DNA of 64,000 nucleotides from Candidatus Bathyarchaeota archaeon (GTDB lineage Archaea > Thermoproteota > Bathyarchaeia > Bathyarchaeales > Bathycorpusculaceae): contig OY970340.1 in the NCBI GenBank assembly GCA_963717465.1, positions 1,344,001 to 1,408,000 on the forward strand, written 5' to 3'. Position numbers and translations under genes: made by a program. Numbering within the stretch: the stretch's first letter is position 1; every line of letters begins with the position of its first letter. Under the pieces are notes generated by a model, which was not told where the DNA came from, made no database searches, and saw only the letters and a program-made list of their open reading frames with translations. Positions 1-64,000 of this stretch are shown here, one piece after another.

Positions 1-534
1 AATTTTCTCAAAGTTGATGGGTCAGGGGACCCGAACAAATCCAAGCAATATCAGGATGCAATAGAAGCCTTGTTTAGTCTTTCTTACACTCTTAAATTTA
101 TGATTAAGAAGAGCAAACAATCGATTGACTATGCGGTTATGCCCCTTGAGGGCTTATGGTGGAATGATAACCCAGATCAATTCAGTATGGAGAATAAGGA
201 TGTTTGGAGTTGGACTTCGATGATTATGCAACCGACGTACGTGTCTGAAGCATCGATTAAGGAGGCTGTTGAACATGTCAGAAAAAAGAAGGACCTGGTC
301 GCACTGCCTAAACTACGTTTTGAGCCCTATCAAGAAGGCTTATCAGCCCAAATAATGCACATTGGACCATACACAAACGAGAAACCTACAATCGAAAGGC
401 TGCACAATTTCATAAATGAAAACGGCTACAGGTTCAACGGAAAGCACCATGAAATCTACTTAAACGATTTAAGAAAGACCAAACCTGAAAAGCTTAAGAC
501 CTTGATTAGGCAACCGATAATCAAGAAGCAATAG
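1..534 (+). CDS. GyrI-like small-molecule-binding domain protein (5'-truncated by window edge)
   Basis: Frame open from base 1 (NFLKVDGSGDPN...); motifs VMPLEGLWW, WTSMIMQP, HIGPY, GKHHEIYL. Confidence 0.85.
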   Translation, partial: NFLKVDGSGDPNKSKQYQDAIEALFSLSYTLKFMIKKSKQSIDYAVMPLEGLWWNDNPDQFSMENKDVWSWTSMIMQPTYVSEASIKEAVEHVRKKKDLVALPKLRFEPYQEGLSAQIMHIGPYTNEKPTIERLHNFINENGYRFNGKHHEIYLNDLRKTKPEKLKTLIRQPIIKKQ

Positions 535-640
535 GCATAATTAGATTAAATTTGTCATGCACCCTTGTTTGTCTTTTTTTCAGCACATTCTCGGTAGGAA
601 TTTATAGTACTTTTCTTATTTAGCTATCAGTTTCTTCGCG

Positions 641-1651
641 GTGCGCGTGATGAATGCGAAAAGTGTGCTTGATCTTATAGGCAATACTCCAATGGTTGAA
701 GTTAAACGTTTGAATCCTAATCCTAACCTTGAAATGTACATTAAACTGGAAAAATATAATCCAGGCGGATCAGTTAAGGATAGAATTGCTAAGTACATGA
801 TTGCTCAAGCGGAAAAATCTGGGCAATTGACAAGTGGCAAAACTGTTATTGAACCAACCAGCGGAAACACAGGCATCGGATTAGCTTTAGTTTGCCGTGC
901 TAAGGGGTATGATTTAATTTTAGTTATGCCTGAAACCATGTCTTTAGAAAGAAGACAAATCTTGATTTCGTATGGAGCTAAAATTCTGCTTAGCGAAGGT
1001 TCAAAAGGGATGGACGGTGCAGAAGATTTAGCACATGAAATTGTGGGTCGAAATCCTGACAAGTATTTTATGCCCAACCAGTTTGCAAACCAAGCAAATG
1101 TCTTAGCTCACTACGAGACAACCGGCGAGGAGATATGGCGAGATACTGCCGGACGCATTACCCATTTTATCGCGGGAATCGGTACCACTGGGACATTGAT
1201 GGGCGTTTCAAAACGGCTTAAAGAATACAATCCAGCAGTGAAAATAATCGGAGTTCAGCCTGAACAAGGCACAATGATCCAGGGATTAAAAGATCTAAAA
1301 ACCCAATATATCCCTGCAATTTGGAAGCCAGAACTGGTTGATGAAATCTACTACGTAAATCCGAAAGACGCTGAAGAAGCTTCAAGACTTCTAGCTCTAC
1401 AAGAAGGCCTCTTCGTAGGCATCAGCTCCGGATCCATATTCCACATTGCAGCAAAAAAAGCTAAAGAAATTGAAAAAGGCGTGCTTGTCGCCCTCGCTCC
1501 GGATGGTGGAGAAAAATACTTGAGCACAACATTATGCGACCCTGCTCTCTGTCTAAGCTGCGTTAAAAAATACGGAATTAAATGCTCATACAGGGACAGC
1601 AGCCCAATCATGAAAGGCGACAAATCAACCGTAGACTCAATTTCCTCATGA
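641..1651 (+). CDS. Cysteine synthase family PLP enzyme (CysK/CysM) with Cys-rich C-terminal tail
   Basis: IGNTP, KLEKYNPGGSVKDR (PLP lysine), EPTSGNTG, GIGTTGT, DGGEKYLS. Confidence 0.93.
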   Translation: MRVMNAKSVLDLIGNTPMVEVKRLNPNPNLEMYIKLEKYNPGGSVKDRIAKYMIAQAEKSGQLTSGKTVIEPTSGNTGIGLALVCRAKGYDLILVMPETMSLERRQILISYGAKILLSEGSKGMDGAEDLAHEIVGRNPDKYFMPNQFANQANVLAHYETTGEEIWRDTAGRITHFIAGIGTTGTLMGVSKRLKEYNPAVKIIGVQPEQGTMIQGLKDLKTQYIPAIWKPELVDEIYYVNPKDAEEASRLLALQEGLFVGISSGSIFHIAAKKAKEIEKGVLVALAPDGGEKYLSTTLCDPALCLSCVKKYGIKCSYRDSSPIMKGDKSTVDSISS

Positions 1652-1686
1652 CAAAAAGCAGAGATTTTGGATGCTATCAGGGATGC

Positions 1687-2655
1687 TTAAGAAGAGCTGA
1701 TTATTCTACTCATTATTTCAGGAAAATCTAGAATGTTTTCTACGGTAACCATTTTGCAGCCTGAATCTGCTAGCAACTTGTTTCCTTCTATATAGTGGTG
1801 TAAGAATGGATTGAATTTGATGAAATGGATTTGAACATCCATATTTTGCAGGGCGTTAATATGTTCCATCGATTCTTCGACGTCTTTGAGTTCAAAACCC
1901 ATGTCTGAAAAGATTAAGCAGAATTTTGCTTGATTTCGGCTTAGAGGCGCAAATTCTTCCCTTGCGAATCTTACTGCTTTTGCAAGTTCTGTGCCCCCAT
2001 GCGGCTCCATCGCAAGCAACCTGTCTGTAAGTTCCATGGAATCTTTTTTTTCAGCGAATTTTTTAATGACATTTAGCTCATCAGAGAAAAGCGAAATAGC
2101 ACTTTGATCATCTCTTGGCAACCCATGAATTAATATTGCGCCACATATAGCGCTGGAAACTAGAACTCTGTAATCAAAGCTTGCACTCATATCTTGAAGA
2201 TACAAAACACTTCGACGTTCACGCCTAACTTGACGAGTAAGAAAATCATCATAATTGAGCTCTGAAATTTTTTTCCCTTCTGAAAAAGCGCGCTCAAGAG
2301 TTAGCTCAAAATCAATTGCTGAAGGGTCATCAATTCCAACCCTATATTTTCGGTTAGAATAACCCTTTTCCGGACCTTGTCCTGAAACATAAAAATTATT
2401 GATAAAATGTCGGGCATAGTACAATCCTGTTTTAGCCAAAGCTTCTCTTGCTCTTGCTAGTACAATTTTTTTCTCGCTATCATTATAGTCTTCGCGGTTT
2501 CTAAACCAGTCATTGAGCACTTTCTCATCACTGGCTTTGCCCATAATAACTTCGGTCAATTCAACGGCTGCTTGCTTAAGCCTATCTTCACTTGGCGCCG
2601 ATAGACTGACATAGGTTTTGACCGCCAATGACTGAGCTTCAGTCTCTCGTCTCAA
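1687..2655 (-). CDS. VWA domain protein (MoxR partner); probably joined to 2639-2872 across a frameshift
   Basis: MIDAS-like DMSAS, GGTEL, IFSD motifs; downstream of MoxR AAA ATPase. Confidence 0.8.
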   Translation of the reverse strand: MRRETEAQSLAVKTYVSLSAPSEDRLKQAAVELTEVIMGKASDEKVLNDWFRNREDYNDSEKKIVLARAREALAKTGLYYARHFINNFYVSGQGPEKGYSNRKYRVGIDDPSAIDFELTLERAFSEGKKISELNYDDFLTRQVRRERRSVLYLQDMSASFDYRVLVSSAICGAILIHGLPRDDQSAISLFSDELNVIKKFAEKKDSMELTDRLLAMEPHGGTELAKAVRFAREEFAPLSRNQAKFCLIFSDMGFELKDVEESMEHINALQNMDVQIHFIKFNPFLHHYIEGNKLLADSGCKMVTVENILDFPEIMSRIISSS

Positions 2656-2872
2656 GATGAGAGGTAATGACCGCAGATTCTACGTAATCCTGCTCAGTTA
2701 AACATTGATGCTGCAAAAGCCTAGTAGTTAATAATCTTGCAATGGCGATGGGTTGTCTTGAACTTGGTTTGAAAGCTTCTGGAATAGTATGGGAACTACG
2801 CATTTGGTTACAGAATTCTTCAGCGAATTTCACTGGATCAACAATGCTTTCTTTATTCAATGCAACCCGCAC
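2639..2872 (-). CDS. Small AAA-lid-like helical domain, paralogous to 2853-3155; likely N-terminus of the VWA protein
   Basis: PSSRQPIAIARLL...DYVESAVITS parallels PSTRQSIAISKLL...DFVDAAVVTS. Confidence 0.55.
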   Translation of the reverse strand: MRVALNKESIVDPVKFAEEFCNQMRSSHTIPEAFKPSSRQPIAIARLLTTRLLQHQCLTEQDYVESAVITSHLETRD

Positions 2873-3155
2873 GCAAATTAGGCTTGATTTTCAAAATTAG
2901 TTTTGCATAAGTCTCTTTAGCTACTTCTTCAGCTATTTTCTGAATTTTAGGAAAAGACGTTACGACCGCTGCATCAACAAAATCTTCTGCTCGAAGCTTA
3001 TTGTTTTTGAAGTACCTGTAGGATAATAACTTTGATATTGCGATAGATTGCCGGGTGCTGGGTATTGTTACATCTTTGCCTTGACTTTGCTCACGAAAAT
3101 TGTTGACAAATTCAACAGAAAATTGTTCGATTAATTCGTGTGCTTCTATTTGCAA
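2853..3155 (-). CDS. Small AAA-lid-like protein
   Basis: PSTRQSIAI resembles the sensor-II lid motif SVRTGISI of the adjacent AAA protein; overlaps neighbouring genes. Confidence 0.6.
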   Translation of the reverse strand: MQIEAHELIEQFSVEFVNNFREQSQGKDVTIPSTRQSIAISKLLSYRYFKNNKLRAEDFVDAAVVTSFPKIQKIAEEVAKETYAKLILKIKPNLRAGCIE

Positions 3156-4054
3156 GTTAAACTCTTCCTAATCAAGGCTTTCAGGTTAGCCTCATTCCAT
3201 CGGTTATTGCGCTCAGTTACAGACCCTAACAGGGTTTCATACGCAATATCCACGAGAACATCATCAGTTAATAGGTCCATTTCGGCGTATCTTGAAGCCA
3301 CGCGTGCAATGGATATACCAGTTCGAACCGAGACAAACTTGGAAAACTCCTCGTGCTGTCTGGACTGGTCAACTATGTTGTGAATCTTTTGCATTAATTC
3401 GTAGCTAAGTTTGTTCTCTGGAGTGTTTGCAGCGATGATTTTAAGTTCAGTTTCTTTATCTGGGTAGCTTAAGCTTATCCAAACGTGAAGTCGATCTCTT
3501 AGCGCCTCTGAGATTCGGTGAGCTCCGGAGAATTCATAGGGATTTGCCACTGCGATGAAAACAAAATTGTCGCTTGCTCGGATTTTTCCAAGATGAGGGA
3601 TATACAAGGTTTTTTCTTCAAGGGGTTCAAGGAAGCTGTTTTGGCAAAATTCTGAAGCGCGATTCAGCTCCTGCGCGACAAAGACTCCACCGCCAACCAT
3701 TGCAAGTAATAATGGTCCTGGTTCAAAAGCTTCCATACAGTAGCCTTTGTTAACAAGGACTGCAGGGTTGAATGTTCCAACAAGATGGCTTGGGCTCATT
3801 AACTCGTCAAAGAACAATTCATAAAATGGTCTTTGAGTATCGTATGCGAATTTTCTGGCAAGTAATGATTTGCCTACACCAGGTGGACCTATGATTATCG
3901 GCGTTAATTTAGCTGATACTGCGTCATCTAAGAGTTCGTAAGCTTTTTTGTATTGCCCTTCGAGCACAATTTTTATTTCTGAAGGCCTAGGCGCTAAGTG
4001 AAGAGCAAACTGTTCCCTGAACAATTCGTTAGTATCACACTGTTTTTCCGACAT
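3146..4054 (-). CDS. MoxR/CbbQ/NirQ-type AAA+ ATPase
   Basis: Walker A GPPGVGKS, FEPGPLL, QELNRA (Walker B variant), ANP, SEALRDR. Confidence 0.9.
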   Translation of the reverse strand: MSEKQCDTNELFREQFALHLAPRPSEIKIVLEGQYKKAYELLDDAVSAKLTPIIIGPPGVGKSLLARKFAYDTQRPFYELFFDELMSPSHLVGTFNPAVLVNKGYCMEAFEPGPLLLAMVGGGVFVAQELNRASEFCQNSFLEPLEEKTLYIPHLGKIRASDNFVFIAVANPYEFSGAHRISEALRDRLHVWISLSYPDKETELKIIAANTPENKLSYELMQKIHNIVDQSRQHEEFSKFVSVRTGISIARVASRYAEMDLLTDDVLVDIAYETLLGSVTERNNRWNEANLKALIRKSLTCK

Positions 4055-4074
4055 TTTCTTCTCCTCGTCTTTGT

Positions 4075-4332
4075 CTATGGATAAAGCTTCTTTTTTATGA
4101 GATAACTCTGAGCTTTTTTTAACAACTCGTTTTCGTCAATTTTGCATTTTTCTCTTTCTTGACAAGTGTCGCAGATTGACTGGTCAGTTGTGACTCCGAA
4201 AAGTCTTATTCCACTCATTGTAAGCGATTGCTCAGAGGGTATGACGCTTACGGCTATGTTGATGCCTACGCAAAGGTTTATTTCCTTGCCGTTTAAGCCA
4301 TATACTTTTCCAAGCTCTTTTATTTTCAACAT
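4075..4332 (-). CDS. Small hypothetical protein with CxxC...C motif, first gene of the MoxR operon
   Basis: ORF preceded by AGGGG RBS-like element; co-oriented with AAA operon. Confidence 0.5.
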   Translation of the reverse strand: MLKIKELGKVYGLNGKEINLCVGINIAVSVIPSEQSLTMSGIRLFGVTTDQSICDTCQEREKCKIDENELLKKAQSYLIKKKLYP

Positions 4333-4707
4333 CCCCTTGAATATAATTCGATGTTATTAAGGCAACAAAAATTGTCGCTCAACGTGATTTAAAGACTATT
4401 TAGTCTCAAAGGAGACAAACCCGTCCTTGATAGTCGTTTTTTGCTTTAATTTGAATATTGTATTAGACCTTTGAATATGATTGAAAATTACTCTATAAAA
4501 GCATATCTTGTTCTAATTTGGACAAATCAAAGTTCTTGACTAAAATTAGATGCGAGTAATTTTTCCTTTCATTTCAGCGATTTTGTCCAAAAGTCTTTAT
4601 ACCCTAAAAGTAAGTATATACACAAAGCATTAGTATGTGTAAAGCATCGGGCTCGCTTTAGTCAGTATGAGTGTATTAAATAAAGTTGAGGGGTGCGCGA
4701 CGCCTAA

Positions 4708-5650
4708 TTGAGTCTATACAGTGAAAATGGGGAAGAGAATTCTCTCCGCGTCCTAAAAGAAGTGCTTAGAAATATAGGAATTACGGGGAAAGCTGCGACA
4801 ATTTACATTTTCTTATTGAATAAAGGGACACCCCAACACGCGAAAGATATAACGAGACTAATGAGAACAAATAAGGCTTTAGTTTACCGCAGCCTGAAAT
4901 ATTTGCAAGCCAACGGTTTTATACTGTCAACGATGACGTTTCCAGCCAGTTTTGCTGCTATTCCTCTCGGGGTCATACTCGATAATGCCTCAAAAACTAA
5001 AAAAAGAGAAGCTCGGATGCTAGAAAAGGATAAAAAATTGATGAGTACAGTCATAAAATCGTTGAAAATTGCTGATACCCCTGTTGTGGACGACGAGTAC
5101 GCAATTCTTAGGAACCAGCATATTGCTCACCTAAAAGGCTATAGAGATGGTCAAACAAACGACGAATGAATGTTTGATTATATCTGATCGATTAACACGA
5201 CGTGAATATGATATTCCTGAAGGCATGCGAACGGCAGTTGCAGCTACCGTAAGGAAAAAGAAAGCCCAATTTAGGCTTCTAACTAATGTGGATTATTCAA
5301 CCCTTGGTTTAGCTAAGGAAATGGTTGCAAAATTAGGCATGTTAGGCGAGTACATTAAGATTCGGCATTTAAACTTGTCTCCAGCTTTGTTTCCAGGTTT
5401 CACTCTCAGCGATGAAAGTACAATAATCTTGCAATTTGATACGTGGAAGGGGATAGACTCGAAAAGCGCACTAGGGATGGATAAGCTACTTTTGACAAAC
5501 AACAAGGCAATCATTCGATTGGCACGGTTGTTGTTCAATAAACTGTGGGATGAATCAATCGACATCCGCGAAAGAATTGCTGAACTTGAAAGCATGAAGA
5601 AGGTAGATAAGGAAAGCGTTGGTGATTCATCGCTAAAACTAGCTACGTAG
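4708..5650 (+). CDS. TrmB family transcriptional regulator (split into 4708-5169 and 5147-5650 by a frameshift)
   Basis: N-terminal HTH (IYIFLL...VYRSLKYLQANGFI...PASFAAIP) and C-terminal effector domain ending FNKLW; similar to three intact paralogs in the window. Confidence 0.8.
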
Positions 5651-5726
5651 CCCTTCCTTTTCAGTTACAAGAGCAACAAATCTATTACAAGTGATTAATT
5701 CCATTTAATGTTGTATGCATGCAAAT

Positions 5727-7058
5727 TTAAAGAGGGTTTAACCGTTTTAGGGAATTAGTTGCGTCTTCAACTAAAGTTAAAACGCCATTGAAGCCTATAA
5801 GTGGTCTATAAGTTAGTATGATTTTTTCAGTGTACGGAAACGACGTTGGTATGAAAGCTTGGTGTTTATGTTCCATTGACTCTAATATTTGCTCCTCAAT
5901 GCTGCTTCCAAGGATTAGATTTGGCGTCTTATCCCTGAGGCTTTCTCTAATCATGTACTGATCAGGGCTAATCAGAACAGTTGTATCTAAAGAGTTTTCT
6001 TTGATGTACTGCTCTAACGAAGCACGGTTGGCATTTCCCCTTTCTCTAATGCCTATGACATCTGGATACATTCCCAAGTACTTATGAAAGAACACTGTAA
6101 GCGGTGCTACTTGTGAGGAGTCGCCAAACACTGCAAAAGTTAAGCCTTTTAATCCACCTGTTAAAGAAGATACGCGTTCCAATGCATTGTAGCATTTCAT
6201 TCTAACGTGTTTTGATTCAAGCTCGATTTTTTGACGAGAAAACCCAAAATAATCAGCAACCTTGCCAAACCAGTTCTCTGAGGCAGCAAGTCCAAATGGA
6301 GCCATTTCGCTTATGCCTAAACTTGGAATTCCGAATTCTGATTCAAGAAACTTTGCAACAGTATCGCCATATTCTTCGTATACAACAAGGTTAAGTTCAG
6401 CTTTGCTTGCCTGCTTAAGATTATCTATCGTTTCACCTGCTGACATGACTGAGAGCACCTTGACTCCGAGAAGATCAAGCGTCCGCTTTAATTCTGCAAC
6501 ATCGTTTTCCCAATTGTAGTGAAAAATGGTTGGTCCAATAATGTTGACGCTGAACGTTATTCTTTCATCGCTCTTTTTCACAATTGCTTTGAGAATTTCG
6601 ATTGTGGCTTTTTTGAAGCCTTCAGCGAATGATCCTGTAAAACCAGTGCTATCAATGGCAACTGTCGGGAACTTTGGCTGGGCGCTTTTTATGAAACCCA
6701 CAAGGTCATCTCCCGTTAATGATGTCCCGCAAGAGTTTATGACGCCTAGTAAATCGTAGTTTTCATTGTTGAGGTCGTGGATGGCACCTTTGATTTTTTC
6801 TTCTGCACCATGAACATAATCGTATTCGTCAATGTATGTGCAGGATGCTCTGGGTTGCCCGAAATGGTAGTTAGTTAAGTATTTTATGATATCGTGTGGG
6901 AAGAACTGTGGATCTTGCAGTTGAATAAGATGTGCTAAGTACGTTTTACATCCCAGAGGGCCATTGATTAATGCATGTGCTTTTCTGATTCCTTCAAAAG
7001 CCGCGACTGCTCCGGCAAGTGAATCTGGCCTATGCGGGGCTGTAAAATAGTCTTTCAT
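5727..7058 (-). CDS. Nitrogenase component 1-like oxidoreductase subunit (NifK/NifN-like)
   Basis: INGPLGC, YVHGAEEK, VINSCGTSLTGDD, VNIIG, PLIGFNG. Confidence 0.85.
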   Translation of the reverse strand: MKDYFTAPHRPDSLAGAVAAFEGIRKAHALINGPLGCKTYLAHLIQLQDPQFFPHDIIKYLTNYHFGQPRASCTYIDEYDYVHGAEEKIKGAIHDLNNENYDLLGVINSCGTSLTGDDLVGFIKSAQPKFPTVAIDSTGFTGSFAEGFKKATIEILKAIVKKSDERITFSVNIIGPTIFHYNWENDVAELKRTLDLLGVKVLSVMSAGETIDNLKQASKAELNLVVYEEYGDTVAKFLESEFGIPSLGISEMAPFGLAASENWFGKVADYFGFSRQKIELESKHVRMKCYNALERVSSLTGGLKGLTFAVFGDSSQVAPLTVFFHKYLGMYPDVIGIRERGNANRASLEQYIKENSLDTTVLISPDQYMIRESLRDKTPNLILGSSIEEQILESMEHKHQAFIPTSFPYTEKIILTYRPLIGFNGVLTLVEDATNSLKRLNPL

Positions 7059-9254
7059 CAGATCTCCAATCCTCTGCGAATGGCATTCTTATTCTAGATA
7101 TCCACTTTTGAACATATATTAGCCCACTGTTAAACCCATATGTTGGGCAAAACGGCAAAATATCGTAGATGGTTTCTTGAGTTGGCGCCTTAATTGGCAT
7201 GAAATTCATTAAAACCAAGTCAGGTTTGTTTTCCACTATGTCTTTTTCATATCTTTCAATGGGGTAGTCGGTTTCGATGTTGACTCTGTCAGAGTACTTT
7301 GACTCAAAATGTCTCTCTTAAGTAAAAGACGTGGGATAAGCATACTTTTTGTATGTTTACGTTTAAATCAAGAAGCGTCGAAATAGCCCAGTCCACGTTA
7401 CTTGTTTGACTGAAGATCATTACTTTCTTGTTAGAGATGTATTTTTTTAGTTTTTGTAAGTTGCTTATCATAGCTGACTCGTGCTTGATTGATTAGGTTT
7501 TCAGCTTCTTCTTCTCTTCCGAATTTTGCTGCTATGGCTCTGGTGAAGGCTTCTGTCTGTTCAAAGGCTATGGGCAATGGAGCCTTAAGCGTAGGTACGT
7601 TGAAACGTTTCTCAAAAAAATCAGACAAGGCTTGAACTACCGGGTCAGTGGTTGCAGGAATGTTTACGCTGCCCTTCTTGAACTGTTTGATGTCATGTAC
7701 GCTTGTTGCCTTGATAAAGCGGCAATTCACTTTAATTCTTAAATGACTTAGGATTTTTTCCAGTTCTTCGTAGTTCCTGTCAGTGGCTGAAGAGAGTGGT
7801 GGTTCCCCAATGATGTTTACTGCATCGACTGAAGGCTGTATGTTTTTGTCTATAAAGTGTTCAGCTATGTTTGTGTAAGCGTTTAGCAATCCATTGTTGA
7901 AGTCTCCTCCCATAACGCCGTCAAAATTAACTCTTAGAACCTCAAGCCCATTCTTATTTAATTGTGCTGTTACCCTGTCAAAGTCTTCTCCGATTATTCC
8001 TGAAGGGCAAGAACTAATCACGAAAAAGGCATTGGGTTTCAACCTACGGTTAGTGTCAATAATCATTTTTTCAAGGTTGCCTTCAGCACCAAAAACTACA
8101 TCGCGTTCCCTCATATCTGTACAGAGAAGATTTGGAAAGATCAAGGTCTCGGGGTTCAAACTTGAACCCGTGCTCATTGTTGTGCAAAAACTATTGAAGG
8201 CACAACCTACTGGTGAATCCATCACGGAAACCCCGTCAAGGATTTGGCTAGCAACTGAATATGCTCCAGCAAGAGAACAGCCGTAAGTAGGTAAACGTGT
8301 TTTGGGAATGCTACGGGTCACATTAGGCTTGCTTGATGCAGCGCTTGTTTGGTTTAAACTTGAATAATTAGTGTTTGTTGCTTCGTTGCTTCTTTGGAAT
8401 TGTGGTACTACACTTTTTCGTGTGATTTTTTTTCCGTAGCAAAATTCGCTAACGAATTCTTCAAGTTCCTCATCCTTTAGAGGTGTGGGTATTACTGGTG
8501 TTTTATTGTTTTCAATCATGTTAGCTATTGATCTGTAAATGTTTGCAAGCTCTGAGTTGGGCGCGTATTCTATTACGGTTTTTGATTCAAGTTCAGCGGC
8601 TTGAACAAGTTCGCTTCTGGGTATGAACCCAATCATTTCGGTGCCGATCTTTTTTGCGAAGGCAGCGATTAGTTCTTGTTCTTTTTTGGTTCCTCGTTCA
8701 TTCCCTATTACTCCCGCCAGCTTGCCGTGAATATTTGAGTGACTTTTCAAGCCCTTGGCGATGTTGTTGGCGGCGTATAAAGACATGAACTCTCCTGAAG
8801 TGATTATGTAAACTTGATCAGCAAATCCTTCTCGCATTGGGACAGCGAAACCTCCGCATACGACGTCCCCAAGAACATCGAAAAAGACGAAGTCAAAATC
8901 GCGGGTGTTTAGCCCTTTTTCTTTGAGAAGGTTGACCATTTGAATTATGCCTCTTCCCGCGCATCCAACGCCTGGTTCTGGTCCTCCGGCTTCGATGCAT
9001 TTGATGCCTTTGTAGCCGGCAAGCATGACTTCATCGAGGCCAACAATTCCTGAAGTATTTAATTGCTCAAGAACGGTTGACTGCATGAAGCCACCAAGAA
9101 CGAGACGGGTTGAATCGTGTTTTGGGTCGCAGCCGATCTGCAGTACTTTCCGGCCTTTCTCAGCTAAAGCGCATGTGACATTTGAAATTATAGTTGATTT
9201 TCCTATGCCACCTTTTCCATAAAAGGCAACGTTTACCAATCTTTTCCCATCCAT
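7030..9254 (-). CDS. NifH-like Fe protein fused to a nitrogenase component 1-like (NifD/E-like) domain; frameshifted near 7290-7460
   Basis: [42 protein letters not shown], then [23 protein letters not shown]; reading continues in other frames ([12 protein letters not shown]...VDWAI) to 7030. Confidence 0.88.
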
Positions 9255-9552
9255 ACTCCTGAATCTATGAGTGACTGATTATAACTTAATTATCTTCGGC
9301 TGGGAAATAGATTATGTTAGTCAACATTAAAACGCACTGATTCAGCCGCATCTTTAGAATTCCATTGCTACACGAAAAATATGAATTCTATTTAAAAAAA
9401 GAAAAAGATTTGAGCTTGTATCCCTTAAGATATTTATAGTCAAAAAGCTTTTAGTCGCGTGGTCATCCAAGAATTGCTAACTTTTTTTGCATTTTAGACA
9501 AACTAAGGCATTGTTCCCTCAGGTGTAATGATTGTGAGTCACGGGGTAATGT

Positions 9553-10209
9553 ATGACTAAAGACGATGAGTTTAAACTGAGACCAAACATTCAATCGCTA
9601 TCTGATCTTATTTTCGGATTAGCGTTATCAATTGGAGCGTTAACATTGATTGGTCAGCAGATACATAGTTTACAAGGACTGCTTGCCTCACTAATTTTTT
9701 ATGCTTTCAGCTTTCTTATTTTAATTAGTGTTTGGCGAGTTTACTCTACTATAGTTTCCGTGCTGCCGACTGAAACAAACCGAATGATCAACCTCAATAT
9801 TGCACTCCTGCTTTTGGTCACAATTGAGCCTTTTCTTCTAAACTTAGTTCTCACACAAAGCGGCGATTTGCTAAACTATGCCTCTATCATTTACGCCATT
9901 GACTTAGGATCAATGTTTCTAATTTTAGCTTACTTTGACCATGCACTGGCGCAAGAAGAGAAAAACCTGGTTCCCAAAAACTGTATTTCTATTTTTAGAA
10001 ACAATCGTAACTTCGACTTGCTAGTTGCAGGATTATTTTTTATCTCCATGGTTCCAATTTTTGGAGATATACACATTTTCAATCTGACATTAAATGCCAT
10101 AACTTACGGCTTAACCTTGAGAGCGCTTCTTTGGATTATAGTTTTACCATTAAGGCCGATAAAAAACTGGATACTTTACCGTGGAAAAAACCTGAAAGTA
10201 TTAATTTAA
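9553..10209 (+). CDS. TMEM175-family (DUF1211) membrane protein, putative K+ channel
   Basis: IQSLSDLIFGLALSI resembles the RLEAFSDGVFAIAIT signature; multiple TM segments. Confidence 0.7.
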   Translation: MTKDDEFKLRPNIQSLSDLIFGLALSIGALTLIGQQIHSLQGLLASLIFYAFSFLILISVWRVYSTIVSVLPTETNRMINLNIALLLLVTIEPFLLNLVLTQSGDLLNYASIIYAIDLGSMFLILAYFDHALAQEEKNLVPKNCISIFRNNRNFDLLVAGLFFISMVPIFGDIHIFNLTLNAITYGLTLRALLWIIVLPLRPIKNWILYRGKNLKVLI

Positions 10210-10451
10210 AATGAAAGGTTCGGATTTTAAGAGGACATTTTCACAACCAAAAGGCGCCCGAAAAACAAGGCAAAGAATAAAGGATTAGCTAAGCAATCAT
10301 CTAAACGAAGTGGACATGAAAAATACTTGCCCAATTGAACAGCAACAGCTTATATCCATTGAAGAACTGGTTTGTTTCATAATTTACTAGCCACACAATT
10401 TAATTAGCAACGCTAATATGTGATGTAAATCCACTCGTAAATGGGGTATCT

Positions 10452-12119
10452 ATGTCCAAATCTAAGGTGAATTCAAAACCCGTTTTAATTCTAAGAGAAG
10501 GCGCCAGCAGCCATGGAAAAGATGCTCAGTTAAGCAGCATAAGAGCTGCTCGTGCTGTTTCTGAGGTCCTGAAAAGTTCGCTTGGGCCAAAAGGAATGGA
10601 CAAGATGTTGGTGAATAATTTTGGCGATATAATCATTACTAATGATGGTCGTAAGATGATTCAGGAAATGGATCTTCAGCATCCTGCGGCTAGAATGTTG
10701 GTTGATGTTGCTCAAGCGGTTGATAATGAAGTGGGGGATGGTACCACAAGCAGTGTTGTAATAGCCGGCGAGCTTCTAGCAAAGGCTGAGCAGTTAATCA
10801 GTAAGGGAATACATCCAACGATTATTATTGATGGTTATGAGAAAGCGTCTGTCAAAGCTTTGGAGGCACTTGAAAGCATAGCTATCCCATTGACTATTGA
10901 GGATAAGGATGGGCTAGAAAAGATAGCCGCCACCGCATTAGAAAGCAAAATAATTGCCAATCTCAAAGAATCCCTGTCAAAGATTGTTGTGTCAGCGATT
11001 CTTAGCGTTAAACGCGAAGTTGATGGACTAAACATAGCTGATCTGAGCGATGTTATGGTGGAGAAAAAGCTAGGTGAATCGCTGGCAAGCACAAGATTAG
11101 TCAAAGGAGTGATCGTTAACAAAGAGTTGCTTCATCCAGCCATGCCCAAACAAGTCAAAAAGGCGAAAATTGCCCTAATTGATAGGGCGCTGGATATTGA
11201 AAAAGTGCAGTTTGATTCCAAGCTGATGATTGAAAATCCAGAGCAAATGGAAGAATTCATTAAACATGAAGAAGCAATCATTGGACGATTAGTTGATAAG
11301 ATTGCAAATTCAGGTGCTAACGTTCTCATTTTGCAGGAAGACCTGAATAAAATAGCATATTACCTCTTAGCGAAGAAAGGGATAGCTGCAATTAGACGGG
11401 TTAAACAGCCATTAATGAGAAGCATATCCAAAGCCACTGGTGCACATATCGTATCAGATTTTGATGTCTTATCTGAGAAAGACTTAGGCTACGCAGAGCT
11501 AGTGGAAGAGAGAAAGATTGGTGATGACAAGATGCTTTTCATTGAGGAATGTAAAAACCCGAATTCTGTAACTATCCTAATTCGAGGGGCTAACAAGCGG
11601 GCCTTAGATGAAGCTGAAAGATCAATCCATGATGCTCTATGCGTTGTACGGGATGTCATAAAAGAAGAAAAAATTGTTGCCGGTGGCGGAGCACCAGAAA
11701 TAGAAGCTGCAAAAGCAGTTAGAAAACTTGCATTTACTTTTGCTGGGAAGGAACAGCTTGCAGCAATGGCTTACGCGGAGGCTCTTGAAATTGTGCCAGA
11801 GGTTCTCTCAGAAAATGCAGGCTTGAGCCCGATCGATATTCTGCAGGAACTGAGAAACCGTCATGAAAAAAATGAATTATGGGCTGGAGTCAACGTGTTT
11901 GAAGGAAAAGTTCAGGATATGAAAGCTCTTGCAGTCTACGAGCCATTATCCGTCAAAAAACAGGTCGTGAAATCTGCTACTGAAGCAGCTGTAATGATCC
12001 TTAAAGTTGACGAGTTAGTTTCTACAAAAAAGCCGCTTAAAAGAGAAGAGCCCCCTAAAGGCGGACGTGCAAGAGAAGAATATCTGCGTGAACGCATGAA
12101 AACATTTCCAATGTTCTAA
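10452..12119 (+). CDS. Thermosome (group II chaperonin) subunit
   Basis: LGPKGMDKM, ITNDG, EVGDGTTS, VAGGGAPE, YEPLSVKKQ. Confidence 0.95.
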   Translation: MSKSKVNSKPVLILREGASSHGKDAQLSSIRAARAVSEVLKSSLGPKGMDKMLVNNFGDIIITNDGRKMIQEMDLQHPAARMLVDVAQAVDNEVGDGTTSSVVIAGELLAKAEQLISKGIHPTIIIDGYEKASVKALEALESIAIPLTIEDKDGLEKIAATALESKIIANLKESLSKIVVSAILSVKREVDGLNIADLSDVMVEKKLGESLASTRLVKGVIVNKELLHPAMPKQVKKAKIALIDRALDIEKVQFDSKLMIENPEQMEEFIKHEEAIIGRLVDKIANSGANVLILQEDLNKIAYYLLAKKGIAAIRRVKQPLMRSISKATGAHIVSDFDVLSEKDLGYAELVEERKIGDDKMLFIEECKNPNSVTILIRGANKRALDEAERSIHDALCVVRDVIKEEKIVAGGGAPEIEAAKAVRKLAFTFAGKEQLAAMAYAEALEIVPEVLSENAGLSPIDILQELRNRHEKNELWAGVNVFEGKVQDMKALAVYEPLSVKKQVVKSATEAAVMILKVDELVSTKKPLKREEPPKGGRAREEYLRERMKTFPMF

Positions 12120-12276
12120 CAGAATATTCCCGACTAAACTAAGTCCAAATCCGATAGCTTAAGCCTGTGGAGAGAAAAAAGAATAAGTATTTCATTTTGG
12201 TGGTATTGCGCTTGCCCAACAAATAGCTAGAAGTTCATCCGCTTGTTGTCGTTGCGGTGCAATCACATATTCTTAA

Positions 12277-12552
12277 TTGCTATTCAAAGGGTTAATTAAT
12301 CTAAGAGCTAAAATGGCTATCAACACAAATTTTGAAATTGTACCTAATATTATCCGTTTTTGTGAAAACCCAAAAAATAAGGATAGAATTATGACCAGAC
12401 TAAATTTGAATGATGTTCAAGTACACGCATATTTGGCAATTCTCACTCAAAGTTTGCTCGTTCAAAATAATGGTAAATACGTCATTACGATGAGTGGAAA
12501 AAGTTACATTTACTCCATCGATAGATCGCTGGCAGTTCAAACTTTTTTCTGA
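12277..12552 (+). CDS. Small winged-helix protein (archaeal HTH_45-like)
   Basis: PKNKDRIM..LNLN...YLAIL...LL...GKYVIT.SG pattern. Confidence 0.55.
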   Translation: MLFKGLINLRAKMAINTNFEIVPNIIRFCENPKNKDRIMTRLNLNDVQVHAYLAILTQSLLVQNNGKYVITMSGKSYIYSIDRSLAVQTFF

Positions 12553-12799
12553 TTTGTTCCAGCGTGCTTTTTTCCGCTTAATACGTCTTATACTTAGTAA
12601 AAAATGTCCCTATCTCGTTGGCAAGAATTATTAAATTCTTGTATCACAATTTTTTGGACTACCAGATTTTTAGAAGAAAAACGGTAGCCCTCTTTTTATG
12701 AAAAACATTCCAGACATTGTCCCCCTCCAACACGTACACAGGAAGAAAGAACCATCTTTTTGTTTGTGTGTCAATGTGTAAGAGTTAAAGTCAGTGATC

Positions 12800-12818
12800 G
12801 GATTAAATTTTAGTCCAA
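12800..12818 (+). repeat. Copy 1 of 19-bp quasi-palindromic direct repeat GGATTAAATTTTAGTCCAA
   Basis: Identical to 17748-17766; both followed by CCAACCAAC. Confidence 0.8.
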
Positions 12819-13136
12819 ACCAACCAACCAATGCAAATGGGGTTGGATGTACAGGTTGGACGGAGAATATATAGAGGGGGACACAAGGGTGTGTGTTCGC
12901 TACAGGGGAGACGAGCATCTGGAAAAAAAATATCGAACTAACGCATTTTCCGGGGGAAAAATACGTTTAAGCGGTATTTTTTTCGGATGGACAGGTTCTT
13001 GCGCTTTTTTCGTGGAAGGGGTCAGAAAAAGCGCTTATACCTCTGCTCGGTTATCATCATTATCATAAGAAGAAGTAGTAGTAATACCATTACTAATAGA
13101 AACTTGTAATATGTAATACACCTTCCATTCCTGGGA

Positions 13137-13238
13137 TGTGGTACGAATCTTAGTTTGTACCACAAATTTAAAATGTGTTACAAATTAAGATTGTATTACA
13201 AACATGATTTTGTAGCACAGAACAGGAAATGTGGCATG
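13137..13238. repeat. Array of six TGT-N3-ACA-like sites at 18-19 bp spacing
   Basis: Starts at 13137, 13156, 13174, 13192, 13211, 13230. Confidence 0.65.
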
Positions 13239-13653
13239 GAAAGGGGCAGACTAAAAAAATTTTATAGATAGAGATTAATTAAAATTTTTAATTAAACCCT
13301 ATGCATGTCTTAAAAAGTCGGATTAAAAAAAGAGTAGCGGGTTAAAATAATTCAGAAACAGACAGTTTTAGTAAAACCTATAATGTCTACAGATAAATGG
13401 TTTTTACTAAATGTAAGGCCGCCAAAGGTTCACTTTTTCCCTCGGCACACGGCTATTTGAAATTGATACTTGCGATACGCGCACTAATCAACGAAGAAGT
13501 TCTGCTATTAGCAAAATATCTTAGACCTGAAACGAAAGAATGGACACCAAGAATTCCTGCAATTAGATAAAGCGTGCGTCACGTCTGTTACGATATTTTG
13601 TTACAAACTAGTTTTTATTAAATTTTTTTGGGACTGGTTTAAGTGGTGATACT

Positions 13654-14019
13654 ATGTCAAAGTTTAAAAAAAAATCTCCACAAGAGAAGGCTGATGAGCA
13701 AATTGAGAGATTGAAGGCAAAAATAAATGCTGCTGCAAGCCAAATAAAAGGATTTGATAATGCTTTTGTCTATAATTGTACTGACGCACCTGAAGCATAT
13801 CTTATATCGATAGGCAAAGACGGTTCAGTTGAAAAAATCGAAAAAGGCCCTGCCGAAGATTTAAAGGAAAAGGGAATAGCTACAATCAGCTCCACTATTG
13901 ACGATTTTAAGGCACAACTAGATGGTCAACTAGCTCCTATAGCAGGCATCCAAGCTGGTGTAATTCGCGTTGATGGTTCTATGGATGTTCTAATGAAACT
14001 AGCACCAGCATTAATGTAG
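13654..14019 (+). CDS. SCP2 sterol/lipid-binding domain protein
   Basis: DGQLAPIAGIQAGVIRVDGSMDVLMKL matches the SCP2 C-terminal pattern. Confidence 0.8.
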   Translation: MSKFKKKSPQEKADEQIERLKAKINAAASQIKGFDNAFVYNCTDAPEAYLISIGKDGSVEKIEKGPAEDLKEKGIATISSTIDDFKAQLDGQLAPIAGIQAGVIRVDGSMDVLMKLAPALM

Positions 14020-14127
14020 TAGGCATTTCAATTTACTCTTTTTTTTGCCGTATTTCAGTCATCGATTCACTTTACTAGCGTGTTAATAGGAAAATTTATT
14101 GAAAAAATTGGTTAACTAAGATAAATC

Positions 14128-14592
14128 CTAACTACTCGGAACAGTTTTTACGAATTTGTTTTCTTCTTCGGCTTTTTCAGCGTCTATTTTATACCATTCT
14201 AACGCTTTATCTCCAGTTAAAAGGTTGCTTAGTTCCGCATCATAGTTGGAAGGTTTAATTATTGCAAGCCAGCCTTTTTCCCAAGGATCATCAACAAATG
14301 CATTAGCACCTATGCGATCAATCTCTGGATTGGTTGCAATAACCGTACCCGAAACGGGAGAAACAATTGGTCCAGTGTATTTGCGAGATTCGATAACTCC
14401 GACTTTTTTCTTTTGCTTTACGATAGTTCCTTCGTCAACCATTTTGATGAAATAAATTTCATGGGCTCCTCTTGCGACAACTTCGTCGAAACCAATTCTT
14501 ACATTGCCATCTTGTTCCTTTTTAACCCAGACATGATCAGTGTTATAGTATAGTTCAGGCTTAAATTCGAAACCAAATACTTTTGTCATCAA
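14128..14592 (-). CDS. gcvH: Glycine cleavage H-like lipoyl carrier protein
   Basis: YYNTDHVWV, IESRKYTGPIVSPVSG (lipoyl Lys retained), DPWEKGWL. Confidence 0.88.
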   Translation of the reverse strand: MMTKVFGFEFKPELYYNTDHVWVKKEQDGNVRIGFDEVVARGAHEIYFIKMVDEGTIVKQKKKVGVIESRKYTGPIVSPVSGTVIATNPEIDRIGANAFVDDPWEKGWLAIIKPSNYDAELSNLLTGDKALEWYKIDAEKAEEENKFVKTVPSS

Positions 14593-14634
14593 ATCACTCT
14601 CTTCATCGTCATTATTAAAATAAAAAAATGGTGA

Positions 14635-15897
14635 TTATTTCAAAGGTAGTTTGAATAACTCCTTTTCTAATTTCAGCGTTAAATCAATCTTTTCAACTGG
14701 GGTCTGTACATCATAATTGTTGTGTATACTCACTCGTTGTCCTTTTGTTGTTGCTTTTGCACTGTTTACAATTCTCATTAGCTCATTTTTGATATCATCT
14801 GGACTTCCATTAAGGACTGTTCGAGTAGCAGGATAGGTCATTAGTACGACATTTGGATAGTTATTGAGCGTTTCGAAGCCTTGTTCAATTGCACCACTTG
14901 TTTCTGCGAACATAACTCCGCCACCGCCATTTTCTTGCATACATGAACCACAAGCTTCTAGAGTACCTTTTGGACCACCTAAAGCTGTATATGGATACCA
15001 ACCCTTATCGGTAACGTATCTTATGCTTGCACCATAGTGTTCATCGAAATTCTTCTTGAATTCATCAGCTGTCATATAACCTCCAGCGCCATCGCACCAC
15101 CAAACAATGTTACCTTTACCGTTATCATCTAATTGATCCCCAAGTATTGGAAGCATTATATCGATTCTTCTGTGAAGCACAGCAGTTGCACATTTGAAAG
15201 CTAAAGTAGCCAATTCTGGATCAGTTCTTACAGCAAGCAAGAATTCCTTAATGCCTAGCAAGAAGCCTGCGGCGCTAATTTGACCAGGGCAACATGCACC
15301 CCAAACAGAGAATTGGTCGCCTAAGTGTTTGATTCGCATTTTGGTGACCCACATGTTCACTGGGAATAAGCCTTGTTTTGCTGGGTCAGGTAAATTATCT
15401 AATAGAATTGTAGATCTTCTTTTGTTTTAGCGAACGGTTCAACCTGTAATGGTGGACCATGCTCTACAAAACGGAATTTCCGGCTAAGAATATCTTCACC
15501 AAAGGTAACTGGAGAAGAATACAAAGAATCCATTGGAAATCTAGGCATAAAACATTACCTCGCAAATCCACATGAGTGCGGGATTATTTAGTATGTCTTT
15601 CTGTGAAATAACTGGCGGTGATGGGGCAAAAGAGTCTATAACGCGACCAATGAGGTTTTGAGTTACAGAGAAAGTTGCTGGAATATGATCGACTTGTTGA
15701 TCTGTATAGAAGTTTTTAGCTACCAACTCTCTTGGATTGTACTTTTCCTTCTTTATTCTTTCTAAGACTTTTAATCGAGCTTTCTCTATAATTAATTCTT
15801 CGTATTCATTGAAACTAACTCCAATGTTTTTTGCATTCCATGTCTTTGGATAATCACCGTTTACTTCCTTCGCGTCCCATTGAATTACATCTTTCAT
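14635..15897 (-). CDS. UroD/MtaA-like (methyltransferase 2-like) TIM-barrel protein, frameshifted near 15540 and 15410
   Basis: Pieces 15541-15897, an intermediate frame (EHGPPLQVEP) and 14635-15360 are collinear with paralog 30979-32241. Confidence 0.75.
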
Positions 15898-15899
15898 TT

Positions 15900-16622
15900 T
15901 TAACCACCTCCCTTTGATTTTTGTTCTTTTAGTATTCGCATTAATTCACTAACTTTTTTGAGTGCATCCTCAGTTTGTGCACCAAATGCATCTATTTTGT
16001 AAGTTTCTACGTCACCGTAAGAAGCGGCTTGCCCACCATCAATGATTTTTATTTTGTCTCGTATTCCAGCCTTTTCACATTCCTCTGTCACGCTACCTAT
16101 GCCTACTCTGGCCATTCCCATTGAGCAACTGATACCAATTATATCGGCTTTTTTCATCTTGGCTTTTATAGCAAAAACTTTTGGAGGAATATCATAGCCC
16201 AGATCAATTACTTCATAGCCTGCTGCAGCTAACATAGATCCGATAATTTGTCGTCCGATATCATGCACATCTCCCTCAATGGTGCCCAGAATAACTCTGC
16301 CTAGGTTAGCTGCATTGCTATATTTCTTGGCTAATTCTGGCCTTAACACATTTGAGCAGGCAGTAAGACATTCTCCAATCATTATTAAATCAGATAACAT
16401 TATGGGATTTTCATCTTCCTTTGTTTTTGTTTTTTCTTCAAAAATAGTCGCCGAATAATCCCTTTTTGTGATTTCTTTAGTCCAATCGAGCAGATTCTTT
16501 TCAAGCAGATCCATAGGGTCAGCGCCTAAGCCCAAAGCTTTCTGTGTTAATTCTGCACATTTTTTAGGGTCTTGCGCGTAAAAAGCATCTTTTAGTTCTT
16601 TTATTGCTGATTCAACGGACAT
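15900..16622 (-). CDS. Corrinoid (cobalamin-binding) protein
   Basis: GTIEGDVHDIG (DxHxxG), DLGYDIPP, IIDGG. Confidence 0.92.
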   Translation of the reverse strand: MSVESAIKELKDAFYAQDPKKCAELTQKALGLGADPMDLLEKNLLDWTKEITKRDYSATIFEEKTKTKEDENPIMLSDLIMIGECLTACSNVLRPELAKKYSNAANLGRVILGTIEGDVHDIGRQIIGSMLAAAGYEVIDLGYDIPPKVFAIKAKMKKADIIGISCSMGMARVGIGSVTEECEKAGIRDKIKIIDGGQAASYGDVETYKIDAFGAQTEDALKKVSELMRILKEQKSKGGG

Positions 16623-16683
16623 ACTGCTTATCCTCTTTAATCTTATCGACAGGCTAGAAAATGCAAAAATAATTTATAGAGAA

Positions 16684-17598
16684 TTGTTTATATCAAAAGT
16701 TACAGATAGGTCGAAAAAATTGAATGCTCTAAGAGGGAGTAGTATTAGCAAAGATTTGATCGTAAATACTCTTTCAAAAATGGGCTTAAATGAGAAAGAA
16801 GCAGAACTCTATATTCTTCTTGTTAGGTCTGGACCAAAGATGGCAAAAGACCTTAATAATATAATGAAATGTAATAGAGTGCATTTATATCGTATGCTTA
16901 AAGATCTTCAGATGAAGGGCTTGGTTGAATCCACTCTTGATTTTCCAGCCGAATTTAACGCTGTTAAACCAAGGATAGCAATTGACTTGTTTTTAAGTTC
17001 AAAGAAGAAAGAACTCAATTTAATTCAGAAGAACAAGGCACAAATAATTGCATCTTTAGAAGAAATTCAAGCGGAAGAGCCTCTGACAACAATAGGGAAA
17101 TTTGCTGTTATTGAAGGGATGGATTCGCTTGTTTCAAAAAGCTTGCAGATGTCCAAGGAGACCAAAAAGGAGCTTTTATTGGCTCATGACAAATTAGCTT
17201 GGATGATTGAAGACTTTGCTGGTGATTTCGGTGTTCATTTGAGAAATGCAAAGAAAGCACGAGCGTATGTAAGGCTATTAACAACATCAGCTAAAGATAA
17301 TCTACAAATGGTAAATCAAATACGTGCAAAGAATAAATCATTGGAAAATTCTTTTGTTGTGAGGGTTCTTGACTTAGAACCATCACTATTTCAAGATTAT
17401 TTAATAAGGGATGAGGAAGAAATCCTTTTCAGTTTGACTCCTTATGAAGACCTAAAAGTAACGAAATCATCTGAGTACAAAGGATTATGGACAAATAATC
17501 GACAATTTGTACGATCTATGAAAATGCTTTTTGAGAAAAACTGGAAAGAAGCACACGAAATTAAAAGTCTTAGTGAGAAGGGTATTGTGAGCAGTTAG
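16684..17598 (+). CDS. TrmB family transcriptional regulator
   Basis: GLNEKEAELY...LYRMLKDLQMKGLVE..PAEF; IRDEEE, LWTNN. Confidence 0.9.
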   Translation: MFISKVTDRSKKLNALRGSSISKDLIVNTLSKMGLNEKEAELYILLVRSGPKMAKDLNNIMKCNRVHLYRMLKDLQMKGLVESTLDFPAEFNAVKPRIAIDLFLSSKKKELNLIQKNKAQIIASLEEIQAEEPLTTIGKFAVIEGMDSLVSKSLQMSKETKKELLLAHDKLAWMIEDFAGDFGVHLRNAKKARAYVRLLTTSAKDNLQMVNQIRAKNKSLENSFVVRVLDLEPSLFQDYLIRDEEEILFSLTPYEDLKVTKSSEYKGLWTNNRQFVRSMKMLFEKNWKEAHEIKSLSEKGIVSS

Positions 17599-17730
17599 TT
17601 AGAACTTCCCATATGAATATTCATATGTCTGTTTGCTTATTTTGCAATTATAATTGTATGTAATTGTAATTGTGTTAGTGGAGGAGTATGTGTAAGTGAA
17701 AAGAAGTCATAGTCGGTGAGTCGTAGAAGT

Positions 17731-17773
17731 TTGGTTTTGGTTTGGTTGGATTAAATTTTAGTCCAACCAACCA
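17731..17773. repeat. Hairpin/inverted repeat containing copy 2 (17748-17766) of the 19-bp repeat
   Basis: TTGGTTTGGTTGGA-TTAAATTTTAG-TCCAACCAACCAA. Confidence 0.75.
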
Positions 17774-18410
17774 ACAACACCGTATAACATACACAAAAAC
17801 AGAGTGCGTGCTTGCAGAGACTGTTAAGTTAGAATATGACTTCTTGTTTCATAAATGCTATCTTTATTTATCCACACAGCATAACTGCAGAGTTGAAGTG
17901 AATTGAGTTCGAAAAAGAAAAGTATCCTTTCAAAGAAAACAATGTTTAGTGTAAATCGTTTCCGTACTGGTTCACAACGAATTATAGATACCACAATGAA
18001 AGCCAAGGCTGATCGATCAGCGATTGCAAGGAAAGCTGTAGCGCACAGAAAAAAATGCGCACACGCTATGGTTTAGCACTCAACAAGCTACCTCAATTTT
18101 TTTAACTATAAATCTACATTAAACAGTAGTTTGCCAAGTGCGTTGCATCTCAAACGGTAATAACTTCAGCCTGTTAGCATGCACTTTTGGGTTTGGGATT
18201 AAAGCGTGCGCTTCAATGGTTTTTTTGAGAGAGAGTTAACTTGGCATTTAGCTTAAATTAACAATCATTCTCTATTTTTAAATAGAGCTTTCTCAAACTT
18301 GTCAAAGACTAATGCTGCAAGTCGGTTACGGCTTCCTCTTGGAAAGATCGGAGGCTTAAAAAATAAATAAAAAATTTTCGATTGTTTTTGTTGTAATAAT
18401 TGGGCTCTCC

Positions 18411-19097
18411 TTGTTTGTGGTAGCACTGTTCAGATTACCTAACTGGGATTTTTTTTCGAACGTCACTAATGCCACAAATACATGCGTTAGTTCGGGTGCA
18501 AGCCAGAGTTTAAGCAATGGCGTAGCGCACTTTATCGTTCCGTCGCCTGAAGCAGGAAATTACAGTTATTCGTATCTGCAGAAAAGCGGGTTTACCTCAA
18601 CAGCCAATAGTACCATCACTGCGACCGAAGATGTCTATATTTCTGATGTTCCCAACAGTTACAGGCAAGGCACTGATGCAATATTCTTTTTCTACATTGT
18701 AGATCCGATTGAGGGTGCAAACAGCGGCAACATTGCGGTTGGAATAGACGGTTCAGGCGTTTGGTCGTTATGGATAGGTGGTCACTCACTTTATAATTAT
18801 GTTTTCCAAGCGGTAGGTAATTCTCCAGAGAATGCCACATGGTATCATATCGTTTTATTAGTCAATAATTCTGCCCGAACTGTGACTCTTCAAGCAAACG
18901 GGACAACAGTCATTACAGCAGAACAAAACCAATTCACCAATAAAACGCATCCCATTAGCCTCTGGGTCGGTATCGGTGAAGACTGGTGGTGTAACGGTCC
19001 TAAACTTCTAGAATTAGATGTTACTAACGTAAAGTTGGAAATTTCCCAAGGTTTAACATCAACATATTCAACACTTTGGTATCGCGCGTATACTTAA
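18411..19097 (+). CDS. Secreted beta-sandwich (LamG/ConA-like) hypothetical protein
   Basis: Hydrophobic N-terminus, Ser/Thr/Asn-rich, TWYHIVLLV..VTLQANG motif. Confidence 0.5.
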   Translation: MFVVALFRLPNWDFFSNVTNATNTCVSSGASQSLSNGVAHFIVPSPEAGNYSYSYLQKSGFTSTANSTITATEDVYISDVPNSYRQGTDAIFFFYIVDPIEGANSGNIAVGIDGSGVWSLWIGGHSLYNYVFQAVGNSPENATWYHIVLLVNNSARTVTLQANGTTVITAEQNQFTNKTHPISLWVGIGEDWWCNGPKLLELDVTNVKLEISQGLTSTYSTLWYRAYT

Positions 19098-19286
19098 GAG
19101 GTAATCGAACGTTCCTGTTTTTTTTATCTACAATGCTCTATATCTTTGGTATAAAGAATGCTAGTTGTTCTCACTCTGAAATACGATAGTCGCTAAGAGC
19201 AATAACACTCACCCATAAGAAATATTTATCAGAATATACTTCTTGTATTATCATAAGAACAATTTTTTTAACGTCGAAATGATCTG

Positions 19287-20414
19287 ATGTTTTTAAAACG
19301 TTGGATCATTTTTGCATGGATATTTTTGGTTCTTCTTTTGTTCTTTAGCGAAGTCTTATTTTGTCAATTATCAACCAGCCAGTTGGTAGCACAAGAGAGT
19401 TTCACTTTGCCCTGCACTGTTGCTATGTATGGGAACGCTTGGGATGGCGTAATTGCCTTTGGATTGTCTGGACCCAGTAACTACTTGGTAGTCATGAGCA
19501 CCCAACGGTACCTTGCTGACTTATCACACTTCCAAGCGGCGTTATGGCGTTGCCAAGAACAATGCTACCGATAGCCTTCTCTTTCAAGGCGAACCTCAAG
19601 TTGATGGCGCCACAACAGCTCCAATTTATGCTACACATATCTGGAACTTTACTTCAAATAGTATCCAATCTTTTCCGAATGTTACTGGACACCACGAAAT
19701 TGATTATGACCCAGTTAACAATACTTTCCTAACTTTACAGAATTATGTCCGAAAGGTTGGAAATAATTCCTATCTTATTGATAAAATTGTGCAGTTTGAC
19801 GTATCGGGTAATGTTCTCTGGCGTTGGGATGCATACGACTATATACCTCTAAGCGAGTCTGATCCATTTAATCTAACCTCCACACTTAACGGAAAGACTG
19901 TGATTGATTTTACGCATGCGAATTCTCTGATCTGGGATTACAACGATAGCATTATTTACCTGAACATTCGAAACACAAACACCTTCTACAAGATTAATCA
20001 AACAACCGGCAATGTAATTTGGGCATGTGGCCAATTTGGCAATTTTTTCCCTCGTAGATTCATGGAACGCAAGTCTCAAGTTTGTGGTACCACAGTCATG
20101 ACCTTGAACAAGTAGCTCCTGATGTTTTTACTGTGTTCAATAATGATTTTGATAACACAACTAATCCAAACAACGCTAGCAGTCAACTGATCGAGGTCTC
20201 ATTAAACGAGCAGAATTATACTGCCCGCGAAACCTTCAGTTGGACTGCACCTGAACAATATTACACTCAATATCTGGGCGCAGCCATAATATTGCCCGAT
20301 GGAGATTGGATGGGTGACTTTGGCAGCTCTACGCATGAATTTTCAGAGAATGCTCCTTGGGACTTCAATAACACAAGAGCAGTTATAGTTGAAGTAAACG
20401 GACTGGGCAAATAG
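19287..20414 (+). CDS. Arylsulfotransferase (ASST)-family secreted protein, split by two frameshifts
   Basis: GHHEI, DFTHANSL, YLNIRN, VIWACG, HSHD, VFNN motifs across ORFs 19287-19574, 19513-20115, 20082-20414. Confidence 0.8.
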
Positions 20415-20692
20415 TGAAAACCATAACATTTCCATCTGGCTGGTTGTTTTATCCATTGTGGTCATATTAGCAACCGTTTTATTCGTAGCAACGGTTATTT
20501 TCATATCAAGAAGAAAATCAGCTTAATCAAAAAGATTTTACTTCCGTTAAAGTTGATGGATCGCTCTTCTAAACACGACTAGAAAACAAGAAAATTACGC
20601 CTTTTGTTGAAGATGTGGCTAGCAAAAATTATGTTAAATAAAGAGTTGGCTGCTTTGAGAGGCGGGGAATTTCAGCAATTGTCTGGCTGTTT

Positions 20693-20968
20693 TTACTGAT
20701 TTGCGACTAGTTCGTCGAGTTCATTTATCACTACGCAACCATCATTTGCCGCCTTAGCCTTATTCCAATTAAAGACTGCAGTTTTCCAGTGTTCTATTTC
20801 TGAACTGGCCAACCTTTCTAAATCTCTGAGTTTTGTTTCGTCTACTTTGATTCCATTTACTGAAAGTGCCTGTTTGGGGTTTTTTAGTAGCAAAATTAGG
20901 AATACTTTGTTATCAAGAGCCATTTTGAATTCTGTCACCAATATCACCTCCGTCAGGATTGTACTCAA
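20693..20968 (-). CDS. Small hypothetical protein, weak NHLP/Os1348-leader-like similarity (true start likely ~20940)
   Basis: Strong SD GGAGGTGA at 20943-20950 on minus strand; F..LLLKNPKQAL...GI. Confidence 0.5.
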   Translation of the reverse strand: MSTILTEVILVTEFKMALDNKVFLILLLKNPKQALSVNGIKVDETKLRDLERLASSEIEHWKTAVFNWNKAKAANDGCVVINELDELVANQ

Positions 20969-21307
20969 ATTATGCTAGTTAGGAAAATTATTGGCACTTA
21001 ATTAAGTATTGTGTATTAATAAACAATATTTATGCTTTTAGCCCATACTACATATCGTTTTTTTTATGTTGTTTGTATCGCAATAAAAAATACTTTACCC
21101 TGAAGAATAAAACTTCGAGAACTGCTACAAATGAAAACAGACTTAAACAGTTAATTCCAATTTGTGTAATAAAAGTTTTCTTTTTTGCCTTTTTGTGGAA
21201 AAAAACTGAGTAGATTTTCCTTTTTGTAGAGAAAGACCTTTGGCTTCAGACGCTAAACTACAAATTCGGTAAAAACTATTACTTTATTCGAAAGTGAGGG
21301 AAAAAAT

Positions 21308-22096
21308 ATGCCGGAAAAAAAGGAAAATGTTGATGTAGGCTTCGAAGACAAGAAGGAAATAATGGATAACTCGGTTAACATAGAAGTTGACTTGGAGAAC
21401 TATACGAAATATCCTGTGGTAGATCCTAACAAGAGGTACAAGATAAAAGATGAACCTAAGGACGTACGGGGAGAGATTAAAGTAGACCCGAAAATAAATT
21501 TAAACGACTACAGCGGACCGTTCAAGCCAGATCTAAGGATGACGGATTTCACAAGAGAGGAACTCGCAAGAATGTATTTGATGGTCCATGAATATTTTTT
21601 ATTGTGCATTGAAGCTTGGGGAAAAGAGGTTGCAGTAAGATACGGTCTTGATGCAATGTTGGAAATCCAAAATTCCATTTGGGGCGCTGGGGTGCTTGAA
21701 GAAACAAAAAATATAAAAAGGAACTGGATGAAAATCCAAGGACATAATGTTGAAGCATTCATGAAGGATATTCAAGTTGATAATACAGGAATGTATGGTA
21801 AGTACTTTGAATGTTCCTTTGAATATGATCCGAAAGAAGATGTTGGCACACTGACTTATATGAAATGCAAAGCAGCCACTCAGTGGGAAGAACTTGGACG
21901 ACCAGATATTTTGGAGAAGACGTGTCATATGATCTGTCCGCCCTCTCTGATTGAGACTGCAAAATATTACAATCCTAATATGAAGATTGAAGTTCTAGCG
22001 ATACCTCCTCGAAAAAGCAAAGATGATGTTTGCTGCAAGTTTAGACTTAGCATGAGGAAGCCATCAGACCCTGATTACGTTAAAGTGGACTATTGA
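21308..22096 (+). CDS. DUF6125/ATC-hydrolase-like Cys-containing protein
   Basis: DYSGPFKPDL, KC...WE, C...CP, NPNMK...IPPR...CCKF. Confidence 0.65.
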   Translation: MPEKKENVDVGFEDKKEIMDNSVNIEVDLENYTKYPVVDPNKRYKIKDEPKDVRGEIKVDPKINLNDYSGPFKPDLRMTDFTREELARMYLMVHEYFLLCIEAWGKEVAVRYGLDAMLEIQNSIWGAGVLEETKNIKRNWMKIQGHNVEAFMKDIQVDNTGMYGKYFECSFEYDPKEDVGTLTYMKCKAATQWEELGRPDILEKTCHMICPPSLIETAKYYNPNMKIEVLAIPPRKSKDDVCCKFRLSMRKPSDPDYVKVDY

Positions 22097-22235
22097 CAGC
22101 AGGCGTTAATCTGATTAATTAGAAGCAATATTCTCTTTTTTTATTTTTCCGCTGTTGTTCAATTTGGATGATATTAAAATTTTGAATTTGATCTTCTTCT
22201 TATAGAAGAAAAATTTAAAACAATTACTGGGCACA

Positions 22236-22847
22236 ATGTTTAGTATGAATAAAATTGTGAGCAGGCAAATTACATTAAGCGGAAAAGAAAATCAAAATTC
22301 GAAGTTCACGGTTGATCTGTTGGCGCAATGTGGAAAAACCGACAGAGAGGTTGCTAAAGTCTTAGGAGTAAACAACTCTACACTGTCAAAAAGAAGAAGA
22401 AAGTTAGAGCGGGAAGGCTACATAAAAGAATATACCTTTCTGCCTGACTTCCACAAACTGGGACTTGAAGTTATCGTTTTTTCCTTCTCCTCAACTACAG
22501 AAGTAGTGCCAGAAGAAAATTCTAAATTACTTCGAGAATTGGCTCAGAACACTCCCGAAATGCTATGCCTCTTTGAAGACCATGATGCAGCAGGAACAAA
22601 CTGGTTTGCCATAACTGTGCATAAAAGCTACGATGACTTTGTAGAACTATCTAAAAAAATTCAAAATGAATTAATTAACTTGCCTCGTTTACCGCATATA
22701 GAATCGAAACGTCTCGTATTCCATACGAACAAACTTGGTCCAAAACCATTCTCACTGCGAAACATGGAAGCACTATTTCAACCTACACAACCCATAACTT
22801 CATCAAAGAAGAGAAAGCATAATACGGAAAAGCCTACTGTTTTCTAA
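22236..22847 (+). CDS. Lrp/AsnC-type winged-helix regulator
   Basis: TDREVAKVLGV..STLSKRRRKLEREGYIKEY..PDFHKLG. Confidence 0.85.
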   Translation: MFSMNKIVSRQITLSGKENQNSKFTVDLLAQCGKTDREVAKVLGVNNSTLSKRRRKLEREGYIKEYTFLPDFHKLGLEVIVFSFSSTTEVVPEENSKLLRELAQNTPEMLCLFEDHDAAGTNWFAITVHKSYDDFVELSKKIQNELINLPRLPHIESKRLVFHTNKLGPKPFSLRNMEALFQPTQPITSSKKRKHNTEKPTVF

Positions 22848-22916
22848 ATAAGCAGCAGCATCAATTAATCCAAAAGAGCATTGGGAAAACGTTTTTTTGG
22901 ATACTATTTGCCAGCG

Positions 22917-23543
22917 TTATGATGGAAGCCAGGCTTTCACTATATCTCCACCTTGAGGAGCCGTGGCGCCATAAGCGTCTGCTCCGATCTCCTCTGCAAA
23001 TTTCTGTGAAACCGGAGCGCCTCCAATAATCACCTTTACCTTGTTTCTTAACTTTGCCTTTTTCAGCGATTCCATAACATCACGCATGCCAAGCATTGTC
23101 GTGGTTAACAAGGCAGACATGGCCAGCACGTCAGCTGAATTTTCTTTAACTGCCTGAACAAACCTTTCAGCGGAGACATCGCTACCAACGTCGATAACTT
23201 TAAAGCCGCTGCTTTCTAAGAGAAATCCAACTAGGTTTTTACCGATATCATGTACGTCGCCGTGAACGGTACCTAAAACTATAACGCCTGATTTCTGGGT
23301 AACTGGACCAGTTAAATGTGGTTTTAATATAGCCATTCCAGCTTTGAATGTGTCGCCAGCCACTGCTAGCTCTGGCACGAAGTAGTTACCTGCTTCAAAC
23401 TGTTTACCTGCCTCCTCGAGACCCGCCATCATAGCCTTGAGACAATCCTCTGATTTTGTGCCGTCTTTAAGTTGCTGATTAATCAGGTCCTCGATATCGT
23501 ATATTTCACCCTTAAGAATTGCATCAAAAATAACTTGTATCAA
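22917..23543 (-). CDS. Corrinoid protein (MtbC/MttC-like)
   Basis: YFVPEL, GTVHGDVHDIGKNLV, SALLTTT, IIGGAP. Confidence 0.95.
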   Translation of the reverse strand: MIQVIFDAILKGEIYDIEDLINQQLKDGTKSEDCLKAMMAGLEEAGKQFEAGNYFVPELAVAGDTFKAGMAILKPHLTGPVTQKSGVIVLGTVHGDVHDIGKNLVGFLLESSGFKVIDVGSDVSAERFVQAVKENSADVLAMSALLTTTMLGMRDVMESLKKAKLRNKVKVIIGGAPVSQKFAEEIGADAYGATAPQGGDIVKAWLPS

Positions 23544-23545
23544 AT

Positions 23546-24742
23546 TTAGTATCTCCCGTATTTTTTAACAGTGCTGAATATAATGTTTAATTTATTTAAG
23601 TCCGTTCCCGGTGGTACCGATCCACAAGCGAGACTAACGCGGACTCGCATGCTGGTAGCCATCTGGCATATTCGCTTAACTACATCCTCCAATTCTGCTG
23701 GAGTTGAATCTCTGAGAAACTTTCCTTGAATCATGTACGAGTAGGTCTTCCCATATTTTTTAGCCATTTTAAATATAATCTCATCATATTCAGGCAGGGA
23801 AACGCCTTGAGGAGTCGTTGGGAAAATATAGTTGGTAAAAGCAAGAGAACCAAGCTTTTTAAGCGTAGGATTAGCCATGAGCTTTTCAAGCTTTTGTGGG
23901 GATGAAACCATGTATGATATACTCACTTTGTTATCCAAAGCTTTGGCTGCTTTTTGTTCATATGGCAGTACATATTTTATATAATCGTCCATGCTGAGAA
24001 CTGGTTCCGCTGCGAACTGATCAACCATCGCAGCTCCAAGCAAGTTAACACCATATTCTTTTGCCATTTTATAGTTTTGAATTACAATCTGCGTAGTTTT
24101 TTCCATAATCGCTGGCCATAAATCAGGGTTTCCGTAAGCTCTAATTTTTTTTCTGCGTTCTTCATCCTTTGATTCTACATAGTCTTTGTAAAGGCGAAAA
24201 TCTCTGGGTAAATGCTGGTCTCCCCTAAGTAACATTGCCGTGTCCCAAGGGCCATCATTAACGTAGAAGAAGAAACTGTTTGGAAAGAGTTGCGGACCTT
24301 TCTTGTACATCTCTAAATATGCCTTGAAATACCCACTTGGCGTCGAAGGTGGAACTATTTTTTGGGCGTCTTCAATGCTACCTATTGGATGTTTTGAAGC
24401 ATAAGGAACTCTGTCATCAGTTATCGTGAATTCCACTCCCATCTCGGCAGTCCCGGTTAGTGTTAGCCCTAGCCACCATGGCACCATTGCTACGTCAAAT
24501 GGGTACTTTTCATTTATTTTACCAAATAGCTCTAATTGTAAATCTGTGCTTTTAGCTAAACTTGTGTAATTGTATTTTGAATCTACAAGGTATGGCTCGA
24601 GATTTCCAGCCGCTATTGAAACAGGCACTTGGTCGGGTATTGTCATTTGTGAAAGCATGAAACGTTCAGCACCAGTTAAAGTTCCTATCCTAAGTTTTCG
24701 CTTAATCATTGCTTTCAATATTGTAACCAAGAGGTTTGCCAT
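23546..24742 (-). CDS. UroD/MtaA-like methyltransferase-family protein
   Basis: GPWDTAMLLRG, YVLPY, GSVPPGT..K; coupled to the corrinoid gene. Confidence 0.8.
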   Translation of the reverse strand: MANLLVTILKAMIKRKLRIGTLTGAERFMLSQMTIPDQVPVSIAAGNLEPYLVDSKYNYTSLAKSTDLQLELFGKINEKYPFDVAMVPWWLGLTLTGTAEMGVEFTITDDRVPYASKHPIGSIEDAQKIVPPSTPSGYFKAYLEMYKKGPQLFPNSFFFYVNDGPWDTAMLLRGDQHLPRDFRLYKDYVESKDEERRKKIRAYGNPDLWPAIMEKTTQIVIQNYKMAKEYGVNLLGAAMVDQFAAEPVLSMDDYIKYVLPYEQKAAKALDNKVSISYMVSSPQKLEKLMANPTLKKLGSLAFTNYIFPTTPQGVSLPEYDEIIFKMAKKYGKTYSYMIQGKFLRDSTPAELEDVVKRICQMATSMRVRVSLACGSVPPGTDLNKLNIIFSTVKKYGRY

Positions 24743-24821
24743 ACTCGTCTTCTCCTTATGGAGGATTCTATGAGAGGAAATTTAACTCTTTGTTTGTATG
24801 TGATGCATACTAATAATTCGC

Positions 24822-25721
24822 TTATCGTTCATTCGCTAAGTCTGACGGTGCTGGCAGGGGACAAAGTGAACTGCTTCTATCCCAAATTTTATTAAAATAG
24901 TCTTCTAAAGTCTCAGCTATTAATCTACTATTAGTCCAAAGTCCCTTAATTTCTTCGTCTCTAACAATAGTGCGCATATTCGAAAGACCGATGAGAGCTT
25001 CTTCCTTATCCCGAATAATAAAATCTGAAGGCACATTATCAGAAGTTGTATAACGTATTTCTAATCTCAAATTGTAACTCTTAGACAGCTTAAGAATTCT
25101 TGCAGTTTTTGACGTATCCAAAGATAAATTTACAATCATTCTAATTCTTATGTTGTGCTTTCTTGATGCGCATCTAATAAAGAGTTCAATATCCCTCAAA
25201 AGCTCTGTTTCATCTTGTTTCTCGCAATATAGGCATAAAAATTCCGTGTTGCTTTCATTAAGCATTCTTTGAGATCTTGAGAAAACGCGGTCATATCCCT
25301 GCATTACCGCTGCCCTCTCTTCTGAGATAAAAGATTCAGAGCTAAACGATAGCATTTCTGATAAAACATTCAGGTCAGTTATTATTTTTCTGAGTTCATT
25401 CTTTTTGATGTCTATACATAAAGTCTTTAATTTTTTTGGAGAAACTGCAAGAAATTTCTGCGGTCTCTCTAGAGTAGCTTCCACCAAGCCGTTTTTTTGC
25501 AAGTTTTTCAAGTAACCATATGTAAGGTCTCTATTAAATCTCAAATTTCTTGCTATGTCCAGTGCTTTTAGGGGTCCAGTTCTGCAAAGAAATGTATAAA
25601 TGTTCCATTCTCGCTGCGTAAGCCCTAATGAAGTGAACACTCTCTGCTCAGCTTCATTATCACTCGTTGCATCTTTCCTCAAATATGTAGCCAACTTATT
25701 ACCCCCCCTCAATGTAATCAA
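24822..25721 (-). CDS. TrmB family transcriptional regulator
   Basis: LGLTQREWNIY..TGPLKA..LKNLQKNGLVE..RPQKF; close paralog of 28131-29021. Confidence 0.9.
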   Translation of the reverse strand: MITLRGGNKLATYLRKDATSDNEAEQRVFTSLGLTQREWNIYTFLCRTGPLKALDIARNLRFNRDLTYGYLKNLQKNGLVEATLERPQKFLAVSPKKLKTLCIDIKKNELRKIITDLNVLSEMLSFSSESFISEERAAVMQGYDRVFSRSQRMLNESNTEFLCLYCEKQDETELLRDIELFIRCASRKHNIRIRMIVNLSLDTSKTARILKLSKSYNLRLEIRYTTSDNVPSDFIIRDKEEALIGLSNMRTIVRDEEIKGLWTNSRLIAETLEDYFNKIWDRSSSLCPLPAPSDLANER

Positions 25722-25921
25722 GCTTTTTTCAAAATTATTTATAGCTTTTCGTTTTTTGCATATAGGATTAAAACACGCGCTTGTTCATTAAAAAGGTTAA
25801 AACACACTGCTAAATTTAGTCACGGTCAACCGCCATGCTGTTTGACTATCTAATAAGCACTGTAAACTTTGAATTCCACAACAAATAATGCACGCTTAAG
25901 ATAGAATTTAACCGATGCCTT

Positions 25922-27868
25922 TTATTCGAGACCCTGCTCCCAAGGTTCTTTATAATTCTCAGCAGTTTTTTCCATTATTTTAGGCACCATTTTTTGCTCT
26001 ATCTTATCTATGTCCTCGGGAGATTTTGGCTCCTCAGATTCCGGAGTTTCTGATGGTTTTGCAGCCATTAAGTAATCGATTCTTAAGATTAATTCAGCAG
26101 TTTCAAAAGCAGAATTTATCGCTTGCAGTTTAACTCGAATAGGATCACAAACGCCCTGTCTCTCCATGTCACCTGCTTCTTTTCGTGCTGAATTTATCCC
26201 AATCTTTTTCTCGCCTTTTGCATGACTTAATTTTAGCATTGGTAGCGTATCTAGCAGATTCATACCAGCGTTTTTACATAGAACAGCGCAGATGTCTTCA
26301 AATGCTTGAGCAAAAGCGTTAACGGCTAACTGTTCTTTTGTTTTGATTTGGTTGGCGTATGCTTTTAGTTGAGAGGCGATTTCAATTTCAAAAGCGCCGC
26401 CCCCGTAAACGATGCGTGGGTCTTTGTAAAATTCTCTTATAGCGGACAAGCCATCATTTATCCCGCGATATGCTTCATCAACAAATAGTTTTGAGCCGCC
26501 GCGCAAGATTATTGTTGAAGCCAAAGAATCCTCTTTTCCTGTAAAGAACGCGTAGGTTTTTTCGTACAGTTTTTGGGTTAATATTAGTTTGCTTGATCCA
26601 AAGAACTTGGGAGTTAATTCATCTATGTTATCAGTAAGAATGCCCCCAGTGACTTTTTGTATTTTCGTTAAGTCAGGCATGAGAACCCTTTTGAATGCTG
26701 AAATGCCTTTGTTTGAGAAGTATTCCAAAGCTGCATCGTCGATATTCCAATTTGAAATAATTACGTTAGCTCCTGAAGAAGCAATTTTTAGGGCCATTTC
26801 TTGAGCTATTTCTTTCTTCTTTTCTGAAAAACCATCGATATGCTCTTTCTTAGTTACGTCTATTTTTATGAGATTTTCGTATTTTGATAGTTGACCCATG
26901 GAAAAGGCTTCTATTGGTCTTGTGATAAAGGTGATCTTTGCATTTTCAACTCGTTCTGGCATTCCAAAGCGGCTCATCGGAAACTCTATAACCCAACCAT
27001 TAAACACGTAACTCTCAGACAGCAGTCCGTTTTCTATTTTTTCAACTTTAATGTTTGATAAGTCAAGCTTTCTGCCATTTTCTTCTTTTTCAGAGGCTGT
27101 TTGAGTAGCTTTTGCTACCAGATCGGTTATGTGCTTTATAGACTTCTGAGCTATTTTATTACTCATAGCCGTTGAGGCAATTTTTCTAATGGATGCGTTA
27201 TCGTAAGGATCAATTGAGACCGCAAGACTATTTGCTATTTCCACCGTTTTCGCCCACGCTTTTTGATAACCATCAATTATTGTTCTCGGATGCAGGCCCT
27301 CACCGATTAGTTTTTGCGCTTTCTGCATAAGTTTGCCGATGAGGATGATTGTTGTTTTTACTCCGTCGCCTACTTCTGTATCAACTGTTTTTGCGGTTTC
27401 AGTTATTATTTTGCCGATTGGATTTTTCAAGTTGGCTCCATAGATTATTGTGTATCCATCACTTGTTATGTCATTTAAGTTTGGAGCCCAACCTAATTCA
27501 TCTTGGATAACAGTCATTAACTTCTTTGATCCTTTGGGTCCAAATTCTGCCTCAAACATTTCGCCTATAACAGATGATAATCCAATGTAGACATCTCGAA
27601 CCTGCTTAGCATTTAAAGGGGATGTATTGCTAATCTGGCTCTTAGGCGTAAACGAATCTTCTCTAGTATGAAAGTTCTTTCTGTGACTGTTACTCACTGC
27701 GAATGCATCTCTATTCTTTACAATGAAGCAGTAGCTTTGATAGCTATATTCTTTAGTCTTTCTCTCATGAAATGAACATGGTTTATTGCTTAAAGCTGCA
27801 AGAAATTTCATATTTGTCATCGGGGCGGGCGTGAAGCTACGTTTTAAATTTTTTTGCTTCGCGTACAA
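25922..27868 (-). CDS. Divergent thermosome subunit (true start probably downstream of 27868)
   Basis: FGPKG, ITSDGYTI, EVGDGVKT, VYGGGAFE, DPIRVK, ILRID. Confidence 0.88.
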   Translation of the reverse strand: MYAKQKNLKRSFTPAPMTNMKFLAALSNKPCSFHERKTKEYSYQSYCFIVKNRDAFAVSNSHRKNFHTREDSFTPKSQISNTSPLNAKQVRDVYIGLSSVIGEMFEAEFGPKGSKKLMTVIQDELGWAPNLNDITSDGYTIIYGANLKNPIGKIITETAKTVDTEVGDGVKTTIILIGKLMQKAQKLIGEGLHPRTIIDGYQKAWAKTVEIANSLAVSIDPYDNASIRKIASTAMSNKIAQKSIKHITDLVAKATQTASEKEENGRKLDLSNIKVEKIENGLLSESYVFNGWVIEFPMSRFGMPERVENAKITFITRPIEAFSMGQLSKYENLIKIDVTKKEHIDGFSEKKKEIAQEMALKIASSGANVIISNWNIDDAALEYFSNKGISAFKRVLMPDLTKIQKVTGGILTDNIDELTPKFFGSSKLILTQKLYEKTYAFFTGKEDSLASTIILRGGSKLFVDEAYRGINDGLSAIREFYKDPRIVYGGGAFEIEIASQLKAYANQIKTKEQLAVNAFAQAFEDICAVLCKNAGMNLLDTLPMLKLSHAKGEKKIGINSARKEAGDMERQGVCDPIRVKLQAINSAFETAELILRIDYLMAAKPSETPESEEPKSPEDIDKIEQKMVPKIMEKTAENYKEPWEQGLE

Positions 27869-28130
27869 TTTTTCTCTTTTTCTTAGAAAGCATTATTACT
27901 TTAAATATTAGTCAAAAGTATTCGTTCCTAACTTTTTTTCGCAAAAACAGAGTCTTTAATTTTTTTTCGATGTAGCTTTTCAAAATTATTAGTTTAGTAG
28001 TTAGTCTCTTAGTGTACTCCCCTATCCGTATAAATTATTCTCACTATACTCTTTTAAAGAAAAAGTGCACATCTAAAAAGCAAGTTGTTAGGGAACTTAA
28101 GAGGTTGAGGCTGCGTTAGGAGGCAGAGGT

Positions 28131-29021
28131 TTGGTCCTAACTTCAAAAAAGCATGAAAAAAATGAAAATGAAGTTGAGAAAAGGGTTTTCACTTCGTTAG
28201 GAATTACTCAACAAGAATGGGAAATATACACATACCTATGTAGGACTGGACCACTAAAAGCGATCGATATAGCAAGAAATTCAGGGATTAATAGAGTATT
28301 AATTTATAGTTACTTAAAAAACTTGCAAAAAAAAGGCTTGGTCGAAGGTACAATTGGCGTTCCACAAAAATTTGTTGCTGTTCCCCCGAAAAAAATGATG
28401 AGTTACTGCATTGAAAATAAAAAAGATGAGATTCGTGAGATAGCAAAAGATAGAAAGCTAATTGCTAGCATGTTATCGTATAGCGCTGAATCTTTTATTC
28501 CAGAAGAAAGATTAGCAATAATTCAAGGTGTAAGCCGCGTTTTACCGAGAATTAAGAGAATGATTAATGAATGCAAGTCAGAGTTTTTATGGGTAGTATC
28601 CACGAGGCAAGATGAATCTTTGCAATGGGATGATGTTGAACGGTTTATTGAAATTGCTTCAGATAAATCGGATATTGCGATTAAGCTCATCGTCAACTCA
28701 TGCTTGAATACTCATCAATGCGCAAAGATTTTGGAAATATCCAAGAATTATAATTTAAAGCTTGAAATACGCCAATCATATTTTGAAAATGCTCCTAAAC
28801 CTTCACCCTTTGTTATACGCGATAGAGAGGAAGGTTTTTTCACTCTTTCCAGTATGCATACGTATATTAAAAAAGAGGAAGAAATTGGACTTTGGACTAA
28901 CAACAAATCCTTTATCGAAACGTTAGTGTTTCTTTTTGAAAAAATTTGGAACACAAGTAGCCCCGTATGTCTAAGTAAACCCACCGGCGTATTGCCACCC
29001 AAAAATTTTTACCCGCCTTAG
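28131..29021 (+). CDS. TrmB family transcriptional regulator
   Basis: LGITQQEWEIY..TGPLKA..LQKKGLVE; IRDREE, LWTNN. Confidence 0.9.
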   Translation: MVLTSKKHEKNENEVEKRVFTSLGITQQEWEIYTYLCRTGPLKAIDIARNSGINRVLIYSYLKNLQKKGLVEGTIGVPQKFVAVPPKKMMSYCIENKKDEIREIAKDRKLIASMLSYSAESFIPEERLAIIQGVSRVLPRIKRMINECKSEFLWVVSTRQDESLQWDDVERFIEIASDKSDIAIKLIVNSCLNTHQCAKILEISKNYNLKLEIRQSYFENAPKPSPFVIRDREEGFFTLSSMHTYIKKEEEIGLWTNNKSFIETLVFLFEKIWNTSSPVCLSKPTGVLPPKNFYPP

Positions 29022-29085
29022 TAGTAATTTTACTTACAATCAAAAGTATAAAAAATAGTTTTGACAAGTCTTCATAAAAAAAGGG

Positions 29086-29592
29086 TTGTTCAAAATGGCT
29101 GTAATAAAAAGTGACGAAACGTTCGGTTTTGAATTCCGCACCGACTTATACTACAGTAAAGATCATATATGGGTAAAAGTGGAATCAGATGGAAATGTTA
29201 AAGTAGGCTTCGATGACGTAGTCGCAAAAGGTTCACATGAGATTTTCATGATGAAGTTGTTGCCTCCTGGAACAGCTGCAAAAGCAAAGGGAAAAATAGG
29301 CATTATCGAATCAAGGAAATATACAGGTCCAATTGTTTCTCCAGTTGAGGGCACGGTAGTTACCGTAAACCCTGAAGTCAAGAGATTGGGTCCAATCGCT
29401 ATAGTTGATAATTCCTATGACGTAGGCTGGTTAAGCGTGATGAAACCCTCAAATTTAGAAGCAGATTTGAAAAACCTCATGACTGGTGATGCTGCTCTTG
29501 AATGGTTTAAAAAAGAAGCTGAACCGTTAAAGGACGAAATGGAACATTACAACAATGTCCAAAAAGAGAAAAACGCAGTCTATAAAGGATAA
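29086..29592 (+). CDS. gcvH: Glycine cleavage H-like lipoyl carrier protein (paralog 2)
   Basis: YYSKDHIWV, IESRKYTGPIVSPVEG. Confidence 0.88.
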   Translation: MFKMAVIKSDETFGFEFRTDLYYSKDHIWVKVESDGNVKVGFDDVVAKGSHEIFMMKLLPPGTAAKAKGKIGIIESRKYTGPIVSPVEGTVVTVNPEVKRLGPIAIVDNSYDVGWLSVMKPSNLEADLKNLMTGDAALEWFKKEAEPLKDEMEHYNNVQKEKNAVYKG

Positions 29593-29760
29593 AATAGAAA
29601 AACTCTTTTTTACCCATCAACTTAATTTTTTTCAAGAATTGCAAATAAAAATCAAGAAGATAAAGGCTGTTCAAGTTTTTATTTCTGCTAAAGGCAAAAG
29701 CTATAGTTGTTTATAAAATAAAAAAGAAGATATGACGCAAGGAAAGTATTTTAGCAATGT

Positions 29761-30153
29761 TTATTTCATTAACGCAGGGGCTATCTTGATTATACCGTCA
29801 TAACTTCCTTCAATTTTGACTGCGCCGCTTGCTGCTGCGCTTTGGCCGTCAATTTCTCCTGATAACACACCTGATAAGGTGTCTGCTGTTGTCACAAGGG
29901 AAGATACGGCTTCTTTGGCTCTTATCTTCTTCCAAGGTCCTTTTTCAACTTTTTCAACTGTGCCGTCCATTGCTATTTTAATCCACCATCCCATGTCTAT
30001 GTCCTCGAACCCGATTCTGAAAGCTTTGCCCCAGTCTTTCAACGATTCTGTGTTCTTTTTGAGTCTGCTGATAAGTTCATTAACCGAATCCTCGGCTATT
30101 TTTTCTTTATCTTCCGACATTCTTTCCACCTTAATACTTTCTCTAAAAAACAT
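29761..30153 (-). CDS. SCP2 sterol/lipid-binding domain protein (paralog 2)
   Basis: DGTVEKVEKGP, SGEIDGQSAAASGAVKIEG..KIAPALM; paralog of 13654-14019. Confidence 0.8.
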   Translation of the reverse strand: MFFRESIKVERMSEDKEKIAEDSVNELISRLKKNTESLKDWGKAFRIGFEDIDMGWWIKIAMDGTVEKVEKGPWKKIRAKEAVSSLVTTADTLSGVLSGEIDGQSAAASGAVKIEGSYDGIIKIAPALMK

Positions 30154-30247
30154 CTATTTAAAACTGAACTAATATAATTATTTACAAACAAGAGAATAAA
30201 TGTTGATTTTACATTAACTTTATAGATAGTTTCGACTAACATGAGTA

Positions 30248-30982
30248 ATGGTGAAAAGGGTTATGTCTCTTGACGAAAACACGAAAAAGGAAATTGAAGC
30301 TGCCTTCACTGAACAAAACGATATAAAATGTGCAGAACTAACGAAAAAAGCTCTTGATGCTGGTGCTGATCCAGCTGTAATTCTGGAAACTGAAATAGGA
30401 ATCGTAAAGAAACTTTGTGAAAACAGTTGGTGGACAGGCGGTGTTGAGAAGAGTGCTAAAGAAAGCGAAAAGACTCTTCTACTCTCTGACTTAATAATGA
30501 TTGGAGACTGTTTAAAGACTAGTGCCGAAATTCTTAAGCCTTCTCTAATGGGCAAAATTAGTAAAGCCGGTGGTGGACGAATAGTTACTGGAACGATTGA
30601 GGGCGATATTCACGATATAGGCAAAAACATAGTTGCCGATATCTGGACTTCGGCTGGATATCAAGTTGAAGACTTAGGTTTTGATGTGCCACCTAAAAAC
30701 TTTATAAATTCTGTAAAAGCGGGCAGATGTGACATTGTTGCCATAAGCTGCTCAATGGGTATGGCTAAGACAGGGATTTCAAAGGTCGTTACTGAACTTA
30801 AAAAAATGGGGCTACGTGAAAAAGTAAAGATCATTGATGGTGGGCAAGCATGTTATACCACAGATGTTGAAAGACTTGGAGTTGATGTGATGGGATTAGA
30901 TCAAATAGATGGTTTAAACAAAGCAAATGAATTAATGAGAATACTTAAAGAAGAAAGAGCTAAAAAAGAGGTGAAAGCATGA
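30248..30982 (+). CDS. Corrinoid (cobalamin-binding) protein
   Basis: GTIEGDIHDIG; shares LSDLIMIG, SCSMGMA, KIIDGGQA with 15900-16622. Confidence 0.92.
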   Translation: MVKRVMSLDENTKKEIEAAFTEQNDIKCAELTKKALDAGADPAVILETEIGIVKKLCENSWWTGGVEKSAKESEKTLLLSDLIMIGDCLKTSAEILKPSLMGKISKAGGGRIVTGTIEGDIHDIGKNIVADIWTSAGYQVEDLGFDVPPKNFINSVKAGRCDIVAISCSMGMAKTGISKVVTELKKMGLREKVKIIDGGQACYTTDVERLGVDVMGLDQIDGLNKANELMRILKEERAKKEVKA

Positions 30983-32241
30983 GTTTAAGAATACCTCAAG
31001 AAATAAACGGTGAATACTTTAGAACTCTTAACAATATTCCATTCACTTATCAGTGGACTGAAACTGAAGAATTCATCATTTCTAAATGCCGCGCAAGAAT
31101 CATGGAAAAGAAGAGTGAAGAGCAATTAACACCAAGACAACGAGTTTCAAGAACTCTTTACAGCAATGGACCACTTGACCGCTTATCCACTGTTATTTCC
31201 GGAGTTCACAATGCAATGCCACGAGTTTTTGATGCCTTCGGTGAAACCCCCTCAGTATTCGGTCAAAAAGACATGATTAATTATCCAAACTTGGATTTCC
31301 TTGGGACAGTGATGTGGACTGCAAAGTTCTGGATGAATGACCAAGTTGCTCCTTCAAATTTCAGTTATGCAGAAGAAGTATTTAGCAGTAAGTACAGGTT
31401 GATTGAATATGGTCCGCCATTATCCATTGAGCCTTTACTGAGAAATAAAGAAGACGCATTATTCTTCCTAGACAACATGCCTGACCCAGCACTACAAGGA
31501 ACTTACCCAGAATATTTGTGGCTGCTTAAACAGGGGCTCAAATTCTTCCCAGAATTCTACCTGTCAGGATCCGTTTGTCCCGGCACCATATCTGGCGCCA
31601 GTTTCCTTAGAGGAATAAAGAATCTCTTGGTTGACATGCGTAAAAATCCTGAAATGGCTGAACTAATACTCAAATGCTCCTCTCAATTCCTTAAGAAAAA
31701 GATGGATAGGATGATACCGATACTGGACCAAGACCTTGATGAGAATGGAAAAGGTAACTTCCTATGGTGGTGCGATGCTGCAAGCTTCTTTAATCTTGAA
31801 GAATTCAAGCGAACTTTGCCTCTCACTTATGGCTCTGATGTTCCTTATGCTGAAAAGAAAGGATTCAGATGCGGATTTGCTCCAGAAGCTCCTCTGGCCA
31901 CAATGGACGTGGTAAGTCAAGTCGCTTCTGAGCACGGTGGATGCATTGGTATCCTTGGGCATAATGAGTCTCCACCAATCGAAGAATGGTACAAGATGAC
32001 CCGGAAATATCGATAACGTAACAGCACTAGTAATTGCCGACGTTAAAACTATACTAGATGGTCCTAATGAAGCGATCAGTGAAATGTGGAAGCGACAACG
32101 AAAGATATTTCGCGGCATATCCAACACAGGGATACAGAACTCGACACTCGCTAGGCTTTCGATCCTACTACTCCACTACAAAACATGGAGTATACAGCCA
32201 AAGCATACCTTGAAACATTCAAACTTCCATTTGAAGCTTAA
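30979..32241 (+). CDS. UroD/MtaA-like protein, C-terminus frameshifted after ~32010
   Basis: LTPRQR, GPPLSIEP, MPDP, FLRG, WWCD; continuation FDPTTPLQN...FKLPFEA* ends at 32241 and matches the paralog C-terminus. Confidence 0.78.
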
Positions 32242-32315
32242 ACCTACCTTTCTTTTTTCTTTTTTCGGTACCTGTCTTTTCAAAGGTTTTTTAAGAACTT
32301 ATTTTTTAGTGAAAG

Positions 32316-32909
32316 TCATATTATCTTTGGGATTAATCGTTTCGTTCGTTTCATGTACTGTGCATAGCTGTTGCCTAATTCTTTGACAAGGACTTTTTCT
32401 TCCACGTGTATCCTGTAACCATAGACTAATCCGAAAATTGCTATATCAATAAATAATGCTGCCCAAGACTGTACTGCCAATCCCATGCCAACGAAGAAAA
32501 CTAGAACTCCAGTGTACGAGGGATGTCTTACCAGACGGTAAGGCCCAGTTTCCACAATTTTATGTTCTTCCTGAACGCCTAGGATTTGAGAGAAATAGCG
32601 GCCAAGTACAGCAATAGCATATTGTCTAATCATAATTCCAACAAGCATAACTGCAATGCCTATGTAATACGACCAGTCAGGCAACAAGCCAAAACCAGCC
32701 TTAGCAAAGCCTACTGTAAAGGCTATGACGGCAACCCAAGAAATAATCACCATCGTGTTTGAGCCCACATTTCTCCGTTTCACTCTTGCGCCACCCCGCC
32801 TTAATGCTGGAATAATTACACCCCCAATTTGTTCACAAACAAAGAAAGCAACAATTACGATTATGAAACCGACGGCTGCAGAGTTCGAAGTCAAAACTGT
32901 TGAAACCAT
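32316..32909 (-). CDS. Isoprenylcysteine carboxyl methyltransferase (ICMT/PEMT) family membrane protein
   Basis: LGRYFS, GPYRLVRHPSY, RIHVEEKVL, Y..YMKRTKRLIP. Confidence 0.9.
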   Translation of the reverse strand: MVSTVLTSNSAAVGFIIVIVAFFVCEQIGGVIIPALRRGGARVKRRNVGSNTMVIISWVAVIAFTVGFAKAGFGLLPDWSYYIGIAVMLVGIMIRQYAIAVLGRYFSQILGVQEEHKIVETGPYRLVRHPSYTGVLVFFVGMGLAVQSWAALFIDIAIFGLVYGYRIHVEEKVLVKELGNSYAQYMKRTKRLIPKII

Positions 32910-33082
32910 GCTTATCGAACGCGTATTAATTATAGGTATAACTTATGTGTATCTGAAAATTCATAATACTTAGTTACATGACACGTCAAACCAAGCTAAA
33001 TGCTTCCCAAAACTTTTTTTTGGCAATTTCAATCGCTATCTTGACCGCAAGTCTTAAAAGATTTATTAAATAATTCCATTAA

Positions 33083-33424
33083 TTGATTATCATGGTTTAT
33101 TGCAGTAAATGCGGTACTCAAAATCCTGATGGTGCAAAAGTTTGCTCTAATTGCGGTGCACCCCTCTATGAAGTAGGTGCACAGTATCCTGGTAGCGAAA
33201 GGGAACATTACAAGCGAATGGAACATGAGTGTTTTGGCATACCTAATGGCGGAATGATAGTGGGCTTAATTGTAGGCTTAATAATCATAGTTGCTGGTAT
33301 AGGTATATTTTTCGGCGTTAACTTTTGGACCTATTTATGGCCGTTAATTATAATAATTTTCGGCATACTTATCATTCTGGCTGCGATTTTTGGACGACGA
33401 AGATACGGGCATCACCATTACTGA
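33083..33424 (+). CDS. Zinc-ribbon membrane protein
   Basis: YCSKCG..NPDGAKVCSNCG plus two TM helices. Confidence 0.8.
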   Translation: MIIMVYCSKCGTQNPDGAKVCSNCGAPLYEVGAQYPGSEREHYKRMEHECFGIPNGGMIVGLIVGLIIIVAGIGIFFGVNFWTYLWPLIIIIFGILIILAAIFGRRRYGHHHY

Positions 33425-34113
33425 AAGCACGATTGACACTTGTAGCAAATTCTTCTATTATTCCATTCAGATAACGAAATCCTAAACCACAGGAGAAATA
33501 AGATTAGTCCAAATACGTAAAGGTCTAAAAGTAAACTTTTCACTATCGAATCTACCTCAACCAAGGTTACCAATGAACCAATAACAAAAACAGCGTTGAG
33601 AATTGCTTTGGCGAATCCCGAGAATTTTGTTTGAGTTAGCCCTGCAAGCATTAAGATTTCACCCATTGCAACTATCCAAATGCTCCCCCCAGTTAAACTT
33701 AGATTGCCGGAAAAGTAGAGAATGGTTCCTACTAACGCAATGATGGCTCCGACTAGCAAGCCGCTGCATGCCGCACAAAAAGTTTGCTCTCCAACTTTGA
33801 TACGATTACTTGAGAAGTTCTGGCAATCCGGATGATGACCTTTAATCTTCAAAGGTTTAGGAACCGTGTTTATTTTAGCTGGGATGTTTTGAGCATGCTG
33901 AAATGCGCCTCGACATTTTGTTGGGAAAAATACAGCTGCAATTCCTAGCAGGCAAAGAGCGCAGAACAAAACTCCAATCAGGCTGCGTTCCACCAGTGGC
34001 TGAGGATTCTCTAAATTCGGTTGCGAAACAATGGCAAAAATAAGGGCAAGTCCAATGATTGATATTAACAATGAGAATAGAATAGGAAAAATTGAAGCTT
34101 GCTGTCTATTCAT
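33418..34113 (-). CDS. Cys-rich integral membrane hypothetical protein
   Basis: Multiple TM segments, GHHPDC, FCAACSG, CYKCQSC. Confidence 0.6.
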   Translation of the reverse strand: MNRQQASIFPILFSLLISIIGLALIFAIVSQPNLENPQPLVERSLIGVLFCALCLLGIAAVFFPTKCRGAFQHAQNIPAKINTVPKPLKIKGHHPDCQNFSSNRIKVGEQTFCAACSGLLVGAIIALVGTILYFSGNLSLTGGSIWIVAMGEILMLAGLTQTKFSGFAKAILNAVFVIGSLVTLVEVDSIVKSLLLDLYVFGLILFLLWFRISLSEWNNRRICYKCQSCFQ

Positions 34114-34121
34114 TATCTCGC

Positions 34122-35561
34122 CTAGAACATTGACTTAAATCTTCCCATTACTCCACTTTGAGCCATGTGCCAAAAAACCTCTCTTTTCAACCTGTTTTCT
34201 GAGAATAGTCCGCCAAGCCTTCGATTCCACTGTCCATAAAAGCTGCGGTAGCAGCCGTACAGTTCTTCTTGCACCTGTTGAACCGAAAGTTCTTCAGTCG
34301 GCATTATCGCGTGGATCATGTCGTAGTGTGACCAGTTTTTATCTTTAATCCAGCCGTTGCGTTTTGCTTCGTTGTAGATTTCTGTTCCTGGGAAAGGCGT
34401 GAGGGTTCCGAACATTACAAGGTCTGGGTCTAACTCGTTAGTGAATTTTTTAAGTTGGGTTATGGTTTGTTTTGTGTCTTTGCGATTGCCAATTATGATC
34501 ATGGCGTGTGCGAAAATTCCGTTTTGTTTCAGCAGGTGTACTGCTTCTTTTGCGTCCATTGGTGTTATACCTTTTTTGAAACTTTCTAATGTTTGCTGGC
34601 TCGAGTTTTCTACGCCGAGAAGTACCCAAATTAATCCTGACTTGCGCAGGCGGGGCAGTGCTTCTTTGTTGCGTATAATATCGTCGCATCGAGCTTGAAC
34701 AAACCATGTTACATCTTCGGGAAGCTTTCGCTCAATTATTTCTTCGGCTATTTCTATTGGTCGTTGTCCTGATCCGAAGTTGTCGTCAGTTAGCCAAATG
34801 AATTTGCTTCCAAATTCGCGGTTGCAGAAAGCCATTTCATCGGCTATCCGTTTTGCTGACTTGACGCGCCAGCATGCTTGCCAGTGTCGCCATTGAGTGC
34901 AAAAAGTGCATTGGTGATTGCATCCGCGGGAGCCTTCGATTAGTGCGTAGGGGTTGTTTTTTCCTCCCATGATTCTGAAGTGGTATTTTTTCAGGTTCTC
35001 TTTAACGAGGTGATATCCTGGAAAAGGTAAGTCCTCAATGTTTTCCATTAAGGGTCTGATGGAATTATGAGTGATTGCCTTGTTGTTTGTGTACGAAATG
35101 CCCTGGATATTGCTAAAGCTGGTTTTGGATTGGTGTGCTCTGATGAGTTCGGTGAATGCTTGTTCGCCTTCTCCTCGCACGATCACGTCGATTTCAGGGA
35201 ATTGCTGTAGGCTTTCTTGGGCAGTAGCGGTGAAATGTTGACCGCCTGTTACGGTTAGAACATTTGGAATAACACGTTTGGCAGTTTCAAGTGTTTTAGC
35301 TACAGCGTAAGTATTGCAGGTGGCCAATGAAGCGCAAGCTACCACGTCAGGCTTTGATGCAGCTATGCGTTGCTCCATGTTTTTCCAGTCCACTTTTTCA
35401 GCGTTGCAATCAAGCACCTCCACTCGTACATCATTCAGATGCTTTTCCAGGTACGCGCCAAGCTGAATGATGCCGTACGGCGGGGGAAGATATTCGCCCA
35501 TTACAAAGAATATGTCTTTAGGTGGCTCAATAAACAGGATTTTCAACTGTCTTTTCCTCAA
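34122..35561 (-). CDS. Cobalamin-dependent radical SAM protein
   Basis: B12-binding N-terminus (PPYG, GGQH, GEGE), SRGCNHQCTFC, TPFPGT. Confidence 0.93.
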   Translation of the reverse strand: MRKRQLKILFIEPPKDIFFVMGEYLPPPYGIIQLGAYLEKHLNDVRVEVLDCNAEKVDWKNMEQRIAASKPDVVACASLATCNTYAVAKTLETAKRVIPNVLTVTGGQHFTATAQESLQQFPEIDVIVRGEGEQAFTELIRAHQSKTSFSNIQGISYTNNKAITHNSIRPLMENIEDLPFPGYHLVKENLKKYHFRIMGGKNNPYALIEGSRGCNHQCTFCTQWRHWQACWRVKSAKRIADEMAFCNREFGSKFIWLTDDNFGSGQRPIEIAEEIIERKLPEDVTWFVQARCDDIIRNKEALPRLRKSGLIWVLLGVENSSQQTLESFKKGITPMDAKEAVHLLKQNGIFAHAMIIIGNRKDTKQTITQLKKFTNELDPDLVMFGTLTPFPGTEIYNEAKRNGWIKDKNWSHYDMIHAIMPTEELSVQQVQEELYGCYRSFYGQWNRRLGGLFSENRLKREVFWHMAQSGVMGRFKSMF

Positions 35562-35890
35562 ACGTTAATGCTTTTTATAGTGAATGTTAGACTTAAAATT
35601 GCTCCTATTGTCGATTTAAAATCCAACGATAAGTATTAGACAGAACTGATGGCAAAAAGTAGAAAAACAAAAGAATTGAACATGACAGGCTTAGGCTAGT
35701 GCTCCAAAAATTTATTTGCCAAACAGGCTGTTTTCAGATAGCGTTATAGTTTAGATTTTTAATAAATTCCTCTCTTGCGCCCGGGTTTCTTGTTTGCTGC
35801 TCATTTGCACTTTTAGCTGCCATCTAGCCCTGTGGGCAGGTTCTCGACAGTCGTCAGCCGTGTGACACGCAGGGTTTACGCCAAAGAACT

Positions 35891-35940
35891 GAGGATGAGA
35901 ATTGAACCCTTTACCCCCAACTCAGAAGGGAAGGTGCTGG
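35891..35940 (-). pseudogene. Degenerate tRNA-Arg-like fragment
   Basis: GAACCCT-nn-ACCCCCAACT-n-AG-n-AGG...GGTGCT aligns with 56484-56517. Confidence 0.45.
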
Positions 35941-36522
35941 TTCACTCGCATAAGCGTTTGCTATGTCATCGGTGAAGGTGACAAAAACTATATGTTTAGC
36001 TTAACAAAATGCTTTTTTGTAGGGAAGAATTTGTTGGCGATAAGACCTGCAACATTGGCTGATTTAAGTGCGATCACCGAGATTTATAACGATGCTATAC
36101 TTCACACTACTGCCACTTTTGACACTCAGCCTAAGACTTTGGAGGAACAGAACGTTTGGTTTGCAAATCACGGCTCCAAGTATCCAGTGTTGGTTGCTGA
36201 GGATGAGGGTAAAGTTCTTAGTTGGGCGTCTCTAAGTAAATGGTCTAATCGGTGTGCATACTCTGACACGGCTGAGGTCTCACTTTATGTCAGAAAAGAG
36301 TACCGCAGACAAGGAATTGGAAGACAGCTTCTTAAAGCGCTCATCTTGGAAGGCGAAAAAGTACATTTGCACACGTTGCTTGCTCTAATAACTGAGGGCA
36401 ACGAGCCAAGCATAAACCTCTTCAAATCGGAACAATTCCAAACTATTGGCGTCATGAGAGAGGTCGGCCGAAAGTTTAGCAGTCTTCTCGATGTCCACAT
36501 ACTGCAAAAAATCTATAAATAG
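35902..36522 (+). CDS. GNAT N-acetyltransferase (phosphinothricin acetyltransferase/YncA-like); real start likely ~36031
   Basis: IRPAT.ADL.AI.EIYN, TATFD, RRQGIG, GVMREVG.KF..LLDV. Confidence 0.88.
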   Translation: MNPLPPTQKGRCWFTRISVCYVIGEGDKNYMFSLTKCFFVGKNLLAIRPATLADLSAITEIYNDAILHTTATFDTQPKTLEEQNVWFANHGSKYPVLVAEDEGKVLSWASLSKWSNRCAYSDTAEVSLYVRKEYRRQGIGRQLLKALILEGEKVHLHTLLALITEGNEPSINLFKSEQFQTIGVMREVGRKFSSLLDVHILQKIYK

Positions 36523-36734
36523 AATTCAATAACGGGCAGGGATTTGACCCTCAGCCTTGTGGATTCAGATAGGATTATTTTTTAACTTGTTACATAGCGA
36601 TCAAGCATTCTGCCGTATCGTGAGCTTGTCATTCTGCTCGGAAAGTAAATGAATGCTCAGAAAAGCAAAACTTTACTTGGGGCATACTAGAGTTTTTAGG
36701 GAAAAAGAGGGAGCAATCACTGAAGCAGAGAATA

Positions 36735-37515
36735 ATGGCTACAGAAAGTAGTGAAGACTTAAAACAGGAAATTGCTGATTACTGGAATAAGGGGCTTCAA
36801 ATTTGGATAAAAAATAATGTTTTGGATGAAGAGACCAAGCATAGCGAAGCTTACCAAAAAGAGTTTAGAGCTTTAGTTGGAAATGAGCAATTAAAATCTC
36901 TGGATGTAGGGACTGGGTTTGGTTTTATCGCAACAGTTTTCGCGAAAGTTGGGGCATGATGTCACTGGAATAGATATCAGTAAAGACATGTTAGTTGCTG
37001 CAGAAAAATATACTAACGAACAAAAGGTTAAGGTGCAACTCTATGAGGCATGGGCATCTGAGACTCCTTTTGGAGATAATGAATTTGATGTTGTTGTAAA
37101 CCGAGTGGTTTTCTGGACCCTCCCAGACCCCTCGAAAGCTATCAAGGAGTGGATAAGAGTGGCAAAATCAGGCGGCAGAATAATTATAATAGAGTGGGAG
37201 GGCATTGGAGGAGTTAGGAAACTTTTTCTCCAAATAATACAAGCTATGAGAGCTGTGCGAAGAGGAGAAAAAATAATAGAAAGTCAGCATAGCTATTCAA
37301 AGAGCACATGGGAAAAGCTTCCTTTCGGCCCAATGAACAAACGTTTAAGAGTTGAACAATGGCCCCAATACTTATCCTGCTTTCAAGTAGAGCAAATAAA
37401 AGTTAAAGATATCTCTTATGTCGACCAAGCGGAAAACAAAGCTTTCAGTGTTGAGTGGCTTATCAAGTATTTCCTTCCTCGTAGACTGATGATAACTTGT
37501 AAGGTAAAAAAATGA
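36735..37515 (+). CDS. Class I SAM-dependent methyltransferase (frameshift near 36945)
   Basis: LDVGTGFG in first piece; GIDIS..ML, PF.DNEFD, EWIRV.K.GG in second. Confidence 0.85.
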
Positions 37516-37638
37516 AAAGCAATGTTACATCAAAATAAAAACATGCTAAAAATTTTCTTCAGTCTGATCCTTTTTCTGTTTGGACTTTATAATGAGGAGG
37601 TTGTTAATTAGCAAAGTAAACATTTATTGATTTGAAAC

Positions 37639-38427
37639 TCAAAGTGCTGAGCTTTTTTTGATTAATGGCACGGCGATTTTTCGGGAAATTTCGCCCCCTA
37701 AATAAATAATTTTAATGTCGACGCCGTAAGTCTCTTTTAGATTGTTTTCAGTCATTACCTCGTCGACATTGCCAATCGCTATGAAAGTCTTATTTTTCAT
37801 CAAAGCGACTTTGTCTGATATATAAAAAGCATGGTCTGGAAAATGTGAGGTCATTACGATACACAATTTCTCTTTAGCAAGTTTTCTTATTAGCTCAATT
37901 GTGCGAACCTGATTAGCAATGTCCAGATGAGAAGTAGGTTCATCTAGCAACAAGATTTCTGGTGCTTGAGCCAAGACTCTTGCAAACAGTACTAGTTGCA
38001 TTTCGCCGCCGCTTAACTTTGTATAAGGCTTATCTCGTAAATGATCAATCTCTAATGTGTGAATCGCTTTTTCAGCAAGTGCGTAATCTTTCTGGGAGGG
38101 TGTCGCTAACAAATTTAAATGTGGGGTCCTACCCATAAGAACTACATCTAATACTTTATAGGGAAATGTCGGCGTATGGGTTTGTGCAATAAAACCGATT
38201 TTCTTAGCTAGGTTGGCTGGAGAAAATAGAGCAATGTCTTTGCCGCCAACTAAAACCTTACCTTTACACATTTTGTACAATCCGCCGACGCATCTTAGCA
38301 AGGTTGATTTTCCAGTTCCGTTTGGACCTAAAATGCAAAAAATTTCTCCTGAGTTTACGGAGAAAGATAAATCTTCAAAAATATTCTTGTTCGGGGTATA
38401 TGCGAACGTGACTTTGTCAGCTTCCAA
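37639..38427 (-). CDS. ABC transporter ATP-binding protein (FecE/BtuD-type)
   Basis: GPNGTGKS, LSGGE, LLLDEPTSHLD. Confidence 0.93.
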   Translation of the reverse strand: MEADKVTFAYTPNKNIFEDLSFSVNSGEIFCILGPNGTGKSTLLRCVGGLYKMCKGKVLVGGKDIALFSPANLAKKIGFIAQTHTPTFPYKVLDVVLMGRTPHLNLLATPSQKDYALAEKAIHTLEIDHLRDKPYTKLSGGEMQLVLFARVLAQAPEILLLDEPTSHLDIANQVRTIELIRKLAKEKLCIVMTSHFPDHAFYISDKVALMKNKTFIAIGNVDEVMTENNLKETYGVDIKIIYLGGEISRKIAVPLIKKSSAL

Positions 38428-38439
38428 TTTTGCTGGCAG

Positions 38440-39471
38440 CTAAGGCCAAGCCTCCGAATTCTTCTTTAGGATGTACAAGAAAACCGGCGCGCCAACAATT
38501 GAAGTAACGATGCTGATCGGAATTTCATATGATACTAGACTTCTACAAAGAGTATCAACTATCAGAAGGAAAGAGGCGCCGAGAAGCATTGATGAGGGAA
38601 TTAAAATTTTATTGTCTGGTCCCCCTAACATGCGAGAGATTTGGGGAATCACCAAGCCAATCCAGCCGATTGTTCCACAAATGCTAATTGACGCTGCCGT
38701 GATTAAAGTAACACATACAATAAAAATTGCTTTTAGAGTGGTTGTGTTAACTCCAAGTGCCCTAGCCTCTTCATCACCCATGGATAAAGCATTGAGGCGC
38801 CATCGTAGTAAGAATAAAATTATCATGCATGTAATCAAAATAGGCGCAAGTTCATAGACGCTTGTCCAGTCAGCTGCAGCAAATGAACCAAGTAGCCAGA
38901 ACAGAATGTTGGGGAGTTTGCTTACGACGGATGAAGCGGGATTTGCATAAAGATATTCCATAAGTGATAGCATTGCTGTAAAAAGGCTTCCAATTATTAT
39001 GCCAGCCAAAACGAGCACAAGAGTTTGATTACCGCCCCAGAAGCGGCTAATCAAATAGGTTAATCCAACTGCAAGTAAACCGAATGCAAAAGCAAAAATT
39101 TGTAAGGTGTAGAAATTCTGATTTGTTATGATGGCGATGGTGGCCCCTACACTGGCCCCTGCCTGAACGCCCAGTATTGATTCGGATACTAGTGGGTTAC
39201 GGAACATCCCTTGAAAAGTGGCTCCTGAAACAGCTAGCCCTGCGCCTACAAGAATCACCGTTAACGCTCTTGGAAACCTAATGCTCCAGACAATTAAGGA
39301 GTCAACTAGCGTCCAAGATGGCTGAATATAAAAAAACTTTGACGCCAACATAAGAAGGATGGTGTAAGGGCTGATGAAGTAGCGGCCAATAAACAGCGTA
39401 ACAAAGAAAGTAGCTCCAAGTAAAATCAGAAGAGTTACTATAATTGATGGCTGACTAAGTTTCATGCCCAA
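38440..39471 (-). CDS. FecCD/BtuC-family ABC permease
   Basis: IRFPR, FQGMFRNPLV, GDEEARALG, IGWIGLVIP. Confidence 0.93.
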   Translation of the reverse strand: MGMKLSQPSIIVTLLILLGATFFVTLFIGRYFISPYTILLMLASKFFYIQPSWTLVDSLIVWSIRFPRALTVILVGAGLAVSGATFQGMFRNPLVSESILGVQAGASVGATIAIITNQNFYTLQIFAFAFGLLAVGLTYLISRFWGGNQTLVLVLAGIIIGSLFTAMLSLMEYLYANPASSVVSKLPNILFWLLGSFAAADWTSVYELAPILITCMIILFLLRWRLNALSMGDEEARALGVNTTTLKAIFIVCVTLITAASISICGTIGWIGLVIPQISRMLGGPDNKILIPSSMLLGASFLLIVDTLCRSLVSYEIPISIVTSIVGAPVFLYILKKNSEAWP

Positions 39472-39664
39472 CCGCCTTATATTCTGTATTGTTTTCGATA
39501 ATTAGACTGGTCTTCTTTACGCTTGTTCTTTTGGACAGCTGGCTTTTATGATCCCACAATTTATTCAGCAAGTAGGGTTTTTTACAAAAAAAGATAGAGG
39601 GAAGGTCAGGTTTCAATTTTGTTTCCGTCTTCTTACCTCGACACTTGTTGTGGCTAATTTAGGT

Positions 39665-40762
39665 TTATGGTGCTGTCAGTATAGAGTTTGCTTGAGATCC
39701 GGACATTGTGTAGTTTAAGAACTCAGAGTAGAAGGACTGCATTGTAGTCGTCATGTTCACGTTTGCAAATATTGTTGGGTAAAGCTCTTTAGCGAGCCAT
39801 TGGTATTCTAAGGCGCTTTCAGGAGATAGACCATCCCAGTTGTATATGCCTTCAGGATTAACTATCACGTCTTTATTTTGTACAGCAGTTAAGCCTTGCC
39901 AGTTACTGTCAGCATAAATTGCGGTAGAATCGCCTGTTGTAGAATCAACTAGGACAATTTGTGGGGTATACTGTAATATAGTCTCCATATCTACGGTTTC
40001 GTACCCGTTGTTTCCGTTAGTAACGTTGCCAACGACGTTAACGCCTCCAGCTACTTGGATATAGCTATCCTCAAAAGTGTTGGCTCCTGCAATCTCTGCG
40101 CCTCCGTTAGTGATGCTTTCAGCGAATAGTATTGTTGGTCTTGAATTGATTGGGACGCCTGCGAGGGCCAATGTGATATTTGCGATTTCAGTATTGACGT
40201 ATGATGTGTATGCGTTGGCTTGGCTAATTGCATTGCCGCCGAAGAAGTTGCCTAGAAAATTTATTAGTTGTAAGTCTGTTTGGGTTGATGAGGGATTTTT
40301 TATTATAACTACTGGGATCCCCGTGCTTTCGACTTGGCTAAGTCTTGAATCAGTGGAATACATGAAGACAACTTGTGGCTTTGCTGCTAATAGTGATTCA
40401 GTGTTGACGGTTGATCCTGAGTACGGGTAGTTTGTTAGATTTAATAGTTCTGGATAAAGTTGTTTGAAGATGCTTGAGAAGCTTGTATTGACTGCAAGAT
40501 TAGGCGCAACCTCATATTTAGCAACGCCAAGCATGATAAAGTCAACGTCTACTGCTGGGTAGGGGACTGAAACTCTGGTTATGTTATAGGGGACCGTTAC
40601 GTTATTTCCTGCCATGTCAACAATAGATTTAGTGGCTGGAGTGGTTGAAGTCGTTGAAGTTGATGAGGTCTTATTGTTTAATGCATTGTAAGCAAACAGT
40701 GAACCTGCTGCCGCGATAATTAAAATCACAACAAGTATTGTTACAATTAATTTACGTTCCAT
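39665..40762 (-). CDS. Iron-siderophore/cobalamin ABC substrate-binding protein
   Basis: N-terminal anchor, VDMAGNNVTVP, NTESLL..KP, LTAVQNK, WLAKELYP. Confidence 0.88.
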   Translation of the reverse strand: MERKLIVTILVVILIIAAAGSLFAYNALNNKTSSTSTTSTTPATKSIVDMAGNNVTVPYNITRVSVPYPAVDVDFIMLGVAKYEVAPNLAVNTSFSSIFKQLYPELLNLTNYPYSGSTVNTESLLAAKPQVVFMYSTDSRLSQVESTGIPVVIIKNPSSTQTDLQLINFLGNFFGGNAISQANAYTSYVNTEIANITLALAGVPINSRPTILFAESITNGGAEIAGANTFEDSYIQVAGGVNVVGNVTNGNNGYETVDMETILQYTPQIVLVDSTTGDSTAIYADSNWQGLTAVQNKDVIVNPEGIYNWDGLSPESALEYQWLAKELYPTIFANVNMTTTMQSFYSEFLNYTMSGSQANSILTAP

Positions 40763-41031
40763 CTTTTTCCTCTCGCTGATTAGGCGTTTACCGACATGAA
40801 TATTTAAACATAACGCAATTTAATGTAGCTTAAAATGGGCACTTGAGGTCTTAACATTAAACGAGACACCGCATCATCAGCACTAAAAAATAACCAACAT
40901 TATTTATAGCATGAAGGAAGTCAAATTTTGAACAGACGCTCAACAAAACTTTTAAAAAATGAGATGTTTTAGCTGGCCTGCTGTCAGTTTCGCTTGCAAG
41001 ATACGTAGCGTATGCTTTGGTGGACTGCTTT

Positions 41032-41487
41032 TTATCTTATGCTGCTGAAACTTTTGTGGCCTGATTCTTCTCCGTCTAGAGAGGCGCTGTGGTCTATAAA
41101 TCCTGTTTGAAGTATTGCTCTAAGTTCGCTTCGCAAACGTGATATGTTTTTTGAATAGTTTTTAAGCATTAAGAGTATTTTGCTAAGATTCATTTGCATG
41201 GCAAACATCAAGAGCATCATAAGGCTAACTGAAAGCATTAAGCTGGTTATGGGGTTGATTAAGGCAGTTAGCAAGCCTACAATCGCCACTGCGGAAATAT
41301 AAATTATGCTTTTAACTTTTCGCATACATATCACCAATATTTGGAAGGATAAAGCTTGCTTAAATATTTTATGAAATTGGAAGTATTTAACTAAGCGCCC
41401 AATAGTCGCATGCAATGCTATTTTGAAAGGGTCTGTAATTATTCTTTCGAAAGATGCAATTGCATAACTGGCAACTTCTAAAAGCAC
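41032..41487 (-). CDS. Small membrane hypothetical protein (start probably ~41325, MRKVKS)
   Basis: Two hydrophobic segments; start uncertain. Confidence 0.4.
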   Translation of the reverse strand: MLLEVASYAIASFERIITDPFKIALHATIGRLVKYFQFHKIFKQALSFQILVICMRKVKSIIYISAVAIVGLLTALINPITSLMLSVSLMMLLMFAMQMNLSKILLMLKNYSKNISRLRSELRAILQTGFIDHSASLDGEESGHKSFSSIR

Positions 41488-41689
41488 TTAGCAATCTGGC
41501 ATTAGTACCCGGCTTTCCCCTAACGTAGCAAGTGCTGAAGCATGGATAGACGAGAAATAGCAAATTAACCCCTCTTTTTTTATTGCACCATTAGTTTCTG
41601 AGCTGTTAAGGCAAGGCAGCTTTTTGAGATGGTAAAAGCGTCGTACCCGTAAAAGCGTGTGTTTGGAAAGTGTAATGCCTGACTTAGTC

Positions 41690-41915
41690 CTTCAACGAAT
41701 AGATTGTTAGGTAACCATTTTCTTGCTTTAGTGTTAATTTATCCCTTGCAAGAATGGGGTCGAGCACTTTTTTTAGTTGCTCATTTAGATTTGGTTTCAA
41801 TTTTTAGGGAAAAATCGCCTGTTTTGTCTTGGTTTAACGAGATTGAGTTAACATTCAACTGTTTTGAAAGTTCCAAAATCTCGCGTAGTAAAGCTACAGC
41901 TTTTTTCCTATCCAA
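41690..41915 (-). CDS. Small hypothetical protein, frameshifted paralog of 42074-42313 (not in ORF track)
   Basis: Minus strand reads LDRKKAVALLREIL...FSLKIE, then after shifts LKKVLDPIL..KLTLKQENGYLTIY; parallels MDRNRAIAVIEQIL...LIIY. Confidence 0.5.
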
Positions 41916-42073
41916 GTGAGCGTTCTCCTGCTTACTGACATGAAACGAACCTGTTAAAAACCTTTCATAAAAGGGTCTTTTCCTCGCAATTGTTCAACAT
42001 AAATATCCTTGAAGCACTAATCATGATTATAAGTAAACAATGAATAATTAGCCCTTCAAATTTTAAACAAGTT

Positions 42074-42313
42074 ATGGATCGGAACCGGGCAATAGCCGTG
42101 ATTGAGCAGATTTTAGGTAGCTGTGGCTTTTGCAAATCAATAGTACTCCTATTAGATCCAACCGATTGTTCAAAAATCGAGTGTAAGATAAAGATTGATG
42201 CAGATAGCAGCCAAAGGTCTGATATGTTCCAAGCGTGCGTGGAAAAAATCGTTAGAGAAAACGGTTTAGCTATTAGAAAAACAGACGCTTCGTTGATTAT
42301 TTACAAACCCTGA
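42074..42313 (+). CDS. Small hypothetical protein
   Basis: ATG-initiated 79 aa ORF with a divergent paralog next to it. Confidence 0.6.
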   Translation: MDRNRAIAVIEQILGSCGFCKSIVLLLDPTDCSKIECKIKIDADSSQRSDMFQACVEKIVRENGLAIRKTDASLIIYKP

Positions 42314-42477
42314 AAGAGAGGAATAACACTAATTTTCAAAGCTCATTAGCGACAGCCTATATTTCCGTTTGGCAAACAAACGCTAAACAACCTTTTACCT
42401 AAATTGGATACTGCCAAGAGATAGACTGCGCGTAACGCAAGTATTATGCCAAGCTCAAAAAGCCAGAGTTTATCCCG

Positions 42478-42503
42478 TGGCGGGCGGGGAGGGATTCGAA
42501 CCC
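42478..42503 (-). repeat. att site: duplicated 3' end of tRNA-Arg
   Basis: Identical to 56464-56489. Confidence 0.9.
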
Positions 42504-42813
42504 CGGCTTTGCTCGTGATTTCACTCGTAAAACTCCCTTTTTTGTGCGCAGTTGGCGAACATCAGCGGAGGCTAAAACATTTAAACATAGAATTATCAAT
42601 TGCCCACATTGCGGCAAGATCATCCCAGAGTACGTTCTCAAGGGAGAATCAAGAAAGAAATTCAGTGACCTGCCCCGAGTGCGGCAGCCAGAGGAACTGT
42701 GCGCGCTATAATGCAATTAAGCGGAGAACTGCGTCAGAGGTTTAGAATAGCTGACAGCATTGTTTCATGGATAACTTCAGGGCATCCTTGAGAGTCAAGA
42801 AGGCGATTGTAAG

Positions 42814-43566
42814 TTAAACAGTAATTTTTTCCCAATTATTCTTTGAATTTTCAAACAGTCCTTTATAATTCCCATTATGGTATTGTCCAACTATTTTTTG
42901 TCCTGACTTGCTTAGCGGTCCAGTTATTTCTTGGATGCAATAGATAGTCCTATCACCTTTGCTTTTTCCAGACCAACAGCCTATTTCATTAAAATAACTG
43001 AAATCTTCCTTTGCAAAGATATAGTAATCTGCCAATCGGACATCCTTCTGACCAACAATAACTAAAACGATATAGTCAACAGAGCTAAAGGCGCTCTTTC
43101 TTATTGTCGGCGAACTGAAACATTCAACATTCTTGACTATCTCATATCCATGCGGAAATTGAGTTTTAACTTGAATCTTTTTCCCATTCACGACTATATC
43201 AGCCTTAGGGGTTGTGCCACCTAAATAAAGAATGACAGATCGCTTCAGGTGTCTTTGGCAATTGAGCTGCTTCATAGTTAGGCACTCCCCAATTGTGCCT
43301 TTCAAGAAGACTGGAATTTGCATTCTATTTTTGCAGTATAGCTCTTGAAGATCCAAAAGTTTAGAAATTATCTCATCATAGGTTTCATCTCTCCGCGTCT
43401 CTTCAAATAATCGGGTGATACTTTTCTCAGTGACCCTTATGGTATGTCCTCTATTTTTTAGGTCTAATTTCCCTCTGGAGATCAGTGACCGAACTATTCC
43501 TGTGTCACTGAGTTTGAGATTTAGTCGTTGAGCAGTTTCGTTGATTGTGTATACTCTTTCCTGCAT
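42814..43566 (-). CDS. Excisionase-like HTH fused to PD-(D/E)XK-like nuclease domain
   Basis: YTINETAQRL...LISRGKL N-terminus; GTIGE...ADIVVNGKKIQVKT. Confidence 0.65.
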   Translation of the reverse strand: MQERVYTINETAQRLNLKLSDTGIVRSLISRGKLDLKNRGHTIRVTEKSITRLFEETRRDETYDEIISKLLDLQELYCKNRMQIPVFLKGTIGECLTMKQLNCQRHLKRSVILYLGGTTPKADIVVNGKKIQVKTQFPHGYEIVKNVECFSSPTIRKSAFSSVDYIVLVIVGQKDVRLADYYIFAKEDFSYFNEIGCWSGKSKGDRTIYCIQEITGPLSKSGQKIVGQYHNGNYKGLFENSKNNWEKITV

Positions 43567-43675
43567 ACCGGTAATTCTCTTGTAGGTTGGATATCTAGTT
43601 TAGCCCTGTCCAACCTTAAGACAGCATAATTCTTTTAAGTGGTTCCTTATCACTTGGTTGTAGAGGAAGCGAGCG

Positions 43676-44353
43676 ATGCTTAAGTATAGCCAACTAGTTC
43701 TTGGTTCCAAAGCTTTTGTTGAGAATGAAAAACGCGATGCCATGTATAGAGTTTCGACCTATCTTATCAACGAATTCTGGGGAAAGCCGGAAGACATCGC
43801 TGATGCTTTAGGAGTCTTGCTTTTAACCTGGAACCAAGCGTTTTATAGATATGGTGGCTTTGACTCTGATGATTTAGAGAGTTGCCTCAAAAAGAATTCA
43901 GCGCTCATTCAGCAATACAGAAATCGAGATATTTTCACTTATGCTCCAAACGATGATAGCCCAATTAGCAAGCTTTTTAATGAAATGCTGATCGCCCTAA
44001 AGACTGATAGGGGAAAAAGTCCTGTGGCAGTCGCAAAAGCACTGCATCTTTTGGCTCCAAATTTCTTTCCCCTATGGGATGCTAAGATTGCAGAAAATGG
44101 ATACGATTGTTATTGGGGCGCTGGCTCTTCGGCGGCAGCACAGAAATATTTGTGCTTAATGAAGAAGACCCAGGTACAAGTAGAAGATATAGTCAAAAGT
44201 TATAGTGAGTTTGGTGTATTGCCTTTGGATGAAAAGCGAGCTACCTTAGTAGATATATGCAAAAGCTGTTCAAACAACCTACCCTTTCAAAAGTCCATCC
44301 TTAAAATAATTGATGAGCATAACTACGCTAAATACACTAAAGGGTGGATTTAA
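43676..44353 (+). CDS. Hypothetical protein with HhH/DNA-glycosylase-like motif
   Basis: LLTWN, SPVAVAKALHLLAPNFFPLWD..IA. Confidence 0.55.
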   Translation: MLKYSQLVLGSKAFVENEKRDAMYRVSTYLINEFWGKPEDIADALGVLLLTWNQAFYRYGGFDSDDLESCLKKNSALIQQYRNRDIFTYAPNDDSPISKLFNEMLIALKTDRGKSPVAVAKALHLLAPNFFPLWDAKIAENGYDCYWGAGSSAAAQKYLCLMKKTQVQVEDIVKSYSEFGVLPLDEKRATLVDICKSCSNNLPFQKSILKIIDEHNYAKYTKGWI

Positions 44354-44423
44354 TCAATAGCGATCGTGGAACATGCTCGATACATTAAAGTCGAAAAATT
44401 TAAGTTCTTGAAAAAAAAACAAA

Positions 44424-44695
44424 TTAGGTATTACACCAAGAACCAGTTGAATAAGAATAAGGCTTGGGATTCGGTTCTAAATAAACATCGGTTAATATCA
44501 AAGCGAACAAAGTTTTCTTTCCGCCTGCATACTCATCGATAAGTCGTTAGCCTGTTGCGATTCGGCTTTCTTGGTTTTGGTGTTTCCGAGCGCTATTGTG
44601 CCTCTGAAGTTCGTAGTTGTTCGTCTAATTTCCCAGGTCTTTTTTCCTTCCAATATTAGCCTAATCCACTTATCGTCGATCTTTAAGCACTTCAA
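44424..44695 (-). pseudogene. ASCH domain protein, frameshifted/degenerate
   Basis: WIRLILEGKKTWEIR..TNFRG.IAL; continues in another frame (EYAGGKKTLFALIL...GSW). Confidence 0.65.
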
Positions 44696-45021
44696 GGTAT
44701 CTCGCCCTTGCTTGCGGTGATCTCGATTTCAAGCTTTATGGGCGTCTTGTCGAACCTTCCTTGAAGGGTCACATTGAACTCCTGTGCAAGTAGAGATGTC
44801 ACCCGCAATTCCCCTTTTTTGTCAAGATACTCATCGGAGCAACTTCTCAATGGTTCCTTCCTGAAGAGTGCAACCTGATAAAATCAAGATGTGCCCATTC
44901 TGGTGCGCAGAGAGAGCGTATTTATGGATTATATCGATCAATATCTGCCACTGGGTGCGCGGAAGATCGAATGGGTTTTTAGATCAGTTAAAGCTTTTAA
45001 ATTTATCAAAGCAATTCTATT

Positions 45022-46449
45022 GTGTGGTATAGAATGTACATTCGAAACTTGGAACTCAGGAACATAATGTGTTTTGAAGAGGCAGGGTTGAGTTTCACAA
45101 ACCAAAATGGCGAAATAATAAAATGGACCGTAATTCTTGGAGAAAACGGATTTGGAAAGAGCACAATTCTGAAAAATATTGCTCTGTTGCTTGCAGGACA
45201 AGATGCAGCAAGGGAATTACAGCATGAACCCCGCCGTATGGTTAGATTCGGCTGCAAAGAGGCAATTGCTGAAGCAGAAATTGACATGGGAAAAGCCTGT
45301 CCTCAACCAAGAAAAAGATTGAGGTTATCTCTTAATTACGTCGATAAACCCTACGCTGAAGGTTGGGGTGATACTCTCGCAAAGGTGGATCCTAGCAGAG
45401 CGAATTTTGAAGGTTGCCTCAAAGAATGCAGGCGAAGTTTTTTTGTTTGCGGTTATGGAGCAACACGCGTAGTACCACATGAAAAAGATACCAAACGAAT
45501 TCATGCCCTGGAACGCAGAAGCCCTTTTTTTGAAAGGCTTGAGACTCTTTTCATTGATGATTCTCCATTAATGCCTGTTGATGATTGGCTAAGAACGCTC
45601 GAATATAACACGTTAAGAACCAATAAGGCAAGTTCTGCGAAAAACCGGTTTAAAAGTGCAACAGATCTGTTATCCAAGCTTCTCCCTTCTGTGCAGTTTA
45701 AGGAAATTAACGATAACGGCGAAGCTATTTTCAATACGCCTTATGGCGAAGTTTCACTGTCCGAGCTTTCAAGAGGATATCAAGACGTGTTGTCTTGGGT
45801 GTCCGATCTTGCAAGACGTTTGATAGATGCTTTTCCTGATAGCTCTCAACCTCTTGCAGAAGAAGGAATTGTGCTTATCGAAGAAATTTCTCTGCATCTT
45901 CATCCTATTTGGCAAAGAAAAGTAATCGGCTTTTTGCGTAGTCATTTCCCAAATATTCAGTTTATTGCAACAACGCATTCTCCTCTTGTTGCTCAAGCAC
46001 TCCAACGCAACGAATTTGTTGTGTTACAATGTGGACGAAGAAACCGAAGTCATCAAGATACAATTAGAATAACAAGATTAGATCTGGAGCCGAGAGGGTT
46101 GAGTGCGGATCAAATCCTCACGAGTCCGCTCTTTGGTCTTTCATCTTCAAGGTCTGTCGGAAACGAAAGAATAGAGAGCGAGCTTTTCTCACTGAAAAAA
46201 CTTATCAGTAGCGGCGAATCGTCCGAAGACCAGAAGAAACGATATACAGAACTCCTAACGCTTTATGAGAAACAACCAGAAGCACCTGGGACGTCTTATG
46301 ATCAGTATAGACTCTTTCTTAAGCTAAACAAGACTCTTGAGTCATTGGGCAGGACAGATCTGCTTGATTTGCCTCCGTTGAAGTCTCTTGAAGAAAAAAC
46401 CAAAAAGGAAGAAGCCAAAGAAAAGGCAGAGGAAAAGAGCAAGAATTGA
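45022..46449 (+). CDS. AAA_21/ABC-type ATPase (PtuA-like)
   Basis: GENGFGKS, GYGATR, LSRGYQ, LIEEISLHLHP.WQR, QFIATTHSP. Confidence 0.88.
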   Translation: MWYRMYIRNLELRNIMCFEEAGLSFTNQNGEIIKWTVILGENGFGKSTILKNIALLLAGQDAARELQHEPRRMVRFGCKEAIAEAEIDMGKACPQPRKRLRLSLNYVDKPYAEGWGDTLAKVDPSRANFEGCLKECRRSFFVCGYGATRVVPHEKDTKRIHALERRSPFFERLETLFIDDSPLMPVDDWLRTLEYNTLRTNKASSAKNRFKSATDLLSKLLPSVQFKEINDNGEAIFNTPYGEVSLSELSRGYQDVLSWVSDLARRLIDAFPDSSQPLAEEGIVLIEEISLHLHPIWQRKVIGFLRSHFPNIQFIATTHSPLVAQALQRNEFVVLQCGRRNRSHQDTIRITRLDLEPRGLSADQILTSPLFGLSSSRSVGNERIESELFSLKKLISSGESSEDQKKRYTELLTLYEKQPEAPGTSYDQYRLFLKLNKTLESLGRTDLLDLPPLKSLEEKTKKEEAKEKAEEKSKN

Positions 46450-47189
46450 TCCGTTATAACCGAAATGGGAATGGAGCAACCCCTCCTGCCCATCTTGTTA
46501 ACTCAAAAAGGATGAGGCAAAACACTGCAAAATTGGAGAAAGAATACACTCTAGCCATAGCCGAAAGCAGGAATATGAAATTTGAGAAAGGAGTTTATGG
46601 AAGTTCTTCTGTCAAAGCTCAACTTATAATTATTAGCTATGGCAAATGTTCATATTGTGATAGTCATGTCGTAGGCGTCGCGTATGGCGATGTCGAGCAC
46701 TTTAGGCCTAAAGCTCATTATTGGTGGCTTGCATACACATGGGAAAACCTCTTGTTCTCATGCCAAATATGCAATCAAGAATATAAGAGAACGAATTTCC
46801 CAGTTGTAGGGAGTAGAGCGAACAAACCGACGGCAGATTTGACTTTGGAACAGCACTTATTGATTAATCCATTGGACGAGGATCCAGAACAACTTATTGC
46901 TTATGATTTTAAGGGAGATGAAGCAAAGATTATAGAGCAAAATTTGCAAGTGAAAGATCGGGTCGATGCATGCAAGAAGTATTTAGGACTAAATCGTGAG
47001 GATTTGCTTCATAGAAGGCGCGGAGTTCTTAGAATTTTAAAAGTATGGTATGCATTTTACCAAGATCCAAGAACCACAACCGGTATAAAGGATGAAATTC
47101 TTTCGGAGATGATTGCAATGGCAAACAATGATTCACAATACGCTGGCATGGTACGCTATTATTTAAGACATTGGGGCTTAATACCTTAG
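46446..47189 (+). CDS. HNH endonuclease (PtuB/TIGR02646-like)
   Basis: KCSYCD, VEHFRPK, YWWLAYTWENLLFSCQICN, LLINP..EDP; 4-bp overlap with the ATPase. Confidence 0.88.
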   Translation: MIRYNRNGNGATPPAHLVNSKRMRQNTAKLEKEYTLAIAESRNMKFEKGVYGSSSVKAQLIIISYGKCSYCDSHVVGVAYGDVEHFRPKAHYWWLAYTWENLLFSCQICNQEYKRTNFPVVGSRANKPTADLTLEQHLLINPLDEDPEQLIAYDFKGDEAKIIEQNLQVKDRVDACKKYLGLNREDLLHRRRGVLRILKVWYAFYQDPRTTTGIKDEILSEMIAMANNDSQYAGMVRYYLRHWGLIP

Positions 47190-47491
47190 CGACGAGGAGC
47201 GTGCTCTAATCGCACCTTCCATATCGAAATAACGTGCGCGTTAAATTGGTCTAAAATGGTTAAAAGTCTCATTTTGCAAAGCTAATCCAAAAATGAAGTG
47301 CGTTAATTGTGGATGTCTGCATAGATAATGGTTGGTTTTTTTGAATTCCTAGGACTATTGCCTACGTTAGGCGTTCCATTTGCAAAGGAAACTGATAAGC
47401 TGAAAATACTGAATAAAAAGCTAAAAAAGTGCAATTTAACCTCTGAATGTAAAAAAAGGAATAAAAACCATTTTTAAACATTTTAGGAACA

Positions 47492-47622
47492 GAGACTGTT
47501 TGAAAAGTCAAAAACATTTCTGAAAATTGCGTCTTTCATGTTTAAAAATACCCAGCTAACACTTAATTTTTCAGACAAACAGTGCAACTTTTCAAAGCAA
47601 AAAATATTTTTCACACAGTCTC
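47492..47622. mobile_element. 131-bp MITE/IS remnant with 15-bp TIRs and 4-bp target-site duplication
   Basis: GAGACTGTTTGAAAA ... TTTTCACACAGTCTC (14/15 match), flanked both sides by AACA. Confidence 0.75.
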
Positions 47623-47831
47623 AACAGCCATGCGCGCTAGTTTCAAGTTTGCCTAGTTAATTAAAAGCAAAACTCAAACTAATAGAAGTAGCTTTCTTTC
47701 TAATGATTTTAATATGAAGTGCTTCGAATAATGAAAAGCGTTTAATAGTTAATCGGTGGATATGGACACAATCGATAGATGAGGGACCAAAAATAATAAA
47801 CATTAATTCAGTTCTTTCACGCTATTCGAGA

Positions 47832-49478
47832 GTGGAACAAAGAGAATACCAAAAAGCTTGTATCAAAGATATAGTGAATGCATTGAATGATAGTTCTGAT
47901 GCGTTAATTGCCCTTCCAACAGGCACAGGAAAGACCGTTGTTTTCAGTCCTGTAGTTGCAGAAAGCAGAGAAAACAATTCAAGGACGCTAGTTCTTGGTG
48001 CCACAAAACAAGCGCAAAGCCGAATTGAGCGTGAAATAAAGCGCTTCCTGTCTTCAGGAGATACGAAACTTGTTTTTGGTGTCGAAGAATACGATTGCCC
48101 TTTGTTAAAAAGCAAGGCTGAAAGTTGGTATTGTAGGGAAAATAAGGTTGAATGCAAAAAATTGAATATATCCTGCGCGGTCATTCAATCTGAAAAAGAT
48201 TATCATGATAAACCACTTGTGATCACTAATTTCTCCAAGTTTCTTTTAGCTCAAGGAGGTGGTAGTTATGATTTTATTGTGCTGGACGATTCACATAGCT
48301 TTGAGAATGCAAAGGAACAAGCCTACCAGCTGACTATTCAGGCTGCCGATGGCAATAGCCTATACGAAAAGGGAATAAGCAACGATAAGATCAAGGCATT
48401 TGTTGAAGATTTTTTAAATATTTTCGCACAGGCATTTGAGCGTTGCTTAAATCCGAGCGACAAGGATGGAGTTGGAGTCGTCAGTCCTGATTATATTGCA
48501 CATTTCGCATCGCTCTCAACCAAGCATGATTCAGAAAAACTAAAAAAAGAAATCGGAGGGATGCTTGCAGGCAAAGATCGCAAGGTTTGCTTGAATATGT
48601 ACTATTTCGTTATGCATTGCACTAAAGCAAGCAGATACGAGTTTTTTGTAAGAAGCGACTTCTATAATCGCGAGTGGATAGATAGCGAGCTAATTTCTAG
48701 GCAAGTCGAAGTGGATTATCTTATAAAAAGTAAGTTTGGAAATAGCGCGATCATATATGCAACTGCAACTCCAGGTGACGCATTCAAACACGCGAATTCT
48801 TGCTCGTTACGTAATTATGATGATTCAAATTTGAAAATAACACCGATAGAGAAATTCGAGCAGGTTGAGAACTGGTTTAAAAATCTAAATATCTTGGTTG
48901 TGACGGATATCGGTGATACAAGAGAAACTGGTCCGTTTGATTCAGCACTTAATCTCACGACTGAAATACTCACAAAGAGAAATGAACGCTCATTAATTTT
49001 ATTTAAAAACTATAGGGATCAAAGGAAAGCTAACGAACGCTTGAAGGGTCTTTTTTCTCCTAATCGACTATTCTTCTTAGATTCAACAATAGATAATAGC
49101 GATTTCGTTGAAAATCTAGCTAGCAAAAGTCAAATATCTCTTGCTTCAGCTTCATCCACGTTATGGGAGGGAATAAACATTCAAAGTCTAAGAATTGCTA
49201 TCATAACTACAGCACCTTTTATTCGACCTATCGCGGGCAAAAAAATGAATTATCCTGATCTTGAGCGCAGAATGCTTATACGACTACAGCAAGGTATTGG
49301 TAGAATAATAAGAAGCGAATCTGATTTTGGTGTATCGATTTTAATGGATAGTCGGTTTCAAGGGTACGTCAAGAAAAAATACTTTGACAAACGTCTTCTC
49401 AATAGGACCAAGTTTGTTACAGCTGATCAAGTTATGCCAATAATCACCGAAGTACTTGAAAAAGGAGCTAAAGAATAA
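47832..49478 (+). CDS. SF2 helicase, DinG/XPD-like, with putative Fe-S cysteines
   Basis: Q-motif REYQ, Walker A PTGTGKT, DDSH, TAT, LWEGINI, QQGIGRIIRSESDFG...MDSRF; Cys cluster YDCP..WYC..EC..SC. Confidence 0.88.
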   Translation: MEQREYQKACIKDIVNALNDSSDALIALPTGTGKTVVFSPVVAESRENNSRTLVLGATKQAQSRIEREIKRFLSSGDTKLVFGVEEYDCPLLKSKAESWYCRENKVECKKLNISCAVIQSEKDYHDKPLVITNFSKFLLAQGGGSYDFIVLDDSHSFENAKEQAYQLTIQAADGNSLYEKGISNDKIKAFVEDFLNIFAQAFERCLNPSDKDGVGVVSPDYIAHFASLSTKHDSEKLKKEIGGMLAGKDRKVCLNMYYFVMHCTKASRYEFFVRSDFYNREWIDSELISRQVEVDYLIKSKFGNSAIIYATATPGDAFKHANSCSLRNYDDSNLKITPIEKFEQVENWFKNLNILVVTDIGDTRETGPFDSALNLTTEILTKRNERSLILFKNYRDQRKANERLKGLFSPNRLFFLDSTIDNSDFVENLASKSQISLASASSTLWEGINIQSLRIAIITTAPFIRPIAGKKMNYPDLERRMLIRLQQGIGRIIRSESDFGVSILMDSRFQGYVKKKYFDKRLLNRTKFVTADQVMPIITEVLEKGAKE

Positions 49479-51757
49479 TGTATCACGCAAATGCTTTTCC
49501 CCTTCTTAAAAGTGACGGATTGCCAGTTTTTGTTTATGCAACTGCTATAGAGCCCAAACCAGTCAACAATCCACAATACTATCAAATCTTAGGAGTTATT
49601 GCAAAAAAAATTATGTTTGAACAATGTATCCCCGTAGTCTCAATCGATGGTTATATTCAAAGCCTCCCCGATCGAATAAGCAGTTCTTTAGTTTATGACG
49701 TTGATATTCCAAATATTGGGAAGTTTAAAGTTAAGTTGGCTGAGATGAGCAAATCAATTGTCGGCATTGACGATTTCGAAAACTATTCTCATCTTGTATG
49801 CCGCTTAGCTGACATAGCACTAACCGTTTATTCAGATCAATATTACAAGTTTCACCCTAAAGCGCCATTTATTATAAGAGATGAACCTTATTTTGACTTA
49901 GATCTAATAGGCAAGACGGGGATAATCGACTCCAAGAGTTACTATAGAGGTTTATTTCAAATAAGCAATAAGCCAGTTTTTGTTTTGAACAGAGAAACTC
50001 AACTTAGATCAAACAAGAACTTGCTTGTTGAAATGAAAAGTCTGGCTAAATCTTTTGAGGAGAAAAATCAAGGGAAGAACATTGACTTTTATGATCCCCC
50101 TTCAGAGTTCATGGGCTACGTTAATAATTTGATTCGAGAAAAGGCGGCTGACATAGCAAGGTCAAGTTATCCAGGTCCGAAAGTGGAAAAAATTGAAGCG
50201 GTCACTTGGAAATTTAGGGCAGGTGAAAAAACACCAGGAGCAGAAGGAACGCCAATTGATTACTTGCACAATACATATGGAATCAATGGTTTAGACCCTC
50301 GACAACCGCTTGTTGTTTACACTGTGCAAGGAAGAACACAGTATCATATTCCTGAAGTTCTCTCTTTAGGGCACACGTTTGAGGATTTAGCAAAAAGAAT
50401 TCCAGAGTGGCAAAGAAGCCAGGTCTGGGGAGATATTCATCCGGATTGCAAAAATCAACTGCACAAAATCTATGAGGTTCTTTTAGAAATCGATTCGACG
50501 CTGCGGAAGTGCCTGCCTGAAGTTTATCCCAAGTTTGTTGAAATATCAAGGGACCCATTAGACATCTCTAACGATGTCTCCGAACCTAATGAAATAGGTA
50601 TTCAGTTCGCGGATAAGGCAATAAAAATAAAGCCACCATACGATCTCAGTTTTTATCGAAACTATTCTGGAAAGAAGAATTTGTTTGCAAGAGTAATCCC
50701 TAACTCCAAGATATTGGTTTGTTCCGACAGGGTTAATTCTAAGATTAAGAAGTTCTTGGCCAAGTTAGCAGCTGAGTATAAAATAAGAAACGGTTCTGAC
50801 ATTACTTACGATTTCGGACCGCTTGATCCACTTAAGAATAAATTTGCAAATTATCAAATAGTTTTAACCATTAGTACCGAGTCGCAAGACGATGAGAAAT
50901 TATATACTTGGTATAAGAAAACCTTACAAAATGAAATGGGCATACCTCATCAGCATATTACTGTAGAAAATGCCGATGATAATTCTGTTATGCAAATAGT
51001 CATGCAAATATGTCTGAAGTTGGGTGGCGATCCTTGGCTACTGCCTGAGATGTTAAATATTGATTGCGTTTTTGGAATTAATAGTTATTTGAACCCTCAG
51101 ACAGCAAGAGCAGAGATTTCAATGCTCTTAACTGATGCCGCGGGAAAACTAATAACTCAATTAGACCCTATCGATTGTTCAAACGCAGATAGAATCATTG
51201 AAACTATTAAAGAATTGGCTGGCAAATATCGAAGAGTTCTTTTTCTAACAACGTTTGATAGGTCAGGTTTAATTGATAAGATAAAAACATCGTTAGATAT
51301 TTTGGCAAGCGAGTATTGTATTGTCACAGTTATTGATAACAACTATTTTCGATTTTTCGAAACATATTCCCCTCGACATGCGCCGAGATTTGGCAAGACA
51401 GTTTTGGAAGTAGCTAAATGCTCTATCGAAGCTATTGAAAATGCACCTCAAGGTCACATCTTTAAGTGCCAACCAGACATCTACTACTTGCTTACCGGAA
51501 AGACAATTGAAAAAGGTCTGTCTAAACGAGGGTGCCCTTTACCGATAAAAATCGAAATAAAATGTGTAAAAGGACAAAATTGGGACAAAATGGAACTTGC
51601 CAAATATATTATGGCGTTGTGCATGATGGGAAGAGCAAGTGGCCATATGACAAGGTTTCCGATGCCCCTCTATTATCTTCAGCTTAGCGAATACTACTAC
51701 AACAGGTTCGGAGTCCCTAAGGATGCAAAACTCAAGAAATCAATTTTCTACATCTAG
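49478..51757 (+). CDS. Long (N-L1-PAZ-L2-MID-PIWI) Argonaute, predicted slicer-inactive
   Basis: PAZ: DYLHNTYGI..LDPRQPLV..YHIPEVL; MID: Y...K..IPHQ...QICLKLGG.PW; PIWI: VFGINSY, GCPLPIKI, LAKYIMAL, TRFPMPLYY, C-terminal IFYI. Confidence 0.88.
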   Translation: MYHANAFPLLKSDGLPVFVYATAIEPKPVNNPQYYQILGVIAKKIMFEQCIPVVSIDGYIQSLPDRISSSLVYDVDIPNIGKFKVKLAEMSKSIVGIDDFENYSHLVCRLADIALTVYSDQYYKFHPKAPFIIRDEPYFDLDLIGKTGIIDSKSYYRGLFQISNKPVFVLNRETQLRSNKNLLVEMKSLAKSFEEKNQGKNIDFYDPPSEFMGYVNNLIREKAADIARSSYPGPKVEKIEAVTWKFRAGEKTPGAEGTPIDYLHNTYGINGLDPRQPLVVYTVQGRTQYHIPEVLSLGHTFEDLAKRIPEWQRSQVWGDIHPDCKNQLHKIYEVLLEIDSTLRKCLPEVYPKFVEISRDPLDISNDVSEPNEIGIQFADKAIKIKPPYDLSFYRNYSGKKNLFARVIPNSKILVCSDRVNSKIKKFLAKLAAEYKIRNGSDITYDFGPLDPLKNKFANYQIVLTISTESQDDEKLYTWYKKTLQNEMGIPHQHITVENADDNSVMQIVMQICLKLGGDPWLLPEMLNIDCVFGINSYLNPQTARAEISMLLTDAAGKLITQLDPIDCSNADRIIETIKELAGKYRRVLFLTTFDRSGLIDKIKTSLDILASEYCIVTVIDNNYFRFFETYSPRHAPRFGKTVLEVAKCSIEAIENAPQGHIFKCQPDIYYLLTGKTIEKGLSKRGCPLPIKIEIKCVKGQNWDKMELAKYIMALCMMGRASGHMTRFPMPLYYLQLSEYYYNRFGVPKDAKLKKSIFYI

Positions 51758-53096
51758 TATTTCTAATTTTAAACAATGGTTAACGGAATTAGAGCGGTGT
51801 TCCAAGAAGTACCAAAAATATGGGTCCTTAAAACCGACACAAGTACAACTACTTGAGCAGGTATTCACGAATATAATTTCAAATAAGTACAAGGTTGTTA
51901 GCTATACCGCTCCTCCTTCATCAGGAAAGACCCATGTTATAGCTCTTTGTTCCTCTTACTTGTGTAAAAATGGGTTTGATACATGCATAGTTACGCCAAA
52001 CGGCGAATTAAAGTCCGATTTCGCCAAAGAAATGCTGGAAGTAGATGTAGGAATTAAACTTTCAATTCCAATCGAATCCATAAGCAGTTACCGCAAGAAA
52101 AAAGAGAATTTTGACTACGTATTTGTTGATGAAGCTCACAATCTTCGTTCATCGATAGAAATAGACGAATCTATAGTTAAAACCTTCCATTTTGAAGAAG
52201 GCGAAGAGCTTTTTGATTTCGTGACTTCAGGAGTTGACCAGAAGAATTATGTTGTTAGGGAGTTAGGGATAGAAAGCTCTTCAGAAATATTACATAAAAT
52301 GTTAGAGATCGAACCTTTTAAAAAAGACGCAAGAAATCTCCTTAGGAAGCTCACTCAATGGAGGGCTTTCTACATTGGATATCAAAAATCTTGCAGTCTA
52401 AGGTTCCTTTTAGTCGATCCTCAAAAAAGGAGCATATTACCAAAAGGCAGATTGTTCTTGTTTTCAGCAACACGATTGGAAGAGAGAGAACTTACATTTT
52501 ATTGTAATATTCCTCCTGATTGTCTCATAACAATCGGAGAAAAAAAGACCCGCTTTGTTCCAAAAGAGAATATTCATTACAGCTTCTTGCATCTAGAAAA
52601 TAATGATGCGAAGATTGCAGCTTCTTTCGCATTATTAAATATGGCTAGAGTGCGAACACTAATTTTGCTTAATAACAATTGCAATTGTTTATTATGGAAA
52701 AATGCGCTTAATAAGAAATTTGCCGATAGACTGACAGTTGTGCAGTCAGGTTTAACATATTTAGAAAGAATGAAGGCTTTTAAAACGTTTGATGAAGGTG
52801 ACGCAAAAATACTCGTAACCTCTTCAAATGTTTACTGGGAAGGCATAACGATAAAGAATTTGAAATTACTTATTATTCCATATAATCCATTTCCCCAACC
52901 GTCAATTATTGAACTATCCGAGCGAAAAAACCCTGATTACCAAAAAATAGCAAACAGGCGTTTGGTCCAAGGCATAGGTCGCATTGGCAGGAAACCTGAA
53001 GAAACAGGTCTATGCGTTTTGCTTTTCCGTCCATCGAAAATGTTTCGATACGTTAAAGAAAGCACTTTAATAGAGCTTCTAAAGTTGTATTTGTGA
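51723..53096 (+). CDS. Second SF2 (DEAH) helicase with Helicase_C_2-like C-terminus
   Basis: LKPTQ, APPSSGKT, VDEAHN, FSAT, YWEGITI, VQGIGRIGR. Confidence 0.85.
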   Translation: MQNSRNQFSTSSISNFKQWLTELERCSKKYQKYGSLKPTQVQLLEQVFTNIISNKYKVVSYTAPPSSGKTHVIALCSSYLCKNGFDTCIVTPNGELKSDFAKEMLEVDVGIKLSIPIESISSYRKKKENFDYVFVDEAHNLRSSIEIDESIVKTFHFEEGEELFDFVTSGVDQKNYVVRELGIESSSEILHKMLEIEPFKKDARNLLRKLTQWRAFYIGYQKSCSLRFLLVDPQKRSILPKGRLFLFSATRLEERELTFYCNIPPDCLITIGEKKTRFVPKENIHYSFLHLENNDAKIAASFALLNMARVRTLILLNNNCNCLLWKNALNKKFADRLTVVQSGLTYLERMKAFKTFDEGDAKILVTSSNVYWEGITIKNLKLLIIPYNPFPQPSIIELSERKNPDYQKIANRRLVQGIGRIGRKPEETGLCVLLFRPSKMFRYVKESTLIELLKLYL

Positions 53097-53313
53097 CTTT
53101 TCAAGCATTTAGCGAATAACAGCGCTCTACTATATGCTTGAAAGGTGTATTACCAATTTCTGTTTGAAGAAACGATTAATAGAACAAACATGAACACAGC
53201 GACTGCCAATGTTTCCCATTTTATTGAGACATTTTCAAGCCACAGAATTCCAGTTAAAAGCATGAATATTACGCAAAGAATTGCAAAAAGCGTATTTAAA
53301 TTGTTTCTTCTCA

Positions 53314-54387
53314 TCATTTTAATAGCTTCCGTTTCTCAAAATCCTTGGTTCCTTCGTAGCATGCTTTTCTCTTTATATAGTGGTCTACTGAACAGTTGGA
53401 ATAACTGACACAAGCGTCAATATTTTCCATTAGTGGTGTTATCTTTAAAATCTTATTTTTAATATAGTTGTTAAGATCAGTCTTGCTAGCATTGGGCAAA
53501 TAATTGATGAAATCGCGGAAAGCCCAATAATAACGTATAAAATTTATTTCATCCAATGCGAGGTTTTCTATATCGCGTTCATGCCATTTGAGGATGTGTG
53601 GCTCAATTGTTTTGTTTTTTACTTCCTTCTTGACTGCCCTGATAAGTTCGCGAACGTGTCTTTGCAGTGTGCTCATGTGCATGACTTTGACTCCCGTGAA
53701 AAGGCTGATATTCTTCTTTATTTTTTTCTTGAATTCTGGGACAAGTAGGATTAACTGATCTTGTAGGAAATATGAAAGCAGAGGTAAGAATACATTATCC
53801 CTTGTCTCTCCGAATAGATTAGATTGGGCATTATAATATCCCGCCTTATCATGCAAGGTTACACTACTATCCTGAACCATCGAAAGTGGATGAACAACGG
53901 TGTCTGAATTCAATTTGACTATAGTTGGGAAATCATCGTAATAATTTCCGCTTAATAAAATGGGACAGTTCTCTTTGTAGTGCCCGAGCAGTAAAACGCC
54001 AAGTTTATTGTTTTTTTGCACTTGTTCATACAAACCTGCAAGAAAATACGTATTGAGCTTCTCAAAAGGATAATCAAATCCACCTTTGAATGACAAAACG
54101 AGTGAGCACTCCGAGTTTTTTTTCTCGTGCTCGATTTTTGCTTTAAACATGTCGACATAGTCTTCGCCAGCTTCACTTAAAATTTTAACAATATCGAGTC
54201 CATTGAGTTCTTGAGGCAAGTGAATTACGGTCTCTACTAAAGAAGATGTATCCTCTTTAAAACTGGTTCTAACAGTGAAAGCTTTCTCAACCTCTAGAAT
54301 GTATTCGTCATCAGTGATTTTTTTCCATCCAAATCTATCCGTAAACTCACGGATCATTTTGTCCAAATTATTAATCATATTAATCAC
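53314..54387 (-). CDS. Hypothetical protein (island cargo)
   Basis: 357-aa open frame, no motif recognised. Confidence 0.6.
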   Translation of the reverse strand: MINMINNLDKMIREFTDRFGWKKITDDEYILEVEKAFTVRTSFKEDTSSLVETVIHLPQELNGLDIVKILSEAGEDYVDMFKAKIEHEKKNSECSLVLSFKGGFDYPFEKLNTYFLAGLYEQVQKNNKLGVLLLGHYKENCPILLSGNYYDDFPTIVKLNSDTVVHPLSMVQDSSVTLHDKAGYYNAQSNLFGETRDNVFLPLLSYFLQDQLILLVPEFKKKIKKNISLFTGVKVMHMSTLQRHVRELIRAVKKEVKNKTIEPHILKWHERDIENLALDEINFIRYYWAFRDFINYLPNASKTDLNNYIKNKILKITPLMENIDACVSYSNCSVDHYIKRKACYEGTKDFEKRKLLK

Positions 54388-54799
54388 AAATTAAACATAA
54401 TTTGCGCTCCAATATTTAATAATTTCGTAAGGCAATAATCAAATTGAATGCTAGACAATACGTATGAAAAATGGCTTAAAAGAGTATCGCGTCAGCCCAT
54501 GCGCGATGCAACTGGCGCAGCACCTACTGAAAGCCAATTCACCGGGATTTCTCCGATTTTCGCCACGTTCGTCCTGCTGGGATGCTCACCAGCGATACGA
54601 TCGTCCGTGCCGAAATCCGTTCGGCATATCCATTTTTTCTTTCGCCTGTAGGACTTGCAGGACAAGGTTTTGGTTAATGTTTTCCTTCCGACCCTTTCTG
54701 AAACAAAGGTCAAAAAGTGTGCCTCGCAGGTCTCACAAATGAACGACTTTTGCAGCCGTGTTGGCCTCGGCTACGTAAGTTGTCAGCTGGTACCGCTTG

Positions 54800-55125
54800 G
54801 TCAATTGCTAGGGGCTTTGTGCAGGAGAGGCTTTCGCTACCGGATCCATTATGACGGAGACAGGACTGACATAGCCTTCCCAAGCAAAAAGGTGGCAGTA
54901 TTCATAGATGGCTGCTTTTGGCATGAGTGCCCCATTCACTCCCATCAACCAAAGTCAAACCGAGCTTATTGGCTGCCAAAATTGAAAAAGAATATTCAAG
55001 AGACACTCCAACAAATGAGCGATTAAACGCTGAAGGGAGAGTAGTTTGCGATTTTGGGAGCATGAGATAGATGATATAGATTGCATTGTTAACAGAATTG
55101 CGGCTGCACTAAATTCAAATTGAAT
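54800..55125 (+). pseudogene. vsr: Vsr very-short-patch repair endonuclease remnant
   Basis: GFRYR, DIAFP.KKVAVFIDGCFWH.CP, PKSN..YW.PK; RFWEHE in a shifted frame; N-terminus missing. Confidence 0.8.
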
Positions 55126-55316
55126 TATTGCTCTGCGCTTTCTATTAGGAGACGCTTGTTTTCTACATCGATTTTGACTTTGACTTTCTGGTTTGGCTTG
55201 AAGGGGAAGGCCGAATCGTTTGACACCTGCCTCGGAATGTAAACATAAAACTTGTCGTACATCTTCCTGCCCGTCTGCGTGGGTCTGTTTACCAGCTTTG
55301 ATTCTGATTCCAACAT
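55125..55316 (-). CDS. AbrB/SpoVT-like small DNA-binding protein
   Basis: FYVYIP..V..DS.FPFKP.QKVKVKID. Confidence 0.65.
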   Translation of the reverse strand: MLESESKLVNRPTQTGRKMYDKFYVYIPRQVSNDSAFPFKPNQKVKVKIDVENKRLLIESAEQ

Positions 55317-55631
55317 CGTGAATCCTAAATTGGTGTAGCGGCTTGTTCCCCATAAGTGGCTTTTAAGATACCAAAATAGGAAACAATTTGATATACCAAA
55401 ATGGTAGATTTTATTAAGCGAGGTAGCGATTAAAAAAGCGTGAAAGGGGGAGGTAGAATGGATCTAAAAACAGAAAGCGGCAAAACCACGCGTAAGGGTA
55501 TGGCGCTGATTTCCCGAATCATTTTTATGCTTTTGGGCATTGGCACCATTGCAGCTCTTGTCTCAACTGTCACGCTTAATTTGTTAAACCCAAATTACTT
55601 ACATTTCACTAACGGCGCCACCTAGGCTCAA

Positions 55632-55910
55632 TTGGCAGCTCGCAGCTTTTCCTTTTCCGCATTTCTGGCATTTCTTGCAGTAGATGATATTGCGATGCTT
55701 TCGTGGTCAATAAGGCAGGTTCTATTGCGTCGGGGACCGATTTCACGGCCTATTTTTGCGGCTTTAATAATATTTGCATCCATCTTTTTTGTTCTTGCTC
55801 AGATTGAAACCACTGTTTTAGTCGCGGTCAGTTCCATTATTCTTTTGGCGCTTGACGTGATAGCGGTGCTCCTTTGGGCGCTCCTCTGGTTCGTGCGCAA
55901 ATACGCCTGA
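55632..55910 (+). CDS. Small membrane protein (possibly continuous with 55440-55625)
   Basis: Three hydrophobic segments. Confidence 0.4.
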   Translation: MAARSFSFSAFLAFLAVDDIAMLSWSIRQVLLRRGPISRPIFAALIIFASIFFVLAQIETTVLVAVSSIILLALDVIAVLLWALLWFVRKYA

Positions 55911-56087
55911 TGCCCCCGCAATGTACGCTGTATTTGGGCATGAAGGCCTTCAATTTTCTGGGGGGTATAAAGGGAAAGGCCTTCACGATTTTAACTAATC
56001 ATTAGAACATATAAAATACAATAAATAAACTGCAAGTTGACTTATTCTACAGCATCCAACCGGCGACAGGCCTTTGCCCTATAACTT

Positions 56088-56351
56088 TCAATGTCTATAG
56101 TGTTTGTAGGCAAAGTCGCGGCATGCGGCATTGCCCGGATCGACATGCTTGATTTTCTTTTTGCAGTAATTCCTGCGGGAGGCAACCAACAGCTTCTTCA
56201 TCGGCGACCCACGTGCTGGAGGTTCATGCGCCTTGTTTTCAGCGACAAAATGCTTGCAGTCTCCGCACGCGTTATCTTGCCACCTTGGCCCAAGAGCGTG
56301 GTCTCTTTCTCGTGCTTTATCTCTAAGTGTATCCCGACTCAAGACGAACAT
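56088..56351 (-). CDS. Small Cys-rich hypothetical protein
   Basis: CGDCKHF...YC......AACRDF pattern. Confidence 0.4.
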   Translation of the reverse strand: MFVLSRDTLRDKARERDHALGPRWQDNACGDCKHFVAENKAHEPPARGSPMKKLLVASRRNYCKKKIKHVDPGNAACRDFAYKHYRH

Positions 56352-56463
56352 ACCTCTGAACTATGGGACCGAAAGTTAGCGCGGCGCGCCTTTCCATTAG
56401 AATTTGGGAAAATAATGGATTCATGTCTATGTATACACTGCGTACACAAACAGTTATGTTTTT

Positions 56464-56608
56464 TGGCGGGCGGGGAGGGATTCGAACCCTCGACCCCCAA
56501 CTTAGGAGGCTGGTGCTCTGTCCGTAAATCCTACAAAACAAACCTCGACCACCACAAATCTGGAAGAGGAGGCAAAGGAGGATTTAATCCGTGCTGAGCT
56601 ACTCGCCC
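56464..56608 (-). tRNA. tRNA-Arg(CCT) with a 67-nt insertion in the D-loop; possibly degenerate
   Basis: GGGCGAG/CCCGCCC acceptor (one mismatch), GCTC/GAGC D stem, CCAGC-CTCCTAA-GTTGG, GAGGG-TTCGAAT-CCCTC, encoded CCA. Confidence 0.75.
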
Positions 56609-56780
56609 ATGAGCCACAATCAACAAAGCAACTATCTATAGAAACCTTACTGAAAATAAAAAAAGTTTTAAACTATTTAGAAGCCAAAGGCAGAAGTGAA
56701 AACACACGAAACGGCGTAGAAAACACATCAAACAATAGCGCAAAGAGCAAACTTGCAACCCTGCAGAAGTAGAATTAGTA
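56581..56780 (+). pseudogene. Putative tyrosine integrase N-terminal remnant overlapping the tRNA antisense
   Basis: IRAELLAH...KVLNYLEAKGRSENT...(shift) RANL..AEVEL resembles a SAM-like integrase N-domain (xGxSxNT motif); degraded. Confidence 0.45.
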
Positions 56781-56797
56781 GGTTTAATTTTGTTTGT

Positions 56798-57988
56798 TTA
56801 TTTAGAAACTGTAGGTGGAGGAGGCGGGGGAGTGGCACCACTTGGTTTTCTGAATTTTAAGAAGTATACTCCGATAAGAAGGACCACGATTACAACAACT
56901 ACTATCACTGCTACAATGATACCCGTCGAGCTGGAACTGTTCGCATTGGGAGATGTGTTTGAACTGGAAGAGGATGAACCGCTAGGATTAGATGAGCCTG
57001 TTTTAAAAGATGAATCAGACAGTACAACCACTTGGTTAGCAGAAGTAGTTACAAAGATTTCGTTTCTGGTTTTGTCGTAGGCTAACTCCTGAGGCGTATT
57101 AGTCAAGCTAACGATTGAAGAAACAGTGGTAGCTGTGTCTGGAAGTATTGAAATTGTTGTGCCGTTCGCGATGATTATATCTCCTTTGGCATAATCGTAA
57201 GTTAAGGCACCCGGAGTTGCCTGAAAGTCGCCTGGTCCCACATTGATTTGTTCAACGGTTGAATTAGAGGCGTCACTTATGACATTAACTCTGCCGACTC
57301 CTCCAGCAGCACTTTCATAGATGTAGCCTTTACCTGAATCGTAAGCTAAATTAAAACTGACATATTGGAGCATTGTAATGTTTTCTACAACTGAATTACT
57401 AGCATCAGATATAATGGACACATCAAACGAATAAGCCTCGGAGACAAAGATCTCACCCTTACCAGAATCATAAACCAAGCCTCCAGCATCTGTAAACGGT
57501 ATTTGAGTAATAACCGAGTTGGTTGTATCATTGATAACGTTAACCCCGTCACTTAAACCGGTGAATATTTCGCCTTTGGCTGAATCATAAGCCATTCCAC
57601 AGCCCACATAATCAATGGATCCGACAACTCCTGGTATAGTTGCGACAACTTCGTTAGTGGTGTCATTTATAACTGATAATGCACCGGAGTATAAACCTGA
57701 CACAAATACCTCGCCTTTACCTGAATCATAGACTATGTTTGCAGGATAGGATACAGTTATGTTTGCAACTATAGTGTTATTGGTGTCTGAAATAACTTGA
57801 ACCATGTTGGCATCTGTTTCGACAACGAATACTTCCCCTTTGCCAGAATCATAAGCTATTGCGCCTGGTGAACTTCCAACTGCTATCGTAGTGGTTGAAG
57901 TAGAATCAGCATGAACCCAACCAACCATCGGCATGGCAAAAACCATAGTAAACATTAACCCTAAAATTACACAAGCTTTAACTCTCAT
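56798..57988 (-). CDS. YncE/YVTN beta-propeller surface protein with C-terminal TM anchor
   Basis: Signal peptide, repeated YDSGKGE(V/I)FV...VI.DT.N.VV units, Ser-rich linker, TM helix, PPPPP tail. Confidence 0.88.
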   Translation of the reverse strand: MRVKACVILGLMFTMVFAMPMVGWVHADSTSTTTIAVGSSPGAIAYDSGKGEVFVVETDANMVQVISDTNNTIVANITVSYPANIVYDSGKGEVFVSGLYSGALSVINDTTNEVVATIPGVVGSIDYVGCGMAYDSAKGEIFTGLSDGVNVINDTTNSVITQIPFTDAGGLVYDSGKGEIFVSEAYSFDVSIISDASNSVVENITMLQYVSFNLAYDSGKGYIYESAAGGVGRVNVISDASNSTVEQINVGPGDFQATPGALTYDYAKGDIIIANGTTISILPDTATTVSSIVSLTNTPQELAYDKTRNEIFVTTSANQVVVLSDSSFKTGSSNPSGSSSSSSNTSPNANSSSSTGIIVAVIVVVVIVVLLIGVYFLKFRKPSGATPPPPPPTVSK

Positions 57989-58459
57989 AACCTTGACCTA
58001 CCCCTTTCGTAAAGGAGCGATAACCCGAAATTAAATTTAAAGTTATCGCTAAAACACATACTTTCCATTACATTAAAGTAAATGCAAATTAAACTTTAGT
58101 GCACTATTTGATTTCTTCTTTGCAATTACTCGCACACGACATTTCGTAGCATTCAAACGAGCGATAGCACATTTATTGACCACTCATTCTTCACAAGGTT
58201 CTAAGAATAATTGACTGCTTGTTTGTAGCAACAACATTAAATATGTGAATTAATTTCTAGCTTAATGGAAGCTACTGCTTGATAGTTGTTTTATAGATAG
58301 CTTTTTGGTTGTGTATTTTTTGCTTGAAGTTTTTAAGATTCAAAGAAGTAAAACACAGTTTCTATCTTTCCCGAGAGTTACAAAAGCTGGTTTAGTTAAT
58401 TTTAGAGACGCGAATAAAATGCAGTGTACATGTTGCTTGATTAAGGGGGGACTTCAAAT

Positions 58460-58693
58460 TTGACGACTGAAACTCTTCTGCCTGAATCTTTACCTAAAGA
58501 AATTAGACTTTCTTTTCTTGAGGAACGCAAACGAATTTGGATGGAAATCATTGAAATGTCACAAAACGCTTCAAAAAACGAGAATTCCCCAGAAGGCTTA
58601 GAACATTGGGAAAAAATAAACATTGATGCCAACGAAAGAATAAAAAAAATCAACCAAGAAATAATACTGCTGAGAAGCAATAAATCCTTTTGA
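58460..58693 (+). CDS. Small hypothetical protein
   Basis: ORF preceded by AAGGGGG RBS. Confidence 0.45.
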   Translation: MTTETLLPESLPKEIRLSFLEERKRIWMEIIEMSQNASKNENSPEGLEHWEKINIDANERIKKINQEIILLRSNKSF

Positions 58694-58978
58694 AGCTTTC
58701 AAATTTTAATTGGGGTAGGGTGAGGGATAACCCCTCGCCATAAAGAAGCCTTCTCCCTTTCTCCTTAAAAATATACTATTGCTTTAAGCTTTAAAAGGGA
58801 TATTTCAATAATCGGCATATATCCAATTCTATTTTGCTTGATTCATCCTGCTTTATTCTTGCTTTCTTAAACCATGATCAAAAGGCTGCTAAAACGCCAG
58901 CTAACAAGAACGGCGTACGCATATATGAAAATCTTAAAGCACTCCAAAAACCAACATGTCGACTGTTTCAGCGATCCC

Positions 58979-59389
58979 TTAGACTTCTGGTTTTGGTTTA
59001 CTAGTCTCCAAGCTGATTCTTTCTGCATCCTTTATAAGCCTTAACAGCTCTGGCTTTAAAACTTCAAAATTTCTCACTTTTACATGGCGCACGTTTCCTC
59101 GTTTTTCCCTGATTTCGCCCGTCTTCAGCAGGTCTGAGTCAAGGCTTCCACCCATAAAAAACTCCAAGTCAACATGGTCCTTAGCCTGTGTTAACCAAAC
59201 GAAATCTTTGCTATCCAGTGTAAAAGTAATTTTTCCCTGCCGAACAATCTCCCCAGCCTCAGGAACAGCACTCTTAATCAATGCCCGAAGCTTCTGTGTA
59301 ATCTCCTTCTGTTTCAATTCAAGGCTGTCAAGAACTTCTTCAACAGTCCTTTTCACTTTTTTAACCATACAAAATAAACTTTGTTTCAC
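58979..59389 (-). CDS. DUF1801 (YdhG-like) domain protein
   Basis: LRALIKSAVPEA.E, HVDL.F..G..L, RHVKV. Confidence 0.8.
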   Translation of the reverse strand: MKQSLFCMVKKVKRTVEEVLDSLELKQKEITQKLRALIKSAVPEAGEIVRQGKITFTLDSKDFVWLTQAKDHVDLEFFMGGSLDSDLLKTGEIREKRGNVRHVKVRNFEVLKPELLRLIKDAERISLETSKPKPEV

Positions 59390-59517
59390 ACGTTATTATT
59401 GCTTCCTTTTTGCATTCTGCAACTGAAGACACTCGCCAAACTCCACTTGGTCAATACGGAAATTTTGAGAGAATGCAAAAAACTTAAACAATACCCTGCT
59501 GTCAAATAGGTGCTGGT

Positions 59518-59637
59518 GCGAGGGTATCCGAGCCAGGTCTAAATAGGCGGCCAGATCATGAAAGCCTAAGATATGGAGGAGGACTTAAGATCCTCTGGCG
59601 TTGGCCTTCGTGGGTTCAAGTCCCACCCCTCGCACCA
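59518..59637 (+). tRNA. tRNA-Leu(TAA) with a 32-nt D-loop intron (59543-59574)
   Basis: GCGAGGG/CCCTCGC acceptor, GAGGA-CTTAAGA-TCCTC, long variable arm, GTGGG-TTCAAGT-CCCAC, CCA; BHB-like GTCT/AGAT helix with AAA and ATG bulges; TATA-like box ~59483-59488. Confidence 0.92.
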
Positions 59638-59888
59638 CCATAGAAAAAAACGCGTGGGTTTATTATAGCGATGTTTCCCGCTTTCAAAATATAATCAAAG
59701 CTTTTTTCCTGGACAATTTGTGCATCCCAAAATCGAACACAGATTCGAAGACTGATTCAATCAGTAGATTTGCTAGCTCCTGTTTTTGTAACTTTAGAAA
59801 CAAAGTTATTTTCATGCTTGAACGGCGCTTCTTTCAGCCGAATATGAATTAACTGTTTTTTGAGGGAATAAATGTTTATAAGTATGGT

Positions 59889-60549
59889 ATGGCATACCAC
59901 ATTATAGTTTGCCACAGCGGAAGGTTAGCAATGATGATTAAAGCAAGAAACACGCCTCCAACAATGGGTGAAATTCAATTTAAAGTTCTTGAATATTTAG
60001 GTGAAAACCCTAATTCTTTAATTCTGCCAATTAGTGAAAAAATTGGGTCCGATCGGAAAAACACTTTTGACGCTTTGAAAACTCTTGCAGGGGAAAAAAA
60101 GGGAAAAAAGAGACCGAATAATTTACGTTATAAAAGGAGACATTGTCAAAAATGAGAAAGGAGTACAACTTCAAAGCTGGAAATTGTCTTCTTACGGTGT
60201 TGCTTGTGTTTTCGCTTACTCACAAAAAGAGACTGTAGTTAAAAGAACAGCCCAAAACTATGAGAGTTTTATAGCTCCAGATTATAAAGGCTTATTCTCT
60301 TCGATGGAAAAGGAACTAAATAATTGGTCTCTAATGCAGAAATTATTAAACTTGCTTGGACACACATACCTTTTGTATGGCTCAACAAGTTTAGATAACG
60401 CCACTAGGACTGGATTATTGTCAAAGAATTTTTTTACTCCCCACGAAGTAATAGAACTCAGTCGTATCGTTCCCAAGTTTCAACCATTAAAAGATGAATT
60501 TCAAACAGCAAGGGATCAGCTGGACGCAATTTTGAAAGGTGAAGAATAA
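59889..60549 (+). CDS. Winged-helix protein split by a frameshift in a purine homopolymer tract
   Basis: QFKVLEYL...ISEKIG.DRKNTFDALKTL, then WKLSSYG. Confidence 0.5.
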
Positions 60550-60693
60550 GTTTAAACAACAAATTATTCCTTAAATATTTTTTATTAAGAAGAGGCGAGC
60601 ACTCGAAGGGGATATCTTAGTTCTTATATCTCTTTTTAGCTCTACTCTCAGCGTATTTTGGTGAAGAAGCCTGTGCGAGAATATCCCAAGTTT

Positions 60694-62016
60694 TTAGCTA
60701 GAATTTACAGTTAAAGCTTTTCTACTGTTCCAGGCTGCAATTAAACAAGCTGATGCACTAGGATCTAAAGAAGTGGATAAGTAGTACTTGACCGTTTTTT
60801 CGTCAAACTTGTGGCCTTCAAAAGTTTGGTTCTTGCTGTTCCAAATTATCGTCCCTTCTTCATTCCTCTCCTTAAAAGTTCCAATACTTTCATGAAAAGC
60901 TCGATGAGAAAAGACGATAGCTGTAAGTATTTCAGGTTTTAAGCTAAGGGGGTCAATTATAAATCCCAAAAAGAAAAGTTTGATCTTACCCTCTTTCCTT
61001 AACTGATTAAACTCCTTAAAAGGTGAATCGTTATCCCAATCAATTTCGTATCTTATCTTTTCACTTGAAATGCTTGGGTTAATTAATTCCTCGTAATATT
61101 CCCGCATAATAGTTTTCCAAATATCAAAATCCTTCTCAATCATCACATCCGAATCTGATGAAGGCTGAAATTCACCCGCAGGAACAATATGCATTAACCC
61201 TTCCCCAATCGCTACATCTCTCGAACTTCGTTGATGCAAAATGAAACGGTAATCACCATCCTGCTGAAAAAGTGTGATTGCTTCAACACCCAAACCCGAA
61301 CAACGAGCACCTAGCTCAACAGGGTTACCAAATGCTTTTCTAGCTTTAAGAGTGTCCCACTTCATTTTTTTCCCAGATTTTCGAGTTTGAATCTCTTTTC
61401 TGGCGCTCTCATAAGCGAGGGCTTCTAAAGTGCTAAACGAGTCAAAATATTTCCCAAGTCGAAATATCAACTCGTAATCTTTTCCAATTTCTATGTCCGT
61501 TATTCTATAATGTGGCATATCCCACCAAAGTCTAGGCTTGTCAAGTTTGCCTACCATATCACTGTATCTCGTCAACTTGGACTCACTGTAGTTTTTCGGC
61601 CACAAATATTCAAAAGCTTTCTCTGCGCCCTTTAATCCGCATTCTTCGAAGCATTCGGTTCTGTTCTCCACAATTTTTTTATCAGAATTCCAATTTTGAT
61701 CCTTCAAAACTTCAACTCTGTCCAGAGTGATCGCAGGATTCGGAACCCATCCAGCCTTCGTCAAAACAAAAGCATTAAACATTTTGCCTTCCAACTTGCA
61801 TTCTAACCTTGTATAGCCAACAGAATTCTTCACGTAAAAATCAAAAGCTTCCTTTGTCAATTTAAGACGATTTTGTTTTAAATAACGTCTAGCCTGCAAA
61901 AATGCTTCTTTTTCTCTTTGCATTCGCGTTCTCTTTATGTTCGGATAACCAAAGTAGATAGCGACAACAAGACTAATAATAGCAAGAACAATTGGAAATG
62001 CACTTAACCAATCCAC
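60694..62016 (-). CDS. Membrane-anchored NUDIX-fold-like hypothetical protein
   Basis: N-terminal TM helix; HQRS..VA..G..HIVPAGEFQP...IMREYYEEL. Confidence 0.6.
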   Translation of the reverse strand: MDWLSAFPIVLAIISLVVAIYFGYPNIKRTRMQREKEAFLQARRYLKQNRLKLTKEAFDFYVKNSVGYTRLECKLEGKMFNAFVLTKAGWVPNPAITLDRVEVLKDQNWNSDKKIVENRTECFEECGLKGAEKAFEYLWPKNYSESKLTRYSDMVGKLDKPRLWWDMPHYRITDIEIGKDYELIFRLGKYFDSFSTLEALAYESARKEIQTRKSGKKMKWDTLKARKAFGNPVELGARCSGLGVEAITLFQQDGDYRFILHQRSSRDVAIGEGLMHIVPAGEFQPSSDSDVMIEKDFDIWKTIMREYYEELINPSISSEKIRYEIDWDNDSPFKEFNQLRKEGKIKLFFLGFIIDPLSLKPEILTAIVFSHRAFHESIGTFKERNEEGTIIWNSKNQTFEGHKFDEKTVKYYLSTSLDPSASACLIAAWNSRKALTVNSS

Positions 62017-62357
62017 GTTAAAGTCAAAATAAACTTCTTTTTACCCTACTTAATCTTTTGTTGTAACAATTAAGTACCAATAATGCCTCACAGGTACCTT
62101 GTTCCCCTTGACTGCAGTTCATTTAGAAAAGGCTTTGACCTTGACCCTCGCCTTTATTTGCAGTCGCAATGGCAGCAAAACTCCCCTTTAATAAATCGGA
62201 ATCCTGAAGTAGCTTCAAAAATCATTTAAGCTAAAACGGTAATTGCCAAACCGATTTCACTATTGCCTATTGCTTGTTAATGAACCTCACGCGAGTCCCG
62301 TATATATGGGTTTTACATTTTGCATTAGGACGATTTTTTGCGCATAAACTTTAGATA

Positions 62358-63869
62358 CTATTTTTCTTTATTCACTATATTGCTGTAGGTTTCAGCACTT
62401 GCTCTTCTTCTACGCAATTTAGTCTGCAGATCAATCGTGCACAATCCAAACTTCTTGCCGAAGCCTTGCGCCCATTCATAATTGTCTGTTAGAGCCCAAT
62501 GGAAATATCCGCGGACATCAATTTTTTCTTCGCTAACTGCTTTTTCTAAAACTTTCAAATGTTCAGTTATGAATCTGGATCTAAGCGCATCTCTTTCATC
62601 TGCAAGACCATTTTCCGTAACGTAAAGTGGCTTTCCATACTTTTTCATCGCATTCAATGCCTCAAGCAACCCCTCTGGATACACTTCCCACCCTGAATCA
62701 GTAGTTGGCAAACCCTCAGCTGATTTGGCGGCAGGTTTACAACCAAAACCGTAATTCTCAACTATCTGTGGAATTACTGGAATTCCAACAAAAATCTTTG
62801 CTAACAAAAACTTTCTTCCCTTCACAACAAACCTAGTATAATAATTCACGCCTATCCAGTCAAGGCGTTGTCCAAGATAATTTTTAATTTCTTTTTCTTG
62901 CTTTATTCCGCTGAGGTTCTCATTCAACCAGCCATCACAAAGCGACTGTATAAAGAAGTGATTATGCATGTTATCCATAAACTTCGCAGCGTCAGCATCA
63001 GGCTTCCTACTAGGCGAAAATGGTCTTGCTGGAATCACATTATGTATTAATCCAACATTTGCAGGACTGCCACTTTCCTTATCAGCTTTTATCGTGTCAA
63101 ACTTCTTTATTGCATCATAGGCACGGGCATGAGCAATGACAAGATGCCGAGCGGCTTTCCTTGAAGCCCTAAAATTGTTCACGCCAGGAGGAAATCCTGA
63201 TTGAGCTATGATATAGCCAGTTTCAGGTATTACTCCAGGCTCATTAAAAGTTGCCCAGTTATCAACTATGTCCCCTAACTTCCAAGCCATGAACGCAGCA
63301 TATTTAGTGAATTCTACAATTGTATTTTCATCAATCCAACCTTTAGGGCCTCTAAGCAAGCGTGTTTTACGCACGATGATAGGATCATGAATCCATAAAG
63401 GCAGAGTAAAATGGTTCAAACACACAAACACTTGAAAATCGTTACTGCGTAAATCCTCAATGACTTGTCGATAGTGGCTAACCGCCTCAATGTTAGCGAT
63501 TTTCTCTAAAGCTTTGAGGACAGACTCATCAACTTCAATTCTTGCTATATTTCCATCAGAAGCCCTCTCAATTTCGACTTTGACGCTGGACGTGTTTTTA
63601 GGAAAAATTCTACTCCATTCAATCCCTATTCGATAAGCGTTTAAACCAAGTTCTTTGGCAATTGCATGATCTTGCTTGTAGAGATTCCAGTTGTTTATGC
63701 CTTTTTCAGGTAGGTTTCCGCTGACGATTCCTTTCTTAATGTTAAATGCATCGTGAACCCAAACATACCAATCCGTGTTGGGATCGATACTTTTTCCTTC
63801 AGGGTCACCCATCTCAAATTGAAATCCGCTTTCAGATACACCCCATAAAAAATCCTTTGAAAAAGTCAT
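62358..63869 (-). CDS. Glycoside hydrolase family 1 (archaeal beta-glycosidase, BgaS/LacS-like)
   Basis: FLWGVSESGFQFEMG, TFNEP, GVNYY, VTENG, HWALTDNYEWA.G. Confidence 0.95.
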   Translation of the reverse strand: MTFSKDFLWGVSESGFQFEMGDPEGKSIDPNTDWYVWVHDAFNIKKGIVSGNLPEKGINNWNLYKQDHAIAKELGLNAYRIGIEWSRIFPKNTSSVKVEIERASDGNIARIEVDESVLKALEKIANIEAVSHYRQVIEDLRSNDFQVFVCLNHFTLPLWIHDPIIVRKTRLLRGPKGWIDENTIVEFTKYAAFMAWKLGDIVDNWATFNEPGVIPETGYIIAQSGFPPGVNNFRASRKAARHLVIAHARAYDAIKKFDTIKADKESGSPANVGLIHNVIPARPFSPSRKPDADAAKFMDNMHNHFFIQSLCDGWLNENLSGIKQEKEIKNYLGQRLDWIGVNYYTRFVVKGRKFLLAKIFVGIPVIPQIVENYGFGCKPAAKSAEGLPTTDSGWEVYPEGLLEALNAMKKYGKPLYVTENGLADERDALRSRFITEHLKVLEKAVSEEKIDVRGYFHWALTDNYEWAQGFGKKFGLCTIDLQTKLRRRRASAETYSNIVNKEK

Positions 63870-64000
63870 AACCTCACCAATACTCGCTAGGCATTATGTG
63901 CTATTAAATTTATTCGTTAATCAAGGTAGAAACATCAAAAATTGTAAACGGTGAAATTATAGGCCATTATCTTGGCAATCTTGAATCAGTCGCCCACGAA

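Follow-up and report, generated by a model that had tools for sequence, protein, structure and literature searches.

We find that the genome of a Candidatus Bathyarchaeota archaeon codes for a full-length Argonaute (Ago), predicted to have given up slicing, in a compact operon together with two helicases, Hel1 and Hel2. No nuclease domain was detected in Hel1, Ago or Hel2 using Pfam and NCBIfam. This gene set resembles type IV-A CRISPR with CasDinG, DdmDE and pPIWI-RE, but belongs to none of these systems. We propose that its Argonaute uses a guide to recruit helicases against invading DNA, without recourse to a nuclease, a reading to which we give about an even chance of being right. Both the role in defence and the recruitment of helicases are inferred here from genomic context, patchy distribution and analogy with characterised systems.

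The operon was analysed within a stretch of 64,000 nucleotides (contig OY970340.1, positions 1,344,001 to 1,408,000; "the window"). An earlier reading made from the sequence alone (the sequence-only reading) had described three co-oriented, overlapping genes, and these were recovered as open reading frames on a single strand, occupying 5.3 kb in total (Table 1). Both gene junctions were also as described, with a TAATG at 49476-49480 coupling Hel1 to Ago, and with the Hel2 ATG at 51723 lying upstream of the Ago stop codon (TAG, 51755-51757), generating an overlap of 35 nt. Conserved N-terminal residues of Hel1 run upstream of its first canonical start to about 47802, a stretch that offers no canonical in-frame start codon. 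The AT-rich stretch that separates Hel1 from the preceding gene presumably contains the promoter and leader of the operon; a scan for sigma-70 promoters was set aside, since this consensus is not meaningful for an archaeon.

Table 1. Positions within the window of the operon, the island that carries it and associated features.
Feature	Positions	Strand	Description
Island	42478-56489		About 14 kb; carries Septu and Hel1-Ago-Hel2; perfect 26-nt direct repeat at both ends
Direct repeat copies	42478-42503 and 56464-56489		26 nt, perfect
Septu PtuA	45022-46449		Match 1.8e-88
Septu PtuB	46446-47189		Match 2.1e-53, Pfam HNH; directly upstream of the AT-rich stretch
AT-rich intergenic stretch	47190-47831		640 nt, between Septu ptuB and Hel1
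Hel1	47832-49478	+	548 aa from first canonical start (GTG); XPD/DinG-family SF2 helicase
Ago	49478-51757	+	759 aa, full-length Argonaute (N-L1-PAZ-L2-MID-PIWI)
Hel2	51723-53096	+	457 aa SF2 helicase, paralogue of Hel1
tRNA-Arg gene	56464-56608	-	Intron-bearing; 3' end is the 26-nt repeat

The expectation that homologues of Ago would be linked to the same helicases in other genomes was borne out. A gene for Hel1 precedes that for Ago at all 31 of the loci where 1 kb or more is available for it, and Hel2 follows at 25 of 30, with the linked loci covering Ago identities of 37 to 76%. The spacing of these genes is tight: between the Hel1 stop and the Ago start, 24 of 26 distinct loci have a gap of -4 to +20 nt, and between the Ago stop and the Hel2 start, 22 of 22 loci have one of -35 to +17 nt. 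The idea that all three genes form a unit held in part: Hel1 and Ago, always found together, make up its core, but Hel2 is absent from one subclade. Five loci lack Hel2, implying that a model with two motors does not apply across the family. Over the 22 loci that were scanned, no conserved nuclease or fourth gene was found beside the operon, and the suggestion that targets are handed off to nucleases of the island found no support. An ORF of 357 aa at 53314-54387 was considered as a fourth gene and rejected, as it is without counterpart in two related loci (L001 and L003). A search for longer proteins, which provides weak evidence on this point, revealed no fused Ago-helicase forms.

In the window, the operon lies on an island that, in agreement with the sequence-only reading, has a tRNA gene as its target: the 26-nt repeat that bounds it corresponds to the 3' end of a tRNA-Arg gene with an intron, although default ARAGORN and Rfam at gathering score list no tRNAs for the window. 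The same island harbours a Septu pair, consisting of the PtuA ATPase and the HNH protein PtuB, as a neighbour of the operon that lies outside it. No integrase was recognised among the island ORFs using Pfam and PHROGs, and the DNA of both island flanks gave only short or non-syntenic matches when compared with 41 genomes of the genus. The island looks like a mobile element of the defence type.

The family is rare. Ago was found in 3 of 401 genomes of the class and in one of the 39 other genomes of the genus, and strong matches to Hel1 in the 401 class genomes were confined to the three Ago-bearing ones and one contig-end fragment. One related locus is a decayed fragment (L034) and another copy carries a nonsense codon (L016), both of which fit dispensability. 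The best explanation is that the family is a horizontally spread accessory module of Bathyarchaeia and Nitrososphaeria. Defence or mobile neighbours, including restriction-modification, TIR, Mrr, Cas1, SNF2, UvrD with an SMC-like ATPase, and transposases, were present, as a raw count, at about 11 of the 22 related loci scanned, and about half of these loci lie among housekeeping genes. Such settings would suit a housekeeping function, in the repair or replication of DNA or in resolving R-loops, and none in conflict with mobile elements. XPD and DinG are repair helicases, and deletion of PIWI-RE in Pseudomonas stutzeri altered ciprofloxacin sensitivity and cell division, as outlined in PMC10991935. 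We consider a housekeeping function extremely unlikely, given the rarity of the family, the signs of dispensability at L034 and L016, and the position of the window copy on an att-bounded island with Septu.

A structural model of Ago (AF2; pLDDT 88.6, pTM 0.86) was used to confirm that the protein has the PIWI fold assigned to it. In Foldseek searches, this model matched MILI at 2.6e-35, with a TM of about 0.7 over the full length, as expected for an Argonaute of long-form architecture. Pfam matches to Piwi (1.3e-5) and PAZ (0.019) were both below the gathering score. Structural Z scores (VIA) were 32.4 for HILI over 678 residues, 31.2 for HrAgo1 and 31.2 for hAgo2; with values of 31-32 for PIWI, AGO, HrAgo1 and AfAgo alike, this ranking cannot separate them.

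As had been noted, Ago keeps the Y-K-Q-K residues of the MID pocket, which among the 33 family members are conserved at Y476 (29/33), K480 (33/33), Q492 (33/33) and K514 (31/33), and which align with the Y-K-Q-K positions of PIWI proteins in an HMM alignment. The 5'-phosphate pocket is conserved in this way, and would be expected to bind a 5'-phosphorylated guide. By contrast with this pocket, the catalytic tetrad appears degenerate, as the sequence-only reading had also held. A GINSY stands in place of the first catalytic Asp, where the N535 position is occupied by His in 15, Tyr in 10 and Asn in 8 members and by Asp in none of the 33, a loss that was confirmed by HMM alignment to the "GxDVYHD" of PIWI. 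The last tetrad position, at Q735, is also variable (Gln in 15, His in 8, Arg in 6 and Lys in 4 of the 33). The reported absence of an RDG motif is literally true, but D594 (32/33) follows the equivalent strand (as FDR) and may be the second catalytic Asp; no conserved acidic residue was seen between the first and second tetrad positions in the family alignment. With a pattern that departs from the DEDX tetrad, the family is predicted to be slicer-dead. Other residues of the PIWI domain are invariant (E651, R684, C686, R719, S721, G722 and H723), and together with D594 these could form an unforeseen function.

The assignment of Hel1 as a DinG/XPD-like helicase with Fe-S-type cysteines was likewise upheld. 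Hel1 has a Pfam match to Helicase_C_2 (6e-16), and its structural model (pLDDT 86.5) matched an archaeal XPD (TaXPD) at 2.2e-20 using Foldseek, with a TM of 0.68 to SaXPD and of 0.65-0.69 to CasDinG structures (0.69 for type IV-A1 CasDinG, 8rfj_K); the matches to TaXPD, SaXPD, DinG and CasDinG are all whole-length. Across a defence library (PADLOC), the type IV-A-associated DinG model (typeIV_DinG, PDLC01439) was the best match for 24 of 24 Hel1 members (best 9e-39; 6e-28 for the protein in the window), and the PprDinG model matched only 5 of the 24 (best 6e-4). Four cysteines (C89, C101, C108 and C115), invariant in all 24 sequences, lie in a Cys-rich region after motif Ia that is predicted to be an Fe-S-type cluster site, and an Arch-like insertion characteristic of the XPD/DinG family lies between the RecA domains. 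The Walker A (PTGxGKT) and the QQGIGRxIR sequence are also invariant, and the Q motif is conserved, as is motif VI. In place of a DEAH at motif II, however, Hel1 has D152-D153-S154-H155 (DDSH), in all 24 members. Since the catalytic Glu is replaced, Hel1 possibly does not work as an ordinary motor. The second gene described as a helicase, Hel2, does possess a canonical Walker A (SGKTH) and a DEAH. An alignment of the two using hhalign (probability 99.8, E 4e-28), in which the Fe-S segment of Hel1 is gapped, identifies Hel2 as a paralogue of Hel1 without the Fe-S region. Compared by sequence with solved chains, Hel2 gave zero matches at E up to 0.01.

Based on these features, the proposed recruitment of helicases could operate as follows. 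Ago would bind a small, 5'-phosphorylated guide, as its Y-K-Q-K pocket suggests, and the guide would pair with a strand of the invader, either as single-stranded DNA or within an R-loop that replication or transcription has laid open. As the first catalytic Asp is missing family-wide, Ago would not slice this target; instead, the bound Ago would load or activate the translationally coupled Hel1, whose polarity would be 5'-to-3' judging from the XPD/DinG family; its DEAH paralogue Hel2 would join in for the majority of members. The motors would then move away from the marked site, unwinding DNA or stripping polymerases, in such a way that replication or expression of the invader is blocked, or the element is exposed to host nucleases. 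Hel1, with its DDSH, may be a slow or regulated ATPase, with Hel2 serving as the main motor.

The idea that Ago recruits a helicase was also put to a complex prediction. When Hel1 was modelled with residues 400-759 of Ago (the MID-PIWI half), the pair scored 0.35 (best control, 0.02), passing a mark that 116 of 157 solved complexes attain, along with 2 of 215 mismatched pairs. Between runs, 84% or more of the contacts were shared, and the partner pLDDT was 83 or higher. This is nevertheless a weak pass obtained with half of Ago: passing scores of 0.60 or less came from 18 of the 157 solved complexes and from both mismatches, and for a guess that was not likely beforehand, a weak pass of this kind is wrong in more cases than it is right. 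We take the prediction as weakly supporting an association of Hel1 with Ago.

The division of labour could also be reversed, with the helicases opening double-stranded DNA or R-loops for Ago, and perhaps helping to make or load guides, while silencing depends on stable binding by Ago, as for RsAgo, or on unlinked host nucleases. To our knowledge, pAgos cannot open duplex DNA alone. Helicases are commonly enriched in pAgo operons according to PMC6299218, and the locus of HrAgo1 combines the Argonaute with RNase III and a helicase, which are proposed in PMC11217426 to function in guide biogenesis. Such a helper role seems unlikely, in that a guide-making nuclease is not conserved in the operon, and in that the strict one-to-one coupling of overlapping genes suggests a stoichiometric effector complex. 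Alternatively, the dead Ago may be the sensor of an abortive-infection system, in which target recognition switches on a toxic activity of Hel1 and Hel2 (unrestrained ATP hydrolysis, genome-wide unwinding or replication blockage) so that the infected cell stops growing. Such systems are known to use NADases, nucleases or membrane proteins as effectors, and we know of no helicase-only toxic effector. Helicases of the XPD/DinG type also depend on a site at which to load, a requirement more in keeping with targeted action. While the pairing of a dead PIWI with obligatory partners, as in long-B and short pAgo systems (outlined in PMC10620215), and the defence-island context are in keeping with abortive infection, we regard it as improbable.

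The claim that the operon matches no known system stood with respect to its catalogue status, since the triad is uncatalogued and PADLOC returned only single-protein matches, but its design has a precedent in pPIWI-RE. Our literature search found no description of the operon; the supplements of pAgo surveys, which lay outside that search, may list its proteins. NADases, nucleases and membrane toxins are known recipients of signals from inactive Argonautes, as is a helicase-nuclease in the case of DdmDE. Partners that are helicases only would add a different output, namely targeted unwinding or motor-driven clearance, as has been proposed for CasDinG, here built upon an Argonaute. In DdmDE, a plasmid defence system of Vibrio cholerae, an inactive Argonaute-like sensor similarly hands its target to an SF2 helicase. 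DdmD is, however, a helicase-nuclease fusion of about 1,130-1,170 residues, whereas Hel1 and Hel2 have 548 and 457 residues and no nuclease domain, and DdmD structures rank 44-47 among Foldseek matches to Hel1, with a TM of 0.41-0.44. DdmE belongs to what we take to be a different Argonaute lineage. Type IV-A CRISPR with CasDinG (Csf4) shares with the operon the combination of a nuclease-free guide complex and an XPD/DinG-family helicase, in line with the PADLOC matches of Hel1. It differs in that the putative guide carrier here is an Argonaute rather than a Cas7/Cas5/Cas8-like complex, in that no cas genes or array were seen in the operon, and in that Hel1 carries Fe-S-type cysteines and the DDSH.

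The pPIWI-RE operon, as set out by Burroughs et al. 2013 (PMC3702460) and for PsPIWI-RE in PMC10991935, consists of genes for an REase, a DinG and PIWI-RE. In both systems, a gene for a DinG-type Fe-S helicase lies directly upstream of, and overlaps, that for the PIWI-family protein; many pPIWI-RE members lack catalytic residues, and a guide-directed, helicase-assisted mechanism has been predicted for them. In addition, the PADLOC PprPIWI model weakly matches 30 of the 33 Ago family members (best 4.3e-25). This match, however, spans residues 76-535 of Ago only, and not the part in which PIWI-RE has its conserved R and E, and Hel1 seldom matches PprDinG (5/24, as above). Furthermore, no REase or PD-(D/E)XK gene is conserved beside the operon at the 22 loci scanned, and none was seen upstream in the window, a second, Fe-S-less helicase lies downstream, and pPIWI-RE is described as bacterial whereas the present family is archaeal. 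The Ago model has canonical N and PAZ domains, unlike PIWI-RE as described in PMC10991935, and the protein matches generic pAgo and PIWI models. Long-B pAgos (BPAN, BPAS and BPAM), in turn, combine a full-length inactive Argonaute with an obligatory partner, the partners covered in PMC10620215 being nucleases, SIR2 or membrane effectors that act in abortive infection; the nearest solved sequences to the Ago family profile are, unlike these, of the PIWI clade and not bacterial pAgos.

When the profile of the Ago family was compared with solved structures, the matches at E<0.01 were to eukaryotic PIWI-clade chains only (HILI, 1.2e-10; EfPiwi, 2.9e-10), and two sister sequences, P0069 and P0079, matched Siwi (6e-20) and EfPiwi (4.6e-28), respectively. 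Among 60 remote library matches scanned, 15 carry Pfam Piwi_N, and it is by their Pfam architecture that such matches are called eukaryotic. In a careful tree, built without AGO-clade, HrAgo1 or bacterial long-A/long-B references and lacking strong support at its key nodes, a branch supported at 94/89 has the family, its sisters and eukaryote-like sequences all on the same side. A quick tree gave a polytomy, and an AU test does not reject the family and its sisters as a clade (p 0.48). Taken as phylogeny, this is suggestive of PIWI-clade affinity.

The same matches and branch are what would be expected of a PIWI-like RNA pathway, in which Ago would use RNA guides against RNA or transcripts still being made, and the helicases would reshape complexes of RNA with protein or with DNA, as an archaeal counterpart of eukaryotic PIWI-helicase partnerships. 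XPD/DinG helicases are DNA translocases, and the tree, with its restricted set of references, and the structural Z scores, which do not distinguish PIWI from AGO, HrAgo1 or AfAgo, argue against reading the affinity this way. Even with the action of DinG on R-loops, noted in PMC3702460, in its favour, we hold such a pathway to be very unlikely.

Returning to helicase recruitment, a more specific version is that the family, with P0069 and P0079, represents PIWI-clade-like Argonautes of Thermoproteota that are kin of the eukaryotic PIWI stem, and that gave up slicing to silence purely by XPD-type helicases. We think this improbable; if true, it would amount to a guide-directed "unwinding immunity" that needs no nuclease, and PIWI-helicase partnerships would have a precedent among prokaryotes. 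Should the PIWI-clade affinity itself hold, it would bear on the origin of eukaryotic PIWI proteins, for which a single Asgard protein, HrAgo1, has so far been put forward on the account given in PMC11217426. Like the present family, HrAgo1 is, as reported there, an archaeal long Argonaute with PIWI sequence affinity and a flanking helicase gene; it is, however, an active slicer found with RNase III and a DExD/H helicase, whereas the family described here is predicted to be slicer-dead and is linked to helicases of the XPD/DinG type. HrAgo1, which gave no match to the Ago family profile even at E up to 10, matches the sister sequence P0069 at 3.7e-12.

The sequence-only reading had described three co-oriented, overlapping genes, encoding a helicase (Hel1), an Argonaute (Ago) and a second helicase (Hel2), and all three ORFs were recovered at the positions it gave, together with the TAATG coupling of Hel1 to Ago and the 35-nt overlap of Ago with Hel2. 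At the first junction (49476-49480) a single A belongs to both the stop codon of Hel1 and the start codon of Ago; at the second the Ago stop lies 35 nt past the Hel2 ATG. Domain searches of the three proteins found no nuclease domain in any of them.

Features of the Argonaute-helicase operon and its surroundings (positions in the window)
Feature	Position	Strand	Remarks
Left copy of 26-nt repeat	42478-42503		tRNA fragment only
Septu, complete	45022-47189		PtuA and PtuB genes overlap by 4 nt
PtuA			475 aa, match 1.8e-88; directly upstream of operon, same island
PtuB			247 aa, HNH, match 2.1e-53; directly upstream of operon, same island
Hel1	47832-49478	+	548 aa, GTG start
Ago	49478-51757	+	759 aa
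Hel2	51723-53096	+	457 aa
Vsr-type mismatch endonuclease ORF	54655-55026		In island, downstream of operon; Pfam Vsr 2.6e-9, PHROG endonuclease 3e-16
Right copy of 26-nt repeat	56464-56489		3' end of the tRNA-Arg gene
tRNA-Arg gene	56464-56608	minus	Intron-like insert

A synteny search revealed that homologues of this Ago are linked to helicases elsewhere too, as the proposal of a helicase-Argonaute-helicase system implied. Among 34 related loci, Hel1 was found directly upstream of Ago in each of the 31 with room for it, and Hel2 followed Ago in 25 of 30; the five lacking Hel2 make up the most divergent group. Both junctions are tight: Ago begins -4 to +20 nt from the Hel1 stop in 24 out of 26 distinct loci, and Hel2 begins -35 to +17 nt from the Ago stop in all 22 compared. 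These analyses show that the XPD/DinG-type partner is obligatory and translationally coupled, and that a second, paralogous DEAH helicase is frequent. The two exceptions at the Hel1/Ago junction were locus L032, with a partial Hel1 match (residues 1-338), and locus L016, with an in-frame stop inside Hel1. The latter stop (Hel1 orthologue at 5350-6999) falls exactly on Q62, a residue that is invariant in the other sequences, and may reflect either a nonsense mutation or an error in the sequencing of that contig. At a further locus, L034, a lone 90-aa ORF (951-1223) with no helicase nearby matches only the start of the family PIWI domain, and is probably a decayed remnant.

With 44 proteins, each of ~760 aa and with 37-76% identity, the Ago family is small; its taxon-assigned members belong to Bathyarchaeia or to one Thaumarchaeota MAG. 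Full-length members scored >770 bits in a search of 1.84 billion library representatives, where the next protein, the sister Argonaute P0069, reached 120 bits. Of 401 genomes in the class, 3 contained Ago, and within the genus it was present in 1 of the 39 other genomes; strong Hel1 matches among the 401 were confined to the three Ago-bearing genomes and one contig-end fragment. Across 22 loci the neighbours differ and no conserved fourth gene was found, with defence or mobile genes beside the operon in ~11 of the 22. The operon is shown to be without a nuclease and to have a rare, island-borne distribution, and it is against this distribution that a rival explanation, a housekeeping role, has to be weighed.

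The "tRNA-targeted island" of the sequence-only reading was likewise borne out. Default ARAGORN and Rfam runs reported zero tRNAs in the 64-kb window, missing a tRNA-Arg gene interrupted, outside its anticodon loop, by an intron-like insert of ~64-76 nt. A repeat search identified a perfect 26-nt direct repeat, the reverse complement of which corresponds to T-arm, acceptor strand and CCA; with its intron option ARAGORN called tRNA-Arg on the unspliced stretch, and it called tRNA-Arg(CCT) in 207 of 640 trial in-silico deletions of an internal 64-76-nt piece. The last 26 nt of the gene are thus duplicated perfectly 14 kb off, in the manner of an att site, and since one copy is a tRNA 3' end, Septu and the operon lie at a tRNA gene, in a ~14-kb segment bounded by att-like sequences. 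No integrase was recognised within this segment. Its G+C content is slightly lower than that of the flanks (0.36-0.38 vs 0.40-0.43). The left flank (20000-40800) holds ordinary metabolism: corrinoid-binding proteins, a URO-D-like methyltransferase, a thermosome subunit, TrmB regulators and an iron-siderophore-type ABC transporter. No cytosine methylase gene was seen beside the Vsr ORF in the window; at the related locus L003, the operon is immediately preceded by a C5 methylase and Vsr pair (2900-4532).

The Ago protein matched the Pfam Piwi and PAZ models below threshold and the PADLOC pAgo models at 1.7e-25. A confident structural model, generated with 33 relatives as input (pLDDT 88.6, pTM 0.86), matched whole Argonautes in Foldseek (MILI 2.6e-35), which upholds the PIWI fold proposed for the 759-aa protein; VIA-align Z-scores were 32.4 over 678 residues for HILI, 31.2 for both HrAgo1 and human AGO2, and 32.1 for AfAgo MID-PIWI. 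The sequence-only reading had also proposed a preserved MID pocket and a degenerate catalytic tetrad, and both held across the family. Residues of the 5'-phosphate pocket are preserved (Y476 in 29/33, K480 and Q492 in 33/33, K514 in 31/33). With tetrad positions assigned via HMM alignment to PIWI 'GxDVYHD' and 'YAH', the first catalytic Asp position (N535, in G-I-N-S-Y) is Asp in 0/33, being H, Y or N in 33/33, and the last is Q, H, R or K; D594, within FDR, is present in 32/33 and is a candidate for the second catalytic Asp. Since the pocket is kept and the first Asp is gone, Ago is predicted to bind guides without slicing. The alignment thereby shows a predicted slicer-dead Argonaute with an intact guide pocket.

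A family profile searched against all solved chains matched, at E<0.01, eukaryotic PIWI-clade proteins only (HILI 1.2e-10, EfPiwi 2.9e-10, Piwil2 PAZ 4e-4), and no full-length AGO-clade chain, HrAgo1 or classical pAgo appeared among its matches even at E up to 10. Nearly all of 60 remote library matches scanned (18 more were left out) had strong Piwi and PAZ, 15 of them with Piwi_N. Two sister Argonautes outside the family, P0069 and P0079, matched Siwi (6e-20) and EfPiwi (4.6e-28), vs HrAgo1 at 3.7e-12, AGO2 at ~1e-4 and TtAgo at 0.66. In a careful MID-PIWI tree (45 rows), built from a set without AGO-clade, HrAgo1 and bacterial references, the family, sisters and eukaryote-like rows separated from 12 other pAgos (94/89); an AU test did not fix the inner order, and a quick tree (65 rows) was a polytomy in which the family sat on a very long stem. 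We take the possible PIWI affinity as a lead and not a result, and it is beside this lead that an RNA-directed PIWI-like pathway stands as a rival explanation. The sister group is rare, with just 6 proteins at the depth searched; these Argonautes (~775-785 aa) have a PIWI-like 'GLDVYHD'-type motif and altered second positions (RHG, REG).

The Hel1 model has an XPD/DinG helicase fold (pLDDT 86.5), with matches to TaXPD (2.2e-20), SaXPD (TM 0.68), DinG, CasDinG and the type IV-A1 effector DinG (TM 0.69); DdmD ranked merely 44-47. Across 24 Hel1 orthologues there is no variation in Walker A, Cys 89/101/108/115, motif VI or motif II, the last being an unusual DDSH. Hel2 has canonical SGKTH and DEAH motifs, and because its whole core aligns with that of Hel1 (hhalign probability 99.8, E 4e-28) without the Cys-rich segment, it is an Fe-S-less paralogue of Hel1. 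A complex prediction for Hel1 and the MID-PIWI half of Ago (residues 400-759) scored 0.35 vs 0.02 for the best control. The mark set for this measure was passed by 116 out of 157 solved complexes and by 2 out of 215 mismatched pairs; passing scores of ≤0.60 came from just 18 of those 157 and from both mismatches. Runs had at least 84% of contacts in common, with partner pLDDT of at least 83, and the model hints at such a complex.

In design, the closest known system is pPIWI-RE, in which the PIWI gene is preceded by an overlapping dinG gene (PMC3702460 and PMC10991935), and the PADLOC PprPIWI model was weakly matched by 30/33 Ago family members. However, the defining REase gene of pPIWI-RE is absent here, Ago has canonical N and PAZ domains, Hel1 barely matches PprDinG (5/24 members) and the hosts are archaea. 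Helicases in pAgo operons are mentioned in general terms by Ryazansky et al. (PMC6299218), and an RNase III and a DExD/H helicase are reported at the HrAgo1 locus (PMC11217426). Searches of the literature, supplements aside, yielded no description of a Hel1-Ago-Hel2 operon. It is a real, conserved Argonaute-helicase module of the 'inactive Ago plus partner' type, apparently undescribed so far. Ago would mark a complementary site in an invader and pass it to the helicases, which could unwind DNA, remove replication or transcription machinery, or make DNA accessible to host nucleases; this scheme would share its logic with CasDinG of type IV-A CRISPR and DdmD of DdmDE. Two rivals to this marking and hand-off assign the helicases other parts: effectors of abortive infection, or helpers for access or guide loading.

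The stretch 47802-47831, upstream of the first canonical start codon, encodes N-terminal residues that are conserved in Hel1, and no in-frame ATG, GTG or TTG was found in the window between the preceding stop and this conserved N-terminus, making a non-canonical start codon possible. The same arrangement occurs at the related locus L001 (6348-6398), where the first canonical start would even drop the Q motif.

Follow-up and report, generated by a model that had tools for sequence, protein, structure and literature searches.

The Argonaute encoded in the archaeal window analyzed here (the whole 64-kb stretch of DNA) is best explained, with a probability of about 0.6, as a catalytically dead, full-length member of a PIWI-like prokaryotic group, encoded in a helicase cassette for which we propose a mechanism below. 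As part of this explanation, the three overlapping genes would move as one cassette. The family to which the protein belongs, here termed family A (Bathyarchaeia and Nitrososphaeria), would be a rapidly evolving branch of a PIWI-like group of prokaryotes that also includes two unnamed metagenomic Argonaute families, B and C. Of the prokaryotic families compared, this group may be the one closest to the eukaryotic PIWI clade. Within family A, the slicer residues would have been lost and a second helicase acquired.

Family A is rare, comprising approximately 35 proteins (about 70 together with B and C), and occurs in 2 of the 401 genomes sampled from the phylum. Its sources, where named, are all Bathyarchaeia or Thaumarchaeota, and a genome of the same genus encodes P0009, with its source named as Candidatus Bathyarchaeota, which upholds the non-Asgard host suspected in a first-pass annotation of this DNA. 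The gene had also been called mobile, a qualified reading that draws on the patchy distribution and on the differing genomic context in the congener rather than on mobility genes. Family-C loci have archaeal Orc1/Cdc6 neighbors.

A conserved helicase-Argonaute-helicase cassette

The genes of the cassette all overlap in a conserved hel1-Ago-hel2 arrangement (Table 1), which is adjoined by a Septu system. The Argonaute reading frame predicted in the first-pass annotation proved real, with exactly the coordinates proposed and a length of 759 aa. Among family-A loci, hel1 precedes the Argonaute gene wherever upstream sequence is available (4/4) and hel2 follows it wherever downstream sequence is available (5/5). 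A helicase ORF likewise follows the Argonaute gene at 9 of 9 family-C loci and at both complete family-B loci (verified by Pfam or BLAST in L025, L026, L034, L039 and L040).

Table 1. Features of the Argonaute cassette, with positions in the window
Feature	Position	Strand	Description
hel1	47832..49478	+	XPD/DinG-family SF2 helicase, 548 aa; stop overlaps Argonaute start codon
hel1 four-cysteine cluster	48096..48176	+	C89, C101, C108, C115
Argonaute	49478..51757	+	759 aa, N-L1-PAZ-L2-MID-PIWI, catalytically inactive; from the ORF list
PAZ core	50102..50320	+	Residues 209-281; family profile aligns to PAZ of Piwi-like proteins 1 and 2
MID-PIWI lobe	50570..51754	+	Residues 365-759; AfAgo MID-PIWI aligned, Z 31.0, rmsd 3.0
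hel2	51723..53096	+	Compact divergent SF2 helicase, 457 aa; overlaps Argonaute 3' end by 35 nt

The upstream helicase matches Pfam Helicase_C_2 (59.3 bits), ResIII (48.1 bits) and DEAD (30.5 bits), in PADLOC it scores highest with typeIV_DinG (95.8 bits), and the best solved match of the helicase-family profile is the archaeal XPD Ta0057 (E 1.1e-24). Families B and C are each found with the same XPD-like four-cysteine helicase, to which hel1 is orthologous from end to end (23.5-29.2% identity, E 1e-34 to 3e-47). The four-cysteine module lies after Walker A and before the DEAH box, as expected of the XPD/DinG family, and all four cysteines are invariant in the 10 aligned helicases of families A, B and C. 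Because the XPD family has such a set, the cluster is likely the Fe-S domain of XPD-type helicases. The downstream helicase is specific to family A and has the C-terminal RecA2 region alone in common with hel1; it carries a Walker A GKT and a DEAH box, matches Helicase_C_2 (30.9 bits), Helicase_C (30.1 bits) and PADLOC typeIV_DinG (44.4 bits), and its profile returns weak matches to DEAD-box and XPD RecA2 domains (E 5e-7 to 2e-4). No nuclease domain was recognized in hel1 or hel2 by Pfam or by profile searches against solved structures, Pfam and PADLOC found neither a nuclease nor an RNase III within the family-A cassette, and the 64-kb window contains no CRISPR array, with Rfam and other scans of the window empty.

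Complex prediction for the Argonaute MID-PIWI lobe with hel1 gave a score of 0.37 (best control 0.00), in a range (0.60 or below) that holds only 18 of 157 solved complexes together with both of the mismatched pairs that pass; the mark attained by this pair is reached by 116 of the 157 solved complexes and by 2 of 215 mismatched pairs. At least 59% of contacts recur between runs and the partner pLDDT is at least 82; the prediction hints at a direct contact between the MID-PIWI lobe and hel1.

Domain architecture, catalytic residues and guide pocket

Pfam Piwi, the sole Pfam match at E≤0.01, scores just 25 bits on the window Argonaute, under its cut-off, and no pPIWI_RE module was matched, while the PADLOC pAgo model scores 87.8 bits. 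The long-Argonaute fold N-L1-PAZ-L2-MID-PIWI is nevertheless present in the AlphaFold model (pLDDT 87.9, pTM 0.85), which aligns by VIA-align to most of the PIWI, AGO and HrAgo1 structures listed at Z 29.4-31.0, with 599-685 aligned residues spanning 1-759. These scores do not tell the groups apart, since PIWI, AGO, HrAgo1 and AfAgo all fall within 1 Z unit, and identity to PIWIs in the structural alignments is approximately 12-15%.

Columns of the catalytic tetrad were set by the numbering of TtAgo, in which we take D478, E512, D546 and D660 to be the tetrad (residues confirmed in L019). In all 17 family-A rows, position 1 is N, H, Y or K and never Asp, and position 4 is Q, R, K or G and never Asp or His; the window Argonaute has N535 and Q735, respectively. 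Family A therefore lacks the DEDX slicer tetrad at two of four catalytic positions, and the earlier description of the protein as inactive stands. Of 10 family-C rows, 7 resemble pAgos in having Asp rather than His at position 4, and 6 keep Asp at positions 1, 3 and 4. A Y-K-Q-K motif typifies the guide 5'-phosphate pocket of MID domains. In family A, K480 and Q492 are invariant, K514 is near-invariant and the aligned Tyr is present; judged by these residues, a predicted pocket of this type is kept in the window Argonaute.

Relationship to the PIWI clade

The first-pass annotation had read PIWI signatures by eye from KIEAVTW, TPIDYLHNTYGI, LDPRQPLVV, YHIPEVLSLG, LFQISNKPVFVLNRETQLRSNKNLL and a C-terminal SIFYI, all of which occur in the translation. 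Looser versions of QPLV, PE(L/V)L and the L1 strand pattern occur in long-A pAgos (Nostoc, Pontibacillus, Natrinema, TtAgo), so these motifs are not diagnostic of PIWI, and neither is the C-terminus, since a hydrophobic-F/Y-[ILV] end is common to Argonautes generally (TtAgo LFFV, P0129 LYFL). The PIWI-like PAZ fared better. Through a profile built from 33 family-A members, residues 209-281 align to the Piwi-like protein 2 PAZ (RIDDVDW...FLEYYSKNYGI...QPLL), PIWIL2 PAZ chains in isolation are matched at E 0.0018-0.002, and one member, P0028, has a precomputed Pfam PAZ match; at the level of profiles this likeness is more than chance. The domain is complete and aligns with PIWIL PAZ domains, and the reduced PAZ of the long-B type is absent. 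Pfam Piwi_N, found in 14 of 59 remote matches scanned, does not match the window Argonaute, P0057 or P0067.

As a single sequence, the window Argonaute matched no Argonaute in the PDB. The family-A profile, searched against all solved chains, gave 12 matches at E<0.01, and all 12 belong to the PIWI clade (Piwi-like protein 2, 5.5e-10); TtAgo, CbAgo, RsAgo, hAgo2 and HrAgo1 are absent from these, and HrAgo1 (8r3z) has no match even at E≤10. Against 1.84 billion representatives, the same profile recovered the family itself, then P0057 (1.4e-28) and P0067 (2.3e-12), and then PIWI-clade proteins, with short and long-B pAgos also among the matches (E 1e-7 to 1e-3). P0057 in turn matches Siwi (6e-20) and HrAgo1 8r3z (3.7e-12), and a joint B and C profile, run against solved chains, ranks PIWI (4e-59, 204 bits) above HrAgo1 (3e-36, 128 bits), AGO (2e-24) and pAgos (9e-10). 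In hhalign comparisons, family A aligns over its full length with B (306), C (258) and eukaryotic PIWI (214), whereas the best pAgo set scores 110 in the MID-PIWI region only. Some preference for PIWI over AGO is to be expected, since PMC12477606 describes PIWI as the more pAgo-like clade, with generally more features in common with pAgos than AGO has. A protein-language-model look-up placed prokaryotic Argonaute clusters nearest (0.96), with a eukaryotic cluster at rank 28 (0.92).

In a maximum-likelihood tree of 79 rows (LG+C20+F+G4), families A, B and C and PIWI are split from 34 pAgos with UFBoot 99 and SH-aLRT 94, and ((B,C),PIWI) has A as its sister group (96/85). The PIWI rows, labeled solely by Pfam Piwi_N/PAZ/Piwi content and likeness to solved PIWIs, form their own clade at 100/100, outside of which A falls; family A is PIWI-related, but is not a member of the eukaryotic PIWI clade. 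Topology is unchanged in a 45-row LG+G4 tree (98/94), the prokaryotic families are paraphyletic to PIWI in both (96/85 and 97/93), and A remains with PIWI when B and C are removed (93/85). AU tests, with groups named after the tree had been seen, reject joining A to the long-B/short set (p 0.0096) or to the long-A-like set (p 0.0078, from a small sample of 11 long-A rows), but do not reject A+B+C as a single clade (p 0.056). [quoted passage not shown] As the 34 pAgos are a small sample picked in part from query-profile matches, long-A lineages reported to be nearest eukaryotic Argonautes may be missing from it. Branches are long for PIWIs and for family A (1.6 changes per site in the 79-row tree), which makes long-branch attraction possible. 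As far as this sampling reaches, profiles, hhalign, trees and AU tests agree in grouping family A with the PIWI clade and apart from the sampled pAgos, and no placement deep within ordinary long-A or long-B pAgos was seen. The earlier proposal of a PIWI-related Argonaute survives to that extent, qualified by its shared motifs, by the prokaryotic result of the language-model look-up and by the partial tree.

Alternative readings of this affinity concern its depth and its direction. An ordinary, fast-evolving, inactive pAgo of long-A or long-B descent, tied to PIWI by long branches, ancestral features and thin sampling, would suit the faint Pfam score, the unmatched single sequence, the long family-A branch, the prokaryotic clusters nearest in the language-model look-up, the short and long-B profile matches and the likeness of inactivity and partner genes to long-B pAgos, as well as the pAgo-like features that PIWI keeps according to PMC12477606. 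We consider it unlikely in view of both AU rejections, the split from pAgos under a mixture model, an alignment to PIWI that includes N-L1-PAZ where pAgos align mostly in MID-PIWI only, the bridge that B and C form from A to PIWI, and a complete rather than reduced PAZ. Still less probable is the capture of a eukaryotic PIWI gene by archaea through horizontal transfer and its subsequent wiring to a helicase, which would make A, B and C uninformative on PIWI origin. The rare and patchy families and the position of (B,C) as sister to the PIWI rows are compatible with such a capture, and a single A+B+C clade would leave the direction of transfer open; paraphyly of the prokaryotic families, the pAgo-like Asp of family C, the lack of a Pfam Piwi_N match in A, B and C, and an operon of prokaryotic type that in all three includes an orthologous XPD-like helicase speak against it, weakening it only, given unrooted trees with no AGO clade.

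Proposed mechanism

With a dead, PIWI-like Argonaute in a helicase cassette as the preferred identity, the conserved MID pocket suggests that the protein may still bind a 5'-phosphorylated guide. Once loaded, it would recognize complementary invader nucleic acid without cutting and would recruit or license the helicases, and these would unwind or strip the target, such that replication is blocked or the target is exposed to other nucleases. By analogy, the dead Argonaute is likely to be a sensor that hands invader nucleic acid to helicases. The scheme is modeled on DdmDE and on type IV-A CRISPR with CasDinG. It is doubtful, though somewhat more plausible than either alternative on identity, that the helicases act upstream instead, making or loading guides for an Argonaute that silences by binding alone. 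HrAgo1 is flanked by RNase III and helicase genes that were proposed as guide-generating factors (PMC11217426), and the D-D-D rows of family C coexist with a helicase, which indicates that the helicase does more than stand in for slicing. Against this, the family-A cassette has no nuclease or RNase III to cut guides, and family A combines lost slicing with an added second helicase, as would suit helicases that act as effectors.

Implications for the origin of RNA silencing

A dead PIWI-like archaeal Argonaute bears on the origin of RNA silencing, and should the PIWI grouping persist in a full tree, the candidates for an ancestor of RNA-silencing Argonautes would no longer be confined to Asgard archaea. 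[quoted passage not shown] Its authors wrote of finding just one truncated homologue (PMC11217426). Tentatively, A, B and C may be surviving branches of an archaeal, non-Asgard Argonaute and XPD-helicase module that gave rise to PIWI or to all eukaryotic Argonautes. PIWI-type Argonautes would then have been already diversified and helicase-coupled in archaea (Bathyarchaeia, Nitrososphaeria and the hosts of B and C), there would be several such lineages, HrAgo1 among them, and the reliance of eukaryotic small-RNA pathways on helicases would have been prefigured in prokaryotes. The families supply testable proteins, with a D-D-D active site in family C and a natural dead variant in family A.

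Comparison with known systems

The literature searched yielded no description of a defense architecture that combines an Argonaute with an XPD-like Fe-S helicase. Eukaryotic PIWIs (MILI/HILI, MIWI, Siwi, Drosophila Piwi, Ephydatia PiwiA) resemble the window Argonaute in the full N-L1-PAZ-L2-MID-PIWI fold, in providing the best profile matches in PAZ and MID-PIWI and a full-length profile-profile alignment, and as the nearest clade in the maximum-likelihood trees; they differ in that the window protein has lost slicer residues, has no Pfam Piwi_N match and lies in an archaeal operon with XPD-like/SF2 helicases. HrAgo1 (Lokiarchaeia; PDB 8r3z) is likewise a prokaryotic Argonaute with eukaryotic-Argonaute affinity and a flanking helicase gene, and aligns structurally at Z 29.8 over residues 1-759. 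Its host is an Asgard archaeon, and PMC11217426 describes it as an active slicer, RNA-guided and acting on RNA, with RNase III encoded next to it, whereas the window Argonaute is inactive and from Bathyarchaeia. Long-B pAgo systems (RsAgo, long-B pAgo-nuclease) also pair an inactive long Argonaute with partner proteins in a defense island, but the window PAZ is complete, its partners are helicases rather than nuclease, SIR2 or membrane effectors, and the AU test separates the two. The pPIWI-RE islands combine a PIWI-domain protein, a DinG-type helicase and an REase, while the window encodes a canonical long Argonaute with PAZ and a cassette free of REase; the PADLOC PprPIWI model scores 76.5 bits on the window Argonaute and 367 bits on the long-A fragment P0129, and is thus not specific.

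DdmDE consists of an inactive pAgo, DdmE, and a helicase-nuclease, DdmD, and so follows a logic like that of the window cassette, in which a non-cutting Argonaute is paired with an SF2 helicase as presumed effector. Neither a DdmE nor a DdmD model appears in the PADLOC matches listed, the structural and profile matches listed include no DdmE chain, and hel1 and hel2, unlike DdmD, have no recognizable nuclease domain. Type IV-A CRISPR-Cas with CasDinG (Csf4) likewise joins a nuclease-free guide complex to a DinG/XPD-family helicase; in the CRISPR-free cassette described here, the guide carrier would be an Argonaute rather than a Cas effector complex.

An inactive, highly divergent Argonaute in Bathyarchaeia

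All of the peptide strings quoted in the first-pass annotation are present in the translation of the Argonaute ORF (see table). Pfam Piwi matches the protein at 25 bits, below the 28.9 cut-off, over residues 462-537, and a phmmer search of the PDB with the single sequence returned no Argonaute among solved structures and nothing usable, which marks it as a very divergent Argonaute; the generic pAgo model of PADLOC scores 87.8 bits. An AlphaFold model built from 33 homologues (pLDDT 87.9, pTM 0.85) predicts a complete long Argonaute. Human AGO1/AGO2, MILI, HILI, Siwi and HrAgo1 occupy the Foldseek top 20 for this model, and the first bacterial pAgo, CpAgo, is ranked 21. Assignment to a clade by fold was rejected: VIA-align scores for model residues 1-759 are Z 29.4-31.0 for the majority of the listed PIWI, AGO and HrAgo1 structures, with 31.0 for the MID-PIWI portion of AfAgo, and because all scores for these groups lie within one Z unit, they are not separated.

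Catalytic tetrad columns were placed using TtAgo, whose tetrad we take to be D478, E512, D546 and D660, and the TtAgo residues were confirmed in locus L019. In the rare archaeal family to which the window protein belongs (family A), 17/17 rows have N, H, Y or K at position 1 and Q, R, K or G at position 4 (N535 and Q735 in the window protein), bearing out the earlier suggestion that the Argonaute is inactive. The MID pocket of the family is conserved (the aligned Tyr, K480, Q492 and K514), so guide binding is likely retained. In an unnamed metagenomic family (family C), where relatives have Asp at each of tetrad positions 1, 3 and 4, 3/10 rows (P0067, P0137 and P0138) have Glu, Glu and His, respectively; these rows could use a different acidic active site or form a subgroup that is inactive.

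Of 7821 candidates in a word-indexed search with the window protein, 35 passed E<=0.001, its own entry included. Other family-A members are 39-76% identical to it, the full-length ones spanning 733-770 aa. Four have an organism name, three being Bathyarchaeota/Bathyarchaeia and one Thaumarchaeota, and the three family-A loci found in species-representative genomes carry the same labels. A genome of the window's genus (G318) encodes the member P0009, whose source label is Candidatus Bathyarchaeota; the host is thus a member of Bathyarchaeia and, as the first-pass annotation held probable, not an Asgard archaeon. The family is rare, being present in 2/401 sampled genomes of the phylum (the window's own counted) and in 1/10 other genomes of the genus; 11 of these 401 genomes have a Pfam Piwi match of any kind at E<=1e-5. 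The window's genome, a single 3.05-Mb contig, has the Argonaute as its only Piwi-domain gene. No family-A relative was found in the viral contigs searched, and the window protein had no match among the plasmids searched. With P0067 as query, phages gave no match and plasmids a single weak one, to a halobacterial pAgo; two long-B-like queries failed to recover RsAgo from plasmids.

Affinity to the PIWI clade

A family-A profile searched against solved chains gave 12 matches at E<0.01, all of the PIWI clade. Ten are full-length, including MILI/HILI (5.5e-10), Ephydatia PiwiA (1e-8), MIWI (1.4e-6) and Drosophila Piwi (3.4e-4), and the other two are chains of the PIWIL2 PAZ domain alone. Below these came 9iad, a nameless 'Protein argonaute' (E 0.02), and the MID domain of AGO1 (E 0.077); besides 9iad, no prokaryotic Argonaute, full-length AGO-clade protein or HrAgo1 appeared up to E<=10. 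Against 1.84 billion representatives the profile gave 98 matches at E<=0.001, ordered as family A and its fragments, P0057 (1.4e-28), P0065 and P0067 (2.3e-12), followed by proteins of PIWI-clade make-up; prokaryotic short and long-B-like pAgos were also matched, from E 1e-7 downward. Among 59 remote matches scanned, Pfam Piwi_N was present in 14 and ArgoL2 and ArgoMid in 0/59, these matches being labelled through Pfam, PADLOC and PDB likeness and not by organism name.

P0057 and P0067 define families B (6 proteins) and C (31 proteins), respectively, and the further metagenome loci checked belonged to one of these families or were PIWI-like pieces. As single sequences against solved structures, P0057 matched Siwi (6e-20), HrAgo1 (3.7e-12) and AGO2 (1e-4), and P0067 matched Ephydatia Piwi (4.6e-28), CbAgo (2.3e-5) and AGO2 (1.7e-4). 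A joint B and C profile ranked PIWI (4e-59 to 2e-45) above HrAgo1 (3e-36), the AGO clade (2e-24 to 1e-11) and pAgos (EcAgo, 9e-10). By hhalign, family A scored 306 against B, 258 against C and 214 against a 20-sequence PIWI profile (residues 5-761 against 125-871); its best pAgo set scored 110, over MID-PIWI alone, and TtAgo 42. For families B and C the ranking was alike and more marked, with PIWI scores of 363 and 466 and scores of 132 and 160 for the best pAgo set. The scores of a true PIWI are calibrated by a 2.5-kb metagenome contig (L044) with an uninterrupted 798-aa frame for a bona fide PIWI-clade protein (MIWI 4.1e-88, HrAgo1 1.3e-37, AGO 1.7e-28).

Phylogenetic placement

The main tree (MID-PIWI, 414 columns, 79 rows, LG+C20+F+G4 via PMSF, 1000 ultrafast bootstraps) separates 13 family-A, 3 family-B, 7 family-C and 22 PIWI-type rows from 34 pAgos with support of 99/94. 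Its pAgo side comprises TtAgo, Natrinema, Nostoc, Pontibacillus, 11 Thermoproteota pAgos, a long-B-like gut cluster and short pAgos, a small sample drawn in part from the query's own matches; PIWI rows were identified from their domains and their resemblance to solved PIWIs and not by organism. Family A is sister to ((B,C),PIWI) at 96/85, with (B,C) at 99/96 and PIWI at 100/100. The topology was unchanged in a 45-row LG+G4 tree (98/94 and 97/93), and A still joined the PIWI rows when B and C were left out (93/85). In AU tests on the 45-row set under LG+G4, with groups chosen after the tree was seen, placement of A with the long-B/short set (Delta lnL 26.4, p 0.0096) or with the long-A-like set (Delta lnL 26.7, p 0.0078) was rejected; a single A+B+C clade (Delta lnL 6.0, p 0.056) was not. 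The main point of the PIWI relationship put forward in the first-pass annotation is thus supported, for trees that compare family A with pAgos, PIWI-type rows and families B and C and not with the AGO clade or HrAgo1, and in which the branches of A and of PIWI are both long.

A language-model atlas goes against the PIWI reading, placing prokaryotic Argonaute clusters nearest to the window protein (0.96) and a nematode cluster lower (0.92). According to a published structural survey, PIWI has more features in common with pAgos than AGO has (PMC12477606), so that higher scores for PIWI than for AGO are partly to be expected; the survey does not account for PIWI scoring above every solved pAgo. 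On the PIWI-related reading, this Argonaute matters for the ancestry of eukaryotic PIWI. Full-text literature searches turned up no account of a PIWI-like Argonaute from Bathyarchaeia or from any other non-Asgard group; the supplementary trees of PMC11217426, PMC13477220, PMC12477606 and PMC12988326 may hold members of these families that pass uncommented.

Other Argonautes were also encountered. A Thermoproteota genome (G211) encodes two very divergent long Piwi-domain proteins, P0083 (873 aa) and the ~822-aa open frame of locus L015, which pair at 95/93; neither of them matches a solved structure at E<=0.001. A DNA pattern scan recovered 38 gut/rumen metagenome loci (L046-L088) forming a tight cluster, the complete loci having open frames of 749-799 aa; among solved structures the cluster lies closest to AfAgo (1.1e-14) and RsAgo (1.7e-7), which makes it long-B-like.

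A helicase cassette in a defence island

The Argonaute gene overlaps a helicase gene on either side (hel1 and hel2; see table). Among family-A loci, hel1 precedes the Argonaute in 4/4 with upstream sequence (L002 starts at the Argonaute), and hel2 follows it in 5/5 with downstream sequence (the window, L002, L003, L004 and L089). The congeneric genome matches the window only across the three cassette genes (47.8-53.1 kb, 64.6% nucleotide identity) and has unrelated flanks, which indicates that the cassette relocates as a unit. No integrase or transposase was found beside the cassette in the window, nothing was seen by eye in the 640-nt AT-rich spacer 5' of hel1, and an Rfam and tRNA scan of the 64-kb window found nothing.

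Features of the window and of related metagenome loci
Feature	Locus	Coordinates	Strand	Remarks
Island-flanking ORF, 225 aa	window	43676-44353	+	no Pfam or PADLOC family
Septu system, complete	window	45022-47189	+	directly 5' of cassette
hel1	window	47832-49478		end overlaps Argonaute start codon
Argonaute, 759 aa	window	49478-51757	+	sole ORF at exactly these coordinates
hel2	window	51723-53096		35-nt overlap with Argonaute end
Island-flanking ORF, 357 aa	window	53314-54387	-	no Pfam or PADLOC family
Short ORF, 123 aa	window	54655-55026	+	partial Vsr match, 37.3 bits, profile positions 30-69 of 74
DCD domain protein	L034	6912-7790	+	just 5' of family-C Argonaute
Third family-C gene	L026	12312-13139		copies 46-59% mutually identical
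Third family-C gene	L034	12345-13175		as above
Third family-C gene	L031	12290-13141		as above
PIWI-clade protein, 798 aa	L044	3-2396	+	uninterrupted frame

The helicase that follows the Argonaute in family B and family C loci is orthologous to hel1 along the whole length of hel1, with identities of 23.5-29.2% and E-values from 1e-34 to 3e-47. An ORF of helicase size occupies this position in 9/9 family-C and 2/2 complete family-B loci, its identity being confirmed by Pfam in L026, L034 and L039, and four cysteines are invariant in 10/10 hel1-type helicases from the three families. The best solved matches of the hel1-family profile are archaeal XPD (1.1e-24), DinG, CHL1 and FANCJ. The hel2 gene is specific to family A, has only RecA2 in common with hel1, and as a profile shows weak likeness to DEAD-box and XPD RecA2 domains.

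The cassette is an Argonaute defence system; together with the Septu system it forms a small defence island. The Septu genes overlap (PtuA, 475 aa, PADLOC 295.6 bits; PtuB, an HNH protein, 247 aa, 179.8 bits). The 357-aa flanking ORF is not kept beside the cassette in the congeneric genome, and the short ORF may be a remnant of a methylase-associated repair gene, Vsr being a mismatch endonuclease. Family B and C loci are surrounded by restriction-modification, SMC-like ATPase and SIR2-TPR genes. In family C a third conserved gene of 275-291 aa, matching no Pfam family, follows the Argonaute and helicase in 9/9 loci. Orc1/Cdc6-type genes lie near the Argonaute in 3/9 (two copies in L026; L027; L030), which points to archaeal hosts; as a lead only, the nearest atlas clusters of one are DPANN and Methanobacteriota. 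In L034, a DCD (Development-and-Cell-Death) domain gene (Pfam 109.4 bits) adjoins a type I restriction-modification system.

Proposed mechanism and comparison with known systems

A dead Argonaute with a preserved guide pocket, a conserved and translationally coupled XPD-like helicase, and a cassette that encodes no nuclease together suggest a mechanism in which the Argonaute would recognize its target by a guide and the helicase would then act on the recognized target. Weak support for contact between the Argonaute and hel1 comes from a predicted complex of the MID-PIWI lobe with hel1, which scored 0.37 (best control 0.00), with runs agreeing in at least 59% of contacts and partner pLDDT at least 82. 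The contact mark is reached by 116/157 solved complexes and 2/215 mismatches, and scores of 0.60 or less belong to 18 of those 157 complexes and to both mismatches that passed. Alternatively, the helicases may serve guide supply, as has been proposed for the neighbors of HrAgo1. No description of an Argonaute-XPD helicase module emerged from the full-text literature searches. For guide-directed recognition followed by helicase action, the nearest models to work from are DdmDE and CasDinG-bearing type IV-A CRISPR.
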